Virus record (IMG/VR): IMGVR_UViG_3300031658_000009 | Span: 1 to 58,012 of that record | Direction: 5' to 3' (one strand) | Length of the DNA: 58,012 nt | Source of the DNA: a virus | Taxonomy: Duplodnaviria; Caudoviricetes | Part shown: positions 1 to 58,012 of the stretch, in pieces | How the letters are laid out: each line of letters begins with the position of its first letter | Numbering within the stretch: the first letter of the stretch is position 1 | The notes under the pieces: generated by a model | Databases searched by the model: none | Told to the model about the DNA's origin: nothing | What the model saw: only the letters and a program-made list of their open reading frames with translations | Made by a program: the position numbers and the translations under genes

Positions 1-3000
1 CCGTACCAGCGGGACTACCACTACCGTTAGTTCCGGTTGTACCGTTTACAATGTTTACAGTATCAAATACCAAAAGCCTGTTCGTGTTACAATTTGAAAC
101 ATCGTTTACCTGCCAAATATCTGGAGTATAAATTGTTCCGTTAGACCCAGTTGCTCCTTTGGCTCCAGCGGCTCCAGCAGTACCTGTTGCTCCTTTAGCA
201 CCATTGGTACCATTAGCCCCTGTTGCTCCTTTGGCTCCAGCGGCTCCATTGGCACCGGTAGCACCCTTAGCACCCTTAGTACCTGCTCCTGTTGCTCCTT
301 TAGCACCAGAAGATCCGTTGATGTTTCCTGTTTGATTCCATTGACTTCCATCCCATTCGTATACGTCACCGTTATCAGTGTCAAGATATTGATCTCTTAG
401 GTTTACACCAGCCGCTGTTGGGGCTCCACTGTCAGAAGTCCATTGTGAACCCTGAACCCCTTTAGCGCCAGTTGCTCCTTTGGCTCCAGCAGTTCCTTTA
501 GTCGCTGTTCCGGTTGCTCCTTTGGCTCCAGCGGCTCCAGCGGCTCCTTTAACTGAAGCGCCGGTTGCTCCTTTGGCTCCAGCGGCTCCAGCGGCTCCTT
601 TCGTTGCGGTACCTGTTGCTCCCTTGTCTCCGGTTGCGCCCTTGGTTGCAGCACCAGTGGCGCCTTTTTGACCTTTAGTCGCTGTTCCGGTTGCTCCTTT
701 GGCTCCAGCGGCTCCAGCGGCTCCTTTAACTGAAGCGCCAGTTGCCCCCTTGTCTCCAGTTGCTCCTTTAGTAGCGGCACCTGTCGCTCCTTTTTGACCT
801 TTAGTTGCTGTTCCAGTCGCTCCCTTGTCTCCGGTTGCTCCTTTTGTAGCAGTACCGGTTGCTCCCTTGGCTCCCGCTGCTCCTTTAGTAGCGGCACCTG
901 TCGCTCCTTTAGCACCATCGTTACCAGCAGTACCTGTTGCTCCTTTTGTAGCAGCGCCGGTTGCTCCCTTGTCTCCAGTTGCCCCCTTAGTAGCGGCACC
1001 AGTTGCTCCCTTGGTTCCCGCTGTTCCTTTAGTTGCGGCACCAGTCGCTCCCTTATCTCCAGTCGCTCCTTTCGTTGCTGCTCCTGTTGCTCCTTTATTA
1101 CCCGTAGGGCCTTCTATACTACCTGTTGAGTTCCATTGACTTCCATCCCATTGGTACACCTCGCCATCATCTGTATCTAAGTATAGATCATCAGTGTTTG
1201 AGGGTGCAGTCGTTGGGGCACCAGCGGCTGATTGCCATTGTGATCCCTCAACACCCTTGGATCCTGTGGCTCCTTTAGTACCTGCTTCACCTTTCTGGCC
1301 TTTGGTTGCTGTTCCAGTTGCTCCTTTGGCTCCAGCAGTTCCTTTAGTAGCAGCACCTGTTGCTCCTTTATCACCAGTCGCTCCTTTAGTCGCTGTTCCA
1401 GTCGCACCCTTATCACCAGTCGCTCCTTTAGTCGCTGCGCCAGTTGCCCCCTTGTCTCCGGTTGCTCCTTTCGTCGCTGTTCCAGTTGCTCCCTTATCAC
1501 CAGTTGCCCCTTTAGTAGCAGCACCAGTTGCTCCCTTCGCACCCGTAGGGCCTTCTATACTACCTGTTGAGTTCCATTGACTTCCATCCCACTGATAGAC
1601 CTCACCGTCGTCAGTGTCAAGATATTGATCATCAGTATTTGACGGTGCAGTCGTTGGGGCACCAGCGGCTGATTGCCATTGTGATCCCTCTACTCCTTTA
1701 GATCCGGTTGCTCCCTTGGCTCCCGCTGTTCCTTTAGTTGCAGTACCAGTTGCGCCTTTATCTCCAGTCGCTCCTTTCGTTGCAGCGCCTGTGGCACCTT
1801 TAGTACCATCAACACCTTTTAGTCCCTTATCACCCTTAACAGCGGTTCCTGTAGCACCTTTGGCTCCGTCTATACCTTTATCTCCAGTAGCACCCTTAAC
1901 AGATGCTCCTGTAGCGCCTTTATCTCCAGTTGCCCCTTTGGTTGCAGCACCAGTAGCGCCTTTATCGCCAGTTGCTCCTTTAGTAGCGGTACCAGTTGCG
2001 CCTTTAGTTCCGTCTATACCTTTATCTCCGGTAGCGCCTTTGGTTCCATCTATTCCTTTTTGACCGGTCTGTCCTTTGCTACCACCTGGTCCTTGAGGTC
2101 CCTGTATACTACCTTGTGCATTCCATTGACTTCCGTCCCATTGGTATACCTCACCGTCATCGGTGTCTAAATACTGATCATCTACGTTAGAAGGAGCAGT
2201 CGTTGGGGCACCAGCGGCTGATTGCCATTGTGATCCCTCAACCCCTTTCTGGCCCTTGTCGCCTGTCGCGCCCTTAGTACCGTCTACACCCTTCTGACCC
2301 TTATCTCCAGCAGTACCTTTATCTCCCGCTGTTCCTTTTGTGCCATCAATACCCTTCTGTCCGGTTTGTCCTTTATCTCCCGCTGTTCCTTTAGTTGCGG
2401 TACCGGTCGCTCCCTTGGCACCAGCAGTTCCCTTAGATCCCTCTATACTTCCTTGAGCAGCCCATGCACTGCCATTCCAAGAATATACTTCACCGTCGTC
2501 GGTGTCTAGGTACTGATCATTTGTGTTCGATGGAGCAGTAGTCGGAACACCAGCGGCTGATTGCCATTGTGAGCCTTCGACGCCTTTTTGGCCCTTGTCT
2601 CCTGTGGCACCTTTAGTACCATCAACACCTTTTAGTCCCTTTTCTCCTGTTGCTCCTTTTGTGCCATCTATTCCTTTCTGGCCTTTATCACCAGCAGTAC
2701 CTTTATCTCCAGCCGTTCCTTTTGTGCCATCAACACCTTTTAGTCCTTTATCACCTGTTGCTCCTTTTGTGCCATCAAGACCTTTCTGGCCTTTATCACC
2801 AGTCTGTCCTTTGTCTCCAGCCGTTCCTTTTGTAGCAGTACCTGTGGCGCCCTTGTCTCCGGTCTGACCCTTTGAACCTCCTGGTCCCTCTATACTTCCT
2901 TGAGCGTTCCATGTTGTTCCATTCCATGAGTAAACCTCTCCATCATCCGTATTTAAATACTGATCGCGTATGTTTACACCATTGGTTGTTGGTACTCCAC

Positions 3001-6000
3001 TAGAAGAAGTCCATTGTGAGCCTTGAACACCCTTAGCGCCAGTTGCTCCCTTAGTACCGTCAAGACCTTTCTGGCCTTTATCACCAGTTGCACCTTTTGT
3101 TCCGTCAAGACCTTTTTGGCCCTTGTCTCCCGCTGTTCCTTTTGTTCCGTCAAGACCTTTTTGGCCCTTGTCCCCGGCGGCACCCTTAGTAGCAGTACCC
3201 GTCGCTCCTTTAGGTCCTTGAATACTACCTGTGGAAGCCCACGCTGTTCCGTTCCATTGATAGACCTCACCGTCGTCGGTATCAAGATATTGGTCATCCA
3301 CGTTAGATGGGGCAGCAGTCGGAACACCAGCAGCAGAGGTCCATTGTGATCCCTCAACTCCTTTAGCACCTGTGGCACCTTTGGTTCCATCTATACCTTT
3401 TTGTCCCTTATCTCCAGTTGTTCCCTTAGTTCCGTCAAGACCTTTCTGTCCCTTATCACCAGCCGTTCCTTTGTCTCCAGTAGCACCTTTGGTTCCATCT
3501 ATACCTTTATCTCCGGTTGCGCCTTTTCCACCTCCTGGTCCTTGAGGTCCTTCAATGCTTCCCTGAGCAGTCCACGCAGTCCCATTCCAAGAATAGACTT
3601 CTCCATCATCAGTATCAAGATATTGATCTCCAGAATTCACCCCATTAGTTGTAGGTGCTCCATTGGAAGAGGTCCATTGCGAACCTTGCACTCCTTTAGC
3701 GCCTGTTTGACCCTTATCGCCAGTAGCACCCTTAGTACCGTCTATTCCTTTTTGACCTTTGTCTCCGTCTATACCCTTATCTCCGGTTTGACCCTTGGTG
3801 CCATCTATTCCTTTCTGACCAGTCTCTCCTTTCTGTCCTTTAACAGCGGCTCCAGTTGCTCCCTTCGCACCCGTAGGGCCTTCTATACTTCCTTGAGCAG
3901 CCCATGCACTGCCGTTCCATTGATAAACTTCTCCGTCGTCAGTATCCAGGTACTGATCGCCTATGTTTACGCCATTAGTTGTTGGTACTCCATTGGAAGA
4001 GGTCCACTGAGAACCTTGAACACCCTTAGCACCTGTGGCGCCCTTGTCTCCATCGACTCCTTTTTGACCCTTGTCACCATCTATTCCTTTTTGACCTTTG
4101 TCACCGGTGGTGCCTTTATCCCCTGTTGCTCCTTTTGTGCCATCTATTCCTTTCTGACCAGTCTCTCCTTTCTGACCAGTTGCACCTTTGTTACCAGTCG
4201 GCCCTTCGATACTACCTTTGGATACCCACGCTGTTCCGTTCCACTGATAAACTTCTCCATCGTCGGTGTCTAAATATTGATCATCAACATTAGATGGGGC
4301 ACCAGTAGGGGTGCCGGGAGCAGACTGCCATTGTGAGCCTTCGACTCCTTTAGTACCAGTAGCACCTTTGTCTCCGGTTTGTCCCTTGACTCCATCAATA
4401 CCTTTTTCGCCCTTATCACCGGTGGCACCTTTATCACCAGCAGTACCCTTAGTACCATCTATTCCTTTTTGACCGGTCTGTCCTTTATCACCAGTTGCAC
4501 CTTTTCCACCTCCTGGTCCTTGAGGTCCTTCTATACTACCTGTTGAGTTCCACGCTGTTCCGTTCCACTGATAGACCTCACCGTCGTCAGTATCAAGATA
4601 TTGATCGTCTGTATTAGAGGGCGCAGTAGTCGGGACACCAGCGGCTGATTGCCATTGCGATCCCTCGACCCCTTTAGCACCCGCTTCGCCTTTCTGGCCC
4701 TTATCTCCAGCCGTACCCTTGGTACCATCAACGCCTTTTTGGCCTTTGTCTCCAGCAGTACCTTTCCCTCCAGTAGGTCCTTCTATACTTCCCTGGGCAA
4801 CCCAAGCGTTTGATTTGAATTCATAAACCTCTCCATCATCTGTATCAAGATATTGGTCTCCTTCATTATTACCAGTAGATGTTGGTGCTCCAGGAGCAGA
4901 AGTCCATTCAGATCCTCTGACACCATTTATTCCTTTGTCACCGGTAGCGCCCTTAAGACCATCTATTCCTTTCTGACCCTTGTCTCCAGTCTGACCCTTG
5001 TCTCCAGTCTGTCCTTTATCTCCAGCGGTACCTTTTGTACCGTCTATACCCTTCTCTCCAGTAGCACCTTTTACAGAAGCACCAGCAGGTCCTTCTATAT
5101 TACCTGTAGATACCCACGCTGTTCCGTTCCATTGGTACACCTCGCCGTCATCGGTGTCTAAGTATTGGTCATCTGTATTAGAAGGAGCAGTCGTTGGGAC
5201 ACCAGCAGCAGACTGCCACTGCGATCCCTCCACTCCTTTAGCGCCAGTAGCACCTTTAGTACCATCAACGCCTTTATCACCAGTAGCACCTTTAGTACCA
5301 TCTATCCCTTTTTGACCTTTAGTACCGTCTATCCCTTTTTGACCTTTGTCACCAGTCTGCCCTTTGTCACCTGAGGCTCCTTTGTCTCCAGCGGTACCTT
5401 TTACAGAAGCGCCAGCAGGTCCCTCTATACTGCCTTGTGCATTCCACGCTGTTCCATCCCAAGAGTATATTTCACCGTCATCGGTATCCAGGTACTGATC
5501 GTCTATGTTTACGCCATTAGTTGTTGGTGCTCCATTGGAAGAGGTCCACTGAGAACCCTCAACTCCTTTCGCTCCAGTAGCACCTTTCTCTCCTTTAGCA
5601 CCTTCATTTCCAGTAGCACCTTTTGTACCATCTATTCCCTTATCACCAGCAGTACCTTTTCCTCCTGTAGGGCCTTCTATACTACCTTGTGCATTCCATT
5701 GACTTCCATCCCACTGGTAAACTTCACCATCATCAGTGTCTAGATATTGATCATGTTCATTGACCCCATTAGTTGTTGGAGAGCCTGGGGCTGAGGTCCA
5801 TTGAGAACCCTCTACTCCCTTGTCTCCAGTGGCTCCCTTAGTGCCATCTATTCCTTTATCTCCAGTAGCACCTTTAGTACCGTCGACTCCCTTGTCTCCA
5901 GTAGCACCTTTAGTACCGTCAGTCCCCTTATCTCCAGTGGTACCTTTAATACCAGTATCACCCTTGGATCCGGTTGCACCCTTAGTACCATCTATTCCTT

Positions 6001-7117
6001 TTTCGCCGGTCTGTCCTTTTTCTCCGGTAGTCCCCTTATCTCCAGTGGTACCTTTAATACCAGTATCACCCTTATCTCCGGTTGCACCCTTAGTGCCATC
6101 AATCCCTTTTTGACCAGTCTCTCCTTTTTCTCCGGCAGTTCCTTTAGTACCTTCAGTACCCTTGTCTCCTGTACTTCCTTTATCTCCTCTGTCACCTGTA
6201 GTTACAAATGACACTATTACATCATCGCTGTTTGCAAATGGATCAGCACTTGAAAAGCCCTGCTCACCTATGTCTATTGACCACCAACCTGTTTGATCAG
6301 TTAGATCACTAATACTAAACAACAGAAAGATTGAAGCATCGAGTCTCTTAGAAACCCTTACATGACCTTTAACAGCGGATGTTACAGATGATATAGTTGA
6401 TAAAAAAGAATCAATGCTATTACCGTCATCATCGGTTGAGTCAATAGCCATTATAGTTGAAGTTGATTGATCTCCTCCACCCTGATTAACAACGACTATA
6501 CCTGTTCCGGGATCAGCACTTACGTCTGTTGATGTACTAAATGTATAATCAAAAGTAGCACCACCAAAGTTACCTTCAGTACCCTTGGATCCTGTGTCCC
6601 CCTTAGTGCCATCAATACCTTTTTGACCGTCTACCCCTTTTTGTCCGGTTTGACCTTTATCTCCTGTTGCTCCTTTTACTCCAATCTCACCTTTCTCTCC
6701 AGTAGCGCCCTTATCACCAGAAGTGCCCTTGGTTCCATCTATCCCTTTATCACCGGTTGTTCCTTTATCTCCCGCTGTTCCTTTGTCACCGGTTGATCCT
6801 TTTACTCCGATATCACCCTTAACTCCGATTTCACCTTTATCTCCGGTAACTCCCTTATCTCCAGTAGTTCCCTTAACTCCGATTTCTCCTTTATCACCGG
6901 TAGTCCCTTTCTCACCAGTGGTACCCTTAACTCCTTGATCTCCTTTAACGCCAATCTCTCCCTTTTGACCTTTAGAACCTACCTCACCCTTCTCACCTTT
7001 GGCGCCAACAAGTTGAGTAACACTTCCGGGTGTTATTACCGCTGTTGTTTGAGGTGGTAGTGTAACGTCAAAGACGAGTCCTCCTGCTTCTATTACTATG
7101 ATTTCTACTTCAGCCAT
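1..7117 (-). CDS. Giant collagen-like fibre protein, 3'-truncated by the window edge (2,372 codons visible)
   Basis: ATG at 7117 reads MAEVEIIVIEAGGLVFDVTLPPQTTAVITPGSVTQLV, then GAKGEKGEVGSKGQKGEIGVKGDQ... The same frame is open where I read it at the edge (..RLLVFDTVNIVNGTTGTNGSGSPAGT). The shadow ORFs of the track keep a constant phase along 0.1-6.9 kb, arguing against frameshifts. Not every codon was checked by hand. Confidence 0.93.
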   Translation of the reverse strand, partial: MAEVEIIVIEAGGLVFDVTLPPQTTAVITPGSVTQLVGAKGEKGEVGSKGQKGEIGVKGDQGVKGTTGEKGTTGDKGEIGVKGTTGDKGVTGDKGEIGVKGDIGVKGSTGDKGTAGDKGTTGDKGIDGTKGTSGDKGATGEKGEIGVKGATGDKGQTGQKGVDGQKGIDGTKGDTGSKGTEGNFGGATFDYTFSTSTDVSADPGTGIVVVNQGGGDQSTSTIMAIDSTDDDGNSIDSFLSTISSVTSAVKGHVRVSKRLDASIFLLFSISDLTDQTGWWSIDIGEQGFSSADPFANSDDVIVSFVTTGDRGDKGSTGDKGTEGTKGTAGEKGETGQKGIDGTKGATGDKGDTGIKGTTGDKGTTGEKGQTGEKGIDGTKGATGSKGDTGIKGTTGDKGTDGTKGATGDKGVDGTKGATGDKGIDGTKGATGDKGVEGSQWTSAPGSPTTNGVNEHDQYLDTDDGEVYQWDGSQWNAQGSIEGPTGGKGTAGDKGIDGTKGATGNEGAKGEKGATGAKGVEGSQWTSSNGAPTTNGVNIDDQYLDTDDGEIYSWDGTAWNAQGSIEGPAGASVKGTAGDKGASGDKGQTGDKGQKGIDGTKGQKGIDGTKGATGDKGVDGTKGATGAKGVEGSQWQSAAGVPTTAPSNTDDQYLDTDDGEVYQWNGTAWVSTGNIEGPAGASVKGATGEKGIDGTKGTAGDKGQTGDKGQTGDKGQKGIDGLKGATGDKGINGVRGSEWTSAPGAPTSTGNNEGDQYLDTDDGEVYEFKSNAWVAQGSIEGPTGGKGTAGDKGQKGVDGTKGTAGDKGQKGEAGAKGVEGSQWQSAAGVPTTAPSNTDDQYLDTDDGEVYQWNGTAWNSTGSIEGPQGPGGGKGATGDKGQTGQKGIDGTKGTAGDKGATGDKGEKGIDGVKGQTGDKGATGTKGVEGSQWQSAPGTPTGAPSNVDDQYLDTDDGEVYQWNGTAWVSKGSIEGPTGNKGATGQKGETGQKGIDGTKGATGDKGTTGDKGQKGIDGDKGQKGVDGDKGATGAKGVQGSQWTSSNGVPTTNGVNIGDQYLDTDDGEVYQWNGSAWAAQGSIEGPTGAKGATGAAVKGQKGETGQKGIDGTKGQTGDKGIDGDKGQKGIDGTKGATGDKGQTGAKGVQGSQWTSSNGAPTTNGVNSGDQYLDTDDGEVYSWNGTAWTAQGSIEGPQGPGGGKGATGDKGIDGTKGATGDKGTAGDKGQKGLDGTKGTTGDKGQKGIDGTKGATGAKGVEGSQWTSAAGVPTAAPSNVDDQYLDTDDGEVYQWNGTAWASTGSIQGPKGATGTATKGAAGDKGQKGLDGTKGTAGDKGQKGLDGTKGATGDKGQKGLDGTKGATGAKGVQGSQWTSSSGVPTTNGVNIRDQYLNTDDGEVYSWNGTTWNAQGSIEGPGGSKGQTGDKGATGTATKGTAGDKGQTGDKGQKGLDGTKGATGDKGLKGVDGTKGTAGDKGTAGDKGQKGIDGTKGATGEKGLKGVDGTKGATGDKGQKGVEGSQWQSAAGVPTTAPSNTNDQYLDTDDGEVYSWNGSAWAAQGSIEGSKGTAGAKGATGTATKGTAGDKGQTGQKGIDGTKGTAGDKGTAGDKGQKGVDGTKGATGDKGQKGVEGSQWQSAAGAPTTAPSNVDDQYLDTDDGEVYQWDGSQWNAQGSIQGPQGPGGSKGQTGQKGIDGTKGATGDKGIDGTKGATGTATKGATGDKGATGAATKGATGDKGATGASVKGATGDKGIDGAKGATGTAVKGDKGLKGVDGTKGATGAATKGATGDKGATGTATKGTAGAKGATGSKGVEGSQWQSAAGAPTTAPSNTDDQYLDTDDGEVYQWDGSQWNSTGSIEGPTGAKGATGAATKGATGDKGATGTATKGATGDKGATGAATKGATGDKGATGTATKGATGDKGATGAATKGTAGAKGATGTATKGQKGEAGTKGATGSKGVEGSQWQSAAGAPTTAPSNTDDLYLDTDDGEVYQWDGSQWNSTGSIEGPTGNKGATGAATKGATGDKGATGAATKGTAGTKGATGAATKGATGDKGATGAATKGATGTAGNDGAKGATGAATKGAAGAKGATGTATKGATGDKGATGTATKGQKGATGAATKGATGDKGATGASVKGAAGAAGAKGATGTATKGQKGATGAATKGATGDKGATGTATKGAAGAAGAKGATGASVKGAAGAAGAKGATGTATKGTAGAKGATGAKGVQGSQWTSDSGAPTAAGVNLRDQYLDTDNGDVYEWDGSQWNQTGNINGSSGAKGATGAGTKGAKGATGANGAAGAKGATGANGTNGAKGATGTAGAAGAKGATGSNGTIYTPDIWQVNDVSNCNTNRLLVFDTVNIVNGTTGTNGSGSPAGT
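315..5810 (-). repeat. 15 dispersed copies of a ~45-aa non-collagen module punctuating the collagen
   Basis: Consensus GSQW(Q/T)SxxGxPTxxxxNxDDQYLDTDDGEVYxWxGxxWxxxGSIEGP, counted at about 380, 1175, 1615, 2165, 2505, 2950, 3280, 3610, 3945, 4270, 4590, 4845, 5155, 5485 and 5740. Confidence 0.9.
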
Positions 7118-7135
7118 TAGGGATTATTCTGAAAT

Positions 7136-7534
7136 TTATGTTACTATGTCTTGCACTACTTCAAAGGTTCCGTAGAACCAGGTCTCAACAGTGCTTGCTG
7201 ATGTAAGTGTTGATTGAAAGCCATACACATATGTACCTGCCGCAACTTGCATATTAGTCGAGGATATGGTTACTAAGAGGTTTCCATTTATATCTCCTGT
7301 TATAGAAATAAGACCATCTGCAATAACCAATGGTCCATTATCATATTCTCTAACCTCCATTTTAAATGAGTATAGAGTCAAGTCTAGTTTTACACCGTTT
7401 GATGATTTGACTACAGATTTTAAAATAAATGTATCACCACGTCGCGTACAGATATTCAACTGAGCAGCGTTGTTCATATTTAAGTTTGTCGGGTTAGGAC
7501 ATGAACATGGACTATTTGAGCATCCGCAAGCCAT
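7136..7534 (-). CDS. Probable virion/fibre-attachment protein (beta-rich) with Cys-rich N-terminus
   Basis: Lies between portal and fibre. RGDTF...GTYVYGFQ...GTFEV pattern resembles BppU-like N-terminal domains. Starts MACGCSNSPCSCP. Confidence 0.6.
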   Translation of the reverse strand: MACGCSNSPCSCPNPTNLNMNNAAQLNICTRRGDTFILKSVVKSSNGVKLDLTLYSFKMEVREYDNGPLVIADGLISITGDINGNLLVTISSTNMQVAAGTYVYGFQSTLTSASTVETWFYGTFEVVQDIVT

Positions 7535-7535
7535 A

Positions 7536-9968
7536 TTAGGATAGGGTTAGGTTTGTTATTACTTCTTCTTCAAGTGGAGGTCTATCTCCTTGTCTCTGGG
7601 CAATTAATTTACTCTGAGCAATTGTTTGTTTATCTATTCTAGCATCTTTGCGATCTTCAGAGGCCATTTGTTCCTGTTGCTTAACACCACTTTCGATCTG
7701 CTGCTCAACCACGCCATAGTCACCCTTCATTTGCTCAATCTGTATCTTAAAAGAATACTCAAGTTCCATGAGTTGCGCTTTTGCCTGTGTCTCTAATTGA
7801 ATACGCTGTGCATCTATTTGAGCCTCAAGTTGTTTCTTTTGCATTTCAATCTGTCCAGAAACCTGTGATGACTGAGCATTTGCCTGAGATTGCATCTGCA
7901 TATTTTGTGCAGCCATTTCTTGCTGCTGCTTCATACGTTTCTTTCTACGTACAATTAATAGGCGCTCTGCTTGTTCAACGTCTTTTATTTGCCTAACAGC
8001 GATAGCATCCTCAAGATCAATTTCTTTTTGAGCCAGCGCTATTTGAATGTTTTGTTCAAGATATTGCTTATCTAACTCATTCATCTCAGTTACAACCATC
8101 ACTCCAAAGTTGTACATGGATAAGTTGTTAAACGAAGTGATTACCGCCATGTTTGTTTCTCCAATAGCATTTGTATACGCTTTATAGAGAATACTTTTAG
8201 GTGGAATAATCTGTAAACATCTTACAGTGTCTTCACAAACTTTTTTGTAAAGAACCATAGCAGCATTAGTAATATCATATATAGCATTATTACCCGCTGT
8301 TATTTGCTGCTGTCTAACACCCACAAGTGCGTCTCCCTTAGGTGATGTACCATCCATCACTTCATTGATGCCTGTAGCGTCTCTAATCATCCTTAGGTAG
8401 TGATTATAAACTGCGACTAACTCCTGTATGTTTCTAATAGCATTTCCTATCTCACGAACAGGAGGGTTCTGGAATCCACCTTCTGGGTTCTTGCTTCTAT
8501 AATAGAAGATCCCTGTCTGCTCATAAATATCTTGAATCTCTAATGGTTGAAGTGATCCACCTCTACCTAATTGAACATTCTCTAGTCCCTCTATATCTAT
8601 GATCAAACCATCCGGCTTTGCCTTGGCTATTGATTGTTGAATCTTAAGGTGACTTATCTGTAGCATATCAGCAAAACCAATAACAGAAGACACCATTGAC
8701 TTAGGTATCATCCCTCTTATGTTTGTTGCTATTGCGCTGTATGAAAGGTTAGCCCGAGAAATGTCATGTACGTTCTTTGGTATGTTTTTCTTAGGCCCGT
8801 AGTTGTATAAGAAATCAGTACCGACAATGAATGTACCACCCCATACTGTAGCATTACTCATATACATTGCTTCTCTGTCATAAACAGAAGCAGTAGGAGC
8901 CTGATACTCAGTACCTTTGTAATAGAACCCAATGTTACCGAAGGAAGATGTTTTTTTCTCGTAAACAATATTATCTACAGACATGAACTCATAGTCCATT
9001 ACCTCTATCTTATATTCATCAAAACCTTGACGGTATCTTGTACCAGGACGATCGTAGGTACTTCCTGTTGTTGAGAATTGAGTTGGGTTGTTGCCGTACT
9101 TATTCATTACGGTCTTAGCGATTTGCTCGTATTGCGCATCGGTAAACTGATCACCAGCAATACGTTTCAAATCCATTATTGTTATATACTTAAAGTGCCC
9201 AGCATATGTTAGATCACCAAAATTCGGATCGTCAGTATAGTTATGTACAAAGCGCTTTGGATCAACATACTCTTGTTTGATGCCATAATTAGGATCATTA
9301 GAGCGTTTAGCCACAGCCATACCAAGGGTAGCAAGGTCTTCAACACATCGACGATATATAGATTCATTAAAGTTGTTCCACTTAAGAGTCATTTCAGTAG
9401 CAATCTGGGCAGATATCTCAGCGTCGGTCTTTATGTTTGTATCAAGAAAGATCTCAGTTTCCTCTGGTGTTTCTGGTAATTTTGATGGATCTTGTTTTAC
9501 ATTTAAACCAAGCGACATGGCTTCTTCAATCATGTCACGGTTTTCGATACGTAATATTGTAGCGTTCTTCTTCTTGTCTTTCTCTGTTCTAGAAAGAGGA
9601 TCAATAGCCTGTATCTGAGGATATGGTTCTTTAGATAAGATTTTATTTACAACAATCTTAACGAACTTAGGAACGATAGGAACTGGAGTGTAATCCAGTG
9701 TAAGTAAAGTTCCGTCTCCATTATTAGGATCTAAAGAGTTTAGTATCTGTCTGTAGATTGATGTGTCTTGAGTTCCCTGTGCATAATCTCTACAGCGTTC
9801 CATTTCGCTGTTTCTTCTGCCGTATAAGGAATTCTGATAGTCACTACCAACCCATTGAGCGAACATAGCCTTTGCGTATTGAAGGCCATAGGAAGTGCTC
9901 ATCTTCTCCTCCGTGCTTGCTAATGCATCGGGAAAAGAAGATTGTCCTGTCTTATATTGATTGTCCAT
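7536..9968 (-). CDS. Portal protein
   Basis: 810 aa directly downstream of TerL; PVPIVPKFV and IRDATGINE motifs and Q-rich coiled-coil C-terminus typical of crAss/P22-like portals. Confidence 0.88.
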   Translation of the reverse strand: MDNQYKTGQSSFPDALASTEEKMSTSYGLQYAKAMFAQWVGSDYQNSLYGRRNSEMERCRDYAQGTQDTSIYRQILNSLDPNNGDGTLLTLDYTPVPIVPKFVKIVVNKILSKEPYPQIQAIDPLSRTEKDKKKNATILRIENRDMIEEAMSLGLNVKQDPSKLPETPEETEIFLDTNIKTDAEISAQIATEMTLKWNNFNESIYRRCVEDLATLGMAVAKRSNDPNYGIKQEYVDPKRFVHNYTDDPNFGDLTYAGHFKYITIMDLKRIAGDQFTDAQYEQIAKTVMNKYGNNPTQFSTTGSTYDRPGTRYRQGFDEYKIEVMDYEFMSVDNIVYEKKTSSFGNIGFYYKGTEYQAPTASVYDREAMYMSNATVWGGTFIVGTDFLYNYGPKKNIPKNVHDISRANLSYSAIATNIRGMIPKSMVSSVIGFADMLQISHLKIQQSIAKAKPDGLIIDIEGLENVQLGRGGSLQPLEIQDIYEQTGIFYYRSKNPEGGFQNPPVREIGNAIRNIQELVAVYNHYLRMIRDATGINEVMDGTSPKGDALVGVRQQQITAGNNAIYDITNAAMVLYKKVCEDTVRCLQIIPPKSILYKAYTNAIGETNMAVITSFNNLSMYNFGVMVVTEMNELDKQYLEQNIQIALAQKEIDLEDAIAVRQIKDVEQAERLLIVRRKKRMKQQQEMAAQNMQMQSQANAQSSQVSGQIEMQKKQLEAQIDAQRIQLETQAKAQLMELEYSFKIQIEQMKGDYGVVEQQIESGVKQQEQMASEDRKDARIDKQTIAQSKLIAQRQGDRPPLEEEVITNLTLS

Positions 9969-9988
9969 ACTTGAGATTGCTACTTATG

Positions 9989-9996
9989 CAAATATA
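9989..9996 (-). promoter_or_regulatory. Bacteroidota-type -7 promoter element (TATATTTG) upstream of portal
   Basis: Matches TAnnTTTG in the short intergenic gap, 20 nt before the ATG. Confidence 0.7.
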
Positions 9997-10003
9997 CTTC
10001 TTA

Positions 10004-12106
10004 TTATTTTCGTATAATTATCTGACCCTTCCTGAAGAACTGTTTCTTAGTGAAGTCTGATTTTGTTTCAACGGGCTTATGTCCCTGAGCAGCAAGCAAT
10101 GCTAAACCGGCAGAGATAGAAAGATCATATTTTGTTCGATCATCAATCTTGAAATTTACCCAATCCTCTAAGGTTCTCTCGAAATACATTTTACCAAATT
10201 CTAAAGTGTCTTCATTTAACCCAACATGATCATGTATATATGCTTCAATTGCTTGAGCATGTGCTTGTATAACATCTTTCGAGTTGGACGGTATACCTTT
10301 TGTTTTAGTCTTTGTGCTCTGGAATTTAGAACCTAAGTGCTCTGGTCTTTCCATAAGGAAATGATCATAACCTCTTGTCTCAAAGTATCTTGCAATTCCA
10401 TACTTGTTATTTTCAATCAATACAGGGTACCCGTAAAACTTTGCTGCCATTAAAACATCTTCATAAAATATTTTAGCAAGCGGGGGGCGAGATGCGTACT
10501 CAGCAACAAACATGTTCGATGGGTGTCCCATGTTGAACTTGTTGTAAAAATGACAAGCCCCCTTAGACCCTCTACCATCTACTGTTGCATCTATATCATA
10601 ACTATCCACTCCGGCACATCCTATCCAGGCGTTCTCAGGTGTGGATTTATTTCTTAGATCAGCAGGAGGCATCCAGGCTATACGCCATCTACCGTTTGCA
10701 TCTGGCTTAAACATTACCTCTGTATCTTTCTTTCCTCCTGTCCATACAAAGTTCCCTACAACTATAGGAGACGGATATAAGTCTTCATTGTATTCTACCT
10801 GCTCATAAATCTTTTGAACATTAAATAGAGATGCTTTGGCGCTGTCTCTAAATGCTTCGGCCTCTGAAAAGGGGAACTGACGTATTACTTCGTTAAGTTC
10901 ATAAGAGTCGTTTACTAATGCCTTACGCTCATTCTTTAAATAGGTCTTAGCGCCTATAGATATAAGTTCACCGTACTCGGTATGCATAAGCGTATCTGGG
11001 TCTTCAACAACTGGTAATCCATATTTATCAAAGAATCCTTCAAGCGCATCATAACTAGGTATAAACACTGAGTATAATCCACTACGTGTTCGTCCGTTAT
11101 CATTTCTTTCCATTGGATTGCTTCCATGGTATAAGTCCCTAAACTGCTTTCCTCCTCTGTCTAAAGGATTGACAGTGCTTCCAACTAATGCTTTACCGAC
11201 TATTCTTCTACCGACAAGTAAACAAGTACGCTGTATCCTCCATGCTTCACGTATATCGTTTCCTTTCTCCCATTTACCTGCTTCATCAAGATAGAGTATA
11301 TGTAGTTTCTCACCATCATAAGCATTGGTAGTAGTATTCTTCCAGTTAATAATAGTATTAAGTGCGTCTCCACTTGAGGATGTTTTGTTTTTCTTAGTGA
11401 TCCTTTTAGATGGTTCACGAAAAGCAAGTTCCATACGTGGGTTGGTGGTACCGTCTTGAATAGGTTTAAAAAAGAATGGAAGTGATTTATATATAGGCAC
11501 CACTTTCTTCATGAAGATATTTTCCTGGGCATCTGTTCCTGTCTTAGACATGATACCAAGCAACTTCTCTTTTACCTGTGTACCTTCGTTTACAAGTATA
11601 GATGCAGACATATTAGTGTATCCAGATCGACGACATTTAACGTATATCTGACCAACACATCTAGGATCTCTTATACAGGCTTCAAGATGTACGAATAGTT
11701 TCCTTTGAAAGTCGAGGAACGACGGGTAGCCAATGTCAATCTTACACCATTGCAAGAAAAAATAATGGTTCCCGGTGATATAGGTAGGTACCCCGTTGTT
11801 GTAAAACCATAATCCATCTTTACGTCTTTTAAATTCTTCACTAACATAGGGGGTATATTTCTTACGAAAAGTTTCCGGCATCTCCATCCACTCTTCCATT
11901 GATCTTATACGCTTTAAATCTTCAGGTAGTTCTTGGCGAACCCATCTTTGATCTTCTTTTTTCTTGTCGTGAAATAGAATTTTTCTTGAAGTAGGTTTTT
12001 TTGGGAACTGTATAGGCAAATCATAGTATATCTCAACATCTCCTTGTGTATTATCACGGCATATGTTGACAACGACCTCTTGTTCTACTTCTACTAAACC
12101 CGCCAT
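10004..12106 (-). CDS. terL: Terminase large subunit
   Basis: KCRRSGYT Walker A-like motif, LYLDEAGKW Walker B, GST coupling motif, and nuclease acidic residues (GVDSYD, YDLSIS). Confidence 0.93.
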   Translation of the reverse strand: MAGLVEVEQEVVVNICRDNTQGDVEIYYDLPIQFPKKPTSRKILFHDKKKEDQRWVRQELPEDLKRIRSMEEWMEMPETFRKKYTPYVSEEFKRRKDGLWFYNNGVPTYITGNHYFFLQWCKIDIGYPSFLDFQRKLFVHLEACIRDPRCVGQIYVKCRRSGYTNMSASILVNEGTQVKEKLLGIMSKTGTDAQENIFMKKVVPIYKSLPFFFKPIQDGTTNPRMELAFREPSKRITKKNKTSSSGDALNTIINWKNTTTNAYDGEKLHILYLDEAGKWEKGNDIREAWRIQRTCLLVGRRIVGKALVGSTVNPLDRGGKQFRDLYHGSNPMERNDNGRTRSGLYSVFIPSYDALEGFFDKYGLPVVEDPDTLMHTEYGELISIGAKTYLKNERKALVNDSYELNEVIRQFPFSEAEAFRDSAKASLFNVQKIYEQVEYNEDLYPSPIVVGNFVWTGGKKDTEVMFKPDANGRWRIAWMPPADLRNKSTPENAWIGCAGVDSYDIDATVDGRGSKGACHFYNKFNMGHPSNMFVAEYASRPPLAKIFYEDVLMAAKFYGYPVLIENNKYGIARYFETRGYDHFLMERPEHLGSKFQSTKTKTKGIPSNSKDVIQAHAQAIEAYIHDHVGLNEDTLEFGKMYFERTLEDWVNFKIDDRTKYDLSISAGLALLAAQGHKPVETKSDFTKKQFFRKGQIIIRK

Positions 12107-12166
12107 CTTTGTTGTACATTAAATTAGTAGTCCCAGTAGATGCTGCTGGCTCTAATGAATACTTGA

Positions 12167-12463
12167 TTACCTTGAGAATTGTTCTGCGAACCCTCCGGAA
12201 TAATCTTGCTCTTCTTTAATTTCGCCACTTTCCTTAAGAGTCTTAATAAGTTTAAGAAGTCTTTCCCTTTCAATGATAAGTTCTTTAGCATCTACAGCGG
12301 TAATTTTAATTGCTTGAAGTTCTGCTTTTCTTTGAGAACCGCTAAGTTCTTGGTCTACAGGTTTTTGTATTTCATTGATCATATTATCAATAGCAATCTG
12401 CATTGCTTCAACAAGTCTCTGCGCTGTACTTATATTGTTATACTGTTTCGAGGACCTTGCCAT
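12167..12463 (-). CDS. Small helical protein, possible terminase small subunit
   Basis: 98 aa coiled-coil-like protein immediately upstream of TerL; positional inference only. Confidence 0.45.
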   Translation of the reverse strand: MARSSKQYNNISTAQRLVEAMQIAIDNMINEIQKPVDQELSGSQRKAELQAIKITAVDAKELIIERERLLKLIKTLKESGEIKEEQDYSGGFAEQFSR

Positions 12464-13085
12464 AGATGTGCTTTAAGTAGACTCTGAATAATTTCTCACC
12501 ATCCACATCCATTAAGTAGTCAGCATTCTTTCTGATTATTACTTTATCTCCAGGATATAGATTTAATTCCTCTAGACGATCAGAACCAAACCTTATATAA
12601 CCATATTGGTTGTACTCTCTTTCTTTGTCTATCAGTTCAACAACACTACTCTGTAGTTCTTGTTCTTGTTCTGCGGGTACTAAAAACACCCATTCGCCTA
12701 GCAGTTTTATTTCACCAGTTTCCTTACTCTTATATGCATAAGCCTGGCAAGACAGTGGATCATACCCTCCTTCGTAATAAACTATATATACATCGTTGTT
12801 AGGATCAAGCCACTGACCTCTTTTAGAACTCTCTTCTAATTCATTAACACCGTCCTTAAGCACCAAGTGATTACCTCCAAGCACAACGTGATGATGAAAA
12901 TACATAGTATCTCCTACGGATGCACCTGTGTCATACTTCTCTGGCACCCCTACAATTTCGCCTTCCATGGTTCTATGCTTGAACTCATCGAATCTTGTGT
13001 CTAAGAAAATTTCTTCTCCGTTGACGGTTACACTGTCCCGTGTTACACTAGGTACTTTTACCAGGAAATGTTTTAGAGGCCTCAT
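12438..13085 (-). CDS. GroES-like co-chaperonin with two GroES-type repeats
   Basis: MRPLKHFLVK...GEIVGVP...VGDTMYF, and a second unit LLGEWVFLVP...YG...PGDKV...VDGEKLF. Confidence 0.65.
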   Translation of the reverse strand: MRPLKHFLVKVPSVTRDSVTVNGEEIFLDTRFDEFKHRTMEGEIVGVPEKYDTGASVGDTMYFHHHVVLGGNHLVLKDGVNELEESSKRGQWLDPNNDVYIVYYEGGYDPLSCQAYAYKSKETGEIKLLGEWVFLVPAEQEQELQSSVVELIDKEREYNQYGYIRFGSDRLEELNLYPGDKVIIRKNADYLMDVDGEKLFRVYLKHIYGKVLETV

Positions 13086-13663
13086 TATAAAACTCGTAAT
13101 ACGTTATTTTCTGTATCCTCAAACTTTAATTTCGTAGTAGGAGCAGCGTCCCATAGATTTATTGCTAGAGCAGATCTTGTTCCTTTCGTGACCGCTGTTA
13201 CCCGGTGCTCGTGGCTACCAGCATCAAAGATGATCATTCTATTATACTTCGCTTCGATGCGCTCAGGCTCCCTGTCAGGGCCATTGGAGAATATCTCTAG
13301 GTATCCACCTTCAATTTCCATTTGCAACGGATAAAACACTGTACCTATAATAGGAGAGGAAAGTTCTCCTTTTGATTTCCAAAGGTCTTCATCTTTGTCT
13401 AGGTGTAAGTTTAGGTCACATACAGATTTACCCTCACCATACTGACCAGTCCAATACTCAAACCCATCAAGAGACACAGACTCGTATATAGGATTTTCTT
13501 CCCATATATATGATATCAATCTTTTCTTTAATGTATCTGTTGGAGAATTCCACCATCCGTTCCACCAAAAGTAGGTGCCGTTTTCTGAGAAAAACTTTTC
13601 CTTGTTGAACTCAACTTCCATAAGGAGTTCGGTGTCTTTAATAAAATTGTCTATTACTATCAT
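13085..13663 (-). CDS. 2OG-Fe(II) oxygenase, prolyl-hydroxylase-like
   Basis: Starts IVIDNF; HxD (HLD), GGYL, YNRMIIFD, distal H (HRV) and 2OG-binding R (RSALAINLW). Confidence 0.85.
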   Translation of the reverse strand: MIVIDNFIKDTELLMEVEFNKEKFFSENGTYFWWNGWWNSPTDTLKKRLISYIWEENPIYESVSLDGFEYWTGQYGEGKSVCDLNLHLDKDEDLWKSKGELSSPIIGTVFYPLQMEIEGGYLEIFSNGPDREPERIEAKYNRMIIFDAGSHEHRVTAVTKGTRSALAINLWDAAPTTKLKFEDTENNVLRVL

Positions 13664-13899
13664 TCGAAGTCACAATCATGTTCAATTAATACTGGCATAT
13701 CATCAACAGTCTTCCAAAGCATGACGCCTTGTTCCTTGTTGTAGATGTATACAAGATAGCGACGAATTCCATATTTAACAAAACATCTCTCGTCTAATAT
13801 GATTGAGTCAATTACTGATTCACCTGCTGACTGACCTACATAGTAAGCCATTGCATCTTTCGGGTTCTGCCCGATGATGATCTTTCGAATAAGTTCCAT
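13660..13899 (-). CDS. Hypothetical phage protein
   Basis: 79 aa; stop overlaps the start of the oxygenase gene. Confidence 0.7.
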   Translation of the reverse strand: MELIRKIIIGQNPKDAMAYYVGQSAGESVIDSIILDERCFVKYGIRRYLVYIYNKEQGVMLWKTVDDMPVLIEHDCDFE

Positions 13900-13904
13900 T
13901 CCAT

Positions 13905-14210
13905 TTAGTTTAACCAGTAGTTTATGGTTGATGAATCTGGATTATCGTCTTTGTCTTCAAAATAATCGTTATAAGATTCTACTACTGAATTTATCATTAA
14001 TTCAAATTCTTCTTCTTCTACCATATGCATACCGCACATGAATTCGTACTTGTCGTTTGTGTCTAATACTTCGTCTCCTGGTATAAAAGATCCAAAGCAG
14101 TATATAGACGTGAAGTCCTCCTTGCCTCCGTAAGCGTCCATAAGGTCATCGATCTCAGAGAGTTTTAAACGGAGTTTTTTAAAGAAATCATTTCTATCAC
14201 TGTCTGTCAT
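13905..14210 (-). CDS. Acidic hypothetical protein
   Basis: 101 aa, tightly packed in the operon. Confidence 0.7.
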   Translation of the reverse strand: MTDSDRNDFFKKLRLKLSEIDDLMDAYGGKEDFTSIYCFGSFIPGDEVLDTNDKYEFMCGMHMVEEEEFELMINSVVESYNDYFEDKDDNPDSSTINYWLN

Positions 14211-15193
14211 TATAAGGTTGCGTTATCACCCATGTAATCAACCTCCAGAGATGTTTGGGTGGCATACACGTTAACACCAAGCCCATCGGCTTTACCCGTA
14301 AGTCTAACCATATAACCTGACACTCCATCCGAATAATAAAGAGCCTGGAGAGTAATTGTACTTATTTCACCTGCGTCTGCTGATGTTGTTATACTTCGAA
14401 TGATTGTCCCTCCAACTTCTATATTAAAGTCAGCACCCGCTGTTAGAATCACTTGGATTGTTCCTGTTATTCTAAACCATCCTTCAATCTCGTTGATTAG
14501 AACAGCATCTCTTGGATCAGAAACTGTACCGAGAGTCAAGCCATTGAGTGGTGGACTAGCAGTGTTTACGAGTGTACCAAAATATACTGAACTCCCAGTT
14601 GCTGTAGTTGAAGTAGTCGCCGAACTGTCCTCGTATATCTCTGCGTACGAACCAATCGCGACAACCGCTGTAGTGCTCATTTGTATGGTTGCACTTTGAC
14701 GAGCAAACATAATGCCTTGCGTTAACGTTCCAGCGGTTATAGAATTACCTACTGCCGTTGCTAAATCTGATTGCTCAATGTATTTATAAGCACTGGTGCT
14801 TTCGTCCCAGATCAGATACTTATCATTAGTCGCTGGCTGAGTGATTTGACTTAGTAGCGCTGGGTCTTTTAATTCAATAGTGCTACCCGTTGCAGACAGT
14901 GGGGTGTTTGCTGTGATCGATGCAGTACCAATTGGACTGGTGCTGAGGTTACGAGTAACTACAACCCCGCTACTAGACAGCATAAGAGCAGAAGTAACTG
15001 AAGTTGATGTAGAAGGTGTCCCAGATATTTTAAGAGCACCTGTGGTCTCTACTGTATCAGTGGATATTTTTAATGCTGAGTTATTACCTGCTCCATCTTG
15101 AACTACTTGTTCTGAAGAGCCTACATTGCTGTTTGCTAGTTTAAGCAAAAGGTTAAATGTATCTTTTATTTTATTTCCGCTAAGTGATGCCAT
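14210..15193 (-). CDS. Probable virion structural (fibre/spike-like) protein
   Basis: S/T/G-rich and beta-rich. Likely true start is MASLSGNKIKDTF at 15193, just downstream of a TATCTTTG element. Confidence 0.65.
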   Translation of the reverse strand: MASLSGNKIKDTFNLLLKLANSNVGSSEQVVQDGAGNNSALKISTDTVETTGALKISGTPSTSTSVTSALMLSSSGVVVTRNLSTSPIGTASITANTPLSATGSTIELKDPALLSQITQPATNDKYLIWDESTSAYKYIEQSDLATAVGNSITAGTLTQGIMFARQSATIQMSTTAVVAIGSYAEIYEDSSATTSTTATGSSVYFGTLVNTASPPLNGLTLGTVSDPRDAVLINEIEGWFRITGTIQVILTAGADFNIEVGGTIIRSITTSADAGEISTITLQALYYSDGVSGYMVRLTGKADGLGVNVYATQTSLEVDYMGDNATL

Positions 15194-15198
15194 ATGAT

Positions 15199-15220
15199 TA
15201 TGTTTGTATGAGCAAAGATA
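15199..15220. promoter_or_regulatory. Overlapping opposite-strand -7 elements (TATGTTTG on +, 15199-15206; TATCTTTG on -, 15213-15220)
   Basis: Two TAnnTTTG matches in the 32-bp gap between divergent genes. Confidence 0.6.
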
Positions 15221-15225
15221 CTGAT

Positions 15226-15666
15226 ATGCCAAAAAGTACCGTAGACCGAAAGAAATTATTTCGATCGTTCTCTAAGATAGACAAAAAGTTTATTAAAGAA
15301 AACTATCTGAACAATATTACATTTCTATACAGAGACGCGAAGCACAACTATAACCTCACTAGATTAGAGGTAGACTTCATCATGTTTATTTATGACCTGG
15401 AGTTTTGGACGATTAAGTATGTCGCAGAGGCAATGAATAGAAGTGAGACTCAAATGCGCAAAGACTTTATCTGGAACATAAAGAAAAAAGGGTACATATA
15501 TAAGCACTTCGATAAACTCACTCCTAGTGATAAACTAGAAGATCACATATTTAGGGATGAGACTAAGTATAATTACGCTGTACGTTATGCTTTATCACAA
15601 AAAGGTAGGCTTGTAGTAGCCAGGCTTTATAGAAAGATGCGTGGAGAAGAAGATTTTAACTTTTAG
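15226..15666 (+). CDS. Winged-helix DNA-binding protein, probable regulator
   Basis: YNLTRLEVDFIMFIYD...IKYVAEAM...KKGYI...YALSQKGR has the MarR-like wHTH pattern. Start is uncertain (15208 or 15226). Confidence 0.6.
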   Translation: MPKSTVDRKKLFRSFSKIDKKFIKENYLNNITFLYRDAKHNYNLTRLEVDFIMFIYDLEFWTIKYVAEAMNRSETQMRKDFIWNIKKKGYIYKHFDKLTPSDKLEDHIFRDETKYNYAVRYALSQKGRLVVARLYRKMRGEEDFNF

Positions 15667-15862
15667 CCTTGCGTGCAGCGTCCATTGCCGGATCACTTTT
15701 ACCCTTAGCGTGTGTTACAATTCTAAATGGCGCCTCTGGTGAAGCACCTTTATGAGGTTTGTAATCTCCTTTCATTAAGAAGTGACGACCACCTTCTGTC
15801 ATCCAGTGGTAACCCTTTGGTGCTGAGACCTTTACAGATTTATTGCTTTTCTTTAGTTTCAT
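15656..15862 (-). CDS. Small basic hypothetical protein
   Basis: 68 aa, K-rich, translationally coupled to the upstream gene. Confidence 0.7.
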   Translation of the reverse strand: MKLKKSNKSVKVSAPKGYHWMTEGGRHFLMKGDYKPHKGASPEAPFRIVTHAKGKSDPAMDAARKAKS

Positions 15863-16446
15863 TATCTGTAGTTTTTACGCATTTCATCAATTGCCTTACG
15901 GTTTTGAGAAACAAATTGTGAATCTTCTTTACCTCGTTGTTTTTTTATTTCACCTTTTGATGTGTCATATACGTACTGACCTGTCTGACTGTTTAACTTT
16001 CTTCCGTATATCTTATACAAAGGGTCAACCATCTTTGGCTGAACAGGGTCTGGATTAAGAATGTTTTTAGTTTTTAGTTTGATCAATGCTTCAAATGGAT
16101 TAGAACTGCGTTTTGTCTGCATGTTCTTGATACCCATGTTAGGAGAATACTTAGAATCATAACCCTGTTTAAATCCGGTCTTAATACGATTTGGATATGC
16201 GTCCCCTTCCTTTCCGGTTGCTGAACCTCTGTACGTTCTATCTGTACTATAATCATAGTACCCAGTGTCGGACTTACCTGTACGATCTCTGGAGAACTTA
16301 CCAATTACTGCATCTTGAATCTCTCCAAGGTTACCGTCTGGATCACTAACCTCTCCATCCTTCCCATCAAAAAATTTAGAGTCCGAAGTATAAGTACCTG
16401 AAGTAGTAGTCGTGTCACCTGTCGCTAAACGGAATCTTTTCTTCAT
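15862..16446 (-). CDS. Hypothetical protein, possibly internal virion protein
   Basis: 194 aa hydrophilic ORF in a packed operon. Confidence 0.7.
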   Translation of the reverse strand: MKKRFRLATGDTTTTSGTYTSDSKFFDGKDGEVSDPDGNLGEIQDAVIGKFSRDRTGKSDTGYYDYSTDRTYRGSATGKEGDAYPNRIKTGFKQGYDSKYSPNMGIKNMQTKRSSNPFEALIKLKTKNILNPDPVQPKMVDPLYKIYGRKLNSQTGQYVYDTSKGEIKKQRGKEDSQFVSQNRKAIDEMRKNYR

Positions 16447-16457
16447 AGGTTTGATAC

Positions 16458-16856
16458 TTATTTATTTGACGACCTACCTGCGGCGGCTTTTGCAGCCATC
16501 CCTGCTTTGCCATATTTTTTTACACCAATTGAATATGCTATAGCGTCAGCGGATTCTTTACTCTTGCCAGACTTTTGAATAGAAGAACTTAATTTATTGA
16601 ACGCTCCACCAGTCTTGTAACTTTTAATACGTCCCTGTGGGAGTTTCTGTGCATCTACACCTCTAACCTTTAGTTTTTCTTTGACAGCATTCTTAGGCAT
16701 CTTAACAAGTTCGCCAGATTCCTTATAATAAAGTTTGCCATCCTTGACCTCGTACATGTCAGGATTAAAAATCTCTTCAGCAACACCTTGATTAGTATAC
16801 TTACTTAAACCTAGTTTGTCATTAAGCGCTCGTCTGAATTTCTTTGGCTCACCCAT
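16458..16856 (-). CDS. Basic hypothetical protein with YKTGG motif
   Basis: 132 aa; C-terminal SADAIAYSIGVKKYGKAGM segment. Confidence 0.7.
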   Translation of the reverse strand: MGEPKKFRRALNDKLGLSKYTNQGVAEEIFNPDMYEVKDGKLYYKESGELVKMPKNAVKEKLKVRGVDAQKLPQGRIKSYKTGGAFNKLSSSIQKSGKSKESADAIAYSIGVKKYGKAGMAAKAAAGRSSNK

Positions 16857-16858
16857 TG

Positions 16859-17104
16859 TTAGCGACCTAACTTAGATAACACTGCATTGGCATGCTTCTC
16901 AATCTGGGCCTCTGTAGCGCCGTCCTTACGCATCTGCTCAACCTCGCGGTCTACTTGGTTTTTGAGTTTTACATATGCTCTCTCACCTGCCGCTTCTTTT
17001 CTTTCTTCCTCTGTAGGATACTTGTATCCCTTAGGTTTTGGTGGTCCAAATACTTTGGGTTTTTTTTGCGGTGGGTTCTGCCCACCTACTCTGTATTTCT
17101 TCAT
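16859..17104 (-). CDS. Small basic protein starting MKKYRVGG
   Basis: 81 aa; overlaps the methyltransferase stop. Confidence 0.7.
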   Translation of the reverse strand: MKKYRVGGQNPPQKKPKVFGPPKPKGYKYPTEEERKEAAGERAYVKLKNQVDREVEQMRKDGATEAQIEKHANAVLSKLGR

Positions 17105-17700
17105 TGTCTTGTTATTTCAAAAATAATATCATCAGACCTGTTACTCATTTTACTAAAGTCAAAGGTACAAAATTCCACTGCAAGTTCTGGATCTATAGCA
17201 TTGCGCAGTGACTCTATATGTCTAATGTCCTGTATATCCTCAATAATCATCTTGCCACCTGGCTTGACCTTACATAGATAGTTCTTTATACAATAAACCT
17301 GAGAGGGTAAACTATGGGGGCCATCATCTATAATATAATCATAGGTATCATCTTCAAAGGAATCAACAGTGCTATCTATATACCCATCTAGGATATATAA
17401 TTTTGCACGAGGGTACGCTGTATCTCCAGCCATCTCATGGAAGTTTGTAATGGTTTCTTCCCATATGTCCACACCTTCTATAATAGCATTGGTAAACCAC
17501 TTATGCCACAACATAATGCTACCGCCAGACATCACACCCAACTCCAATATATTACTTACTCCCTCTCGGTCTGTGAATTCTTTGCTGTAATAGTTTTGGA
17601 TATAAGAATGATGACTCCCCTTGTCAGTCAACATGCTGCCACGAGGATCTGGGTGGACCAACTCTGCTCTGTATATCTTCTCTAACTCTGATTTTGCCAT
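17101..17700 (-). CDS. Class I SAM-dependent methyltransferase (sugar/small-molecule O-MT-like)
   Basis: ILELGVMSGGS motif I, GVDI, YDYIIDDGPH and KPGGKMIIEDI. Likely start is ATG 17700. Confidence 0.85.
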   Translation of the reverse strand: MAKSELEKIYRAELVHPDPRGSMLTDKGSHHSYIQNYYSKEFTDREGVSNILELGVMSGGSIMLWHKWFTNAIIEGVDIWEETITNFHEMAGDTAYPRAKLYILDGYIDSTVDSFEDDTYDYIIDDGPHSLPSQVYCIKNYLCKVKPGGKMIIEDIQDIRHIESLRNAIDPELAVEFCTFDFSKMSNRSDDIIFEITRQ

Positions 17701-17703
17701 ACA

Positions 17704-17720
17704 CAAATATAGTATCTTTG
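17704..17720. promoter_or_regulatory. Back-to-back divergent -7 elements (TATATTTG on -, TATCTTTG on +)
   Basis: CAAATATA-G-TATCTTTG between ATG 17700(-) and ATG 17727(+). Confidence 0.7.
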
Positions 17721-17726
17721 TCTTCT

Positions 17727-18179
17727 ATGGAACTACGTGTAATAAGAATGTACAGTCAAGACGATTTTACTATCGGGGCATTGTATTTAGAGAATGAGAA
17801 CGGCAGAGAGTTTCTCTGTTTTACCCTTGAAGACGAACACCGTGATAAGAAGGTAAAAGGGGAGACAAGAATACCTAAGGGCAAATATCAAGTCACACTT
17901 AGAACAGTGGGAGGGTTTGATAAAAGATACGAGGGTAAGTTTCCTAAAATGCATAAAGGGATGTTATGGGTTAGAGATGTGCCAGGATTCGAATACATAC
18001 TAATACACATTGGGAACACTGACGAGAATACAGCAGGCTGTTTACTTGTTGGAGATTCCGCAGACATGAAGGGGATGATAGGAAGAAGTACAAACGCATA
18101 CAAGAACATATACCCACGGATATCCAATGAGTTACTTAAGGATAATGAGGTGTGGATCACTTACGAGGACTTTGCTTGA
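17727..18179 (+). CDS. DUF5675-like L,D-transpeptidase-fold protein, candidate endolysin
   Basis: TIGALY..CFTLED..RIPKGKY..ILIHIGN..TAGCLLVG, with His/Cys spacing like YkuD-type enzymes. Confidence 0.7.
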   Translation: MELRVIRMYSQDDFTIGALYLENENGREFLCFTLEDEHRDKKVKGETRIPKGKYQVTLRTVGGFDKRYEGKFPKMHKGMLWVRDVPGFEYILIHIGNTDENTAGCLLVGDSADMKGMIGRSTNAYKNIYPRISNELLKDNEVWITYEDFA

Positions 18180-18938
18180 TTGAGTGTTTTATCCTATTGA
18201 CTTTGTCCTTTTTTTACTGTAACTTTGGCCTGAGCAGGAAGAAGGTACTTATGAGCATTAACATTTGATTCTTTAGCATCGCGACAAGAAGAATCACAAG
18301 TGGTTATCGAAACACTTGATTCAACTAAACTTACTTCCCTCAATCGACAGCCTCCGTATCAGGGCACCCCTTTTGTAAAAAATTTCACAAACGAGTATTC
18401 TATTTACAGAGGTAATAGTTACCCATCGTTACGCGATAGGTAGCGTATTTACAGCGTGTTCTAGCGCATGCATTTTGGTTGACAAAGCATTCTGTTGACG
18501 CGCTTTTTCTAGTGCGTTACATCCAAGAAAATCATTGAGTAATATTCAGGACGGGGATTATGTATATATGTACACGCCCGCACAAGGAAACCGAAACGGA
18601 TCTCCAGACCCCACGGGGGCATTAACGCGCGCTAATTCTTCCAGAATTCTGGCGTTTTACGTCGTCGTCACGGGCTCTCCCTTCGGGAGGGTCTTGGTCA
18701 GCGGTACCCCACAGCCAAACCAGTTCAGCATCCCCCTTGAAAAGGGGGCGGGAACAATCACCCCCCGAAACCTAGGCACATCATACAGGCCATGTGTTAA
18801 CCCTTACCAAGGGTGGCGCATACATACAGGCCGTGGTTATCATCGTGCACTCGTTGCTACGTAGTAGCCGATTCTATTTCCGAGGCCAATCAGAGGAGCC
18901 TTGCACGTACTTCGTGCGCATAATGTACGCTCCAAGTA

Positions 18939-18984
18939 TTAACTTTTCATTAACACTTTTCCGGGAAATGTCACCATAGATTTG
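18939..18984 (+). promoter_or_regulatory. Early promoter cassette, copy 1
   Basis: TTAAC-TTTTCA-TTAAC ... GGAAATGTCACCATAGATTTG (contains TAnnTTTG). Confidence 0.75.
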
Positions 18985-19008
18985 CATCGAACCAAAACGA
19001 AAACGACG

Positions 19009-19389
19009 ATGAGTCAACACAACACAACCCCCGTGAAACTGCTGAAAGCAGTGCAAAACAAGATCGATAAGGCTTTAGCCTTGATTGAAATGGCTAAGGA
19101 GTACGATGTCGATACACCTTCAACGTATGATGGGAGCACGATGGAATCGTACATAGATATCACAGATATCAGGGTAAAGGGCAAATATGTTTATATCGAA
19201 GAAGCAGAGCATGGTATCCATGCATATGGCTTTGCCAAGCGCTACAATACGAATAAGGTAGGTGATTGGGATGCAGATGGATTGGCAGATTGTAAGTATC
19301 ATTTGAACCTTATATGTAGAACATATAGAAAAGCGATCAAGGCCAACTTTAAGGCACGGAATTACTACCCTACTAATGTAACACTTTAA
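19009..19389 (+). CDS. Early hypothetical protein
   Basis: ATG 19009 follows an A-rich leader downstream of the promoter cassette. Confidence 0.7.
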   Translation: MSQHNTTPVKLLKAVQNKIDKALALIEMAKEYDVDTPSTYDGSTMESYIDITDIRVKGKYVYIEEAEHGIHAYGFAKRYNTNKVGDWDADGLADCKYHLNLICRTYRKAIKANFKARNYYPTNVTL

Positions 19390-19401
19390 ACTACGTTTAT
19401 T

Positions 19402-19578
19402 ATGCGAATTTATTCAAACATTGACCAAGCGAACTTCCATGCATTCTACGAGTTCTTTCAGAACCGCAAACATGCAGTTGCATTAGACCTATTCCATAGG
19501 TTTTATCGTGACCTAGACCATGAGCAGAAACATGTCGTAATGGCGTCCGTCGAAGCGGAAATGTTCAAGGGTATATAA
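19402..19578 (+). CDS. Small early protein (58 aa, not in track)
   Basis: MRIYSNIDQANFHAFYEFFQ...FKGI*; fills the gap between genes. Confidence 0.6.
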   Translation: MRIYSNIDQANFHAFYEFFQNRKHAVALDLFHRFYRDLDHEQKHVVMASVEAEMFKGI

Positions 19579-19617
19579 ATCATTAACCATCCCCTAAAGG
19601 GGAGCAAATCAAATTCT

Positions 19618-19965
19618 ATGAAAAGTTCAGTTAATTTTTACGATTTCAGCAATGCACTTAGTGGCCACTTCAGTTATGACGCTATGTTAGCGCTATTTGA
19701 TTACTACGAGGAAATGGAGGAGGACATGGGGCAGGAGATTGCCTTCGATCCCGTAGCAATACGCTGTGACTGGTCGGAGTACGTAAGCCTAAAGGCCGTG
19801 CAGGACGATTACCCAAGCATAGGCATTGAGAGCGTGGAGGACATCATGGACTACGGAAGCGTAGTTGTTTTGCCAAACGATAACTGGAGAGACTTCCTTA
19901 AGGAATTCCCGCAGTATTACGGCGAAGACTTTTGCAGTGCCGGTCTACTGGTCACCCAGTTCTAA
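19618..19965 (+). CDS. Highly acidic early protein, possible ArdA/Ocr-type DNA mimic (anti-restriction)
   Basis: FSYDAMLALFDYYEEMEEDMGQEIAFDPVAIRCDWSEY; very D/E-rich, early position. Confidence 0.5.
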   Translation: MKSSVNFYDFSNALSGHFSYDAMLALFDYYEEMEEDMGQEIAFDPVAIRCDWSEYVSLKAVQDDYPSIGIESVEDIMDYGSVVVLPNDNWRDFLKEFPQYYGEDFCSAGLLVTQF

Positions 19966-19977
19966 GCAAGGGCATAA

Positions 19978-20029
19978 GGGTATAGCATGGAGCGCCGAAA
20001 GGTGAAGGATCGTTACCTTCTATATCCCC
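19978..20029 (+). ncRNA. tRNA-like element A (acceptor stem + T-arm, no anticodon arm)
   Basis: GGGTATA/TATATCC 7-bp stem, CGCC-GAAA-GGTG hairpin, GAAGG-ATCGTTA-CCTTC 5-bp arm with 7-nt loop. Confidence 0.55.
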
Positions 20030-20048
20030 TAATTTAAAACCAGTTTCT

Positions 20049-20234
20049 ATGAAAAAAGGTGTTAAGGTAGCATGGCAGTACATGCTCAAAGGCGAACTTG
20101 TAACGGGTTCGATGCAGGTCAGCGAAGGCGCTGATGGTGTAGGTCATGTCGTGGTCAGAGACTGCGAAGGCGATCCGATCAACGGGTCTTGTGAGTATTC
20201 AGCCCTTGACGAGGGTATTCTTGGGGAGTTGTGA
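20049..20234 (+). CDS. Small early protein
   Basis: 61 aa with A/T-rich leader. Confidence 0.6.
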   Translation: MKKGVKVAWQYMLKGELVTGSMQVSEGADGVGHVVVRDCEGDPINGSCEYSALDEGILGEL

Positions 20235-20389
20235 CCGAGTTGGAAAGACTCAAAAAGGCGCATTGCATTATGCGATCTGAGGCCATGCATAACGAGGATG
20301 AGCGGCGCTGCGCTATGGCGCTGCTTATCCAAGTGCATAGCAAGTACGGCACAACAAGCGTAGTAGCGATACGAGAGATTCTAAGGTAA
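20231..20389 (+). CDS. Small early protein (52 aa, not in track)
   Basis: GTG start overlaps previous TGA; MTELERLKKAHCIMRSEAMH...EILR*. Confidence 0.5.
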   Translation: MTELERLKKAHCIMRSEAMHNEDERRCAMALLIQVHSKYGTTSVVAIREILR

Positions 20390-20423
20390 GTACCCTAAAG
20401 GGTAATAAATTAATTTAACGGCT

Positions 20424-20469
20424 TTAACATTTCATTAACGCAATACTTGGAAATATCGCCATTTATTTG
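20424..20469 (+). promoter_or_regulatory. Early promoter cassette, copy 2
   Basis: TTAAC-ATTTCA-TTAAC ... GGAAATATCGCCATTTATTTG; same spacing as copy 1. Confidence 0.75.
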
Positions 20470-20502
20470 CACCAACAATATGAATTAATAAACGAATAGA
20501 TT

Positions 20503-20760
20503 ATGAATGCAAGACAATTGATTGATGGGCTTACCCATATAGCAAAGGACAATGGAGTTAATTTAGAAAACTTACAAGTAAACTATAGGTATGATTTTGA
20601 TTCAGATGTAGTTGAAAATGCTAGTTTTTTATTTTCTATTGGATTATCAGGAAAAACGGACTTACATAAAGTAGACTTTGTCTTTAAAGATTTGTTTGAT
20701 GAAGTGAATAATAACAGGCTAGAGAGCGTAGTCTTAACAACCCTATCCGATGAAAACTAA
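20503..20760 (+). CDS. Early hypothetical protein
   Basis: 85 aa downstream of the promoter cassette. Confidence 0.65.
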   Translation: MNARQLIDGLTHIAKDNGVNLENLQVNYRYDFDSDVVENASFLFSIGLSGKTDLHKVDFVFKDLFDEVNNNRLESVVLTTLSDEN

Positions 20761-21139
20761 TTTCCTAAGCCTACACGAGATAGGCATGACCAAGGCAATG
20801 ATCAGAAAACAGATCGACAGATTCGTTGATGAGATCAGCGTGGATGACGAGAGGATGGAGCAGGTCATGGATGCGTTAACGCTGTTAAACCAGCACGAAG
20901 ACAAGTACACGGCAACGGAGGCGGAAAACCTGCTCTCATGGTACATAACGTCACACGATGAATGTGTTGATGAAAACCAAGAGGGTTTTACCGGGCTTGA
21001 AGTTTACAGAGTAAAGAAGAAGATCGAAGGATACGATAAGGCCATGGATGCTATAGAGTGCATTCGAGGCGAGTGGATGAGCGGAGTTCATGGGTATTCA
21101 CTGGAGCATGATACGTATGAATCTTCAGTGCGAATTTAA
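20750..21139 (+). CDS. Acidic early hypothetical protein
   Basis: 129 aa, overlapping the upstream stop. Confidence 0.7.
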   Translation: MKTNFLSLHEIGMTKAMIRKQIDRFVDEISVDDERMEQVMDALTLLNQHEDKYTATEAENLLSWYITSHDECVDENQEGFTGLEVYRVKKKIEGYDKAMDAIECIRGEWMSGVHGYSLEHDTYESSVRI

Positions 21140-21150
21140 ACGATAATTAT

Positions 21151-21315
21151 ATGGAACCGATACAGATTTGGAATGACTTTTTTAAGTGCCATCAAGATGA
21201 AAGGGCACATAACATGTTTGGTGTTTACTACTTCGAATGCAATGAGCACGAGCAGTTTATGGTACTGCATTCGGTAGATAACATGTATAGGCATTATATT
21301 GAGACGCAACATTAA
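21151..21315 (+). CDS. Small early protein (54 aa, not in track)
   Basis: MEPIQIWNDFFKCHQDERAH...ETQH*. Confidence 0.55.
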   Translation: MEPIQIWNDFFKCHQDERAHNMFGVYYFECNEHEQFMVLHSVDNMYRHYIETQH

Positions 21316-21337
21316 GATCATGTAAGGGCTATGTCCT

Positions 21338-21414
21338 AGGGCACCGTAACAAGGCGAAAGGTTTTGGTTTGGTTTACGCTGTTGTTCTTATAGATTCACG
21401 ATCTATGGTGCCCT
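21338..21414 (+). ncRNA. tRNA-like element B
   Basis: AGGGCACC/GGTGCCCT closing stem; AACAA-GGCG/CGCT-g-TTGTT stem whose loop contains TTGGTTTGGTT; ATAGA-TTCACGA-TCTAT T-arm. Confidence 0.65.
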
Positions 21415-21440
21415 CTAAAGAGAAAAGTTTTTTATTCGCT

Positions 21441-21486
21441 TTAACATTTCATTAACGCATTATCTAAAATTGTCGCCGTTTGTTTG
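21441..21486 (+). promoter_or_regulatory. Early promoter cassette, copy 3
   Basis: TTAAC-ATTTCA-TTAACGCA ... TGTCGCCGTTTGTTTG; same spacing as copies 1 and 2. Confidence 0.7.
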
Positions 21487-21505
21487 TGGCATAAATTATC
21501 GCTCT

Positions 21506-22213
21506 ATGAAAAATCGGATTGTTTGGAAAGAAGGTGAAAACATCTTCGTAGTACGTAAGGGGAAGACATCTAATGATAAGATATCAGATGGTAAGCCCTT
21601 AGTACAGACGTACACATTTAGCGAAAAGCAATGGGTATTGGCGAGTACATCGAAAGGCTTTGGCATGAAGAAGTTTTTCGCATTAGATGGCAGTAACTGC
21701 TTAGATTGTCCGTACTCGGGAAACCAAGGTAAAGGCGGATGCTATACCCATAAGTTTAACCAGTACGTCGGCTTTTTGTCCATGCTCAGAAGTATAAGCA
21801 TAGAAGACCTTACACCTTTGGATCGTGACAAACAACATGAGATCATAAAAATGTCATTCAATACATACGTAAGGTTTGGTACATATGGTGAACCATCGCT
21901 GTTGCCTATTTCATTGATCAACGGCATATCATATGTTGCAGATGGATGGACTGGTTATACTCACCAATGGGAGAAAAAATGGGCTAATGAATATAACAAA
22001 TGGTTTATGGCATCTACTCATGATGCGAAGGAACAACGCAAAGCCCGTACGATTGGCTTTAGAAGTTTTATTGCTACAACAATAGGAACGGAGAAGGCCG
22101 TAAGTTGCCCTGCATCTAAAGAGATGGACTACAAAAGTAACTGCGCCAAATGTGGGCTATGTAGTGGCATGTTAGGCAAGGGAACGAAGGACATTAAGAT
22201 TCTAGAACACTAA
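21506..22213 (+). CDS. Cys-rich phage protein (Gp88-like, possible Fe-S/radical-SAM-like fold)
   Basis: CLDCPY..GGCY, VRFGTYGEP, GYTHQW, CPA..CAKCGLC. Confidence 0.6.
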   Translation: MKNRIVWKEGENIFVVRKGKTSNDKISDGKPLVQTYTFSEKQWVLASTSKGFGMKKFFALDGSNCLDCPYSGNQGKGGCYTHKFNQYVGFLSMLRSISIEDLTPLDRDKQHEIIKMSFNTYVRFGTYGEPSLLPISLINGISYVADGWTGYTHQWEKKWANEYNKWFMASTHDAKEQRKARTIGFRSFIATTIGTEKAVSCPASKEMDYKSNCAKCGLCSGMLGKGTKDIKILEH

Positions 22214-22256
22214 TTTAAACTAACATGGATGGTATTAACACTAAAATTTATAATTT

Positions 22257-22403
22257 ATGCTAAATCAAAACGACCCGTCATTTATGGCAGAGCAAAATGA
22301 ATTCTATTCCGACAAGTGCGGGTATTGTATGGAGTACGTTGGTCATGACGACGAATGTACGAACACGTTCTGCGATGGATATGATATAGAAACAAATATT
22401 TAA
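22257..22403 (+). CDS. Small zinc-finger-like protein (48 aa, not in track)
   Basis: MLNQNDPSF..CGYC..ECTNTFC; stop overlaps the next ATG. Confidence 0.55.
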   Translation: MLNQNDPSFMAEQNEFYSDKCGYCMEYVGHDDECTNTFCDGYDIETNI

Positions 22404-22666
22404 TGCTTATGGATACGAAAACTTATTGTGTTGCACACACATCAAACATGCAAGAAGACAATTACTTGTACGCTTTGGAATCAATGGAAGAAGCGCAGAA
22501 GGTGTTTAAAGGGGTGGTAACCCACATGAAGGAATACGCTACGGAAACATTAGAGGAGAGCGAAAAATCGTTTTATTGTGAAACGGACGAAACATACGAA
22601 CGATGTACAATATTCGTAATCGAGAAGCGAAGCCGAGCGAACGGCGCAATGGGAATATCTATGTAG
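22403..22666 (+). CDS. Hypothetical protein
   Basis: 87 aa ORF in the packed early region. Confidence 0.65.
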   Translation: MLMDTKTYCVAHTSNMQEDNYLYALESMEEAQKVFKGVVTHMKEYATETLEESEKSFYCETDETYERCTIFVIEKRSRANGAMGISM

Positions 22667-22682
22667 GTACTCCTATGTACTT

Positions 22683-22753
22683 GGGGCATCATGTCAAGAC
22701 AATTGGTTTGGTTCATGTTGTTGACTCAGTAGGTTCGTGGCCTACGATGCCCC
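22683..22753 (+). ncRNA. tRNA-like element C
   Basis: GGGGCATC/GATGCCCC closing stem; GTCAA-GACA/TGTT-g-TTGAC stem with loop ATTGGTTTGGTTCA; GTAGG-TTCGTGG-CCTAC T-arm. Confidence 0.7.
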
Positions 22754-22765
22754 CTAATTTAATTA

Positions 22766-23035
22766 ATGCTTATGGAGGATACAAAGGTGTACGTTAAAAG
22801 CGTAAGGTATTTTGAAACACGGAGAGGTTTAGGATACCAATGTAAAACCAATCACGGATTTGAGATTTGGAATGATGGAAGCGGGGGAAGTACCTACATA
22901 GATGGTGCGGGGGTAATGCCTAACAGCATTGTATACGAGATGTTACGAAAGCAATTCCCCGATGCGGACTTACATAGTTACGATATTGAAGAAGCCTTAG
23001 AAGGTTTAATTAATGAATATGAATCAGTTAAATAA
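22766..23035 (+). CDS. Hypothetical protein
   Basis: 89 aa, IWNDGSGGSTY motif. Confidence 0.7.
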   Translation: MLMEDTKVYVKSVRYFETRRGLGYQCKTNHGFEIWNDGSGGSTYIDGAGVMPNSIVYEMLRKQFPDADLHSYDIEEALEGLINEYESVK

Positions 23036-23222
23036 AATGGATGACATTATGATGGACGAATTTGTTACCTTTTGCAAGGAGAGTTGTGAACAACACCCAC
23101 ATTTTAGCGAAACGATCATGGACTATTTCGATTTAGCCATGGATGAGATGGAGCAAGGAGGATCTCAACAACACGAGATCGAACTTGCCGTTAATGATAT
23201 ACAAAGTGTATGTGGATTATGA
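23013..23222 (+). CDS. Small acidic protein
   Basis: Probable start at ATG 23037; D/E-rich. Confidence 0.6.
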   Translation: MNMNQLNKMDDIMMDEFVTFCKESCEQHPHFSETIMDYFDLAMDEMEQGGSQQHEIELAVNDIQSVCGL

Positions 23223-23428
23223 ACGAGCAATTAAGATTGATTAAAGAGATCACCTACAACGTACAGAATGCTTTAGACACTGCGGAATTGTTACACCATA
23301 GTTTTGAGGTACACAAACTGCGTATTGCTATAGAGAAGTTAGCGCTGTTAGAAGTAGATGTGAAGACTGATGTAACTATTGTTGAATTATGCATGAGGGA
23401 TTTATCCTATGCAGGAATAGAAAAATAA
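23210..23428 (+). CDS. Hypothetical protein
   Basis: 72 aa, coupled to neighbours. Confidence 0.6.
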   Translation: MWIMNEQLRLIKEITYNVQNALDTAELLHHSFEVHKLRIAIEKLALLEVDVKTDVTIVELCMRDLSYAGIEK

Positions 23429-23571
23429 TAACTATGATTAATAAAGACTTTGAACCCAAACGTAAACCTTCTATGCTTGTGGAGGCTGTAGCGTGGTTCT
23501 TTTTATACGCACCAATATTCACTTTCTTCTATTGCATTGTGCAGGGGATTAAATACTTGACTGGATCATGA
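23389..23571 (+). CDS. Small membrane protein
   Basis: One hydrophobic segment, AVAWFFLYAPIFTFFYCIV; probable start 23434. Confidence 0.55.
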   Translation: MHEGFILCRNRKIITMINKDFEPKRKPSMLVEAVAWFFLYAPIFTFFYCIVQGIKYLTGS

Positions 23572-23753
23572 TACGTAAATACAGACACATAAGGAATACA
23601 CAGAGGTTTATAGATATGTTGTTTATAGATCAGATCAATCTCACTATAGTTGCCAGTCGATTCGGATGGTCAGATGAGATACAGAATGAACTAACTAATT
23701 CAGCGCTGTTGATTCGTAAGTATCAACGTAGGCTAAGATTAATACGTATGTAA
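23568..23753 (+). CDS. Small basic protein
   Basis: 61 aa, ATGA overlap with the upstream gene. Confidence 0.65.
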   Translation: MIRKYRHIRNTQRFIDMLFIDQINLTIVASRFGWSDEIQNELTNSALLIRKYQRRLRLIRM

Positions 23754-23998
23754 TGGGGGAGTTTCAATTATACAAAAAGGTAGAGGGCATGAAGTATCCT
23801 CAAGAGGACTTGAATATTGAGCGTCATTGGCAACACATGATAACTTATGCGCTTCGTAAATACCAAAGCCCTAGGGAGGCATCAAAGCATCTAGGTATTA
23901 CAGCGAGGACTGTGTTTAGACTCATCAAGAGATACGATATTGATTGGAAAACACCAGACCTACAAGAACTTCCAGAGATAGAACTTTATGATCAATAA
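23753..23998 (+). CDS. Fis-type HTH DNA-binding protein
   Basis: ITYALRKY..PREASKHLGITARTVFRLIKRYDI matches the Fis/NtrC HTH pattern. Confidence 0.75.
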   Translation: MGEFQLYKKVEGMKYPQEDLNIERHWQHMITYALRKYQSPREASKHLGITARTVFRLIKRYDIDWKTPDLQELPEIELYDQ

Positions 23999-24512
23999 AA
24001 AACATATGAAAACTAATTATTTTTACGAGGTGCCGTGTACATATATATACGAGGTAGAGGCAAACTCAGAAGAGGAGGCAAGGAAACTGTTGATAATAGA
24101 TGGAGGTACCAAGATAAAGGGTGTTGCATCTGTATTTCAAGACGCATATCTAAATGCCAAGTTTATTGGGCAGGAAGAGATCGCTATAGTTTACCCATTT
24201 GAAAGAGGTGATACATATTATACAATCGAACAGACTGGAGCAGGGTATGAGGCTTGTGAATCTGTATGGGATGACGTAAGCGAGGCTCTGTATGACATGG
24301 ATCCTGAGTCAGTGTACTTCAAGAGTAAGGGAAATGCTTGGAAAGGTGTAAGACTTATAAATTCAATCGAGAAGTTCGACAAGTATTATGATAGATCAGA
24401 GGATTTTATTGCTTATGAAAGAGGTAGACAGCAACATAACGCTATTAGACTTCTTGCTGATGAATTAAATGAAGCAGGGTCTAATATAATTAACAAATAC
24501 CTTGTCTATTAA
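23988..24512 (+). CDS. Hypothetical protein
   Basis: 174 aa ORF. Confidence 0.7.
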   Translation: MINKKHMKTNYFYEVPCTYIYEVEANSEEEARKLLIIDGGTKIKGVASVFQDAYLNAKFIGQEEIAIVYPFERGDTYYTIEQTGAGYEACESVWDDVSEALYDMDPESVYFKSKGNAWKGVRLINSIEKFDKYYDRSEDFIAYERGRQQHNAIRLLADELNEAGSNIINKYLVY

Positions 24513-24550
24513 CATTATATTGTTTATTATTGTATCAAACAAATTTACAT

Positions 24551-25081
24551 ATGAGTAATACATACCAGTTTAAAACAACAAACATCAAAGGGAAGCAATA
24601 CGTTGAGGTAAATCAACGTGTTAAAGCATTCAGACTATTAAGTGAGTACAGCGGGTACACTCTTCGTACTGATGTAATACAGTTAGATCCCGAGTCTTGT
24701 GTAATTCAAGCAACCATACGGGATAAAAATGAAGTCATTGTCGCTCAAGGCATGGCTCAAGAAGATAAGAGTTCTTCACGTATCAATCAAACATCTTACA
24801 TAGAGAATTGTGAAACATCCGCCATAGGTAGAGCACTTGGGTTCCTAGGTATAGGTATAGAGACATCCATAGCAACGGCCGATGAAGTAGGTATGGCAAT
24901 CGCTAAACAAGATGCTCCAGTACCTAAGGAAAGCCTTAATGAGATATTCAAAAGTAGTGTTGAGTATATCAAAGGAGGTTCCAACAAACCACAACGTGCA
25001 GAAAGACTGTCTCAGATTAAGACAAAGTACGGGAGTACATTGACTAAGAGTCAGTTAGAAAAACTAGACAAGTTATTATGA
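24551..25081 (+). CDS. Single-strand annealing protein (Sak/Rad52-like recombinase)
   Basis: IKGKQYVEVNQRV..ENCETSAIGRALGFLGIG; first gene of an SSAP-exonuclease-SSB cluster. Confidence 0.7.
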   Translation: MSNTYQFKTTNIKGKQYVEVNQRVKAFRLLSEYSGYTLRTDVIQLDPESCVIQATIRDKNEVIVAQGMAQEDKSSSRINQTSYIENCETSAIGRALGFLGIGIETSIATADEVGMAIAKQDAPVPKESLNEIFKSSVEYIKGGSNKPQRAERLSQIKTKYGSTLTKSQLEKLDKLL

Positions 25082-25857
25082 CTGATCAATGGTTTCAATC
25101 CTTAGTCGATAAGACTGGAAAGAAGTATCTCTCTTACTCCTCTATTAAGTTAGCACTTCAAGACATAGCGCTGTTTGAGTTATACATGCAGGGTAAACTA
25201 AAGAAGACATCCCAAGCCTTAACATTCGGTAGCGCTTATGATTGCTTATTGTTTACACCCGAGTTGTTTGATGATCAATTCCACGTACTGGATGATAAGC
25301 AGATTATACTTGAGGTAGGCGGCAAGAATCCACGTGTAACCAAAAGGTATAAAGAATGGAGAGATGCTGAGATTGAAAGTGTAGGTAATAAAGAACTAGT
25401 TACCGAAGCAGATTACACTCAGTGTATAGACATGATCACAAGACTTGATGATAGTGGCGTACGTTCAATATACTTAGAGGGTAAATTTCAAGTAGAGTTT
25501 CTTCAAGAGATAGACTTTGATGGCATAAAGGTGCCAGTACGTGGGTTCTTAGATACTCTAGGAGATGGATTCATTTCAGATTCAAAATCATCACGAAGCA
25601 TTAAGGGATTCTCAAGAGATGTGATCGCTTATGGCTACGATATTCAAGCATACATATACTCTCAAGCCTTTGGGCTTAAGGATTTTTACTGGGTAGTACA
25701 AGAAAAGTCTTACCCGTATTTGCCAGCAGTATATAAAGCATCCGAAGAAACCCTGGACTTCGGTAAAAAGAAGGTTGCTCGGGCACTCAACATAATCAAA
25801 TCGCATTATGAAGAAAGCAAGACAGCCAGTCATTTTTTTATTTCAGGGGAAATTTAA
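25078..25857 (+). CDS. PD-(D/E)XK exonuclease (RecE/exonuclease VIII-like)
   Basis: LSYSSIK..FGSAYD..RGFLD..DSKS..YDIQAYIY..VVQEK. Confidence 0.8.
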   Translation: MTDQWFQSLVDKTGKKYLSYSSIKLALQDIALFELYMQGKLKKTSQALTFGSAYDCLLFTPELFDDQFHVLDDKQIILEVGGKNPRVTKRYKEWRDAEIESVGNKELVTEADYTQCIDMITRLDDSGVRSIYLEGKFQVEFLQEIDFDGIKVPVRGFLDTLGDGFISDSKSSRSIKGFSRDVIAYGYDIQAYIYSQAFGLKDFYWVVQEKSYPYLPAVYKASEETLDFGKKKVARALNIIKSHYEESKTASHFFISGEI

Positions 25858-25868
25858 TCTTAATTGAT

Positions 25869-26165
25869 ATGGATCAAGAAAAGAAGGACATCTACATTGG
25901 ATTTGTAGGTGACAAGAAAGAGTACGACAGCGGTGTCGTGAAGTATGACATCTCTTTTAAAGAGGCTCAACTAGAAGAGTTGAAGAAGTATGTTACCCAA
26001 TCGGGTAATGTAAACATGGACTTTGTTATTAAGTCGGATGGCAATGCATTCTTATCGACGTTCAACCCAAGAGCGCCGAAGAATCAGATGTATGCTAAGA
26101 ACGAGCAGAACACAACAGTTGCGGCAGCAGATGCGGCCAAGGCAGGTGCTGATCTACCGTTTTAA
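25869..26165 (+). CDS. Probable single-stranded DNA-binding protein
   Basis: 98 aa ending in DLPF (SSB C-terminal tail), next to the recombination genes. Confidence 0.65.
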   Translation: MDQEKKDIYIGFVGDKKEYDSGVVKYDISFKEAQLEELKKYVTQSGNVNMDFVIKSDGNAFLSTFNPRAPKNQMYAKNEQNTTVAAADAAKAGADLPF

Positions 26166-26173
26166 TTAATTAA

Positions 26174-26232
26174 GAAAGTGGGGTGTCCTTTGATGGCTTT
26201 GAGCGCTGTTAATTAAAGGCGCCCCCTTTTTT
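26174..26232 (+). terminator. Long hairpin with U-tract after SSB
   Basis: GGGGTGTCCTTTGAT...ATTAAAGGCGCCCC followed by TTTTTT. Confidence 0.55.
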
Positions 26233-26249
26233 AAACTAACACTATTAAT

Positions 26250-26453
26250 ATGGCAGGTAATTTCGGTGACGTAAGTCAAAGTAGTAACAGAGTCCTAGAC
26301 AAAGGACCTAAGAGGTATACTATTACTTTTAATAAGAGAAAAAAAAGATGGCAACTAAAAAAAAGAAACTCAATAGTGTTCAGCGCTACGGAGAAAAAGG
26401 ACGTGGATTTTTGGTACAAGGAAGTGATCAGCAAGAATTGTCTAATATTTTAA
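26250..26453 (+). CDS. Small basic protein
   Basis: 67 aa with A-rich leader. Confidence 0.55.
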   Translation: MAGNFGDVSQSSNRVLDKGPKRYTITFNKRKKRWQLKKRNSIVFSATEKKDVDFWYKEVISKNCLIF

Positions 26454-27001
26454 AGGACACAAAATACTTTGTTGAAATAGGTAGTTGTGACTTTGATACT
26501 TTAAACGATCAACTGGCTACGAAAGGATGGAGCGGAGTTGTTGTTGAACCAATCAAAAAATACTTAGACAATCTAACGAAGAGACCTAATGTGACGTACA
26601 TAAATTGCGCTGTTGACTTTAAGAGAGGTCAGCGTAACATGGATGTGTTTAAAGATGAGTACGTAAACGAAGACAAGGACTTTGCAGGGATGACTTCTTT
26701 TAGTGAGAGAATACTTCCAGTGAATGTCAATAAGGTAGTCAAGCAGATGATACCTACCATTACATATAACGATGTCCTATCCATGAGTAAGGTGCCATGT
26801 ATAGATTATCTGAAAATTGATACAGAAGGTAACGATTTAGTTATACTTAAGACCATTGACTTTAACACACCACAGCGCCCTCGTTTTATTAAGACTGAGC
26901 ACAAGTACTGTGACAGTATAGCGATGCGTGAGTTACTGGAAAGCAACGGATATCTTGTTTACTCAGAGAGCAGTGACATGTACGCAATAGATAGATTGTG
27001 A
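26348..27001 (+). CDS. FkbM-family methyltransferase
   Basis: FVEIGSCD, GVVVEP, INCAV, IDYLKIDTEGND. True start is probably later (near 26438). Confidence 0.85.
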   Translation: MATKKKKLNSVQRYGEKGRGFLVQGSDQQELSNILKDTKYFVEIGSCDFDTLNDQLATKGWSGVVVEPIKKYLDNLTKRPNVTYINCAVDFKRGQRNMDVFKDEYVNEDKDFAGMTSFSERILPVNVNKVVKQMIPTITYNDVLSMSKVPCIDYLKIDTEGNDLVILKTIDFNTPQRPRFIKTEHKYCDSIAMRELLESNGYLVYSESSDMYAIDRL

Positions 27002-27126
27002 TGAGTCAGATGAAACAATTCCTACGCATTGCAAACGCAAGATTAAAAAAGATATACAAGAACAAAGAACAGAGAAGAGCATGGGCTTCTAAGATGTATG
27101 TTCGATGGCTTGACAGAAAGAATTAG
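27001..27126 (+). CDS. Small basic protein (41 aa, not in track)
   Basis: MSQMKQFLRIANARLKKIYKNKEQRRAWASKMY..; TGATG coupling with the FkbM gene. Confidence 0.6.
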   Translation: MSQMKQFLRIANARLKKIYKNKEQRRAWASKMYVRWLDRKN

Positions 27127-27136
27127 TTAATACAAG

Positions 27137-27404
27137 ACAAGAGGAATCTTTACTAATTTTAATTAATAAGGGGTTTATGTTTTACGCACAGCGACATGCT
27201 ATCCCGGGATAGGTGATCGTTACCCGTTCCTTTTGTTAAGTAGGAATGCATTGGAAGAAGCAGGTTATCTTAAACTAATCCCTTGTAGGGAAACACTTTA
27301 GGTTAAATACGCCCTGACTTCTCCCGTGCTTCTCCAAATATATAAGCGAGGTGGATGTACTAATATTATTAGTCTTTACTTGGGGAAGTATCCACCTTGC
27401 TTTT
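27137..27404 (+). ncRNA. Non-coding stretch with three consecutive long stem-loops
   Basis: Stems 27137-146/27227-236, 27251-262/27327-337 and 27346-357/27389-400; G-U pairs indicate the + strand. Confidence 0.5.
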
Positions 27405-27425
27405 AACCTTTAACACCAAAGAGAG

Positions 27426-27533
27426 ATGATAGCAATCGTAATTATACTAATCATGGCGGTAACTCTTATAAGAAGAGAGTACTTAATGATCAGAGATATA
27501 AAAAGAAAAACAAATCGTTACAAAAAGAATTAA
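27426..27533 (+). CDS. Small membrane-anchored peptide (35 aa, not in track)
   Basis: MIAIVIILIMAVTLI followed by a basic tail. Confidence 0.5.
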   Translation: MIAIVIILIMAVTLIRREYLMIRDIKRKTNRYKKN

Positions 27534-27538
27534 GCCAT

Positions 27539-27754
27539 ATGAAAAAATGTAAGTCCGTTAGCAGAAGCGGGATGTGTAAAGAAGTACAGGTTTATGTGGA
27601 CAGAAGATTAGAGTTGTTGAGTTTACTCCATGCTTCTGATGGCACAAAGAGTAAGCATGATCCAGGAGATAAACTTTCATCACTAGTAGGGGGATTGCTA
27701 AAAGAGATAGAAGAAGTTGCTCCAAATTATTACAAGCAAATAAAGATAGACTGA
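27539..27754 (+). CDS. Hypothetical protein
   Basis: 71 aa ORF. Confidence 0.65.
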   Translation: MKKCKSVSRSGMCKEVQVYVDRRLELLSLLHASDGTKSKHDPGDKLSSLVGGLLKEIEEVAPNYYKQIKID

Positions 27755-27755
27755 A

Positions 27756-28310
27756 ATGAAAAGAGCAATAGATTACTATACAGTATTAAAGGCTGAGAAT
27801 GAAAACATAATTAATATTGCATTAAAAGTGTTTTGTGATTTAAATAATATTCATGACCCATCTGTATTAAAAAATAAGGGTAGACAAAGACTACACGTAG
27901 ATACAAGAACTCTTGTGTGGTGTTTCCTAAGGGCCAATACATCAATGGGCACCATAAGTCTTGCTAGGTTATTCAATAGAGATCACACTACGTTTTTACA
28001 TTCACAAAAATCACACTTAAGAAATTTAGAGATTTTTAAAGGCGATAGGTATGTGAATCCTGAATACGCTAGGAAGTGGGAAGAAGGTATTCAAAACATA
28101 GCAACCATCGTTAAGAAGGAAGGTGTGGATGCAGGTAAATTAAGATACAAACTTGTTATCTACGCGGATTCTCCAATAAACTTCAAGAACCACGTCGTAG
28201 TAAACGTATGCGATCTACAGAACTTAGTTCAGCAGGATCTACAAGATTGGCAAAACGAAATACTAGCAAGAGAATTAAAAGTTGTAATCGATAGACTGGC
28301 TGAGATATGA
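27756..28310 (+). CDS. Protein with DnaA domain IV-like HTH
   Basis: SLARLFNRDHTTFLHS resembles the DnaA signature IGxxFGxRDHTTVLHA; no AAA+ domain. Confidence 0.7.
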   Translation: MKRAIDYYTVLKAENENIINIALKVFCDLNNIHDPSVLKNKGRQRLHVDTRTLVWCFLRANTSMGTISLARLFNRDHTTFLHSQKSHLRNLEIFKGDRYVNPEYARKWEEGIQNIATIVKKEGVDAGKLRYKLVIYADSPINFKNHVVVNVCDLQNLVQQDLQDWQNEILARELKVVIDRLAEI

Positions 28311-28591
28311 GTCAAGGTCAAGACATCTTCTACTATGTAGTAAATGTTATTTACCAAAGAAAGATCGGGAAAAAAATGTATCCGCTTAAAGGATACGAAC
28401 TTACATGCGTTAGTAGAGCAAAGAACATGAGGGACTTAAACAAAGATAATAATACTTTGTATTTTTTGGAGAAACAGATGTCAACCAATGCTAAGAAACT
28501 TAACTTCCGTGTCTCTAAAATTCTTTCTCAAAAGAAAATAGGGCATTCATTATTCCACAAAGAAAGTACATACACTGATGAGTTCAAATGA
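28307..28591 (+). CDS. Basic hypothetical protein
   Basis: 94 aa, coupled to neighbours. Confidence 0.65.
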   Translation: MSQGQDIFYYVVNVIYQRKIGKKMYPLKGYELTCVSRAKNMRDLNKDNNTLYFLEKQMSTNAKKLNFRVSKILSQKKIGHSLFHKESTYTDEFK

Positions 28592-30368
28592 TACGATTAC
28601 AATATTCTCTTCGATCACAAATATCGATGACCCACATTATATAACCTTAGACAAAGCATTAGATAGAATCAGAGAGGGTAAGTCAAAGCCCAAGGTGGAT
28701 GAAGTTAGGGCTGGAGACAGCGCTGTTAAAAAGACTTTGCCAGTTGCTTTGTTCTCAGGGGTATTCACTGGAAGAAGAGACAATGATATCAAGGGACATA
28801 GTGGTTATATTATATTAGACTTTGATCATATAGATGTTGAGGACTATAAGTCTTTACTGGGGACTGATGACAATATACGTGCTTGTTGGACATCACCTAG
28901 TGGGGATGGATTAAAAGCACTAGTCAAGGTATCCAATAGTGAAAGACATAGAGATCATTTCAGAGCACTTCAATCATACTTTGAACGAACGTATGGACTA
29001 GAGGTAGATCCTTCAGGTATCAACGTCTCACGTGCGTGCTTCGAGAGTTATGATCCCGACCTTATAAGTAACGATGGCTCCAAGGTATTTGGTGCTATGC
29101 TTTCTGAGAACACTCAGCATCAAGAAGTTCTTGAAAGAAAATCTTATACTGACTACGATAAAATAGATATTGTAGCACGAATGATACGTAAGGCTCCCGA
29201 CGGAGAGAAGCATACAACTCTTCTTAGAGCGGCTATCTTATGTGGTGGGTACATATCTGCCGGAAGGATGGAAGAGGACGAAGCGATGCGCGTTATGCTT
29301 CGTGAGTTACAGTTACGTGACACAGTTGATGATCTTGAACTCGCGAAGAAGACAATTATAGATGGTGTGCACCAAGGTAAGTCTATGCCTATTCGTGAAA
29401 TCATTGACGATGAGAATACAATACGTAGGGAGATGCGTGTCCTGGATGGTGACATGTCCTTTATCTCTTCAGATGATAGTGACTTAGACTGGATAAATAA
29501 GTTTGCTAATGGACAGATAGAGAAAGGACTAAGCACTGGGTTGCCCGAGTTGGATAACTTCTATTTATTTAAGAAAGAGTTTTGCATTATTAACGGGCAT
29601 AGCAATGTGGGTAAAACTACTATGGCGCTGTATCTTATGGTGGCTGCTTCAGTAAATCATGGATGGCGTTGGATTATATACTCATCTGAGAATCGTACTG
29701 CTGCGGTGAAGATGCGATTAATGGAATTTATAGTTGATATTAAAATAAATGACATGCACTATGAAGAAAGAATTGCTGCGTTTAAATGGGTGAACAAACA
29801 CTTTACGATCATTAGTAATAAGCAGGTGTATTCTTATACTGACCTACTTGTATTTGCTGAGAAACTTATTAGACAAGAAAAATACGAGGGACTATTTATA
29901 GATCCATATAACTCCTTGAAGATGACAATGTCAAAAAACACACAAGTATCTTCTCATGAGTATCATTACGAGGCGGCTTCAGAGATGCTAACCTTTAGTG
30001 TAAAGCACAATATGGCAGTGTGGTTAAACACTCACTCTATTACTGAGGCTCAAAGAACTAAGGGGCCTGACGGACAATCTATTGCTCCCTCTGCTGCAAT
30101 GACTGAAGGCGGTGGTAAGTTTGTAAACCGTGCCGATGTTTTCCTGACATTCCATAGAAAGGTGTCTTCAGGAGACTATGATCTAAGAAGAAGAACAGAG
30201 ATTCACGTACGTAAGCAACGTAATCAAGAGACCGGAGGTCAGCCTACTCCATGGGACGAGCCAATTATATTGGAGATCAACAGCACAAAGACCGGATTCA
30301 GTGGGCTTGCTACTGGTAATAAATGTTTCAAAGCCGCTGCATATAATGTTGCATTATTGGATTTATAG
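28578..30368 (+). CDS. Primase-helicase (BT4734/VirE-N-like primase + DnaB-like SF4 helicase)
   Basis: N-terminal HSGYIILDFDH, SPSGDGLK, NVSRACFESYDP; C-terminal Walker A GHSNVGKT, FIDPYN, VRKQR. Confidence 0.88.
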   Translation: MSSNDTITIFSSITNIDDPHYITLDKALDRIREGKSKPKVDEVRAGDSAVKKTLPVALFSGVFTGRRDNDIKGHSGYIILDFDHIDVEDYKSLLGTDDNIRACWTSPSGDGLKALVKVSNSERHRDHFRALQSYFERTYGLEVDPSGINVSRACFESYDPDLISNDGSKVFGAMLSENTQHQEVLERKSYTDYDKIDIVARMIRKAPDGEKHTTLLRAAILCGGYISAGRMEEDEAMRVMLRELQLRDTVDDLELAKKTIIDGVHQGKSMPIREIIDDENTIRREMRVLDGDMSFISSDDSDLDWINKFANGQIEKGLSTGLPELDNFYLFKKEFCIINGHSNVGKTTMALYLMVAASVNHGWRWIIYSSENRTAAVKMRLMEFIVDIKINDMHYEERIAAFKWVNKHFTIISNKQVYSYTDLLVFAEKLIRQEKYEGLFIDPYNSLKMTMSKNTQVSSHEYHYEAASEMLTFSVKHNMAVWLNTHSITEAQRTKGPDGQSIAPSAAMTEGGGKFVNRADVFLTFHRKVSSGDYDLRRRTEIHVRKQRNQETGGQPTPWDEPIILEINSTKTGFSGLATGNKCFKAAAYNVALLDL

Positions 30369-30382
30369 TATTATATTAAGGC

Positions 30383-30757
30383 ATGAAGGATTACGAAGAA
30401 ATTGTACTACAACTTCCTAAGCCACCGTCACTTAATAAATTCTATAGTGGACGTCACTTTGCTATACGTCAGAAGTATAAAAAAGAATATTGGGAGGCAA
30501 TAGCAGAGGTAATGGAGGGCATGGATAAGTTTCATATGGATAAGATGGAACTACATGTACGATACAATTGCAGGTTCGATGTTGACAATGCTATATGTTG
30601 TAGCAAATTCTTAGCAGATTATCTTCGTAATCACAGTTATATTATGGACGACAGTCCTAAGTTCTTTACTAAGCAATCAACTCAATATGATCCAACGGTA
30701 GAGAAAGATAAGTTTGTTGCAACAATAAAGGGCTATGGATACAAAATCACTGAGTAA
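30383..30757 (+). CDS. RusA-like Holliday junction resolvase
   Basis: PPSLNKFY..DVDN..KFLADYL..IMDDS. Confidence 0.75.
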   Translation: MKDYEEIVLQLPKPPSLNKFYSGRHFAIRQKYKKEYWEAIAEVMEGMDKFHMDKMELHVRYNCRFDVDNAICCSKFLADYLRNHSYIMDDSPKFFTKQSTQYDPTVEKDKFVATIKGYGYKITE

Positions 30758-30959
30758 AATCTACTTCCTAGCAACCAGTCGAATGCACGATGCATCTACT
30801 GAGTTGTACGAGAGTCTACATGACTCCTCAGGAAACCCACGTTCAGATGCTGAACGATTACACAATACAATTAGAAAGTATAAACGAGATATTGATTCAG
30901 AGTTTGATATGATTCGCTCTGTGTTACTAGAGTTCTATGATGACACTGATTTATCTTGA
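30735..30959 (+). CDS. Hypothetical protein
   Basis: 74 aa, overlapping both neighbours. Confidence 0.65.
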   Translation: MDTKSLSKIYFLATSRMHDASTELYESLHDSSGNPRSDAERLHNTIRKYKRDIDSEFDMIRSVLLEFYDDTDLS

Positions 30960-31902
30960 TGGATTAAACGGTATTAATTATCACAGATTAATGACTCCGT
31001 TTTTAAGACTTAAAGCAGAAGAAGGATTGGAGATTCATTTCTTTGAGGACTTTAACGAGTTGAAAGACTGGGATTTATCTACGGTAAAAAACCTTGTAGT
31101 CTCAAGAAGGTGTAGTGTATCTAATCATAAGGAATTCAAGAAGTACTTAGTAGACAATGACATTAAGTTAATTCTAGATAATGACGACTACTGGAATCTT
31201 CCTAAGCATAATCCAGCACACGATTACTACAAGAATGTAGAAGGTCCAAACATCAAGGCAACAATTAAGATTGCTGATGAGATATGGTCCCCCTCTAAAT
31301 ACCTTATTAAGATAATGAGGAAGATCAACAGCAAGCCTATCTATAGGCTTATCCCTAACACTATATACGAGAATGAAAAACAATGGGCGGATCCACAGAA
31401 GGATGCAAGCCCAGAGTTAAAGGTTAGATTTGGATACGTAGGTGCTAATGGTCATCAAAAAGATTTAGATCGTATGGGTATGACCTTTGAGGATCATGAG
31501 TTGTACTCTATGAATCTTATGGATTACCCAGAAAGATTAAAGGCTAAGTATAGAATGAATCCCGTAGACATTACACAGTATGCGCATCTATATAAGTACT
31601 TTGATGTATCGCTGTCTCCATTAGAGAACACTATATTCAATCGATGTAAGTCAGAACTAAAGGTCGTTGAGGCAGGGTATACGAAGACAGCGATCATCGC
31701 TAGTGCAGAGAGTCCATACAAAGAGCACATAATACATAATGAAACCGGTATACTGTGCAAGACAAGGGCAGACTGGAGAAGGGAAGTCAAAGCAATGACG
31801 TTACCTAAGGCTTGGAGACTAGCCAACAATCTGTATGAGTATGTGAAAGAGCACTACGATCTATCTACTATAAACAAAGAAAGACTAAAAGGATTGTCGT
31901 GA
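30937..31902 (+). CDS. GT-B (GT4-like) glycosyltransferase
   Basis: YHRLMTP, ILDNDDYW, IPNTI, FGYVG, SLSPLENTIFNRCKSELKVVEAG..IIAS..PY..TGIL. Confidence 0.85.
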   Translation: MMTLIYLDGLNGINYHRLMTPFLRLKAEEGLEIHFFEDFNELKDWDLSTVKNLVVSRRCSVSNHKEFKKYLVDNDIKLILDNDDYWNLPKHNPAHDYYKNVEGPNIKATIKIADEIWSPSKYLIKIMRKINSKPIYRLIPNTIYENEKQWADPQKDASPELKVRFGYVGANGHQKDLDRMGMTFEDHELYSMNLMDYPERLKAKYRMNPVDITQYAHLYKYFDVSLSPLENTIFNRCKSELKVVEAGYTKTAIIASAESPYKEHIIHNETGILCKTRADWRREVKAMTLPKAWRLANNLYEYVKEHYDLSTINKERLKGLS

Positions 31903-32408
31903 TAAAACTCCCTATACCATCTTACCTAAAGGAATACTCCAATGACTTAACTCTGAAAAGAATTGAGGCAAATAAAATAAGATACGAGGGCACACAGAAA
32001 CAGAGAACTGGGATAAAGAAATCTGTTCTACTAGGAGAGATATCCAGGGAGTATTATACAGAGTACTTAGGGATACTAGGTGAGTTGCTTGTAAGACATT
32101 ACTATGAAGTAACTCCAGAGTATTCTAGATACACAGTGTCTACGCTGTTGAAGCAAACCAAGGACGTTACAGATGATCCTGACATACACGTAATAAAAAA
32201 CAAAGAGACACAAAGAGTAAGTATAAAGACTTGTGAGAATTCGTTTAAAGCAAACAAGTATGCAATGGATAAAGAGTCTTCTGATATCGTTGTGTTTATA
32301 CTGTTCACTTCGCCTGAAGATTACGTTGTAGGCAATTTCAAGCCCGATGAAGTAAGGTCCTGGAAGGTAAGATACGCATACTCACCATATTACGAATCCA
32401 AACCTTAA
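31899..32408 (+). CDS. Possible PD-(D/E)XK-fold nuclease
   Basis: GILGELLV..DPDI..VSIKT. Confidence 0.45.
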   Translation: MIKLPIPSYLKEYSNDLTLKRIEANKIRYEGTQKQRTGIKKSVLLGEISREYYTEYLGILGELLVRHYYEVTPEYSRYTVSTLLKQTKDVTDDPDIHVIKNKETQRVSIKTCENSFKANKYAMDKESSDIVVFILFTSPEDYVVGNFKPDEVRSWKVRYAYSPYYESKP

Positions 32409-32474
32409 TCAAGGTATTTTGTATCTTCGCTGTTCCCTCAATTTCGAGGGCTACAAACATTTTTATATATCATT

Positions 32475-32573
32475 ATGGAAGACTTTGAATCATTCGTATC
32501 GGAACTTGAATCCGCTGAACAACCCGTGTGTGGCATCTCTAATCAAGAGGACTGTGAAGCCTGCGGATCCTGA
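32475..32573 (+). CDS. 32-aa acidic peptide ending C-x7-CxxCGS (RNR-alpha tail-like; not in track)
   Basis: MEDFESFVSELESAEQPVCGISNQEDCEACGS*, preceded by a TATCTTCG -7-like element and an AT-rich leader. Confidence 0.7.
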   Translation: MEDFESFVSELESAEQPVCGISNQEDCEACGS

Positions 32574-32588
32574 GTAAGGATAAGGAAT

Positions 32589-33017
32589 CTAAAGAATGTG
32601 ATGCTTACGTAAAAAGCGCGCAAGAAGTAGAAGTAATAGCAGATAAAAAGCAAACTTGTATACCTTGTTGTACCAATTGTCGCTGTCCCTCATAACGAGG
32701 GATGGCACAGGGACTTCTATCACCTGTATGATTGTATCTGATTCACAAGTAGCATCTATCATGATAGTGTCAAACGCTCGAACTATCTTAACTTTAAGTC
32801 TATCCTTTGTAATAGTAATGGTGTCACGCTGTTGAAGTGTTACAGTGTCACGCACTGATACCGGAGCAGTTACAATCGTATCCGTAACAACAACCGTTTT
32901 CACTTCTAGTATACTCGGATCTTTCTTTATGGCTTTTTTCAGGTGCCACTGGGCGCCGCAACTCGTCAATAATGCGCTCAGTATTAAGAGATATACGTAG
33001 TGGTGTAACTTTTTCAT
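32589..33017 (-). CDS. Lipoprotein with C-terminal TM helix, candidate unimolecular spanin
   Basis: Lipobox LLTSC, V/T/D-rich beta region, C-terminal FAFYLLLLLLLARF. Confidence 0.6.
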   Translation of the reverse strand: MKKLHHYVYLLILSALLTSCGAQWHLKKAIKKDPSILEVKTVVVTDTIVTAPVSVRDTVTLQQRDTITITKDRLKVKIVRAFDTIMIDATCESDTIIQVIEVPVPSLVMRDSDNWYNKVYKFAFYLLLLLLLARFLRKHHIL

Positions 33018-33132
33018 GCATTTTATTATCTTCTTGGAAACATTTTAACTTCTTCAGTAACCTTACTGTCGGTATCTCTTATTATGAACCCACTATTTAT
33101 TAGGTCTAAGATAATAATAATCCATCTCATTG

Positions 33133-34215
33133 CTAACGGAATTGATAATTAATACCTGCTCTCAGGTTAAAGATCTCTCTACCCCAATAGTTCATATACT
33201 CTGCTTCCGCAAACAACCCTAGTTTTTTACCAACCTTCCATCCTAAGACAACACCTCCGGTATAATCAGTCCAATGATTATTGCCTTGTACAAATTGAGA
33301 GTAACTAAATTGAGGATCACCTATGACTTGCACATGGTAAGGAAGTATACTTCCCCAGGCATGAATCCAAAAGTTATCTTCGTAATGATAGTAATCTAAG
33401 CCTGCTATCGCTGACAAAGATCCAAGTATACCTACCTCACTTAATCTTGCAGCATTGAAATCATTGACTAAAGACCCGTAGATGTACTGTCTGAAATCTT
33501 TATCGGTATCAGCAACACGTTCTCCTTCGCTGTTCTCCCACCACCAGTCTTGATTGTCAATCTCATCATCGTTATCGTAATCTATTCCGTAGTAGTTGTC
33601 AACGTAACCATAGTCATGAGCGAGATCCCACCATGCTTTTTGCTCCAGATATACTGCAATTGGATTATATCCATACGCTTGATGTTGACGTCCAGCAATA
33701 CCAACACTAAAATCTAATTCACCTACGTGTAGTCTTGCTCTAGACTCTACTTGTGTGTACTCAAGTTTTACTAAACCCTGATTGTAGAACTCTCCTTTTA
33801 TTATGAAGTACTTAGCAAGGTATCTAAGGAAGTATCTCTGGTTGGTATATCCTCTACCCTGCTGACGACCTAAATCGTATTGTGCTAGGTACTCAAACCC
33901 TCTTACAGAACCAACGGTTGCACTAAGCGCTGTTGTGCTTTCTGTTTGACCATCGTAAAATCTATTCTGCTTATTCTCATAATCATATCTAGCAACCCTA
34001 CGTATACCTATAGACGCTTTGTAATCATATGAGTTCTCTATTGTTATGTCCTGAACGTCTCCACCCTGAGTAACGAAGTATTCTTTTTGAGCAGGCATAG
34101 GTGATGAAGCAAAGACACTGGTGTAAACAGTAGCATACTTAAAGATACCTCCAACCTTTTGTGCTTGTGCTATTGTTGCACATAACATAAAAAATGTGAT
34201 CAGTATACCTCTCAT
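33133..34215 (-). CDS. Secreted protein, probable outer-membrane beta-barrel
   Basis: Signal peptide ending AQA, aromatic/Gly alternating strands, C-terminal LRAGINYQFR. Confidence 0.6.
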   Translation of the reverse strand: MRGILITFFMLCATIAQAQKVGGIFKYATVYTSVFASSPMPAQKEYFVTQGGDVQDITIENSYDYKASIGIRRVARYDYENKQNRFYDGQTESTTALSATVGSVRGFEYLAQYDLGRQQGRGYTNQRYFLRYLAKYFIIKGEFYNQGLVKLEYTQVESRARLHVGELDFSVGIAGRQHQAYGYNPIAVYLEQKAWWDLAHDYGYVDNYYGIDYDNDDEIDNQDWWWENSEGERVADTDKDFRQYIYGSLVNDFNAARLSEVGILGSLSAIAGLDYYHYEDNFWIHAWGSILPYHVQVIGDPQFSYSQFVQGNNHWTDYTGGVVLGWKVGKKLGLFAEAEYMNYWGREIFNLRAGINYQFR

Positions 34216-34216
34216 A

Positions 34217-34549
34217 TTAGAATTTGTTTGCTCCGGTTAATTCGTCTATTACCTCTTGAATATCTTTATGTGTAACACTTAAGGTTAATGATAACCCAGG
34301 CTCCCATCTATCAATCTCTTTTCCATTCTTATACAAAACAATAGTAGGCACAGATTTTATTTTACCAAACTCCTTTACGTCTGGATCATCTATCCATAGG
34401 CTCAAAACCTTTGCGTCACTTATTCCGGTAAGGGGTACGCTTTTGGTAGTATTGAAGGATGCATTATAATGGATCACAACTAAACCTTTGCTTGGTATCT
34501 TGAACGAACAAAACAATATAACGGCTAGTGTGAGGAGAAGTCTATTCAT
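34217..34549 (-). CDS. Exported thioredoxin-fold protein lacking CxxC
   Basis: Signal-like N-terminus, VVIHYNASFN, IKSVPTIVLYKNGKEIDRW (cis-Pro motif). Confidence 0.65.
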   Translation of the reverse strand: MNRLLLTLAVILFCSFKIPSKGLVVIHYNASFNTTKSVPLTGISDAKVLSLWIDDPDVKEFGKIKSVPTIVLYKNGKEIDRWEPGLSLTLSVTHKDIQEVIDELTGANKF

Positions 34550-34827
34550 TTCATTTCAAATAATCTTTGCTCAATTTTATTAAGTTGAGCCTTAATTTCT
34601 TCAACGTCAGACTGGGTATTCATTATGGTACTTCGGATTAACTCATCTTTTAGATCGTATTCCGTTCTACCGATTACAGGCACAGGTAAATCTTTGGCTT
34701 CATCTATGCCTGCCTTTAAATCAAAGTAACCAAGTGTGACTACTGCTATAACAGCGGCAATCGTACCGATTGTTTTAAGCGACAACCCAACTACAGTGTC
34801 CTCTGATATCTCTTTATTTATTGCCAT
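34546..34827 (-). CDS. Single-TM coiled-coil membrane protein
   Basis: TIGTIAAVIAVVTLGYF followed by a heptad tail. Confidence 0.65.
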   Translation of the reverse strand: MAINKEISEDTVVGLSLKTIGTIAAVIAVVTLGYFDLKAGIDEAKDLPVPVIGRTEYDLKDELIRSTIMNTQSDVEEIKAQLNKIEQRLFEMK

Positions 34828-35047
34828 TTATTTTAGCAAACTTTTCTAATCCAGCGATACCAAAACATCCGATGGTTACCCATACAAAAGAGTTGTAAAC
34901 GCTTTCATTGATTACTAAATCTTTTCCAAACGCACCAGTAACAAGGTCAAGAGCCATTACCAAAACCATTACCGCAAACGATAACGCACCTAGTATACTC
35001 TTCTCATTCCAGTCATTGCTGTCCTTAAATATTTCTTTCCACTTCAT
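34814..35047 (-). CDS. Two-TM holin-like protein
   Basis: 77 aa, two hydrophobic helices, charged termini. Confidence 0.55.
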   Translation of the reverse strand: MKWKEIFKDSNDWNEKSILGALSFAVMVLVMALDLVTGAFGKDLVINESVYNSFVWVTIGCFGIAGLEKFAKINGNK

Positions 35048-35051
35048 TGTA

Positions 35052-35059
35052 CAAAAATA
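35052..35059 (-). promoter_or_regulatory. -7 element TATTTTTG, 4 nt before the ATG of the membrane cassette
   Basis: TATTTTTG-TACA-ATG. Confidence 0.65.
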
Positions 35060-35089
35060 AGATTCTATACGTTAGGTATTCACGCTGAG

Positions 35090-38000
35090 TTACTCATCTA
35101 GTGGTACATCATAAAGGATGTAATCAATTTCCTGGTAACTTCCTCTAAACTTCTGACGTACACTCTTCTCAAATTTCTCTATCAGATCATAGTTCTCAAA
35201 AGTCTCTCCATAGGTAACACCGAACTCGTAAGCCTGCTTTATTTCCATAAGCCTAGCCTCGCGTATTGTCTTTCTATTCTCTGGTAACTCAGACCACTTA
35301 TCCTTAAGGTTCATATCTTTAAGATTCCAGTAAAACTGTTGCGCTATATTAATAGGATAGTCTCTCCAGACAAGGTTTGATGCAAGTTGAACAGCGTTCA
35401 ATGGTTCTAGTTCTGGTTCAAGACCTTCTTTCTGGGCTTTTTCTATTTCCTTTGCCCGCTTCCTTAGTGTACGTTCAATGAACGCAATGTTAGGTGGTAT
35501 GAAAACTTCCTTAAGAACATAGGTGCCAAGGGCCTTGTCCCAGTCTACATAAGAAGGTCCTATTATATTACGGTAAAACCAATTAAGATCTTCGCTGCTT
35601 TGAATCGGCTCACCATACTGGTTCTTTCCTTTTATAACATTATACATCATGCCAACAGCCATGTTAGGATCCAAGAAATCTCCAAGTATGTTTTCTATTT
35701 GATCAAGCCTTTGAACTCCGTCACGCTTATATATAAGTCCTTGTATCTCATCGTAAGGATCTTCTGAACTCATGTTTACAAAACGTATATCTCCATTCTT
35801 CTCCATCTTGATGGGGAGTATGTTGGCCCCTTGCATCCATGCCGGGAGAATCATATTGGTTCCTCGAGCGACTACTGATAAGTCATCCTTTGTTTCATCA
35901 TCATCACCTCTAACAAGATTTGCCAACACCGAGTACCCAATAGCGGACATCGCAGCCATAGCCGCACCCATTGTAACTGATTTAGTTCCATCTACAACAT
36001 AAGCCTGTCTCTGCGATGGGGTTAGACTCTGGTTAGTTGCACCTTCCTTAATATCATTTACTGCATTTTTATATACAGCAAAGAAACTACGAAACGACTC
36101 TAATCTAAATGAAAGAAAATCTCCCAAAGGACTTTTCATTAGAACCCTAAACGATGGATGTATACGTGACATTGTAGGGAAGGTTTGCTTAATTCTTTCC
36201 GCTGTCATTTCGTTTACTTCGTTTTGCTCCTGAGGACTTAGTTCACTAAATGATTTACCATCTGGATTTGAAGCAAGTCTCTTTGCAAAGTTCTCTCTCT
36301 TAACCAGGAAGCCTACCAATTTAGTATAGTCATCAATAGCACCGTACTGATATGCAATACGCTTAGACTTTTCCTTAGCCTTACCAAGCCATGCCCACGC
36401 TTTGTCTGAACTATCACCATTCATTTGAGCAAAGAAAGACTGATTGATGTCATCAAACAGAGTAGCGCTTACAGAACTACCAAGCAACCCATATCTTGCC
36501 ACTGTTTCCATTTGTTCTATCAACACTGGATCAGTGTATTCTCCTTTACGTATCTTTTTAAAACGTGTATTAAGATCTTTTATAACATTATATCCACCCA
36601 AGTTATCTCCAACAGGAAGTATACCATTGATCGCAAGAAAATAATAACCACCTATGATGTTCTTTCTCCATGTAGATAGGTTGTACAAAACTCTTGTACG
36701 ACGCATCTGAAGAAGTGTAGCATAGTAAGCCTGCATCCCCTTGTTTTCAGAAGCATAGAGTGGAGTCATTTTTAAGGCCTGAACAAAGTCGTTACGTATA
36801 GCCTGACCATTCATTGGGGAGTTACGGTCTTTTACTATTGTAAAGTTTTCTTGGAAGTAAATATCTAATGCGTTGTTTAACTTTCTAAACTCCGTGTAAT
36901 TTGTAGGCTCAATTATTTCTACTTTAGAACCATCTTCTTTATTATATATTTTCTGCGTGTACTCAATATCAATCCGGTCAAAGAATTCTGTTAGCGATTC
37001 TTGAGGATTTTTTAATCCAAAGTTTTCTGAATTATAGATAAGTTCTTTTAAGTTCTGAACAGAGACATTACTTGCTTCACTAGGGAGGACATACATCTGC
37101 TCACCCTTACTATCCGTCAAGTAGTTACTCCTTAGTACAGCGTTGTAAAGAGTACTAGTCAAAAGAAGATCACCAATACCTGCATTCTTACCTGCTTTGT
37201 TTACCTTGTCAACCAACCCGAACTTACCATATATATTAGCCAGGTTATTTACAGTAGTAGTAAACTTTATAAAAGCATCTTTCTCCTCACCTAAGTAATC
37301 ACGCAACTCTTGAGGTAGGTCTTGCTTTGCTTTAAAAGATTTTGTAGGAACACGTAGCCCACCAAGATCGTCATCCCCTCTAAACTCATCAGACTGAGTA
37401 TTACGTCCAGATATATTGTTTGCTTTTATCCGAATATCTTTTATATATTTCTGTACCCCTGCCCGTACTTCTTTTTTCTTGGTTTTTGCTGCATAATCAA
37501 ATACCTGATCATCATCTCTGAAGTCAAGATTTTCTTCTTGTATTTTTTCAGCAAGAACACCAGCATCTATTTCTTCTTTTATCTGAGCGATATCTTTCTC
37601 TGAAAATACCTGAAGGTTGTCTGTCGCTGTTACTACTCCTGATGTATTGCCTGATTTAGAAAGGTCTTTTATTTCTTTATTTAAAGATTTCTTTTTAGCA
37701 TCAACATATTTAACAATGTCTTCTGACTTGAGATGATTTAAGCCCATCTCTTTCATCTGTGCTATGATGTTTAATCCTTCAGGCGCTAGTTCTAATTGTT
37801 CTTGTAGATAAAAGTACTCATCCATCATATTCAGATTCACCATTGCTTCTTCTGCGGCTTCGGCTAACTTACTATTGAATTCAAAATCAGGATCAGTGAA
37901 GGCACGATAAGTTGTAGTTGCATAAAACTTAGAATTACCTTTTATGATATCCACCATTTCATCAGGCAGTATATCATACATTGGATTAGTATCAAACTGC

Positions 38001-41000
38001 CCTTGATAGAACGTACGTACTGTATTCATGATAGCCATATCATCAGCCAAATTACTGTTGATCTCTTGTAGCCTACGGAAGGCTTCTGTTTGAACACCGG
38101 CATCTTCACTAAAGAAGTAGTTAGACGCAGCGGTTTGTACTTCTTGTCGCTGCTCAGGTGTCATCTTCGCTGTTATCTTTCTAACTGCTTTTAATCTTAC
38201 AGCAAGCAAATTTAAGTAAGGGACATTCGCCGACTGTGCAAACTCTTGCGCTGATAAAACAGCACCCTTAGTTCTTCTTAATCCAACGTTTGTTTTGCGC
38301 TCAAGTGACTTAACTTTATTTGAAACGCCCTTCGTTATACTAGAAAGTAGTTCGTCAAAAGGACTTAAAGTCTTCTCATAATTATCAGGGTCTATTAATC
38401 CAGACTGATTTTTTGCTTCAACCAGGTCTACTAACTCTCCATCTGGACCAAAGGTAGATTGTGGTTTTGTTCTTTGAAAGCGTTCAGTTCTTAGTGACTC
38501 TGGTTTAGTTACAGTACGGGCGTCACCACCAAGGCGCATAGTTTCAGCAGTTCCTTTCATGTAGTTAGCGAGATCTTGAGCGAGTGCAGCCTCTGTTAGA
38601 TCACCAAAGTTAATATTACCTCCTGTTATCTTTCTTAATATGTTACCTATGTAAGCCTTTAGTTGCTCTAAGAATGTAGGATCAAACGTAATATTTTTAT
38701 TAGCAAGAAGTCCTCCTAACTGAACCATAAATTCTTCAGACTGAAGTGTACCTTGTTCTTCTAGACTACCCTCATATCTTGTCGCAAAGTCATTCAACTG
38801 CTTTACATCTGATGCAGCCAATTGTCTTACAACTAGTTTCCTTAGTTGATTATAATCAGTTACATTTTCCTTGAAATGATCATTTAAAATATTGTGAAAT
38901 ATTTCATGATACGCTGTTTGGATGCCGGTGAACTTCTCTCCGGGGCCACGTGTCTGACCTTCTCCTGCTAGTTCTTTATCTATAGGGACCTCTACTGCTA
39001 TTCTACCTACGTTCTTAAGAGTACCTTTTTTTACTGCTGTTTTACCAGCGCTTCTTTTACCAGCAGGTTCTACGCCAAACCCTGCTTTAACAAGGGCTGA
39101 TTGATATCCTTCTCTACCGAATCCAACAGCAAACTTAGTCGCTCCTGGAATAGATTTCTTATAAGACTCCGAAGCAAGTAACATGTTTTCTAAATACGCT
39201 CTTTCTCCTGCCCTGAACTTACCCTCAGCCATAGCACGTCGTAAGTCCTCTACTTCCTGTGGGTTGTAAAGATCATAAGAGGTTCCCTCACGACTGGACA
39301 CGTCCTTCGAACGGGACTGAACTTCTGTCTCTGAGGTTTTACTCTCTGTTATTTTTACTGTTGCACGATCACGGCCTTTAGTGCCATCTTTAAAGGTGAC
39401 TTCAAACTCTACTTCAGCAACCTTGGTTCCGTTAGGAATTTCTCTTACTTCAAATACTCTAGTTATTTCAGTTGAACTTCCGTCAGTATCTTCTAATCCG
39501 TTTTCTGCTAAGTTGATTTCCTCATTCTCATTAAGAACTGTTTCAGGACTTACGCTACTATTACTTCTTTGATCACTGCTTCTGTTACTTCTATTTGACT
39601 GATACTTTGTAGTTTTTATACCATCTTTCTCAGAAGTTTGTTCTATAATAGTTAAGTTAGTTTTCTCACCTTTAACTATGACCTCTCTGTTTTCTATTAT
39701 ACTTTCGTTTTCACCCAGATCTATTTTATTAGGGTTACTCACTTCTTCTTCAGTAGTACTGGTTGTTAGTTCTTGATCTCCAGTTAATATTTCTTTGATC
39801 TGTGCCTGAAGATTACCGCTGTCTTTTTTTAGGGTTTCTACCGTACGGGGATCTACACCTTCAGTTTGAATCGTCGCTTCATTTGCTAATATGAGTTCAA
39901 GTATACCGTTGACTTCACCTTTTTGTTCCTGCTCTAACGCTAAGTAATTTTCCGAAAGAGTAGTCTTTAGATCATACTTCTTATCTCTTAGTTCTCTAAG
40001 TGATTGTTTCTTAACACGTGCTTCGTTTTTATCTACAGGTTGAATAGCAGATACTGCTGCGATCTCTGAGTTTAACTTAGACATCTCGGGTATAGCATCA
40101 ACAGCGTTACTTGATTCAACTAGATCTTTTTGATTTGCAGTAGCCTTTATTACATCTGCGTATCTCAACTCCCCTGGGGTAGCGTTTAAACGCCCTGAAA
40201 GATTATAGGCCATAGCAGGACCAGCAGGACCAAGTTCAGCAAAAGCCTCAAGGGCAATGTCACGAGGTCTTATCTCTTCACCAGAAATTACTTGCCCAGC
40301 CAACTCACCGGTACCCCCAAGTAACCCTTGAGAGGCGGCTTCTGCTCCTAATATTTTTACTGCTCTGTTTGTGGTAGTTTTTCCTAACGCTTTTACAACA
40401 GATGTGCCAACCTTACCGGCAACACCACCTGATATAGCATCAAATATACCAATAGGTATACCTCTCTTTAGTCCTTTCTCTCTTGCCCTCTCCATGATTT
40501 TCTCATCCTCAAAAGCAAAAGCAAGTTGATCAGCCTTTGTAACATCTATGCCTTCCTCTCTTAACACATCACTAATTGAAGAAGCATATTCTATTGCCAA
40601 CGAAGCAGCACCAAAATATCCAGCAGTAGCACCTGTTGTTGCACCTAATGCTGTACCTATACCAGGTACAACAGAACCTACTCCAGCACCTGTTGCACCA
40701 AGAGCGGCAGCGCCTCTGATACCCGCTTCTTTTGCTGACACCATAGATATAAGAGACTGAGGTATAACACGTATAATATCAAGTATAAAACTACCAACAG
40801 CATTAGATGTATCATATAGATAGTCTTCTTCCCTAGGTGCGTTCTCTTGTATAACTGAGTTTAGATAAGCGATTTTCTCATAAGGTACTTCCCCAGATAT
40901 TTCTGCCTGTTGTATTACGTTAGCAAGAAGCCCAGGGGCAACACCGCTGTTGTATAACCGTGCTAACTCATTCTCTGCTTCAGGTATAATACCAGGCAAC

Positions 41001-41398
41001 CCCTCAACTGGAGGGGCGATCTTTCTTGCTGATTCAGATTTGTAATATTGCTCTGCCATTGAGACAATACCAGGACGATCGGAAAAGTTTTCTCTTATAT
41101 AATCAATGGACATGCCTTTTTCGTAGGCACTTTGTAATGAATTCAGTCCACCCGAAAGGATAAACTCTGAGTCACTGTTTACTGGAGAAGAAAGAGATTC
41201 CGTAGTATCTGGAACCAATCCTGATTCTGAAACCGAAAGAACTTCTTCCGACGATTCTCCTGTAGAGTCTTTTTTTTTTAGGAAAAACTCTTCAGCGGCC
41301 TTGTATTGCTCATCGCTGGTAACAGTACGAATGTAATCAAGAGGGACGCCTTTAGCGTAAGCCTTCTCAAGTACCTCTAATAATTCCTGGTCTTCCAT
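35090..41398 (-). CDS. Large internal virion/ejection (polyvalent-type) protein with zincin motif
   Basis: 2102 aa, last of three cargo-like genes. G/A-rich hydrophobic hairpin region; HEIFH..EEF metallopeptidase motif. Confidence 0.75.
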   Translation of the reverse strand: MEDQELLEVLEKAYAKGVPLDYIRTVTSDEQYKAAEEFFLKKKDSTGESSEEVLSVSESGLVPDTTESLSSPVNSDSEFILSGGLNSLQSAYEKGMSIDYIRENFSDRPGIVSMAEQYYKSESARKIAPPVEGLPGIIPEAENELARLYNSGVAPGLLANVIQQAEISGEVPYEKIAYLNSVIQENAPREEDYLYDTSNAVGSFILDIIRVIPQSLISMVSAKEAGIRGAAALGATGAGVGSVVPGIGTALGATTGATAGYFGAASLAIEYASSISDVLREEGIDVTKADQLAFAFEDEKIMERAREKGLKRGIPIGIFDAISGGVAGKVGTSVVKALGKTTTNRAVKILGAEAASQGLLGGTGELAGQVISGEEIRPRDIALEAFAELGPAGPAMAYNLSGRLNATPGELRYADVIKATANQKDLVESSNAVDAIPEMSKLNSEIAAVSAIQPVDKNEARVKKQSLRELRDKKYDLKTTLSENYLALEQEQKGEVNGILELILANEATIQTEGVDPRTVETLKKDSGNLQAQIKEILTGDQELTTSTTEEEVSNPNKIDLGENESIIENREVIVKGEKTNLTIIEQTSEKDGIKTTKYQSNRSNRSSDQRSNSSVSPETVLNENEEINLAENGLEDTDGSSTEITRVFEVREIPNGTKVAEVEFEVTFKDGTKGRDRATVKITESKTSETEVQSRSKDVSSREGTSYDLYNPQEVEDLRRAMAEGKFRAGERAYLENMLLASESYKKSIPGATKFAVGFGREGYQSALVKAGFGVEPAGKRSAGKTAVKKGTLKNVGRIAVEVPIDKELAGEGQTRGPGEKFTGIQTAYHEIFHNILNDHFKENVTDYNQLRKLVVRQLAASDVKQLNDFATRYEGSLEEQGTLQSEEFMVQLGGLLANKNITFDPTFLEQLKAYIGNILRKITGGNINFGDLTEAALAQDLANYMKGTAETMRLGGDARTVTKPESLRTERFQRTKPQSTFGPDGELVDLVEAKNQSGLIDPDNYEKTLSPFDELLSSITKGVSNKVKSLERKTNVGLRRTKGAVLSAQEFAQSANVPYLNLLAVRLKAVRKITAKMTPEQRQEVQTAASNYFFSEDAGVQTEAFRRLQEINSNLADDMAIMNTVRTFYQGQFDTNPMYDILPDEMVDIIKGNSKFYATTTYRAFTDPDFEFNSKLAEAAEEAMVNLNMMDEYFYLQEQLELAPEGLNIIAQMKEMGLNHLKSEDIVKYVDAKKKSLNKEIKDLSKSGNTSGVVTATDNLQVFSEKDIAQIKEEIDAGVLAEKIQEENLDFRDDDQVFDYAAKTKKKEVRAGVQKYIKDIRIKANNISGRNTQSDEFRGDDDLGGLRVPTKSFKAKQDLPQELRDYLGEEKDAFIKFTTTVNNLANIYGKFGLVDKVNKAGKNAGIGDLLLTSTLYNAVLRSNYLTDSKGEQMYVLPSEASNVSVQNLKELIYNSENFGLKNPQESLTEFFDRIDIEYTQKIYNKEDGSKVEIIEPTNYTEFRKLNNALDIYFQENFTIVKDRNSPMNGQAIRNDFVQALKMTPLYASENKGMQAYYATLLQMRRTRVLYNLSTWRKNIIGGYYFLAINGILPVGDNLGGYNVIKDLNTRFKKIRKGEYTDPVLIEQMETVARYGLLGSSVSATLFDDINQSFFAQMNGDSSDKAWAWLGKAKEKSKRIAYQYGAIDDYTKLVGFLVKRENFAKRLASNPDGKSFSELSPQEQNEVNEMTAERIKQTFPTMSRIHPSFRVLMKSPLGDFLSFRLESFRSFFAVYKNAVNDIKEGATNQSLTPSQRQAYVVDGTKSVTMGAAMAAMSAIGYSVLANLVRGDDDETKDDLSVVARGTNMILPAWMQGANILPIKMEKNGDIRFVNMSSEDPYDEIQGLIYKRDGVQRLDQIENILGDFLDPNMAVGMMYNVIKGKNQYGEPIQSSEDLNWFYRNIIGPSYVDWDKALGTYVLKEVFIPPNIAFIERTLRKRAKEIEKAQKEGLEPELEPLNAVQLASNLVWRDYPINIAQQFYWNLKDMNLKDKWSELPENRKTIREARLMEIKQAYEFGVTYGETFENYDLIEKFEKSVRQKFRGSYQEIDYILYDVPLDE

Positions 41399-41425
41399 TT
41401 CTATAAATTTACTATTATGTCTAGC

Positions 41426-43414
41426 CTATTTCTTACCGTAAAGTGACTCCATGTATTCATCCCATGTATAGTCCTTCATTGCCTTCTCTATTCTTAACTG
41501 AAGTTTTCTTATTGAATCGTATTTAGGACCTTTATTTAATCCAGGCTTCTCTGGATCTTCAAATACCTTTTCTTTAATTTGACCAATATACTCTGTATAG
41601 TTGGGGTCAGTATTGGAACGCTGATAATCTGAGTCGCGCATAATAACATCCAGAATATCCTCAAAATACCTATTAGTTTTTTCAACTTTATTTTCTACGT
41701 CACTAACGGCTTCCTGATTATTCTCTGCTTCTAACCTACCTGCCACAGATTCATCTGCTAGTATCGCTGCTTGATACTTATCTGTAATTTTTCTTTTTTC
41801 TCTACCGGCAAGTCCAGCCCATGCATCGCCTGTGACATCTTGTGCTAAACCTATCGCTATGGTGCGGGCCTGGTTACTGTTTTCTACACCACTAAGATCT
41901 ATATCTGCTGGTAAATCAACCATCTCTTCCTCAATAGTCTCTTCCTCAATAGTCTCTTCTACAACAGCGGGTTCATCACCTTCGTACTGATCAATACCCT
42001 GATTCAAGAAGGCTACGTCACCCAGCACAGGAGATTCTGAAGTTGGTGCTGACCCTTCTGTTCCTTTTTCATTGAGATAGTTTTCTGTCCAATGCTCTTG
42101 CATCTCTTGAAGGGTACTGGCTATACTATTAACCGCTGTCTTGCCTCCTTTAATGCCTTCTCCTTGTATTTCACTCCAAGGAACTATGACTCTTGCTGTA
42201 TGTTTCTTGTTACCACGAAGACCTCTAACATCTTGATCGTACCTCAGCGAAACTAATGGCTCACCTGTTGAAGATATTGCTAAAGACTCTATGGTGTAAA
42301 TGTTATTATCACCCTTTCTGCTTACGATTGTTGGTGTAGAGTAACTTACGTTTTTAAACAAATCAGTGTCAGCGTAAACCATTCCAGTTTCCGGATCTAG
42401 ACTGTCTTCGTATTCAGTCTTATATGAAGTAGTCACAACATTATCTTCATTAGTACCGTATGCAGGTATATATCCTAATTGACCTGTCTGAAATCCAGAA
42501 CCTACTTTAGCGGCGCTGCTACCACCAGATGTTGATCTGTTTTTTACTGACTCTTTGCGACTAACCAACCTTACCGCTTGATCATCTTTTTCTTTCTGTG
42601 TTTGTATGTCGTCTGACAACAGGTTTGTAAGGCTTTCCGTTACATAACCTGCGTATTGCTGAAGATATTTTAACCTATCATCTTCGGACAATCCTCTTAC
42701 CTTATCTATATCAGTGTAGTCATCACTAAGACCACCTAGTTGACGCATCGAAAAAGCAATTGCCTCATCTTCTTGCTCTTGTGATAGATTATTTCCATTG
42801 AACCATGTAGTTACAGATTCAGTAACTGCGCCAGGGTCTAAAGCCCCAGTCTTAGCCATGTTATAAAAATTATCAATACCACCACCGGCCTTGAGTTTAC
42901 CTAGGATATCTCCTGCTACAGAGTTAGGGGCAACCTCCTTTACTGTGTATCTACGGAAATCTTTAGGGTTAGGAAGTTCAGTCATGAACCCCTGTATTTG
43001 ATTAAGAGGTATGGCTATATCTCTTGCTTCACCCAACTGTGTGATTAATTCAGCCGGATTGTTATAATCAGAAGGATTAGCAGTAACAGAGGCCTCAAAG
43101 TCGTTTATCTTTGCAGTGTACTCAAGAGCATCTGCTGCTAGATTCTTGTAGTCACCATACATCTTTTGTCTTTTAGCCCTGCCTTTAAAGGACATGTCAC
43201 CGTTATCTAAATCTGATTCAATAGCATCCCAGGCTTTTTGAAGTTCAGGCTGTAACCCTTGAGCAAAAGAACCACGCTCCGCTTGGAACTGGTTCAGGTA
43301 GTCTAGTTTTTTTTGCTCTGTAATTTCACGCTGTTGTTTAGAGCGTTCATAGATAGCGCCATAATCAACATTTGGCACCTGGCCTATCGCCATGAATTGA
43401 GATGTATCAGCCAT
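41426..43414 (-). CDS. Internal virion/ejection protein
   Basis: 662 aa, acidic and helical, between the other cargo genes. Confidence 0.65.
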   Translation of the reverse strand: MADTSQFMAIGQVPNVDYGAIYERSKQQREITEQKKLDYLNQFQAERGSFAQGLQPELQKAWDAIESDLDNGDMSFKGRAKRQKMYGDYKNLAADALEYTAKINDFEASVTANPSDYNNPAELITQLGEARDIAIPLNQIQGFMTELPNPKDFRRYTVKEVAPNSVAGDILGKLKAGGGIDNFYNMAKTGALDPGAVTESVTTWFNGNNLSQEQEDEAIAFSMRQLGGLSDDYTDIDKVRGLSEDDRLKYLQQYAGYVTESLTNLLSDDIQTQKEKDDQAVRLVSRKESVKNRSTSGGSSAAKVGSGFQTGQLGYIPAYGTNEDNVVTTSYKTEYEDSLDPETGMVYADTDLFKNVSYSTPTIVSRKGDNNIYTIESLAISSTGEPLVSLRYDQDVRGLRGNKKHTARVIVPWSEIQGEGIKGGKTAVNSIASTLQEMQEHWTENYLNEKGTEGSAPTSESPVLGDVAFLNQGIDQYEGDEPAVVEETIEEETIEEEMVDLPADIDLSGVENSNQARTIAIGLAQDVTGDAWAGLAGREKRKITDKYQAAILADESVAGRLEAENNQEAVSDVENKVEKTNRYFEDILDVIMRDSDYQRSNTDPNYTEYIGQIKEKVFEDPEKPGLNKGPKYDSIRKLQLRIEKAMKDYTWDEYMESLYGKK

Positions 43415-44415
43415 TACTTAAATTGTTCTTTGCTTAGTAAGTTACGTATGAATCTGTGAAGTTTTGTATCTCCTTTTACAGATAACTGAAGTAACTCCTC
43501 TGCTTGTTCTGGGTTAAATATATATTCACCCCCTGTCATTTCTCCTATCTTATCCCCTTCTTGAACAATATCAATCGGATTCTCTTCGTGGTCAAATTCA
43601 CCTGGTGTTTTTTCTACCTCACCTCCATGTTCAAACCCATTAAATCCTTCACTGCCCATTGGAGATCCTGATGTTAGTTCTTTTTCAAATTCCTCTTCAG
43701 CAGCAAGTTTTGCGGCAAACTCATCTTCAACAATATTAAAACTCTGTGTAGGAATATTTTTAAATCCTCCACCAGATTGTGATGGGTTCCGTTTAGTTTG
43801 ATTTAGCATCGCTTGCAATGGATCTAACATAGGCGAACCTGCATTACCAACGAATTCTGCTTTCTCTTGCACAGAGATTACGTCCTCTACCGGTGTGTCT
43901 TTAGTTGTTTTAGAACTCTCACCCATTGATCCCGCTATTCCTGCTAGTCCGCCAATCATAGAAGAAACTCCACCGAGTGTTGCGGTACGTGCTGCATCTG
44001 CGGCTTGGTTTAAGCGATTTCTATTATCAACAACACCAGCATTGCTAGTCTGTAGATTTATCTTATCCTCAAGTCTGCCAGTACGAGCGCCTAATGAACC
44101 TAATCTATCTAACGCACGTCCGGTGCTTAACTCTGTTGCTCTTAGTAAGCCAGGTGTAGCGGCTTGTAAAGCACGAGACCCACCTGTATTGCTAATCTGT
44201 AGTGCTTGAGTGGCTTGAGATCGTAGCGCTGAGTCTATTGCGCTTTGTGAATCAGACTCTTGTCTTGCTATACGATTACGTGCGGCCTGAGATCTAATAG
44301 GGCCTGAAGCCATAGCATCAGCCTGTGCTAATTTCTTTTTAGCCTGATTCTCTTGGTATAAACCGTAACCGGCTTGTGCCGCTCCTGCTCCAAGATTAAA
44401 TAAAGGTCCTATCAT
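43414..44415 (-). CDS. Internal virion/ejection (pilot-like) protein
   Basis: A/G/Q-rich N-terminus; C-terminal TPGEFDHEENPI..GEMTGGEYIFN domain. Confidence 0.65.
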   Translation of the reverse strand: MIGPLFNLGAGAAQAGYGLYQENQAKKKLAQADAMASGPIRSQAARNRIARQESDSQSAIDSALRSQATQALQISNTGGSRALQAATPGLLRATELSTGRALDRLGSLGARTGRLEDKINLQTSNAGVVDNRNRLNQAADAARTATLGGVSSMIGGLAGIAGSMGESSKTTKDTPVEDVISVQEKAEFVGNAGSPMLDPLQAMLNQTKRNPSQSGGGFKNIPTQSFNIVEDEFAAKLAAEEEFEKELTSGSPMGSEGFNGFEHGGEVEKTPGEFDHEENPIDIVQEGDKIGEMTGGEYIFNPEQAEELLQLSVKGDTKLHRFIRNLLSKEQFK

Positions 44416-44436
44416 ATCTCATTTTTTTTAACCTTA

Positions 44437-44444
44437 CAAAAATA
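44437..44444 (-). promoter_or_regulatory. -7 element TATTTTTG upstream of the cargo genes
   Basis: TAnnTTTG match in the intergenic gap. Confidence 0.65.
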
Positions 44445-44451
44445 AGGATAA

Positions 44452-47400
44452 CTACTGTCCTTGTTGGTTGTGTAAGTTTGACTTAGTATATATAAAGTTT
44501 ATTGCGTACAACTCATGTGGAGTTGTATTTGAATTTACAAATTTAGCCTGCAAGTAGTAGTCCCTTATAGAGTCTCCTTCTATAGCAGAATTAGCAATCA
44601 GCACTAGTGTGTCTCCAGCAGAGAAACCAGATATGGTTGCATTACAAGTTAATTCTTTTTCTCCAGAAACAGAAACAGCATAAAGGTTTAAAGGCTCTAG
44701 TTTGTTTTGAGCAACATTTAAAAGATACAGCGCTGTTGAATCTCCCAATGGGAATGACTGATTATTAATAGCATTCTTGAAAGTTATCTTATCCGTAAGA
44801 GGACTCGGTAATGCATCTACTTCTCCGAGTGAAAAGACTTCAGACGTTCCGCTAACGGTAGTAACATCTGCGGTAGAAGTGTACGTGACATTGTTTGTGG
44901 AGTCTTGATGTATGGAAGCGTAGTAGAAATTTTCTTTTTCGTCCCAGATACTTGAGGCAATCGCACTTGTTTGATCACTATTTTTAAGTGTAACGGTCCA
45001 ATCAGAGTTATTACCCTCAAGGCTTAACGCTTCGTAAACCTTAATCATGGACGGGTTGAAATTAGAAACCACCTCTACTATTGTGTCCCCGGTAATTCCA
45101 TAAAAAGTGTTCTTTGGAACATCTGGTGAATGCTCAAATATTTTACCCGCATTAAATGTATACATTCTATCAGTCAAGGAAATAATTCCTTCTGCATTGT
45201 AAGAATATCTTGTGCTCCAGAACTTATCCCATAAATTATATGCAATAGTAAATGCAGGAAGCGTCTCACTAGTATCGCTAACTGTTATACTACCCGTAGG
45301 TTCTGTTGCTCTAAATTCTATTACCCCTGTTAATTGATTAAATGTACAAGGATAAAACGCTGTATACTGAGACGTTGTCATTACAACTGGTATATCAGTA
45401 GTCAAAGATGTAGATTGTGAAGGAGAGTAGTTCTCAGATATCCCTACGATCGGATTAGATGTTAGTTGATCTATTAGCAGTAATCCACTTCCAGCGGTAT
45501 CCCATGTATCAAAGTCACATTCCCATTGTCTAACCTCAGTATTAAAGAAGAACGTAAGTGAATCATCATATATAGGGGTTACATTTATTATTGCCCCACT
45601 AGCATTTGTTCTTGCGTTACCTACCCCTTGTGTTCCAGCACAACTATCATCAATAGCAATTCTAGATGTAAACAAAGCAGGAGAACTTATAATGTATTCT
45701 GTATTCTCTCTATCTATACCACCGTGGTATCTTTTGTTTTTAGCAGATAAAGCAGTAGAGAAGGTTTGTTGCTTAAAGAATCCATCAACTAGAACTTCAC
45801 TAATTACTGTAATACCTGTTTCTTTGCCAATACGTAAAACTTTACCAGCACGAGAATCCATGAAGTATATCTGTCCACGATACTGTGCAACAGACTCCGG
45901 GTTATTATTAACTCCGTACTCACCCGTATAGTAATTAGCAGGACCGAGTACCATATTAGAATTAACAAGAGCCTCACCTGAATCCGCTGTTAGTATATTT
46001 CTCTTGACCGGAACAACACCTGCTCTTCTTTCGTGTATGACATACATCAATTGATCATGAGAGACCATGGACTTTATAGATCCATAATCATAAGATAAAT
46101 CAGAGAAGTTTAACAGCGAAATATTAAACGAGGAAAGCCCAAGTTGAGACTGATCAAAAGCAAATGGATCTGAATATGTTATTGATCCGTATCTCTTGAT
46201 TGTCCTTGCATCTGGAAGGTAAGCAAAACTCTTACCCAGAGAAGTATAGTCTGATTTAAAGAAGTCACTTACTCTTGGATCTTCAATAAAATCTACTAAA
46301 GCATTTTGAGAAAAAGCAGCAGACATGTTTCTCCATACATCTCCCTTACGAGGGGCACTGGCATAAAATAATGTACGTAGTCTAAAGTAAGAATCACCTT
46401 GGTCTATATTAAATACAGAGTCAGGGTTTTGTACAGTTACTGCGTATATATTCGTCGGAGTCCAGGTGTCTGTTGTGTTACCATAAATACGTACAGTATA
46501 TCCACTTTCAGAATCATCATCAACTACGTTGCCTATAGTAATGCTTTCTCCACCGGCAGTTTGTACCTGATCTCCTTTAAACAAACGTATTGCAGACAAG
46601 GCTACAACTTCGTTTCCTGATTGAGAAATTATCTTAAGTGTAGTTGATGTACTTATTCTATTAGTTTGATGAACTCCTGCGCTGTCTATAGATAGGTTTT
46701 CCCCAATCTCATAGTAGAACATATTATTAAATGCATCAGACTCTCTAAATATCTCTATTACACATTGATTATTCCAATTGGAATTATTATCCATTATACT
46801 GGCCGTATTCCAGCCAAATGTGTTATTGTCTTCTAACACTAAGAAGTCTCCTGTAGTGTTCTGTATTGAAGCCTTAGAACTTCTATCTAATATAGGGTTG
46901 GTAGTAGGACTCGCTAACAATGTAGTAAGCCTTGACACCCTCCAGGTTTTAGTCTCCTTAATATTATCACCATACCTAACTATGCGCACTCTGTCTCCTT
47001 CGGCAAACCCATAACTTATGTCAGCACCTAACTGATTATCATAAGAGTTGTTTCGGCTCTGTAATGTACCTAGGGATAGGTATATGTTTTGTGCTGCACC
47101 GAAGCCACCTTCTGCGGCATCATTCAAAGCAAGGTAAGCACCACCTATAGAGTACTGTATCTTATTTACAATTGATCCTTGGCCAGCGTATACAACACTA
47201 AACCTTGACGCCCATGTTGGAGCAGTGTGACGGATACGCATAGTGATATCTGCATAGCCATCTAAATTGTTTTGATTATCTCTGTTGTTTGTGTGCTGTA
47301 CAAAAGTCTCCTCCAACAACGGCTGTACTCCACCGGCTCTACCTTTGTCGTCAAAGTATATTAATCCAAGTTCATGATTTGATCCAGATTTAAAACACTT

Positions 47401-49509
47401 GTTTCCGTCCATGTCATCATTAGCAATAGCAAAACTACCACCCTGAGTTATATATCCTCCGTTTCTTTCAATAGAAGCATTTCTGCCTGAAATGTTTGCA
47501 CCAGTGTTTGTTAAGTAAAAACCATTTGCAGTTGGAACTAGTCTGAATGCTGATCCGCTGTTAATAAGCGCCTGTTCCCCGTTGATGTTGCTTTCTATAA
47601 GGTCAAAAGTGGACTGCACTCCAAAGGGTTGAATAACTTCAGCCTCTCTTGTACCAAACACTAGTTTATCAACCTTCATAGTCACAAGACTTAAGGATAA
47701 CTTATAGGTATCTATGCCTGTGGTTGGGTTAGGGTTTGTTCTTCTAAACCAAACTTCTCCTGACCCAGAAAATGCAGCAGACTCAACTGTTGCTCTGGTA
47801 CCAAAGCCTGTAGTAAACGTGCTAAACCCAGCCTCACCTTGTTGTGGCATTAACTGAGTTGGATACAATCCTTCTATAGCGGTATTTACCAGTGTTTGAA
47901 TTTGAGAACGGGTACTATTAGCCGGAATATCAATTATCTCTCTTACCTGAAAGCCACTGCTAATTACTTTAATTCCTTTTTTAATCTTTTTTATTCCTAC
48001 ACTTTCTTCTGTTGTATCAGAGGTACCCTTCTGAGCAATGAATCTTATTTGAGGAGGTAAGTTTAATACCCCTGAATCAAGGTTTAACCCAGTCTGATTA
48101 CCGGCACCTCCTCCAGTTGCAATAGTCCTGAGCCCAGCCATAGCCGCCATCTTTTCAGCCTGTGTTGAACTTACTTTATTACTACCAGCAGCGTCACTAA
48201 ATACCTCAAATTTACCAAGGTCTTCTATAAAATTAAAATCATTAGTATTATTGAGAACATTTCGAATAACCATTGCTCCATCATTCCAATTAAAGGACAA
48301 TAAAACTTTAGAGTCTTCCGTAACTCCACCAAAAGGTATGTTACTAAAGTCTATATCTATAAAAGAACCCAGATTAGGCTGTAGGGTTGTGTTCTCAGAT
48401 ACAGTAATCTCAAATGTGTTTGGCTTTGCATTGTAGTTGGGTAATGAATCAACATCCATAAATGGTAAGTTGTCATAATTCTCTGTATACCCTCCGTAGA
48501 ACAGCCTACCCTGTGACAGCGCTTGACTATCCGCCTTTTGAGGGAGGTTGTCATATCTCTTGTCTTGAGTCTGAGAAGATAACCCAACATAATTAGAATC
48601 ATTTCTAAAGAATATATTTTGAGTACCTCCTGAATTAACGTTAGGTATTGTTTCAATCAAAAAGAACGGAGCATCCTTGTCTCCAATCCTTGCGTATATA
48701 TTAATTTCACTTACATCTGCGGCGCTGTAGGTTACCTGTATCTTTGCTTCGTTAAAAAAGTTTCTTGCTCCAGCATTAATAAACCCATCTTTCAATTGAG
48801 ATTTAGAAATAGCAAGTTCAGAATAAGGACCTAAAGCACTTTGTTCTCCATCGAAGTATTCATACTGATAAGAAAACTGAAAGTTCTTTTCAAAGATGTC
48901 GTTCTGAGGAGACGCAGAGTTGTTCTGAAAAGTGACTATAGGTGCTACAAGTGGTTGTGCTTTTGCCGCTGTTATATAAGCAAGCCTGTCAGTGTCTGAC
49001 CCTGATAAAAAGTTTGCAGGATAACCGCCTGATCCGGATATACTCTGCTCTGCAAGGTTTGTATTAATCTTCTTAGGTTGAGTCAGGCTGTCATTGAAAT
49101 ACAATAATATATTCCCGTTGGATAACCTTATGATATCTGCATCTACATGTCCCTCTTCGGTAAACTGTAATACAGAGTCTTGATAAACTATAAAAGTCTT
49201 CTTAGCGTTTTGATCGTACCTAAATATAGTATGATTCGTGCTGCTGTTCCAGACAAAGTAATATATCTGTGATGACTGCTCATCTGCAATTGATCCAATA
49301 ACGACATTGCTACCAGCCGGTATTGTGCCATTCTCTATAGTATCGGCTCTACTGATATTACCCCACGCATTCTTTAATACCTGAGCATCAATCTCAGAGT
49401 CAACAGAGACACGCACGTTTTGAGCGTCCACCATTTCGGTGCGCTTAATTAAACGCTCGTCATCATCACTGTTGAGATAGCGTGGTATGATTTTATCAAT
49501 AGAAGGCAT
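44452..49509 (-). CDS. Tail stabilisation/muzzle protein (P22 gp10/crAss-like)
   Basis: 1685 aa, beta-rich. LNSDDDERLI..DAQNVR, RLFYGGY, FKSGSNHELGLIYFDDKGR, YGSIKSM, YTGEYG..NPES, GDSIRDYY. Confidence 0.8.
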   Translation of the reverse strand: MPSIDKIIPRYLNSDDDERLIKRTEMVDAQNVRVSVDSEIDAQVLKNAWGNISRADTIENGTIPAGSNVVIGSIADEQSSQIYYFVWNSSTNHTIFRYDQNAKKTFIVYQDSVLQFTEEGHVDADIIRLSNGNILLYFNDSLTQPKKINTNLAEQSISGSGGYPANFLSGSDTDRLAYITAAKAQPLVAPIVTFQNNSASPQNDIFEKNFQFSYQYEYFDGEQSALGPYSELAISKSQLKDGFINAGARNFFNEAKIQVTYSAADVSEINIYARIGDKDAPFFLIETIPNVNSGGTQNIFFRNDSNYVGLSSQTQDKRYDNLPQKADSQALSQGRLFYGGYTENYDNLPFMDVDSLPNYNAKPNTFEITVSENTTLQPNLGSFIDIDFSNIPFGGVTEDSKVLLSFNWNDGAMVIRNVLNNTNDFNFIEDLGKFEVFSDAAGSNKVSSTQAEKMAAMAGLRTIATGGGAGNQTGLNLDSGVLNLPPQIRFIAQKGTSDTTEESVGIKKIKKGIKVISSGFQVREIIDIPANSTRSQIQTLVNTAIEGLYPTQLMPQQGEAGFSTFTTGFGTRATVESAAFSGSGEVWFRRTNPNPTTGIDTYKLSLSLVTMKVDKLVFGTREAEVIQPFGVQSTFDLIESNINGEQALINSGSAFRLVPTANGFYLTNTGANISGRNASIERNGGYITQGGSFAIANDDMDGNKCFKSGSNHELGLIYFDDKGRAGGVQPLLEETFVQHTNNRDNQNNLDGYADITMRIRHTAPTWASRFSVVYAGQGSIVNKIQYSIGGAYLALNDAAEGGFGAAQNIYLSLGTLQSRNNSYDNQLGADISYGFAEGDRVRIVRYGDNIKETKTWRVSRLTTLLASPTTNPILDRSSKASIQNTTGDFLVLEDNNTFGWNTASIMDNNSNWNNQCVIEIFRESDAFNNMFYYEIGENLSIDSAGVHQTNRISTSTTLKIISQSGNEVVALSAIRLFKGDQVQTAGGESITIGNVVDDDSESGYTVRIYGNTTDTWTPTNIYAVTVQNPDSVFNIDQGDSYFRLRTLFYASAPRKGDVWRNMSAAFSQNALVDFIEDPRVSDFFKSDYTSLGKSFAYLPDARTIKRYGSITYSDPFAFDQSQLGLSSFNISLLNFSDLSYDYGSIKSMVSHDQLMYVIHERRAGVVPVKRNILTADSGEALVNSNMVLGPANYYTGEYGVNNNPESVAQYRGQIYFMDSRAGKVLRIGKETGITVISEVLVDGFFKQQTFSTALSAKNKRYHGGIDRENTEYIISSPALFTSRIAIDDSCAGTQGVGNARTNASGAIINVTPIYDDSLTFFFNTEVRQWECDFDTWDTAGSGLLLIDQLTSNPIVGISENYSPSQSTSLTTDIPVVMTTSQYTAFYPCTFNQLTGVIEFRATEPTGSITVSDTSETLPAFTIAYNLWDKFWSTRYSYNAEGIISLTDRMYTFNAGKIFEHSPDVPKNTFYGITGDTIVEVVSNFNPSMIKVYEALSLEGNNSDWTVTLKNSDQTSAIASSIWDEKENFYYASIHQDSTNNVTYTSTADVTTVSGTSEVFSLGEVDALPSPLTDKITFKNAINNQSFPLGDSTALYLLNVAQNKLEPLNLYAVSVSGEKELTCNATISGFSAGDTLVLIANSAIEGDSIRDYYLQAKFVNSNTTPHELYAINFIYTKSNLHNQQGQ

Positions 49510-49512
49510 TGA

Positions 49513-50256
49513 CTATGCTTTAGGGCTTAATTTGAAATTTCTACGGCTTGTACTTAATGCATCAAACTTGTTCCACGATTTCAATCTAGCATTTGCTAAT
49601 CTACGTTCGTTATAGTATTCTGCACGCGCACGCTGTTTCTCAGTTACCGGTACACTAGACTTTCTGTGTACGGTTTTATAATATATGTACGCTCTTAATG
49701 CTTCTTCCGCGTATACAGGAACACATGGGTTGTCTGACTTGGCTGCATCTGATATGTACTCAAGAACAATCTGCGTAGAAGCGGAAACCAATGAAACCTC
49801 AAAGCGACATTCTTCCCAGTTCACTCTATACTCTCCTGCTCCTTGACCACCACCAAGTCCATACAAACGACCCATTGTAGCCTCATAAACAAAGTTTCTA
49901 AAGACATAAGAATCAAAACCAAGTAAGTAGTCTGGTATAGCATCTGCTGGCTGATCAGGTAGCAAGTTCATGTTTGGGTTTTCCGCAAACACATATACTA
50001 ATCCATCATTACCAAGTTGGCCCATCTTAATCATGTCAACAAAATCAGCAGGCATCTCAGCAGTACCAAGAGATTGGTTTACGTCAAGCAATACTGTCTT
50101 AACGGTATGTGCTATATCAAAACCAAACTCACGTATACCTCTTAAAGCATACTGACGCAACATATAATCAGACGCATTTGAACCATAGTCATCTGAATCT
50201 ATACTCATCGTGTAGTCGTTGACTACCTTATCTACTGTTACGTATGCCTGGCTCAT
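49513..50256 (-). CDS. Tail ring/tubular (head-tail adaptor) protein
   Basis: MPADFVDMIK..IVLEYISD..AEEALRAYI; position upstream of the muzzle gene. Confidence 0.7.
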   Translation of the reverse strand: MSQAYVTVDKVVNDYTMSIDSDDYGSNASDYMLRQYALRGIREFGFDIAHTVKTVLLDVNQSLGTAEMPADFVDMIKMGQLGNDGLVYVFAENPNMNLLPDQPADAIPDYLLGFDSYVFRNFVYEATMGRLYGLGGGQGAGEYRVNWEECRFEVSLVSASTQIVLEYISDAAKSDNPCVPVYAEEALRAYIYYKTVHRKSSVPVTEKQRARAEYYNERRLANARLKSWNKFDALSTSRRNFKLSPKA

Positions 50257-51008
50257 TATCTATTCTCTTGTTTTGTTACCTCTGAATTAGAGTAATTGTA
50301 TACGTTAGCATCACGAAGGTTGACTCCAATCAGAAGCGCTACTTCATTTACTAATTCACCAAAGTATTGTTCTGGCAATTCAAAGTCTACACTATTTGCT
50401 GCTAAGTAAAGTTCGACACCCGCGACTGAAGATGAGTAACCAAACTTAGGAGAAGCAGAAGTTTTCAGTCCTGTTGTAGGCACTGTTCCTTGAGGTAACT
50501 TATAGTACCTAAGGTTTATTTTATTGATGCTTGTGTTTACATTAGGGAATATCTCTATTTGATTTCCTATCAATGCAACAGGGGCATCATCTGAAGGTGC
50601 TGATAAATCGCTGTTTAGTATACGATCTATGTGATCTTCATTGTAACACATCTGAACCACTGATTGTGACCTAACACCTAGTATCATCTTGCCTATAGTA
50701 GATATTGAAATTGCTCTTGCAAAATCAGAAGGCTTGTCTACCACTCCAGAACTTAAAGTCAATTCAGACTTCTTTGCAAATGTCGACAAATCTTCTTCTA
50801 TTTGTTTGAATCGAGCGAACTGACGAGGCCCGTCAAGTTGGCCACGACGCAACCTGTTAGCCATAGTCATTTCTTCAAACAAACTATTGAACACATTCAT
50901 CTGCGCCATGCCTGCAAACTCATTGAATATTGCTGGCGTAACAAACCCTCTTTGGTCTTTGTTGGCTATATCTCTTACCGCTTGGTAAACTCTTTGTACA
51001 CTGGCCAT
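50256..51008 (-). CDS. Tail ring/tubular protein
   Basis: ANKDQRGFVTPAIFN..LRYYKLP..DFELPE. Confidence 0.7.
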   Translation of the reverse strand: MASVQRVYQAVRDIANKDQRGFVTPAIFNEFAGMAQMNVFNSLFEEMTMANRLRRGQLDGPRQFARFKQIEEDLSTFAKKSELTLSSGVVDKPSDFARAISISTIGKMILGVRSQSVVQMCYNEDHIDRILNSDLSAPSDDAPVALIGNQIEIFPNVNTSINKINLRYYKLPQGTVPTTGLKTSASPKFGYSSSVAGVELYLAANSVDFELPEQYFGELVNEVALLIGVNLRDANVYNYSNSEVTKQENR

Positions 51009-51028
51009 AATTGTTTTTGGCTTTACAG

Positions 51029-51036
51029 CAAATATA
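51029..51036 (-). promoter_or_regulatory. -7 element TATATTTG upstream of the tail genes
   Basis: GTATATTTGC, identical to the portal promoter. Confidence 0.7.
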
Positions 51037-51042
51037 CGAAAT

Positions 51043-51073
51043 AAAAAGAGGGGGCCTTACGGGACCCCCTCTA
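51043..51073 (-). terminator. Rho-independent terminator
   Basis: AGAGGGGGTC-CCGTAA-GGCCCCCTCT-TTTT on the minus strand. Confidence 0.8.
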
Positions 51074-51123
51074 CTGCTTACATACGTGTAACACAACACA
51101 TATACGAATAATGCACTGTAAAT

Positions 51124-51930
51124 CTACGAAAGTTTTTCTAATCTATTGACTAGTTCTTCGTATACAGAAGCACCTTTCTCAGTAAGACAAAAACGAACCA
51201 TCATGTCTTTTGGATCCTGACCTTGAGGAACAGAGATAATTAATCGTCCACTATCGAACCAGTATATGCCATCGTTCTTACAAGATATAATCTGAAAATC
51301 AGTTGCTTGAATAACTGCTGAACGTGTCTTTACTCTTGGATCATCGAACATTGCAATGAAAGCCGCAGGACTAGATTTCGCTTCACGCAACATCTCTCTA
51401 CGGATATCAATCATTTTCTGCTCAATATTTATATTCAAAGATAGAGCAACCGCTAGTATCTCATCAGATCCTTTAGTACGAACAAGAGACACAGCGTCAT
51501 GAGTCAAGAACTCGCTGTTTACTTCTTCTTCTGAATCTCTACTATTATCTAGTAGTTTAAATAGTTTACCACCATTAGCGCTATTATTTGGATGTAGTTC
51601 TAGGAACTTAGCAAGGTTAGGTTTATTGTAAGGAACTGCAAGTAGACCGTCTCTAAAAAGAATATGCTCTCTTCTAGAATTTTGGTTTTGTTCATCACGG
51701 AAGATGCTTGGTTCTCCTGGGCAGTAGCGTATACCACGAACCAAATTGGTTTCAGGATCATACACACTTGCTTCAGATTTAATTTTTGTAACGATACCGC
51801 CTCCTCTATTGATAGAGAAAATCTTTGTGGTGTCCGGGGCTGCATCTTTTTTGATTACGCTGTAGCCTTTTTTAGGCTCAGGTGTTTTCTTTTGTGCTGC
51901 CTTAGGAGCAGCCTTTGTTGTAGTTGACAT
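51124..51930 (-). CDS. Conserved-type morphogenesis protein downstream of MCP
   Basis: 268 aa, IRYCPGEPSIF..FLELHPNN; position in the head module. Confidence 0.65.
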   Translation of the reverse strand: MSTTTKAAPKAAQKKTPEPKKGYSVIKKDAAPDTTKIFSINRGGGIVTKIKSEASVYDPETNLVRGIRYCPGEPSIFRDEQNQNSRREHILFRDGLLAVPYNKPNLAKFLELHPNNSANGGKLFKLLDNSRDSEEEVNSEFLTHDAVSLVRTKGSDEILAVALSLNINIEQKMIDIRREMLREAKSSPAAFIAMFDDPRVKTRSAVIQATDFQIISCKNDGIYWFDSGRLIISVPQGQDPKDMMVRFCLTEKGASVYEELVNRLEKLS

Positions 51931-51950
51931 TTGAATAGAATTAAATAATT

Positions 51951-51978
51951 AAAAAAGAGAGGGGCAAATGCCCCTCTC
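51951..51978 (-). terminator. Rho-independent terminator after MCP
   Basis: GAGAGGGGC-ATTT-GCCCCTCTC-TTTTTT on the minus strand. Confidence 0.85.
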
Positions 51979-51993
51979 CGGTAATTGTTCTCC

Positions 51994-53379
51994 TTATGGT
52001 TTCTTGATAAGGATGTGTTGGTTCGCTGCGCGAGTAACCAATGCACACTCAGAACGGTAGTTGAACTGTAGATCATCTTTGTTGGTGTTGTTTACACCTA
52101 AGATAGAACCTGTCATCCAGTGCTCCATTTCACGAGAGTATCCGTTAGTGTCTTTGTAGTTTAATTCCAAAGCAGCGGCACGAGTACCAGTCTTAGGATC
52201 TACTACAGTAGTTAACGGAATCATTGCTCCCACATAGTCAGAACCAGCCAATAATGTTGGGTCGTTCAATAACTTCCATGAGTGCTTGTGGAATGTATAT
52301 CCACCACGCTTGAATGAATCGAAGCCTAGTTCTGAACCACGTCCACCGAATGCACCGATACCACTAGTTGTGTTAGTGAAACCAGCAGCGCCGTTCAATG
52401 AAGCAACCATGTCATCAATTGCCAAAGCCTGAGCAGTGTTCACGTACATAGCGTACTCTGGTGCTGCACCTTGCTTATCAAGTTCAGCGATCAATACATC
52501 CATTTCTGTGAAGTCATCGATCTGACCACTCTGTACAATACCACGATTCTCAATAGCAGCGAAGTAACCTTCTCCCGCTGTTGGGGTACCACCGATGTTT
52601 GTAGTTGTCAATGTATTGGTGATGTTCTCACCTAACAATAACATCATTTCACGCTTATCTAGGAAACGAGCACGAGTGTCCATTTCTCCTTTTACGTACC
52701 AGCGGTAATCACCGTTACCTACATTAACCCAACCAATGTTAGTTGCTTGAGAACCTGTAACCTTAAACACCTCTTTGATGATGTTGTAAGCGTTTGTACG
52801 CTCGATTACATTCGACTCTAAGTAACCAGCATTTTGATCAGAACCCTGAGCAAACAAGTTACCTACAACCGGAAGGTTTATAGCAGCAGTAGAAGTAGTA
52901 GCACCAATGTTACCACTTAGAGACTGAAGTACGTAGTCAGCCGTTGCAGTTTGTGCAACCTCACCTGTTGGAGTAATTGCAGTAACAATCATACGGTGCT
53001 CGCCACCAAATAGAACTACGTCATTCAAACGTAATACAGAAGCATCACCTGTTGCTTTCTTAACCGTAACTGTAGTAGCCGTTGAAGCCGCTGTTGCAGT
53101 TGGGTTAGCAGTTGCATAAGAGTGAAGACGAGTTTCTTCCCAGTACTGAACCTTGTCAGCAGTTCCGCTTGCACGTATTGCACCTGTAAGGCTTAAGAAC
53201 CCTGTTAAACCACCAGAGATTTGCTGGTAACCATAGGTCTTAACCAATTGGTCACGGTTATCTGGGGCATTGATTTTGTCAATAAAATCTCCTAACGAAC
53301 TGTATTTCGTTGGATCTAATCTGCGGAATACCGCGTCTTTGTTGTCATTAAACACCGGAGGTGCTGAAGATGTAGCCAT
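51994..53379 (-). CDS. Major capsid protein
   Basis: 461 aa between an acidic scaffold-like gene and a strong terminator; WEETRLH, GEGYFAAIENRG, LGFDSFKRGGYTFHK, YRSECAL. Confidence 0.82.
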   Translation of the reverse strand: MATSSAPPVFNDNKDAVFRRLDPTKYSSLGDFIDKINAPDNRDQLVKTYGYQQISGGLTGFLSLTGAIRASGTADKVQYWEETRLHSYATANPTATAASTATTVTVKKATGDASVLRLNDVVLFGGEHRMIVTAITPTGEVAQTATADYVLQSLSGNIGATTSTAAINLPVVGNLFAQGSDQNAGYLESNVIERTNAYNIIKEVFKVTGSQATNIGWVNVGNGDYRWYVKGEMDTRARFLDKREMMLLLGENITNTLTTTNIGGTPTAGEGYFAAIENRGIVQSGQIDDFTEMDVLIAELDKQGAAPEYAMYVNTAQALAIDDMVASLNGAAGFTNTTSGIGAFGGRGSELGFDSFKRGGYTFHKHSWKLLNDPTLLAGSDYVGAMIPLTTVVDPKTGTRAAALELNYKDTNGYSREMEHWMTGSILGVNNTNKDDLQFNYRSECALVTRAANQHILIKKP

Positions 53380-53402
53380 GCTAAATAATTTTTAGTTTCT
53401 TA

Positions 53403-54566
53403 TTATAAAAATGTTTGATGCCTCCCAAGTGCATCGAGCACCTGTTCGGTAATGAAATCGTTTTGACTTTGGTCTGGATTTGCTTGTGGGCCAGAGGCGT
53501 CTATGTTAGCAGCCTTCTCAACGATGTTGCGTTGGCCGTCACTTAAACCTTGAGAGTAAATGCTCTGTATAATATTTGGCAAGTTATCTGTAACTGTCCG
53601 ATGCATATTCCACAAATCATGATCCCACTCTCCTTTGGGGTCCACGTACTTATCAAAGAACTCAGTCATGTTGCCGTTATCTTTTGCTAGTTCATTACGG
53701 TAATCAGCCTTAACGCCATAATTGAATTCACGATCACCTGGTAGTTCAAAAGCAATTTCGCTTAGTTCTGTTAGTGACTGCGCATTCGACCTAAACCAAT
53801 CCGTATCAAACGGGCTATCGGGTTGAGCAACATTTGAAGCCTCTTGAGACGGCAGGGTATACGCTTCACGAAGCGATCCTACACTCTGTCGAGCCTTCTC
53901 TGAATCAATCTTTAATTGCAGGTTCGCAATTTTTACTTCCTCTTCAGAATAAACATTATCATCTGTACGGTACTTGGAAGAGATTAATAAATCAATCTCG
54001 TCATTACCAAGAGATGGGTATTCACTTGCCATTTGAACCCGCATAACAGTGCGATCATCCATTTCGGATGGATCTAATGCCTGGTAGCGGAACCAGTCTT
54101 CAGGTGAACGACCTGTTTTATCTACAAAGTCAGCAATAACTTGAATCCTTGGATCAAGATCTAACTCAGGTGATATAGATTGAGACGCTGTTGTTTCTCC
54201 TTGTGCTGGGGGCGTTTCACCCATAAGCGCATTGAAGAAAGTTTCAAAGCCTTCATTCTCATTATTTAAAGAACCTTGCTCTGGCTGGTTGATCGGCTCA
54301 ATAACTTCTTGAGTTACTGGTTGATCTTCCACCGGAGCGGCTTGTTGTACTGGTTGAGCCGATTCAACTACTTGTTGCGGCTCACTCTCAGTTGCAGGTG
54401 CTACTGGTGCACTTTGCTCTGGCGCCTGTGTCTGTACAGGTTCTTGTACAGGCGCTTGTTGCATCTCTTGTACAGGGGCATCTTCTGGGGATCCTGGCAT
54501 CGTATCAGTGATAGTAAAGCCGGCATCCTGAAGAGCCTGTTCCATTTGAGTTTCTAATTTATCCAT
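53403..54566 (-). CDS. Scaffold/capsid assembly protein
   Basis: Acidic, Q/P/E low-complexity N-terminus, directly upstream of MCP. Confidence 0.65.
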   Translation of the reverse strand: MDKLETQMEQALQDAGFTITDTMPGSPEDAPVQEMQQAPVQEPVQTQAPEQSAPVAPATESEPQQVVESAQPVQQAAPVEDQPVTQEVIEPINQPEQGSLNNENEGFETFFNALMGETPPAQGETTASQSISPELDLDPRIQVIADFVDKTGRSPEDWFRYQALDPSEMDDRTVMRVQMASEYPSLGNDEIDLLISSKYRTDDNVYSEEEVKIANLQLKIDSEKARQSVGSLREAYTLPSQEASNVAQPDSPFDTDWFRSNAQSLTELSEIAFELPGDREFNYGVKADYRNELAKDNGNMTEFFDKYVDPKGEWDHDLWNMHRTVTDNLPNIIQSIYSQGLSDGQRNIVEKAANIDASGPQANPDQSQNDFITEQVLDALGRHQTFL

Positions 54567-54589
54567 TTAAAGTATATTTATATATGTAA

Positions 54590-54597
54590 CAAATTTA
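54590..54597 (-). promoter_or_regulatory. -7 element TAAATTTG upstream of scaffold/MCP (second copy at 54980-54987)
   Basis: TAnnTTTG matches 20-23 nt upstream of ATGs. Confidence 0.65.
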
Positions 54598-54660
54598 AAA
54601 CATAAAGTGTATTTTAGCCATAGTGAGCGCACTGGCACTCATTGTGGTTAGGAGTAGCCA

Positions 54661-54697
54661 AAAGAAAAGGGGACCCTGTTAAGAGTCCCCTTTTTTT
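54661..54697. terminator. Bidirectional terminator
   Basis: AAAAGGGGAC-loop-GTCCCCTTTTTTT. Confidence 0.75.
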
Positions 54698-54716
54698 GAT
54701 GTAGTAAAATAAGTGT

Positions 54717-54959
54717 TTAGTATTGGTCTTTCGCTCCTGGATTAAAACCAGCCTTCGCACCAAGCATAGTCATAGTGGCCTTTTCAGTTTTACCCCCAGC
54801 CTTGTATTTTTTAGTACCACCGCGACCTGCATTGCCATCAACGACAGAGTCTGTGTTAGACGCAAGTAGATCAGCAGCCATTTTTCTTTGGGCTGGATCT
54901 TCAAGTAAAGCCTTTAATAGACCTCCGTTTTTATACATTTTCATTAATCTGTCGTCCAT
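54717..54959 (-). CDS. Small protein with two YKxGG motifs
   Basis: KMYKNGG and KKYKAGG; own -7 element upstream. Confidence 0.7.
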   Translation of the reverse strand: MDDRLMKMYKNGGLLKALLEDPAQRKMAADLLASNTDSVVDGNAGRGGTKKYKAGGKTEKATMTMLGAKAGFNPGAKDQY

Positions 54960-55060
54960 GATAAAGTATTTTGTTATTGCAAATTTAAGTAATGTTATCT
55001 AAGTTTATATAAGTGAATAAATATTTACACTCTGTACCTTAGATCTATACTTCTTTGCCA

Positions 55061-55354
55061 TTACCACTTAACTTTATTTGCCCAATACGCAGCAGAGAAT
55101 TTACCTCTAGCAATATTTTTAGCATGACGAGCCTTGAATGAAGCACGTTTCTTTTTCATCTTATCAGATTCCCCTGCTTTTGGTTTACCCGCTGTTGATG
55201 CTCCTTGCTCTCCAAATCTAATAACCTTTACCTTATCGCCTTCTTTTGCAGCAACTATGTGTGATTTCTTAGCGTGATCAGGAGTACGCTTTGGTTGGTT
55301 AAAACCTGATAACCTATATCTCTTTAATATATTCTTGTACTTGCTTTCGGACAT
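55061..55354 (-). CDS. Small basic phage protein (IRFG..FKARH..SAAYWA type)
   Basis: Likely start is ATG 55354, 4 nt after TATATTTG (55359-55366). Confidence 0.7.
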   Translation of the reverse strand: MSESKYKNILKRYRLSGFNQPKRTPDHAKKSHIVAAKEGDKVKVIRFGEQGASTAGKPKAGESDKMKKKRASFKARHAKNIARGKFSAAYWANKVKW

Positions 55355-55515
55355 AGTACAAATATAAGGATTATCGTTTTGCTCCTGGTACAGCGAGGTG
55401 TGTCTCAAGTTTATTTACAATCTCAAAAACCTTTTCATTTTCATAATGATGAGATGGGATTATAATATAAAGTAGCCTTAATTGTTCTGTGGTTAGATCT
55501 ATGTAATGCGTCATT

Positions 55516-57765
55516 TTATCTCTTGTTGCAAAAAGATACTAGCACAAATCTTTTACCTTTAGTCACAGGTCTTGCTCCATGTCTGTGCGTGATCACAGAT
55601 GGATGCACAGATATATGTCCCGCTTCTCCTTTATGTAGTTGTTGTTGACGAGAGAACCAAGTACCCCCTCCTTCGTAGTCGTCATTCAGTGCTAGTACCA
55701 TTGATATAACAGCGCCATCGTGATGAAGAGAAAGGTGACCTTGAACATCTTCTTCATACTTGATTATAAAATTCTCACTAATCATATCGCCCCACATTTT
55801 ACCTTCTAGTTTCCATTTGTGAATAGCAACAGGATAGACAAATTCCTCTAATATTTTTTGATAGTACTTCTGAAGCCCTAATACCTGGATAAGCATATCA
55901 GTGGTAGGATAGTTATCGTGTCTTTTTTTCGTCCACTTATCAGAAAACTGAGCCTCTTCAATAACTAAATTACAAAACTCCTTAGTAAACAATGGGAAGG
56001 TGAATATATCTCTTATTGGTTCATCTACAATTAAATCATACTCTTGCAGCCTGGCACTATACGTAACGAACCTGTCACAGAACTCAGGATAAGGTATATC
56101 TCTAAGGCGCTGTTTAGTTATCATCTCAGTTGTAGATGTTTCTTTGCTACTTGTTTGTCCAAACATATAAGGAACTACAGCAACAGCGCGTGTATCCTTT
56201 GTTATGAAATCTAAATCTTTTCTTGGATGAACGGAATGTGTAGTACTTAAGAACTCATCAAGAGGGAATATATATTGATTGAATTGTTGTTCCATGAAAA
56301 GTTTACACCCCTCTCTAGTCAGCATATATGCATGAGAGTTGTAAGTATAAGAAGGAACTACAAGATGTTTGTTGATTTCACTTTTTGGCGGACTCATAAA
56401 GTTATGGCCCAGATACATCAAGGTCCAGTCATGATCAGTTTTAACCTCCTCTATGTCGAACTTACGTGTAGACTTAAAATCTTCTTCAAGTATAAGTATT
56501 CTTTCATAACCATTATCATAAGCATCTTTCCATACACGCCAATGAGACAAGGAACAACCTATTTCTCCTGGCAATACATTTCTATTCCAAAACCTATTCT
56601 CTGAATCTATTTTCCACCAATCCGCTACGGTGTAATTATCAGTCATGTTCTCCCCGGTGTGGCCGTTAGATGCAGGGAATATGTATACTGGAGAATCGAT
56701 ACCGCTGTCCTTTACCCTCTTTGTTAACTCTTCTTTTTTCTCTACTGAGTCAAGAGTAATGACATAAGTCATTTCGATGTAATCTGATTTACTTTCCATT
56801 ATATTAATCCATTCTTTAGATACATTTTTCCAATCTCTTGTTGACACATATTCATCAACCTTATTCCAATCTTGCGTTTCTTTAGTGAATCCACCTAAGG
56901 TTTCCTTTAATCCTGCTAGTTCATTAACCATAGGCTTAACGTGATGAGCAAGCATTTCAAGCGCTGTTATACAGTAGGTTTCATTGTAATGAGTAGGGTA
57001 ATACCAGTACTCCATTCTTGACAGTAACTTGTATAAATCTTCTGTAGGTAAACTACCGTGATATGTCACGTTCTCAAGTTTTGATATACGATCGCTATAG
57101 TATTCAGCGAAGAAGTCTAATCCATAGGAAGGTGTACTAATATGTAAATGCCCCTTAATATATTTCTTTTCAAAGTCAGAAAGAACAGCGTCTAAACCAC
57201 GCTCTGGATGAGATGTATATACATATGAATCTTTAATCTTAACACGTACAGGCTCAACTAAAGATGTATGTATGCCATTACCTATTACCTCTACTCTGTC
57301 TCCAAGTAATTGAGCAAATGGTTCATTACTTAAAAAGTATTCTTTATGCCAATCAGTTAAACAAACAATAATATCTGTCCCTAGATAAGCCTCTTGTACT
57401 TCTATGTCAGACATCTCGTTACCTCTATACCAAATATGAGGGTGCTCATTATGAAGCCAGAATATCTTTTTAGTATTAGGGCTTAGGTTGTAATACTTCT
57501 GATAATGTAAATATGATACACCGATTAGTATATCTATATCTGGAAGTTCGCTTATCTGTTCTATTGTGAGATACCGAAGATTACCGCTGTTTGGGTATTT
57601 ATCATGCAAAGGTTTTAGGTTTCCTACAACAAAAACATCATGTCCTATCATAGCCAACTGCTGTGATAAACCCATAATGCATTGCTCTGTACCGCCTATT
57701 CCTGGTGCGTTGTGATATAAATTCCAAGGTTCGCTATAGTACCCTGCATGAAATACAATGTTCAT
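55516..57765 (-). CDS. Tri-domain enzyme: GT-B glycosyltransferase + GT25 (COLGALT-like) + PLOD-like lysyl hydroxylase
   Basis: N-terminal GIGGTEQ, YTSHPERGL, YPTHYNETYCITALE. Middle GEIGCSLSHWRVW, ILILEED, WTLMYLG, HAYML, PLDEFL..HP. C-terminal DIFTFPLFTKEFC, PTTD, NFIIKY, LSLHHD, DYEGGGT, HPSVITHRH, KRFVLVSF. Confidence 0.9.
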   Translation of the reverse strand: MNIVFHAGYYSEPWNLYHNAPGIGGTEQCIMGLSQQLAMIGHDVFVVGNLKPLHDKYPNSGNLRYLTIEQISELPDIDILIGVSYLHYQKYYNLSPNTKKIFWLHNEHPHIWYRGNEMSDIEVQEAYLGTDIIVCLTDWHKEYFLSNEPFAQLLGDRVEVIGNGIHTSLVEPVRVKIKDSYVYTSHPERGLDAVLSDFEKKYIKGHLHISTPSYGLDFFAEYYSDRISKLENVTYHGSLPTEDLYKLLSRMEYWYYPTHYNETYCITALEMLAHHVKPMVNELAGLKETLGGFTKETQDWNKVDEYVSTRDWKNVSKEWINIMESKSDYIEMTYVITLDSVEKKEELTKRVKDSGIDSPVYIFPASNGHTGENMTDNYTVADWWKIDSENRFWNRNVLPGEIGCSLSHWRVWKDAYDNGYERILILEEDFKSTRKFDIEEVKTDHDWTLMYLGHNFMSPPKSEINKHLVVPSYTYNSHAYMLTREGCKLFMEQQFNQYIFPLDEFLSTTHSVHPRKDLDFITKDTRAVAVVPYMFGQTSSKETSTTEMITKQRLRDIPYPEFCDRFVTYSARLQEYDLIVDEPIRDIFTFPLFTKEFCNLVIEEAQFSDKWTKKRHDNYPTTDMLIQVLGLQKYYQKILEEFVYPVAIHKWKLEGKMWGDMISENFIIKYEEDVQGHLSLHHDGAVISMVLALNDDYEGGGTWFSRQQQLHKGEAGHISVHPSVITHRHGARPVTKGKRFVLVSFCNKR

Positions 57766-57848
57766 TTAATAATACAATTGAATTAATAGTGCATCATTAA
57801 AGATACATTATCTAACTCATCTTTGCAATTCGAAATCCACCGCGCTTA

Positions 57849-58012
57849 TTAAACAAGCCTTTTTATTGATACAGTGTTTTGAATACCGTTAGCCTGATAA
57901 ATATCAAGACTTTTACTATTACCATCTAGCCAGAATATTCTTAAAGCAATGTCTGTGTTTGCACTTACAGTAACATAAGAAGTGTTAAACATAGCAGTAT
58001 AACCCCCTTGGT
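57849..58012 (-). CDS. 3' end of a gene entering from the right edge; probably the C1q/BclA-like C-terminus of the collagen fibre
   Basis: QGGYTAMFNTSYVTVSANTDIALRIFWLDGNSKSLDIYQANGIQNTVSIKRLV*; the other two minus frames stop within 16 codons. Confidence 0.7.
   Translation of the reverse strand, partial: QGGYTAMFNTSYVTVSANTDIALRIFWLDGNSKSLDIYQANGIQNTVSIKRLV

What the first reader, a model, noticed from the sequence alone, without database searches (positions are those of the whole stretch)
21338..22753. Family of tRNA-shaped intergenic RNAs displaying a UUGGUUUGGUU loop
Seen: elements at 21338-21414 and 22683-22753 share one architecture with different sequences (covariation). Each has an 8-bp closing stem, a 5-bp + 4-bp stem with a bulged G on the 3' side, a loop containing TTGGTTTGGTT, and a 5-bp/7-nt TTC-loop arm stacked on the closing stem, followed closely by CTAA. 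There is no D-arm or canonical anticodon arm. Inference: the acceptor/T-arm mimic recruits RNase P/Z to excise stable sRNAs. The loop is complementary to AACCAAACCAA-like A-rich leaders of the kind used for Bacteroidota translation initiation (e.g. AACCAAAAC at 18990), suggesting antisense translational control, or decoys for tRNA-targeting defence nucleases.
Basis: partly seen in the sequence, partly recalled or inferred. Interest (0 to 1): 0.78.

Follow-up and report, generated by a model that had tools for sequence, protein, structure and literature searches.

The report
tRNA-mimic RNAs in a flavobacterial phage
Three short stretches between the early genes of a marine Bacteroidota phage fold like a transfer RNA that has lost its D arm and anticodon; the cell's tRNA-trimming enzymes probably cut them out, and two of them display a conserved U/G-rich loop whose target is still unproven.

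Summary
E1 (21339-21418) and E2 (22684-22757) fold as described: a 7-8 bp acceptor stem, a 9-bp bulged stem capped by a loop with TTGGTTTGGTT, a 5-bp/7-nt T arm, then N-CTAA.

A third copy, E3 (19978-20032), has the same acceptor, T arm and tail but a GAAA-capped hairpin. Relatives occur in a narrow clade of related marine phage contigs. On nine members, 96% of cells pair and 18 of 22 pairs show compensatory change.

ARAGORN and Rfam call none of them. My model built from them also scores genuine phage tRNAs. Genuine tRNA genes of the related Maribacter phage Panino lack CCA, and four of 19 carry the same CTAA trailer.

Best reading: these are tRNA-derived mimics, like the "t-elements" of plant mitochondria. 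RNase P and the 3' tRNA-processing enzymes would excise them from early transcripts. The U/G loop is a conserved effector.

The loop's best target among 132 start regions is the AACCAAAAC leader at 18990, but this is not significant after correction for multiple tests. No RNA data could be obtained. This is a new variant of a known kind, of moderate interest.

The parts
21339..21418 (+). E1: tRNA-like element. Acceptor 21339-21345/21407-21413, 9-bp bulged stem 21348-21356/21377-21386, U/G loop 21357-21376, T arm 21390-21406, N73 at 21414, CTAA at 21415-21418.
22684..22757 (+). E2: tRNA-like element. Acceptor 22684-22690/22746-22752, stem 22693-22701/22716-22725 with a bulged G at 22720, U/G loop 22702-22715, T arm 22729-22745, N73 at 22753, CTAA at 22754-22757. 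The next start codon lies 9 nt downstream.
19978..20032 (+). E3: short member. Acceptor 19978-19984/20021-20027 with G3.U70, a small GAAA-capped hairpin (about 19993-20004), T arm 20004-20020, N73 at 20028, CTAA at 20029-20032. It has no U/G loop.
   Evidence: 29.1 bits, E 5.6e-6 with R3
18990..18998 (+). AACCAAAAC in the leader 10 nt before ATG 19009, just downstream of a promoter-like module. This is the candidate pairing partner of the U/G loops and is unproven.
21441..21486 (+). Promoter-like module directly downstream of E1 (TTAAC-N6-TTAAC, then TTTGTTTG). Copies lie at 18939-18984 and 20424-20469. E1 therefore sits at the end of one transcription unit.
   Evidence: (best sigma-70-like site 21441-21470)

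Best explanation
E1, E2 and E3 are tRNA-derived mimics that lie on the coding strand inside early transcripts of a Flavobacteriia-type phage. They keep only the acceptor/T-arm half of a tRNA, and a variable hairpin replaces the D and anticodon arms. Inferred mechanism: host RNase P cuts at the 5' end of the acceptor stem. RNase Z or 3' trimming removes the CUAA trailer, as for the CCA-less tRNA genes of related phages, and CCA is added. This would release a stable 50-80 nt RNA and at the same time cut the polycistronic mRNA next to the neighbouring genes. That is how plant mitochondrial t-elements work. In the E1/E2 subfamily the scaffold also displays a conserved (U)UGGUUU-repeat loop that acts as an effector. 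The most concrete candidate target is the AACCAAAAC 5' leader of the phage's own first early mRNA. Shown: the structure, the covariation, the tRNA likeness, the shared trailer and the conservation of the loop. Inferred: transcription, cleavage, CCA addition and any target.
For: Structure: on 9 members from 4 phage records, 96.1% of 181 cells pair and 18 of 22 pairs change on both sides. None of 500 shuffles reach this, and slid controls pair at 38-51%. On 5 members the figures are 100% and 16 of 22. The alignments were fitted to the model. tRNA likeness: model R3 scores annotated tRNA-Ala, Phe, Trp and Asn of Maribacter phage Panino at 16-25 bits. Relatives carry GGTTCGAGTCC-type T arms. The G002 copy gives a sub-threshold end-to-end match to the Rfam tmRNA model through its tRNA-like domain (16.6 bits against a gathering score of 47, E 0.004). 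Tail: none of Panino's 19 annotated tRNA genes encodes CCA. Four (Ala, Lys, Val, Trp) are followed by N73-CTAA and three by CTAT. N-CTAA follows all 11 members of the close clade. Context: all members are intergenic and co-oriented with their flanking genes. E2 and E3 sit 12-17 nt after a stop codon and 9-16 nt before a start codon. One relative, G019b, has its own promoter-like module about 35 nt upstream. Shorter members with a tiny or no insert exist. Loop: E1 and its positional counterpart in G002 are only 50/94 identical, the same as their flanks, yet both keep TTTTGGTTTGGT. The loop also sits on a plain hairpin in G014. An RNase Z family match occurs in Bacteroides thetaiotaomicron among the control genomes.
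Against: There is no expression or end-mapping data. The T loops of E1 and E2 (TTCACGA, TTCGTGG) lack the A58-type position of a canonical T loop, so recognition by tRNA enzymes is not assured. Distribution is narrow: 3 of 50 related records with R2, and 5 of 41 with R3 plus one weak hairpin-only hit in G014. The element is therefore dispensable for most relatives. My bare structural descriptor is not specific: 15 hits against 2-11 in shuffles. The loop-leader pairing is post hoc: it is weak in G002 (-9.6 kcal/mol, 0.078 of random windows) and is confounded by common descent.
Confidence: 0.5

Rival explanations
1. These are pure mRNA punctuation or stability signals. The tRNA-like fold only directs RNase P/Z cuts, or blocks exonucleases, to set mRNA ends. 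The excised RNA and its loop have no function in trans.
For: Members with a GAAA tetraloop (E3), a 7-9 nt loop, or no insert at all share the acceptor, T arm and tail. E2 and E3 sit tightly between a stop and a start codon. Plant mitochondrial t-elements are a precedent (PMC1920247, passages read).
Against: The U/G-repeat loop is kept while the stems diverge between E1 and G002. It recurs in 7 of the 11 close members and on a scaffold-free hairpin. G019b follows its own promoter-like module, like a free-standing RNA gene.
Confidence: 0.2
2. The RNA is a decoy or sponge. It soaks up a host factor that recognises tRNA: a tRNA-targeting defence nuclease, a modification enzyme, SmpB, or uncharged tRNA 3' ends pairing with UGG in the loop.
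For: The acceptor/T-arm mimicry is shown. The plan resembles the tRNA-like domain of tmRNA. The number of UGGUUU units varies from 2 to 3 between orthologues, as in multivalent binding sites. That UGG pairs with CCA ends, as in T-box RNAs and RNase P, is recalled knowledge.
Against: No defence-related or RNA-binding gene was recognised beside the elements. There is no anticodon-loop mimic of the kind anticodon nucleases recognise. Nothing ties the loop to any protein.
Confidence: 0.12
3. These are decaying tRNA genes with no present function.
For: T-loop positions are degenerate in E1 and E2. ARAGORN and Rfam do not call them. Related phages carry many real tRNA genes.
Against: Compensatory change keeps all three helices. 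The same D-arm-less plan, bulged G and tail recur in paralogues and orthologues. The loop motif is conserved.
Confidence: 0.06
4. The elements act at the DNA level, as a cruciform or hairpin used as a promoter, origin or recombination site, or they are unusual decoding tRNAs.
For: Related crAss-like phage phi14:2 transcribes its early genes with a virion RNA polymerase for which no promoter motif was found (10.1101/2020.03.07.982082, passages read). The junction CTAATTTAATT-ATGCTTATGG recurs before unrelated small genes.
Against: G.U pairs lie on the sense strand (GU in 5 of 7 at one pair), and the + strand folds better than the - strand. The T-arm sequence and the trailer are tRNA features. 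Central loops of 4 to about 25 nt rule out a common anticodon loop. Neither large protein of the window contains a DFDxD motif.
Confidence: 0.05

Closest known systems
t-elements of plant mitochondria (tRNA-like processing signals)
   Same: They are non-cloverleaf tRNA mimics that keep the acceptor stem and a GGTTCRANYCC-type T arm. They are embedded in mRNAs, cut by RNase P and RNase Z so that mRNA ends coincide with the element ends, and the excised element can be stable and receive non-encoded C/CA (PMC1920247, abstract and passages read).
   Different: They come from another domain of life and share no sequence. Here processing is only inferred, and a subfamily carries a conserved U/G-rich display loop.
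tRNA-like domain of tmRNA (Rfam RF00023)
   Same: Both have an acceptor stem plus T arm with no D arm or anticodon arm, and a long helix leaving the core. The G002 copy gives a sub-threshold match.
   Different: The elements are 50-90 nt, with no tag reading frame and no pseudoknots. The G3.U70 alanine identity pair is absent from E1 and E2 and present only in E3. The match score is far below Rfam's threshold.
C4 antisense RNA of phages P1/P7 and CI RNA of P4
   Same: These are phage regulatory RNAs matured by RNase P. PMC4919922 (passage and reference title read) lists the C4 precursor as an RNase P substrate. From recall, loops of the mature RNA pair with the phage's own leader to block expression.
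   Different: No Rfam match to any family, C4 included if it is held there, was obtained. The host phylum and the fold differ. The target pairing here is unproven. The original paper is not held.
Genuine CCA-less tRNA genes of related phages (Maribacter phage Panino)
   Same: They share the acceptor/T-arm geometry, cross-score with model R3, and carry the same N73-CTAA trailer.
   Different: E1-E3 have no D arm and no 7-nt anticodon loop, and neither ARAGORN nor the Rfam tRNA model calls them.
mascRNA from MALAT1; T4 species 1 and 2 RNAs (both recalled)
   Same: They are tRNA-like small RNAs released by tRNA-processing enzymes from longer transcripts. The MALAT1 case is listed in PMC4919922.
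   Different: mascRNA is eukaryotic and the T4 RNAs lie in a tRNA gene cluster. No sequence relation was tested.

Membership tests
canonical tRNA | Cloverleaf with a D arm and an anticodon arm bearing a 7-nt loop | tested here: not met
   Only 2 nt separate the acceptor from the central stem. Central loops are 20, 14 and 4 nt.
canonical tRNA | 7-bp acceptor stem stacked on a 5-bp T stem with a 7-nt loop | tested here: met
   Real tRNAs score 16-25 bits with R3.
canonical tRNA | Detection by ARAGORN or the Rfam tRNA model | tested here: not met
canonical tRNA | T-loop consensus TTCRANY | tested here: inconclusive
   E1 has TTCACGA and E2 has TTCGTGG, which depart at the fifth position. G002 and G019b have TTCGAGT.
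tmRNA | Rfam RF00023 score above the gathering threshold, with a tag reading frame and pseudoknots | tested here: not met
   16.6 bits against a gathering score of 47, for the G002 copy only. ARAGORN finds no tmRNA. The elements are 50-90 nt.
tmRNA | G3.U70 pair in the acceptor stem | tested here: not met
   E1 and E2 have G3-C70. Only E3 has G3.U70.
t-element-like processing signal | A tRNA-like, non-cloverleaf fold inside an mRNA, on the coding strand | tested here: met
t-element-like processing signal | Cleavage by RNase P and RNase Z, with mRNA ends at the element borders | not testable with these tools
   No RNA run was listed.
RNase P-matured phage antisense RNA (C4/CI type) | Loop complementary to a leader of the phage's own mRNA, kept across relatives | tested here: inconclusive
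   Rank 1 of 132, 2 of 178 and 4 of 258. Per-window frequencies run from 0.0013 to 0.078. This is not significant after correction, and the lineages are not independent.
intrinsic terminator | G+C-rich hairpin directly followed by a T run | tested here: not met
   No terminator-like site is listed at E1-E3. The T run after E1 begins 13 nt past the stem.

The most novel reading that the evidence does not exclude
The phage uses a stripped-down tRNA as a scaffold to make antisense RNAs matured by RNase P and RNase Z. Their UUGGUU loop would pair with the AACCAAAAC 5' end of the phage's own first early mRNA and shut off immediate-early translation. This would be a riboregulator in a host phylum that lacks Shine-Dalgarno-led initiation and Hfq. 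The same cuts would punctuate the early polycistronic transcripts.
Probability: 0.2. Interest if true: 0.8.

Novelty: new variant of a known kind. Interest (0 to 1): 0.55.

Why it matters
tRNA-shaped signals that borrow RNase P and RNase Z to cut mRNAs are textbook for organelles but are hardly documented for phages. Riboregulation in Bacteroidota and their phages is poorly known. This family is absent from Rfam. My four literature searches on tRNA-like phage RNAs turned up no description of it. If it is processed as proposed, it would show how these abundant marine phages shape early transcripts, and it would offer a natural tRNA scaffold for expressing small RNAs in Flavobacteriia. It also shows that tRNA finders miss a class of tRNA-derived genes in phage genomes.

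Tried and rejected
- RNA evidence: no RNA holder was listed for 19500-23500.
- Nucleotide search of 20500-23500 against GenBank phages found no match.
- Pattern scan for the E1 tail: of the 110 loci, only the G002 locus holds an element.
Among the other 37, only L325, a G019b-type copy, clearly belongs; the rest look like intron-bearing or odd tRNAs.
- The bare structural descriptor is unspecific: 15 hits in 80 loci against 2-11 in shuffles.
- 7-mers complementary to the loop are not concentrated at start codons.
- The 2102-aa protein has no PDB sequence match, and neither it nor the two other large proteins contains DFDxD, so a crAss-type virion polymerase was not shown.
- The two small proteins flanking E2 are not paralogues.
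- Hartmann et al. 1995 on C4 RNA is not held. Details of C4/CI action are recalled.
- bioRxiv supplements of the phi14:2 preprint, which hold its transcript tables, are closed and might bear on comparable early non-coding RNAs.
- A gene co-occurrence screen for a loop-binding protein was considered and dropped, because the carriers form one clade.

Full report
**What the window is.** The 58,012-bp window is a complete IMG/VR virus record. It encodes portal, large terminase and virion proteins on the - strand, and a block of small early and replication genes on the + strand from about 17.7 to 32 kb. Its terminase is 40-47% identical to those of Flavobacterium, Maribacter, Cellulophaga and Bacteroides (crAss-like) phages. 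The host is therefore most likely a member of the Flavobacteriia/Bacteroidota.

**The observation.** E1 and E2 are as described.
- Each has an acceptor-type stem, two unpaired bases, and a 5+4 bp stem with a bulged G on its 3' side.
- Each loop holds TTGGTTTGGTT. This is followed by three unpaired bases and a 5-bp stem with a 7-nt loop beginning TTC, stacked on the closing stem. Then comes one base and CTAA.
- The exact 11-mer occurs only in these two loops.
- Between the two copies, 8 of 22 pairs differ on both sides and none is broken.
- A covariance model of the pair scores them 106.7 and 97.6 bits; nothing else in the window exceeds 15.8 bits.
- ARAGORN finds no tRNA or tmRNA. Rfam finds nothing at gathering threshold, and nothing at the elements at E<=10.

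**A third member and a family.** The 15.8-bit hit is a real relative. E3 (19978-20032) has a 7-bp acceptor stem, a T arm and the same C-CTAA tail, but only a small GAAA-capped hairpin in the middle.

I used the 235-aa protein between E1 and E2 as an anchor and fetched 80 related viral loci.
- Model R2 found copies in 3 of 50 records.
- Model R3, built from 9 members, found matches in 6 of 41 records: the window (3), G001 (2), G002 (1), G019 (3), G051 (2), and a weak hairpin-only hit in G014.
- Among 40 more distant records, 7 had hits. Three of these are ordinary tRNAs and four are odd tRNA-like elements.
- In 73 metagenome loci there were 7 hits, none called by ARAGORN. These include a near-identical E1, an E2-type copy with an E1-like loop, and several short acceptor/T-arm elements with N-CTAA tails.
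- Unannotated members also occur in GenBank record MW202828 and in the early region of the isolated Maribacter phage Panino.

**Structure support.** On five members, all 109 cells pair and 16 of 22 pairs show changes on both sides. On nine members, 96.1% of 181 cells pair and 18 of 22 pairs show such changes. No shuffle out of 500 reaches these values, and sliding the partners drops pairing to 38-51%. The alignments were fitted to the model, which favours the structure. However, the E1/E2 counts come from a plain MAFFT alignment.
- The 8th closing pair holds in only 5 of 9 members, so the stem is 7 bp plus a discriminator-like base.
- G.U pairs lie on the + strand, and all copies are co-oriented with their neighbouring genes.

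**Why I call them tRNA-derived.**
- R3 scores annotated tRNA-Ala, -Phe, -Trp and -Asn of phage Panino at 16-25 bits, in the range of E3 and G001b.
- Relatives have canonical GGTTCGAGTCC T arms.
- The G002 copy matches the Rfam tmRNA model through its tRNA-like domain, far below threshold.
- The tail is informative. None of Panino's 19 annotated tRNA genes encodes CCA. Most have C as the first trailer base. Four are followed by N73-CTAA and three by CTAT. The conserved CTAA of the elements is therefore the ordinary trailer of tRNA genes in this phage group. This argues that the same 3' maturation, removal of the trailer and addition of CCA, applies.
- An RNase Z family match is present in Bacteroides thetaiotaomicron among the control genomes.

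**Context.** E3 and E2 sit 12-17 nt after a stop codon and 9-16 nt before the next start codon.

E1 and its positional counterpart in G002 are followed by a conserved stretch and then a promoter-like module: TTAAC-N6-TTAAC plus a TAnnTTTG-like element. Copies of this module lie at 18939-18984, 20424-20469 and 21441-21486. In G019, one copy lies about 35 nt downstream of such a module, like a free-standing RNA gene.

**The loop.** E1 and the G002 copy are only 50/94 identical, no better than their flanks, yet both keep TTTTGGTTTGGT. Orthologues of E2 differ by one extra UGGUUU unit. The same loop sits on a plain hairpin in G014. Seven of the eleven close members carry it and four do not. The scaffold is therefore the common denominator, and the loop is a conserved cargo.

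**The antisense lead.**
It lies 10 nt before ATG 19009 and just downstream of the first promoter-like module.
- Homologous leaders rank 2 of 178 in G001 and 4 of 258 in G019.
- Energies are -16.6 to -18.5 kcal/mol for E1, G001 and G019c, which 0.1-0.5% of random windows reach.
- Against it: 0.003 over 132 tests is not significant. The G002 pair is weak (0.078). The three good cases share ancestry. Complementary 7-mers are not enriched at starts.
- Relatives without the elements have ACAAACAAAA-type leaders without CC. This fits co-occurrence but is a single clade.

**Verdict.** The RNA structure is real, covarying and absent from Rfam. It is best read as a phage counterpart of t-elements: a tRNA half-mimic that borrows RNase P and the 3' tRNA-processing enzymes. 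A subfamily displays a conserved U/G loop. Processing and target remain inferences, because no RNA run was listed. Related work on crAss-like phage phi14:2 reports abundant stable non-coding RNAs from early intergenic regions with unknown function (10.1101/2020.03.07.982082, passages read). Such RNAs are therefore plausible in this phage group.

Noticed in passing
window 18560-18930 (+): A G+C-rich stretch full of hairpins, for example CTCCCTTCGGGAG and CCCCCTTGAAAAGGGGG. The ORF 18568-18864 has no Pfam or PHROG match. The fold z-score is -2.0 and there is no Rfam hit. It may be a larger non-coding RNA like the abundant early intergenic RNAs reported for phi14:2.
   Followed up: partly
window 18939-18984, 20424-20469, 21441-21486 (+): Three copies of a promoter-like module: TTAAC-N6-TTAAC followed about 20-25 nt later by a TAnnTTTG-like element. 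Homologous modules occur in G001, G002 and G019.
   Followed up: partly
window 22397-22411 and 22760-22774; also G001, G002, G019: The same start context TTTAATGCTTATGGA precedes several small genes, although the two window proteins are unrelated. It may be a shared junction for module exchange.
   Followed up: partly
L077 and L079 2240-2333 (G076, G078): A tRNA-like element with a 7-bp acceptor stem, a canonical T arm and an encoded CCA, but two odd central hairpins. ARAGORN does not call it.
   Followed up: no
Maribacter phage Panino PP540027, 67841-67925 (-) and 4941-5036 (+): The first is an unannotated tRNA that looks like a type II tRNA with a GTA anticodon loop. The second is an unannotated early-region tRNA-like element. 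All 19 annotated tRNA genes lack CCA and have C-N-A-type trailers.
   Followed up: partly
L007 about 2758, L008 about 2048, L015 about 2765: TTGGTTT(T)GGTT also occurs in hairpin or pseudoknot-like loops just before terminator-like hairpins in relatives that lack the tRNA-like scaffold.
   Followed up: no
window about 1300-3500 (-): Collagen-like Gly-X-Y repeats such as KGIDGTKGATGDKG lie in a region where ATG-started ORFs are sparse. This is probably a fibre protein with a non-ATG start or repeats.
   Followed up: no
window 26180-26235 (+): A long G+C-rich hairpin followed by TTTTTT after the gene ending at 26165 looks like an ordinary intrinsic terminator, in contrast to E1-E3.
   Followed up: no

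Follow-up and report, generated by a model that had tools for sequence, protein, structure and literature searches.

To our knowledge, hydroxylysine bearing galactose or glucosyl-galactose glycans is regarded as characteristic of animal collagen, mimivirus is the sole case outside animals, and the collagens of bacteria and phages are, as far as we know, described as free of hydroxylysine and glycan modifications. The mimivirus enzyme L230 is reported, in a source available in part, to glycosylate hydroxylysine, and its sugar is said to be glucose, attached directly. According to the accessible portion of its published description, the lysyl hydroxylase (LH) domain of L230 comprises residues 680-895 and is paired with a separate glycosyltransferase domain; H825, D827, and H877 are the Fe ligands, Y814 and R887 bind the C5 carboxylate of 2-oxoglutarate (2OG), and in an LH-specific tail-to-tail dimer Leu873 locks into an aromatic pocket of Y798, Y801, and Y831 (PMC5802723). 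For the human galactosyltransferase COLGALT1 (GLT25D1), the available part of a recent report describes a Mn-binding EDD motif (E435, D436, D437) in which D437 is the Mn ligand, a catalytic base (D522) followed by a residue that may anchor the hydroxylysine amine (E523), a YW motif (Y494, W495) whose Trp495 is essential and contacts hydroxylysine, a Lys (K470) that shapes the Gly+1 constriction, and Xaa-Hyl-Gly as the motif that is read (PMC12987934).

Here we describe a 749-aa protein encoded in a 58,012-nucleotide stretch of DNA from a marine tailed virus (Caudoviricetes; IMG/VR record IMGVR_UViG_3300031658_000009), hereafter the window. Because relatives of LH and COLGALT are fused in this protein, and its gene comes right after a Lys-rich collagen gene, the enzyme probably sugar-coats the phage's own giant Lys-rich collagen-like fibre. 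Literature searches agreed with an initial annotation of the locus, which knew of no characterised bacteriophage example, and no description of hydroxylysine-linked fibre glycosylation in phages was found in the literature searched.

Architecture of the enzyme

The enzyme gene begins with ATG and lies in the structural module, flanked by portal and capsid genes, straight after the fibre gene. The terminase encoded in the window is nearest to those of phages of Flavobacterium and other Bacteroidota. The gene and its domains are as follows, with the supporting evidence in brackets.

55516..57765, minus strand: three-domain enzyme gene (ORF, Pfam, PDB sequence and profile matches, AF2 model, Foldseek)
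56806..57765, minus strand: GT-B domain of the retaining GT4 type, about residues 1-320, with EX7E at E262..E270 (Foldseek, conservation)
56131..56778, minus strand: GT25 domain, about residues 330-545, resembling the C-terminal catalytic domain of COLGALT1 (Pfam, COLGALT1 match, fold, aligned residues)
55519..56100, minus strand: C-terminal lysyl-hydroxylase-like domain, residues 556-749 (PDB matches, Foldseek, conservation)

The domain order, a GT4-like GT-B domain, then GT25, then an LH-like 2OG/Fe oxygenase, had been read from the letters of this one ORF by the initial annotation; Pfam, PDB profile searches, the AF2 model, and Foldseek bear it out, and every motif then named was found in the translation. 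All three domains were modelled confidently (mean pLDDT 88.5). Conservation was counted over 28 homologues, which also supplied the profile searched against the PDB, and the catalytic residues (Fe triad, 2OG Tyr and Arg, EED, and DE pair) are retained in 22-28 of them.

The oxygenase domain contains the motifs FTFPLFTKEFC, YPTTD, FIIKY, LSLHHD, DYEGGG, HPSVITHRH, and RFVLVSF. Pfam placed an OGFOD2-like match at residues 570-647, above the cut-off, and 2OG-FeII_Oxy_3 at residues 675-745, below it. When residues 566-747 were searched against the PDB as a single sequence (phmmer), the best matches were the L230 LH domain (6ax6, 1.6e-21) and human LH3 (1.4e-19), and no other oxygenase matched at E up to 1; the 28-sequence profile gave 1e-39 for LH3 and 6e-37 for L230. 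Foldseek aligned the domain with 6ax6_B at a TM of 0.84 and an rmsd of 2.5 Å (203 columns, 30% identity), matching the LH fold, a double-stranded beta-helix with an N-terminal extension. On sequence grounds, the domain is homologous to the LH domain of LH3. Aligned with the L230 residues named in the accessible part of that report, H681, D683, and H729 correspond to the Fe ligands H825, D827, and H877, and Y670 and R739 to the 2OG binders Y814 and R887; all five are invariant in 28/28 homologues, and the HxD..H iron triad and 2OG Arg are thus intact, as first proposed. The dimer lock is retained in part, with L873 of L230 aligning with Ile725 (I in 26 and V in 2 of 28 homologues). Around it, Y798 aligns with Trp651 (W, F, or Y in 28/28), Y801 next to the invariant Trp658, and Y831 with Ile687 (I in 22 and F in 4 of 28), and the pocket is therefore aromatic only in part.

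The GT25 domain carries GEIGCSLSHWRVW, EED, WTLMYLG, HAY, and PLDEFLSTTHSVHP, and matches Pfam PF01755 at residues 333-437 (9.5e-12, above the cut-off). The best single-sequence PDB match of residues 392-535 was COLGALT1 (2e-13), whereas bacterial GT25 reached only 0.28; the profile matched COLGALT1 over the whole GT25 domain at 8.4e-30, with mimivirus R655 at 1.2e-7 and bacterial GT25 at 2.7e-5. The Foldseek comparison with COLGALT1 gave an rmsd of 3.5 Å over 244 columns. Relative to the COLGALT1 residues given in the available part of its report, E427-E428-D429 (retained in 28, 22, and 27 of 28 homologues, respectively) align with EDD435-437, D429 taking the position of the Mn ligand D437. 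D503-E504 align with D522-E523; D503 is kept in 27/28 and position 504 holds E in 23 homologues and D in the remaining 5, giving a DE pair in 23/28 and DD in 4 more. Y475 aligns with Y494 (Y in 23, W in 4, F in 1 of 28). Trp495 is not kept, the phage protein having Asn476 there (N in 16, L in 4, T in 3 of 28, with C and others), nor is Lys470, whose position is variable (N in 12, S in 7, Q in 4, and others, of 28). The N-terminal non-catalytic GT-A (GT2-like) lobe of COLGALT1 is absent, the match being confined to profile positions 319-542, aligned with chain residues 302-534. By sequence, profile, and fold, these two domains group with LH3/L230 and COLGALT1, and not with lipopolysaccharide (LPS) GT25 enzymes or generic oxygenases.

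Foldseek matched the N-terminal domain at E 1e-10 to 1e-12 to retaining enzymes of the two-Rossmann GT-B fold, namely MshA (3c4q), the alpha-1,2-glucosyltransferase tll1591 (7fga, 8x3q), PimA, glycogen synthases, and the BH4 alpha-glucosyltransferase. E262 and E270, eight residues apart as in EX7E, and R189 are invariant in 28/28 homologues. The Pfam matches were below their cut-offs, Glyco_transf_4 at residues 23-168 with 22.2 bits (cut-off 28.5) and Glycos_transf_1 at residues 230-288 with 13.1 bits (cut-off 26.4), and precomputed annotations assign these families to several homologues. The GT4-like assignment was thus borne out by fold and by the invariant EX7E. Pfam found no match to the PLOD-type GT-A domain PF25342 in the 749-aa protein at E up to 1; with GT25 and GT4 present and PF25342 absent, the domain combination differs from those of PLOD and L230, as had been stated.

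The collagen-like fibre gene and its linkage to the enzyme

The window contains a single collagen-like ORF, which runs off the window start. It and the features around its junction with the enzyme gene are listed here.

2..7117, minus strand: giant collagen-like fibre gene, 2372 aa visible, running off the window start (translation, Pfam Collagen)
57849..58012, minus strand: part of the fibre gene encoding its C-terminus, provided that the window ends join, ending ..SIKRLV and then TAA TAA (open frame)
57766..57848, minus strand: spacer of 83 bases from fibre stop codon to enzyme start codon (sequence)
54665..54694, minus strand: terminator-like hairpin, a stem of 13 pairs and then a T run (consensus scan, pattern match only)

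Pfam Collagen matched the fibre ORF in 21 stretches (E 4.9e-148). Lys was said to dominate the Y position of its triplets, and the counts uphold this: 205 of 241 Lys residues lie in G-X-K-G (GDK 71, GTK 37, GQK 32, and GAK 27 among the triplets), and none occupies X in strict Gly-X-Y runs. In all, 237 of the 241 precede Gly, as in the Xaa-Hyl-Gly motif described for GLT25D1 in the available part of the report (PMC12987934). Thr is the second commonest residue at Y (116/479 triplets).

Read across the joined window ends, the fibre frame has no stop before a TAA at 57851-57849, and the enzyme ATG at 57765 would follow the fibre stop by the 83 bases previously noted; the record itself is classed as "linear" and 100% complete. 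A DNA contig of run X8 continues past base 58012, collagen and then enzyme follow one another on uninterrupted contigs in relatives, and the C-terminal S-I-x-R-L is common to the fibre C-termini of four related loci, with a looser version in two more. A consensus scan of the spacer detected no promoter-like or terminator-like site on the minus strand. The hairpin at 54665..54694 is separated from the 3' end of the enzyme gene by two small ORFs and, judged by its pattern, may be the end of a fibre-enzyme transcription unit.

Linkage to collagen extends across related viruses. A same-strand collagen-like ORF ends at most 1.94 kb upstream of the enzyme gene in 75/80 related viral loci, the other five having only 428-1745 bases of upstream DNA, and in none of the 80 does a collagen ORF lie downstream. 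After clustering of the enzymes at 80% identity, an upstream collagen gene was seen in 19 of 20 clusters. The median fraction of Lys at Y was 0.32 in the enzyme-linked clusters (14/19 reach 0.2) and 0.00 in an enzyme-blind sample of viral collagens (5/58 reach 0.2), with a Mann-Whitney p of 2e-9, a value that overstates independence given the relatedness among enzyme clusters. A hydroxylase-like match was present in 2 of the 71 sampled records searched, both weak (31-33 bits), and three sampled records, 18-63% complete, had 0.25-0.26 Lys at Y without a hydroxylase match. The proposed tie between enzyme homologues and collagen genes therefore stood, as did the enrichment in Lys relative to the enzyme-blind sample. 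However, the tie to Lys-rich collagens is not general: four distant clusters adjoin Lys-poor collagens (0.08-0.15), some adjacent collagen genes in distant clusters have only 0.01-0.05, usually with a second collagen gene of 0.13-0.15 in the same locus, and a bacterial homologue with GT4 and hydroxylase domains has no adjacent collagen. That homologue, a 556-aa gene, has an ordinary chromosomal neighbourhood in an Aliishimia MAG and lies about 1.3 Mb from the only collagen-like ORF found in that genome. Of five bacterial genome matches, the four with a hydroxylase domain had no collagen ORF within the fetched flank, and the fifth covers the GT-B part only.

Related genes also occur in cultured phages of other hosts and lineages (Kyanoviridae myoviruses and a roseophage), all annotated as "hypothetical protein". 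The GT25 and LH parts of the window protein recur in the Synechococcus phages S-PRM1 (AXN58392.1) and S-CAM9 (YP_009322466.1), with about 30% identity over its residues 394-748, and in gp58 of Roseobacter phage CRP-6, with 26% over residues 578-748. S-PRM1 and S-CAM9 encode the enzyme three genes downstream of a collagen-containing tail-fibre gene that has a GPK/GQK/GEK stretch, and CRP-6 encodes it two genes downstream of a collagen tail-fibre gene; all three fibres have Lys at Y. Pfam domains were tested for S-PRM1 and CRP-6, whose proteins carry the PLOD-type GT domain PF25342 (9e-46 and 4.5e-28) that the window protein lacks, but lack its N-terminal GT4 domain. No functional study of the three proteins was found in the literature searched. 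The domain mix of related phage proteins varies, including LH alone, GT1+LH, GT25+LH, and GT25+GT_PLOD.

Proposed pathway and alternative readings

Overall, the analysis supports the initial reading of a hydroxylate-then-glycosylate fusion enzyme for the phage fibre, and we think it fairly likely that this 749-aa protein carries out by itself the modification of the collagen-like fibre encoded by the same phage. What is observed is the identity of the domains, the conservation of their catalytic residues, the linkage of the two genes, and a candidate substrate rich in Lys-Gly; from homology and position we infer the activities, the sugars and their order, and the fibre as target. Fibre chains would be made in the infected cell. 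Ahead of triple-helix folding, the C-terminal Fe(II)/2OG domain would convert Lys at Y of Gly-X-Lys-Gly to hydroxylysine, and the GT25 domain, an inverting GT-A enzyme with its Mn-binding EED and DE base pair, would place the first hexose on the new hydroxyl, by analogy galactose from UDP-Gal. The N-terminal GT4 domain, a retaining GT-B enzyme with EX7E, would then add a second, alpha-linked sugar, filling the place of the PLOD-type GT domain of LH3 and of the GT25+GT_PLOD+LH proteins of S-PRM1 and CRP-6. The end product would be a virion fibre with up to about 200 glycosylated hydroxylysines per chain.

The alternative that survives best, although we consider it unlikely, is that the hydroxylase acts on fibre Lys while one or both GT domains do something other than build a hydroxylysine disaccharide, such as O-glycosylation of Thr at Y or transfer of a different first sugar (e.g., glucose). 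The collagen-like region of Bacillus BclA is glycosylated, and Thr at Y is abundant in the phage fibre. The Trp that holds hydroxylysine in GLT25D1, as described in the available part of the report, is not kept, and the several ways in which related phage proteins mix LH, GT1, GT25, and GT_PLOD mean that one fixed pathway is not required. Against this, the DE pair or its DD variant persists in nearly all homologues, and its Glu, according to the same partial source, may hold the amine of hydroxylysine; among solved GT25 structures, COLGALT1 is by far the closest to the phage domain; and in S-PRM1 and CRP-6 the GT25+LH pair is joined to a PLOD-type GT, the animal disaccharide-forming partner.

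It is very unlikely that the enzyme acts not on the adjacent fibre but on some other virion component of protein nature or on a collagen-like protein of the host surface. The distance of the bacterial GT4+hydroxylase homologue from any collagen gene and the near absence of Lys at Y in some adjacent collagens of distant clusters would fit such a target, but the window has one collagen-like ORF with 237 Lys-Gly sites, enzyme-linked collagens are Lys-rich against the enzyme-blind sample, and the Lys-poor neighbours are usually joined by a second, less Lys-poor collagen gene. Least probable of all is modification of host-surface LPS or capsule sugars against superinfection, with the oxygenase then having an unrelated small-molecule or nucleic-acid substrate: this is the usual annotation of phage glycosyltransferases, homologues are labelled [quoted passage not shown] in source annotations, the PHROGs category of the parts is "moron, auxiliary metabolic gene and host takeover", and a pelagimyophage paper, in its accessible text, proposes O-chain modification for phage glycosyltransferases generally (PMC7029224), but bacterial GT25 matches fall far behind COLGALT1 in both single-sequence and profile searches, the oxygenase is LH-like by sequence and fold, and the gene's place directly after a fibre gene in the structural module holds in 19/20 clusters.

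Returning to fibre glycosylation by the fusion enzyme, we regard it as evenly balanced whether its strongest form is right, namely that tailed phages of marine bacteria perform complete cytoplasmic hydroxylysine glycosylation with one enzyme, the first such case outside animals and giant viruses, with a GT-B domain replacing the PLOD GT and a giant fibre of >200 Lys-Gly sites per chain becoming a dense glyco-collagen. The claim is directly testable because the cultured phages S-PRM1, S-CAM9, and CRP-6 carry related genes. If true, phage fibres are hydroxylated and glycosylated by LH and COLGALT homologues, and the stability of phage collagen fibres, their receptor binding, and their masking would have to be modelled differently. 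The fusion would then also provide a soluble and compact enzyme on a single chain with which to make hydroxylysine-glycosylated recombinant collagens in bacteria. It would also raise the question of a recent common source for the animal, giant-virus, and phage enzymes, and would make phages plausible as a reservoir, or as the source, of the tools for collagen modification.

Comparison with known systems

Bacterial LPS GT25 enzymes (8xc8, 8xlz) share the Pfam family PF01755 and the GT-A fold with the phage GT25 domain, but their similarity is much weaker than that of COLGALT1, and they have neither a hydroxylase fusion nor a link to collagen genes. Mimivirus L230 (6ax6, 6ax7, 9nev), like the phage protein, joins a collagen lysyl hydroxylase to a sugar transferase in one virus-encoded chain, and its LH domain is both the best single-sequence PDB match (1.6e-21) and the best domain-level fold match. 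However, L230 comes from a giant virus of amoebae (Acanthamoeba polyphaga mimivirus), whereas the window protein comes from a phage, has GT25 and GT4 domains in place of a PLOD-type GT domain (by Pfam), and keeps the L230 dimer-lock residues only in part.

The human pair LH3/PLOD3 and COLGALT1/GLT25D1 (6fxk, 9evj, 8zgc) has LH and GT25 catalytic domains homologous to those of the phage, and has the Mn motif, the catalytic base pair, and the X-Lys-Gly target motif in common with it. The animal enzymes are distinct proteins of the ER that associate with each other in a complex, whereas the phage has one cytoplasmic polypeptide. COLGALT1 bears the N-terminal non-catalytic GT-A lobe that the phage protein lacks, and its Trp495 and Lys470 have no phage equivalents. 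LH3 glucosylates via a GT-A domain, while the phage enzyme has a GT-B (GT4) domain in place of the PLOD GT domain.

The fibre and enzyme genes in the phage genome

The collagen-like fibre and the enzyme proposed to modify it are encoded in a 58,012-base tailed-phage genome, classed in its record as linear with an estimated completeness of 100%.

Genes of the phage genome that concern the fibre, the enzyme and their setting
2-7117, minus strand: collagen-like fibre, a 2372-aa open frame, open at the window start
7536-9968, minus strand: portal
10004-12106, minus strand: large terminase
13085-13663, minus strand: second 2OG-Fe(II) oxygenase (7.3e-8), a possible tailoring gene
17101-17706 (minus strand), 26348-27001 and 30937-31902 (plus strand): possible further tailoring genes, namely two methyltransferases (one of FkbM type) and a weak GT1-like protein
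28578-30368: primase/helicase
51994-53379, minus strand: virion structural gene phrog_13704, 461 aa
55516-57765, minus strand: enzyme, 749 aa

The nearest relatives of the terminase (40-47% identity) are phages of Flavobacterium, Maribacter, Cellulophaga and Bacteroides, and a megablast search of bases 28000-50000 against GenBank phages returned no match. The Bacteroidota-type -7 promoter motif TAnnTTTG occurs 59 times in the window versus 55 expected, a count reached by 32 of 100 shuffles; it is not enriched overall and lends no support to a host call. Between 67% and 99% of the words sampled from the stretch occur in each of 18 DNA runs (marine, estuary or sediment; 13 studies), four of which may be its source.

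Along the minus strand (7136-12106 and 51994-58012), the gene order is terminase, portal, a 132-aa ORF, fibre and enzyme, followed by ORFs of 115 and 80 aa, an acidic 387-aa protein rich in Q, E and P, and the 461-aa structural protein. The fibre-enzyme pair thus sits within the head-morphogenesis block and, because its genes lie between those for the portal and phrog_13704, the fibre could belong to the head or neck instead of the tail. Two giant proteins are encoded elsewhere on this strand, one without a PHROG match (35090-41398, 2102 aa) and one whose N-terminal part (approximately residues 11-346) matches a virion structural protein family (44452-49509, 1685 aa).

If the window ends join, the fibre frame stays open across them to a TAA at 57851-57849, followed by 83 bases and then the enzyme ATG, which is the spacing given in the initial annotation. 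The right-end fibre residues, S-I-K-R-L-V, fit an S-I-x-R-L motif found at the C-termini of fibres that precede the enzyme in related contigs, although fibre C-termini are too divergent for their comparison to tell whether bases are missing at the join. One DNA contig from a marine run extends past base 58012. On the coding strand of the 83-base spacer, a consensus pattern scan gave no promoter-like or terminator-like match, and the spacer holds no TAnnTTTG. By the same kind of pattern match, a strong terminator-like hairpin at 54694-54665 (minus strand), with a 13-pair stem that includes 6 G-C pairs and is followed by a T run, lies after the 80-aa ORF and may close a single transcription unit comprising the fibre, the enzyme and both small genes. 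Metatranscriptome contigs from two libraries of one study, mostly at least 99% identical to the window, fall on parts of the enzyme gene (four pieces) and on two small downstream ORFs, but they do not prove transcription, as DNA may be present in such libraries, and uncovered parts carry no information. These two small basic ORFs (54717-54899 and 55057-55337) have the highest word depths of the stretch in the metatranscriptome contigs.

Pfam Collagen matches the fibre ORF in 21 stretches (4.9e-148), and a Pfam search of the protein found no other family. The visible fibre contains 241 Lys, of which 237 precede Gly and 205 lie in G-X-K-G (GDK 71, GTK 37, GQK 32, GAK 27). In strict triplets Lys fills 179 of 390 Y positions and no X position, which bears out the initial description of a Lys-dominated Y position. 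Pro occurs 13 times at X and never at Y, and for this reason it is doubtful that the oxygenase at 13085-13663 would act as a prolyl-4-hydroxylase of the fibre; a PDB sequence search with that oxygenase at E values up to 0.1 gave no match. Rather than forming one unbroken triple helix, the fibre has 45 collagen runs interrupted by 14 copies of a globular insert that carries a DQYLDTDDGEVY-like motif. One-residue interruptions of Gly-X-Y are regular, mainly in the C-terminal half (residues ~1300-2210), and 32 lysines sit in a unit that exceeds a triplet by one residue (G-x-T-G-T-A-T-K-G, T-A-T-K-G, A-S-V-K-G), with Lys still directly before Gly.

Domains and catalytic residues of the enzyme

All of the motifs that the initial annotation listed for the enzyme are present in its translation. 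Pfam places GT25 at residues 333-437 (9.5e-12) and an OGFOD2-like domain at 570-647 above cut-off, with 2OG-FeII_Oxy_3, Glyco_transf_4 and Glycos_transf_1 below it; NCBIfam gave far-sub-threshold matches only (21 bits vs a cut-off of 143). Compared with all PDB sequences, residues 566-747, the lysyl-hydroxylase-like (LH) domain, matched collagen lysyl hydroxylases only (mimivirus L230 LH domain, 1.6e-21; human LH3, 1.4e-19), and residues 392-535 matched human COLGALT1 at 2e-13, with bacterial GT25 at just 0.28-0.34. A profile of 28 homologues (36-65% identity to the enzyme) reached LH3 at 1e-39, L230 at 6e-37 and, spanning the whole GT25 lobe, COLGALT1 at 8.4e-30; it matched mimivirus R655 at 1.2e-7 and bacterial GT25 at 2.7e-5, and its N-terminal part matched a GT4 mannosyltransferase fragment at 1.4e-5. 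Judged by E-values and bit scores, the nearest solved relatives are LH3 and L230 for the LH domain and COLGALT1 for the GT25 domain, and the two domains do not group with the LPS GT25 enzymes and generic oxygenases that had been named at the outset as the competing affinity.

An AlphaFold2 model built on the same alignment has a mean pLDDT of 88.5 and a pTM of 0.49, the latter expected for three loosely packed domains. In Foldseek searches of the PDB, this predicted model matched full-length LH3 (2.5e-19), the L230 LH domain (TM 0.84, rmsd 2.5 A, 30% identity) and COLGALT1 (rmsd 3.5 A over 244 columns), while the N-terminal domain matched the retaining GT-B enzymes MshA, alpha-1,2-glucosyltransferase tll1591, glycogen synthases, PimA and tetrahydrobiopterin alpha-glucosyltransferase. 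An LH homodimer modeled with the alignment from two copies of residues 556-749 scored 0.18 against a mark of 0.42, a value that speaks neither for nor against a dimer. The LH-specific dimer lock is only partly kept, with Ile for Leu873, Ile for Tyr831 and Trp for Tyr798.

Catalytic residues were located in HMMER alignments, and their roles follow Guo et al. (2018; PMC5802723) for the LH domain and Sun et al. (2026; PMC12987934) for GT25. The Fe ligands of L230 correspond to H681, D683 and H729, and its 2OG binders to Y670 and R739 (PMC5802723). Within GT25, the EDD motif that binds Mn has its counterpart in E427-E428-D429, and D503-E504 align with D522-E523 of GLT25D1 (COLGALT1), of which D522 is described as the catalytic base and E523 as a possible anchor of the hydroxylysine amine (PMC12987934). 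E262..E270 form an EX7E motif in the N-terminal domain. The LH residues, E427, E262, E270 and R189 are invariant in all 28 homologues; D429 and D503 are kept in 27 of 28, and position 504 is Glu in 23 and Asp in 5. Because these residues are kept across the homologues, all three domains look active. Two GLT25D1 residues have no kept equivalent: Trp495, described as essential and in contact with hydroxylysine (PMC12987934), aligns with Asn476, and both this position and that aligned with Lys470 vary across the 28 homologues.

Collagen genes beside homologous enzymes

Guided by the profile, a scan of IMG/VR yielded 277 relatives, and the best 80 of the 277 loci, comprising 43 enzyme clusters at 95% identity and 20 at 80%, were analysed for a same-strand ORF of at least 20 Gly-X-Y triplets. 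In 75 of these 80 loci such a collagen ORF lies upstream, its end no more than 1.94 kb from the enzyme gene, and in the other five the upstream DNA is just 428-1745 bases long. Downstream of the enzyme, no collagen ORF was seen in any of the 80, of which 60 have at least 4 kb of DNA on that side. Where there is a gap between collagen and enzyme, it holds small genes in the three loci looked at.

Features of related loci
L007, 8299-10004: gap genes for a Laminin_G_3 lectin-like protein and DUF6445
L047, 8049-8995: gap genes for DUF7936 and DUF6445
L072, 2501-4402: gap genes for a 2OG oxygenase and GT2
L081, 8821-10665: Synechococcus phage S-PRM1 AXN58392.1, annotated 'hypothetical protein'
L083, 6759-8528: Roseobacter phage CRP-6 gp58, annotated 'hypothetical protein'
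L085, 9992-11662: Aliishimia sp. MAG 556-aa GT4+LH protein, without a GT25 domain

An enzyme-blind sample served as a control. IMG/VR was scanned for runs of twelve GG dinucleotides spaced 9 bases apart, which gave 118 stretches; among the 80 of these that were listed, 58 carried a collagen ORF with 20 or more triplets. Median Lys at Y in these 58 collagens was 0.00, with 5 of 58 at 0.2 or more, versus a median of 0.32 and 14 of 19 at 0.2 or more for enzyme-linked collagens, taken as one value per enzyme cluster (one-sided Mann-Whitney p 2e-9, which overstates independence since the clusters are related to each other). A search of the blind sample for the LH domain gave matches on 2 of 71 searchable records (of 80), many being fragments, and both matches were weak (31-33 bits, C-terminal core only, frames of ~200 aa).

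Three sets of results count against the reading that the enzyme acts on fibre lysines. Three Lys-rich collagens of the blind sample (0.25-0.26) lie on records without a hydroxylase match, these records being 18-63% complete. In addition, four distant enzyme clusters (36-37% identity) adjoin collagens with Lys at Y of 0.08-0.15, some adjacent genes having 0.01-0.05. Of the possibility first raised, that homologues occur independently of Lys-rich collagen genes, the collagen part is answered by the 75 upstream ORFs, but lysine richness does not extend to these four clusters.

The third set comes from bacteria, where a pattern-based scan of 185,579 species genomes gave five matches, a number that is no measure of the family's real frequency there. 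Four of the five carry the hydroxylase domain, and none of these four has a collagen ORF in its flank. The Aliishimia GT4+LH gene lies among ordinary chromosomal genes (transporter, two-component) without an adjacent collagen gene; the sole collagen-like ORF found in that MAG (785 aa) is ~1.3 Mb away.

Proposed modification of the fibre and comparison with known systems

The best-supported reading is a three-step modification of fibre lysines, in which hydroxylation would precede the transfer of two sugars. The LH domain would hydroxylate Y-position lysines of nascent fibre chains, the GT25 domain would attach a first hexose to hydroxylysine, and the GT4 domain would add a second, alpha-linked sugar. 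Domain identities, conserved residues and gene linkage are results of the analysis; we infer the activities, the sugars and their order from animal LH3 and COLGALT1 and from L230.

Relatives in cultured phages repeat the collagen-enzyme neighbourhood and bear on the second sugar. Synechococcus phages S-PRM1 and S-CAM9 each encode a 614-aa protein three genes after a ~1825-aa tail-fibre gene that has a stretch of 59 GPK/GQK/GEK/GPT triplets; this fibre has Pro at X, and the genes in between include two for small 2OG oxygenases. The CRP-6 counterpart, the 589-aa gp58, comes two genes behind a tail-fibre gene whose 97 triplets include 26 with Lys at Y. In the S-PRM1 and CRP-6 proteins, Pfam finds GT25 together with the PLOD-type GT domain PF25342 (the latter at 9e-46 in S-PRM1 and 4.5e-28 in CRP-6), and tblastn finds an LH-like C-terminal part after these two domains. 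By predicted domain content, each is a single chain with all three animal-type collagen-lysine modification domains. The GT4 domain of our enzyme fills the slot of their PLOD-type second glycosyltransferase, which is the main reason to think that it adds the second sugar. The ESM Atlas contains many clusters, mostly of tailed phages, with LH alone, GT1+LH, GT25+LH or GT25+GT_PLOD, as well as a three-domain form like the enzyme (83 members), and names such as 'lysyl hydroxylase/...procollagen' have been assigned automatically to its phage clusters.

Animals and mimivirus are already known to hydroxylate and glycosylate collagen lysines enzymatically, Bacillus BclA is glycosylated, and so are mycobacteriophage virions. 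A full-text search of a limited literature collection retrieved no paper that describes a bacteriophage with a PLOD-like hydroxylase or a COLGALT-like GT25, consistent with the initial statement that no characterised bacteriophage example was known. Iyer et al. (2010; PMC2938197) predicted that collagen-like proteins of bacteria are modified by other dioxygenase families.

The domain combination differs from those of PLOD and L230, as had been proposed. LH3 and L230 have a PLOD GT domain; the enzyme lacks one and so is not a member of their architecture, yet it carries a homologue of their LH catalytic domain. COLGALT1 has an N-lobe, Trp495 and Lys470, and the enzyme, having no equivalent of any of these, is not a COLGALT1 orthologue, yet it carries a homologue of the COLGALT1 catalytic domain.
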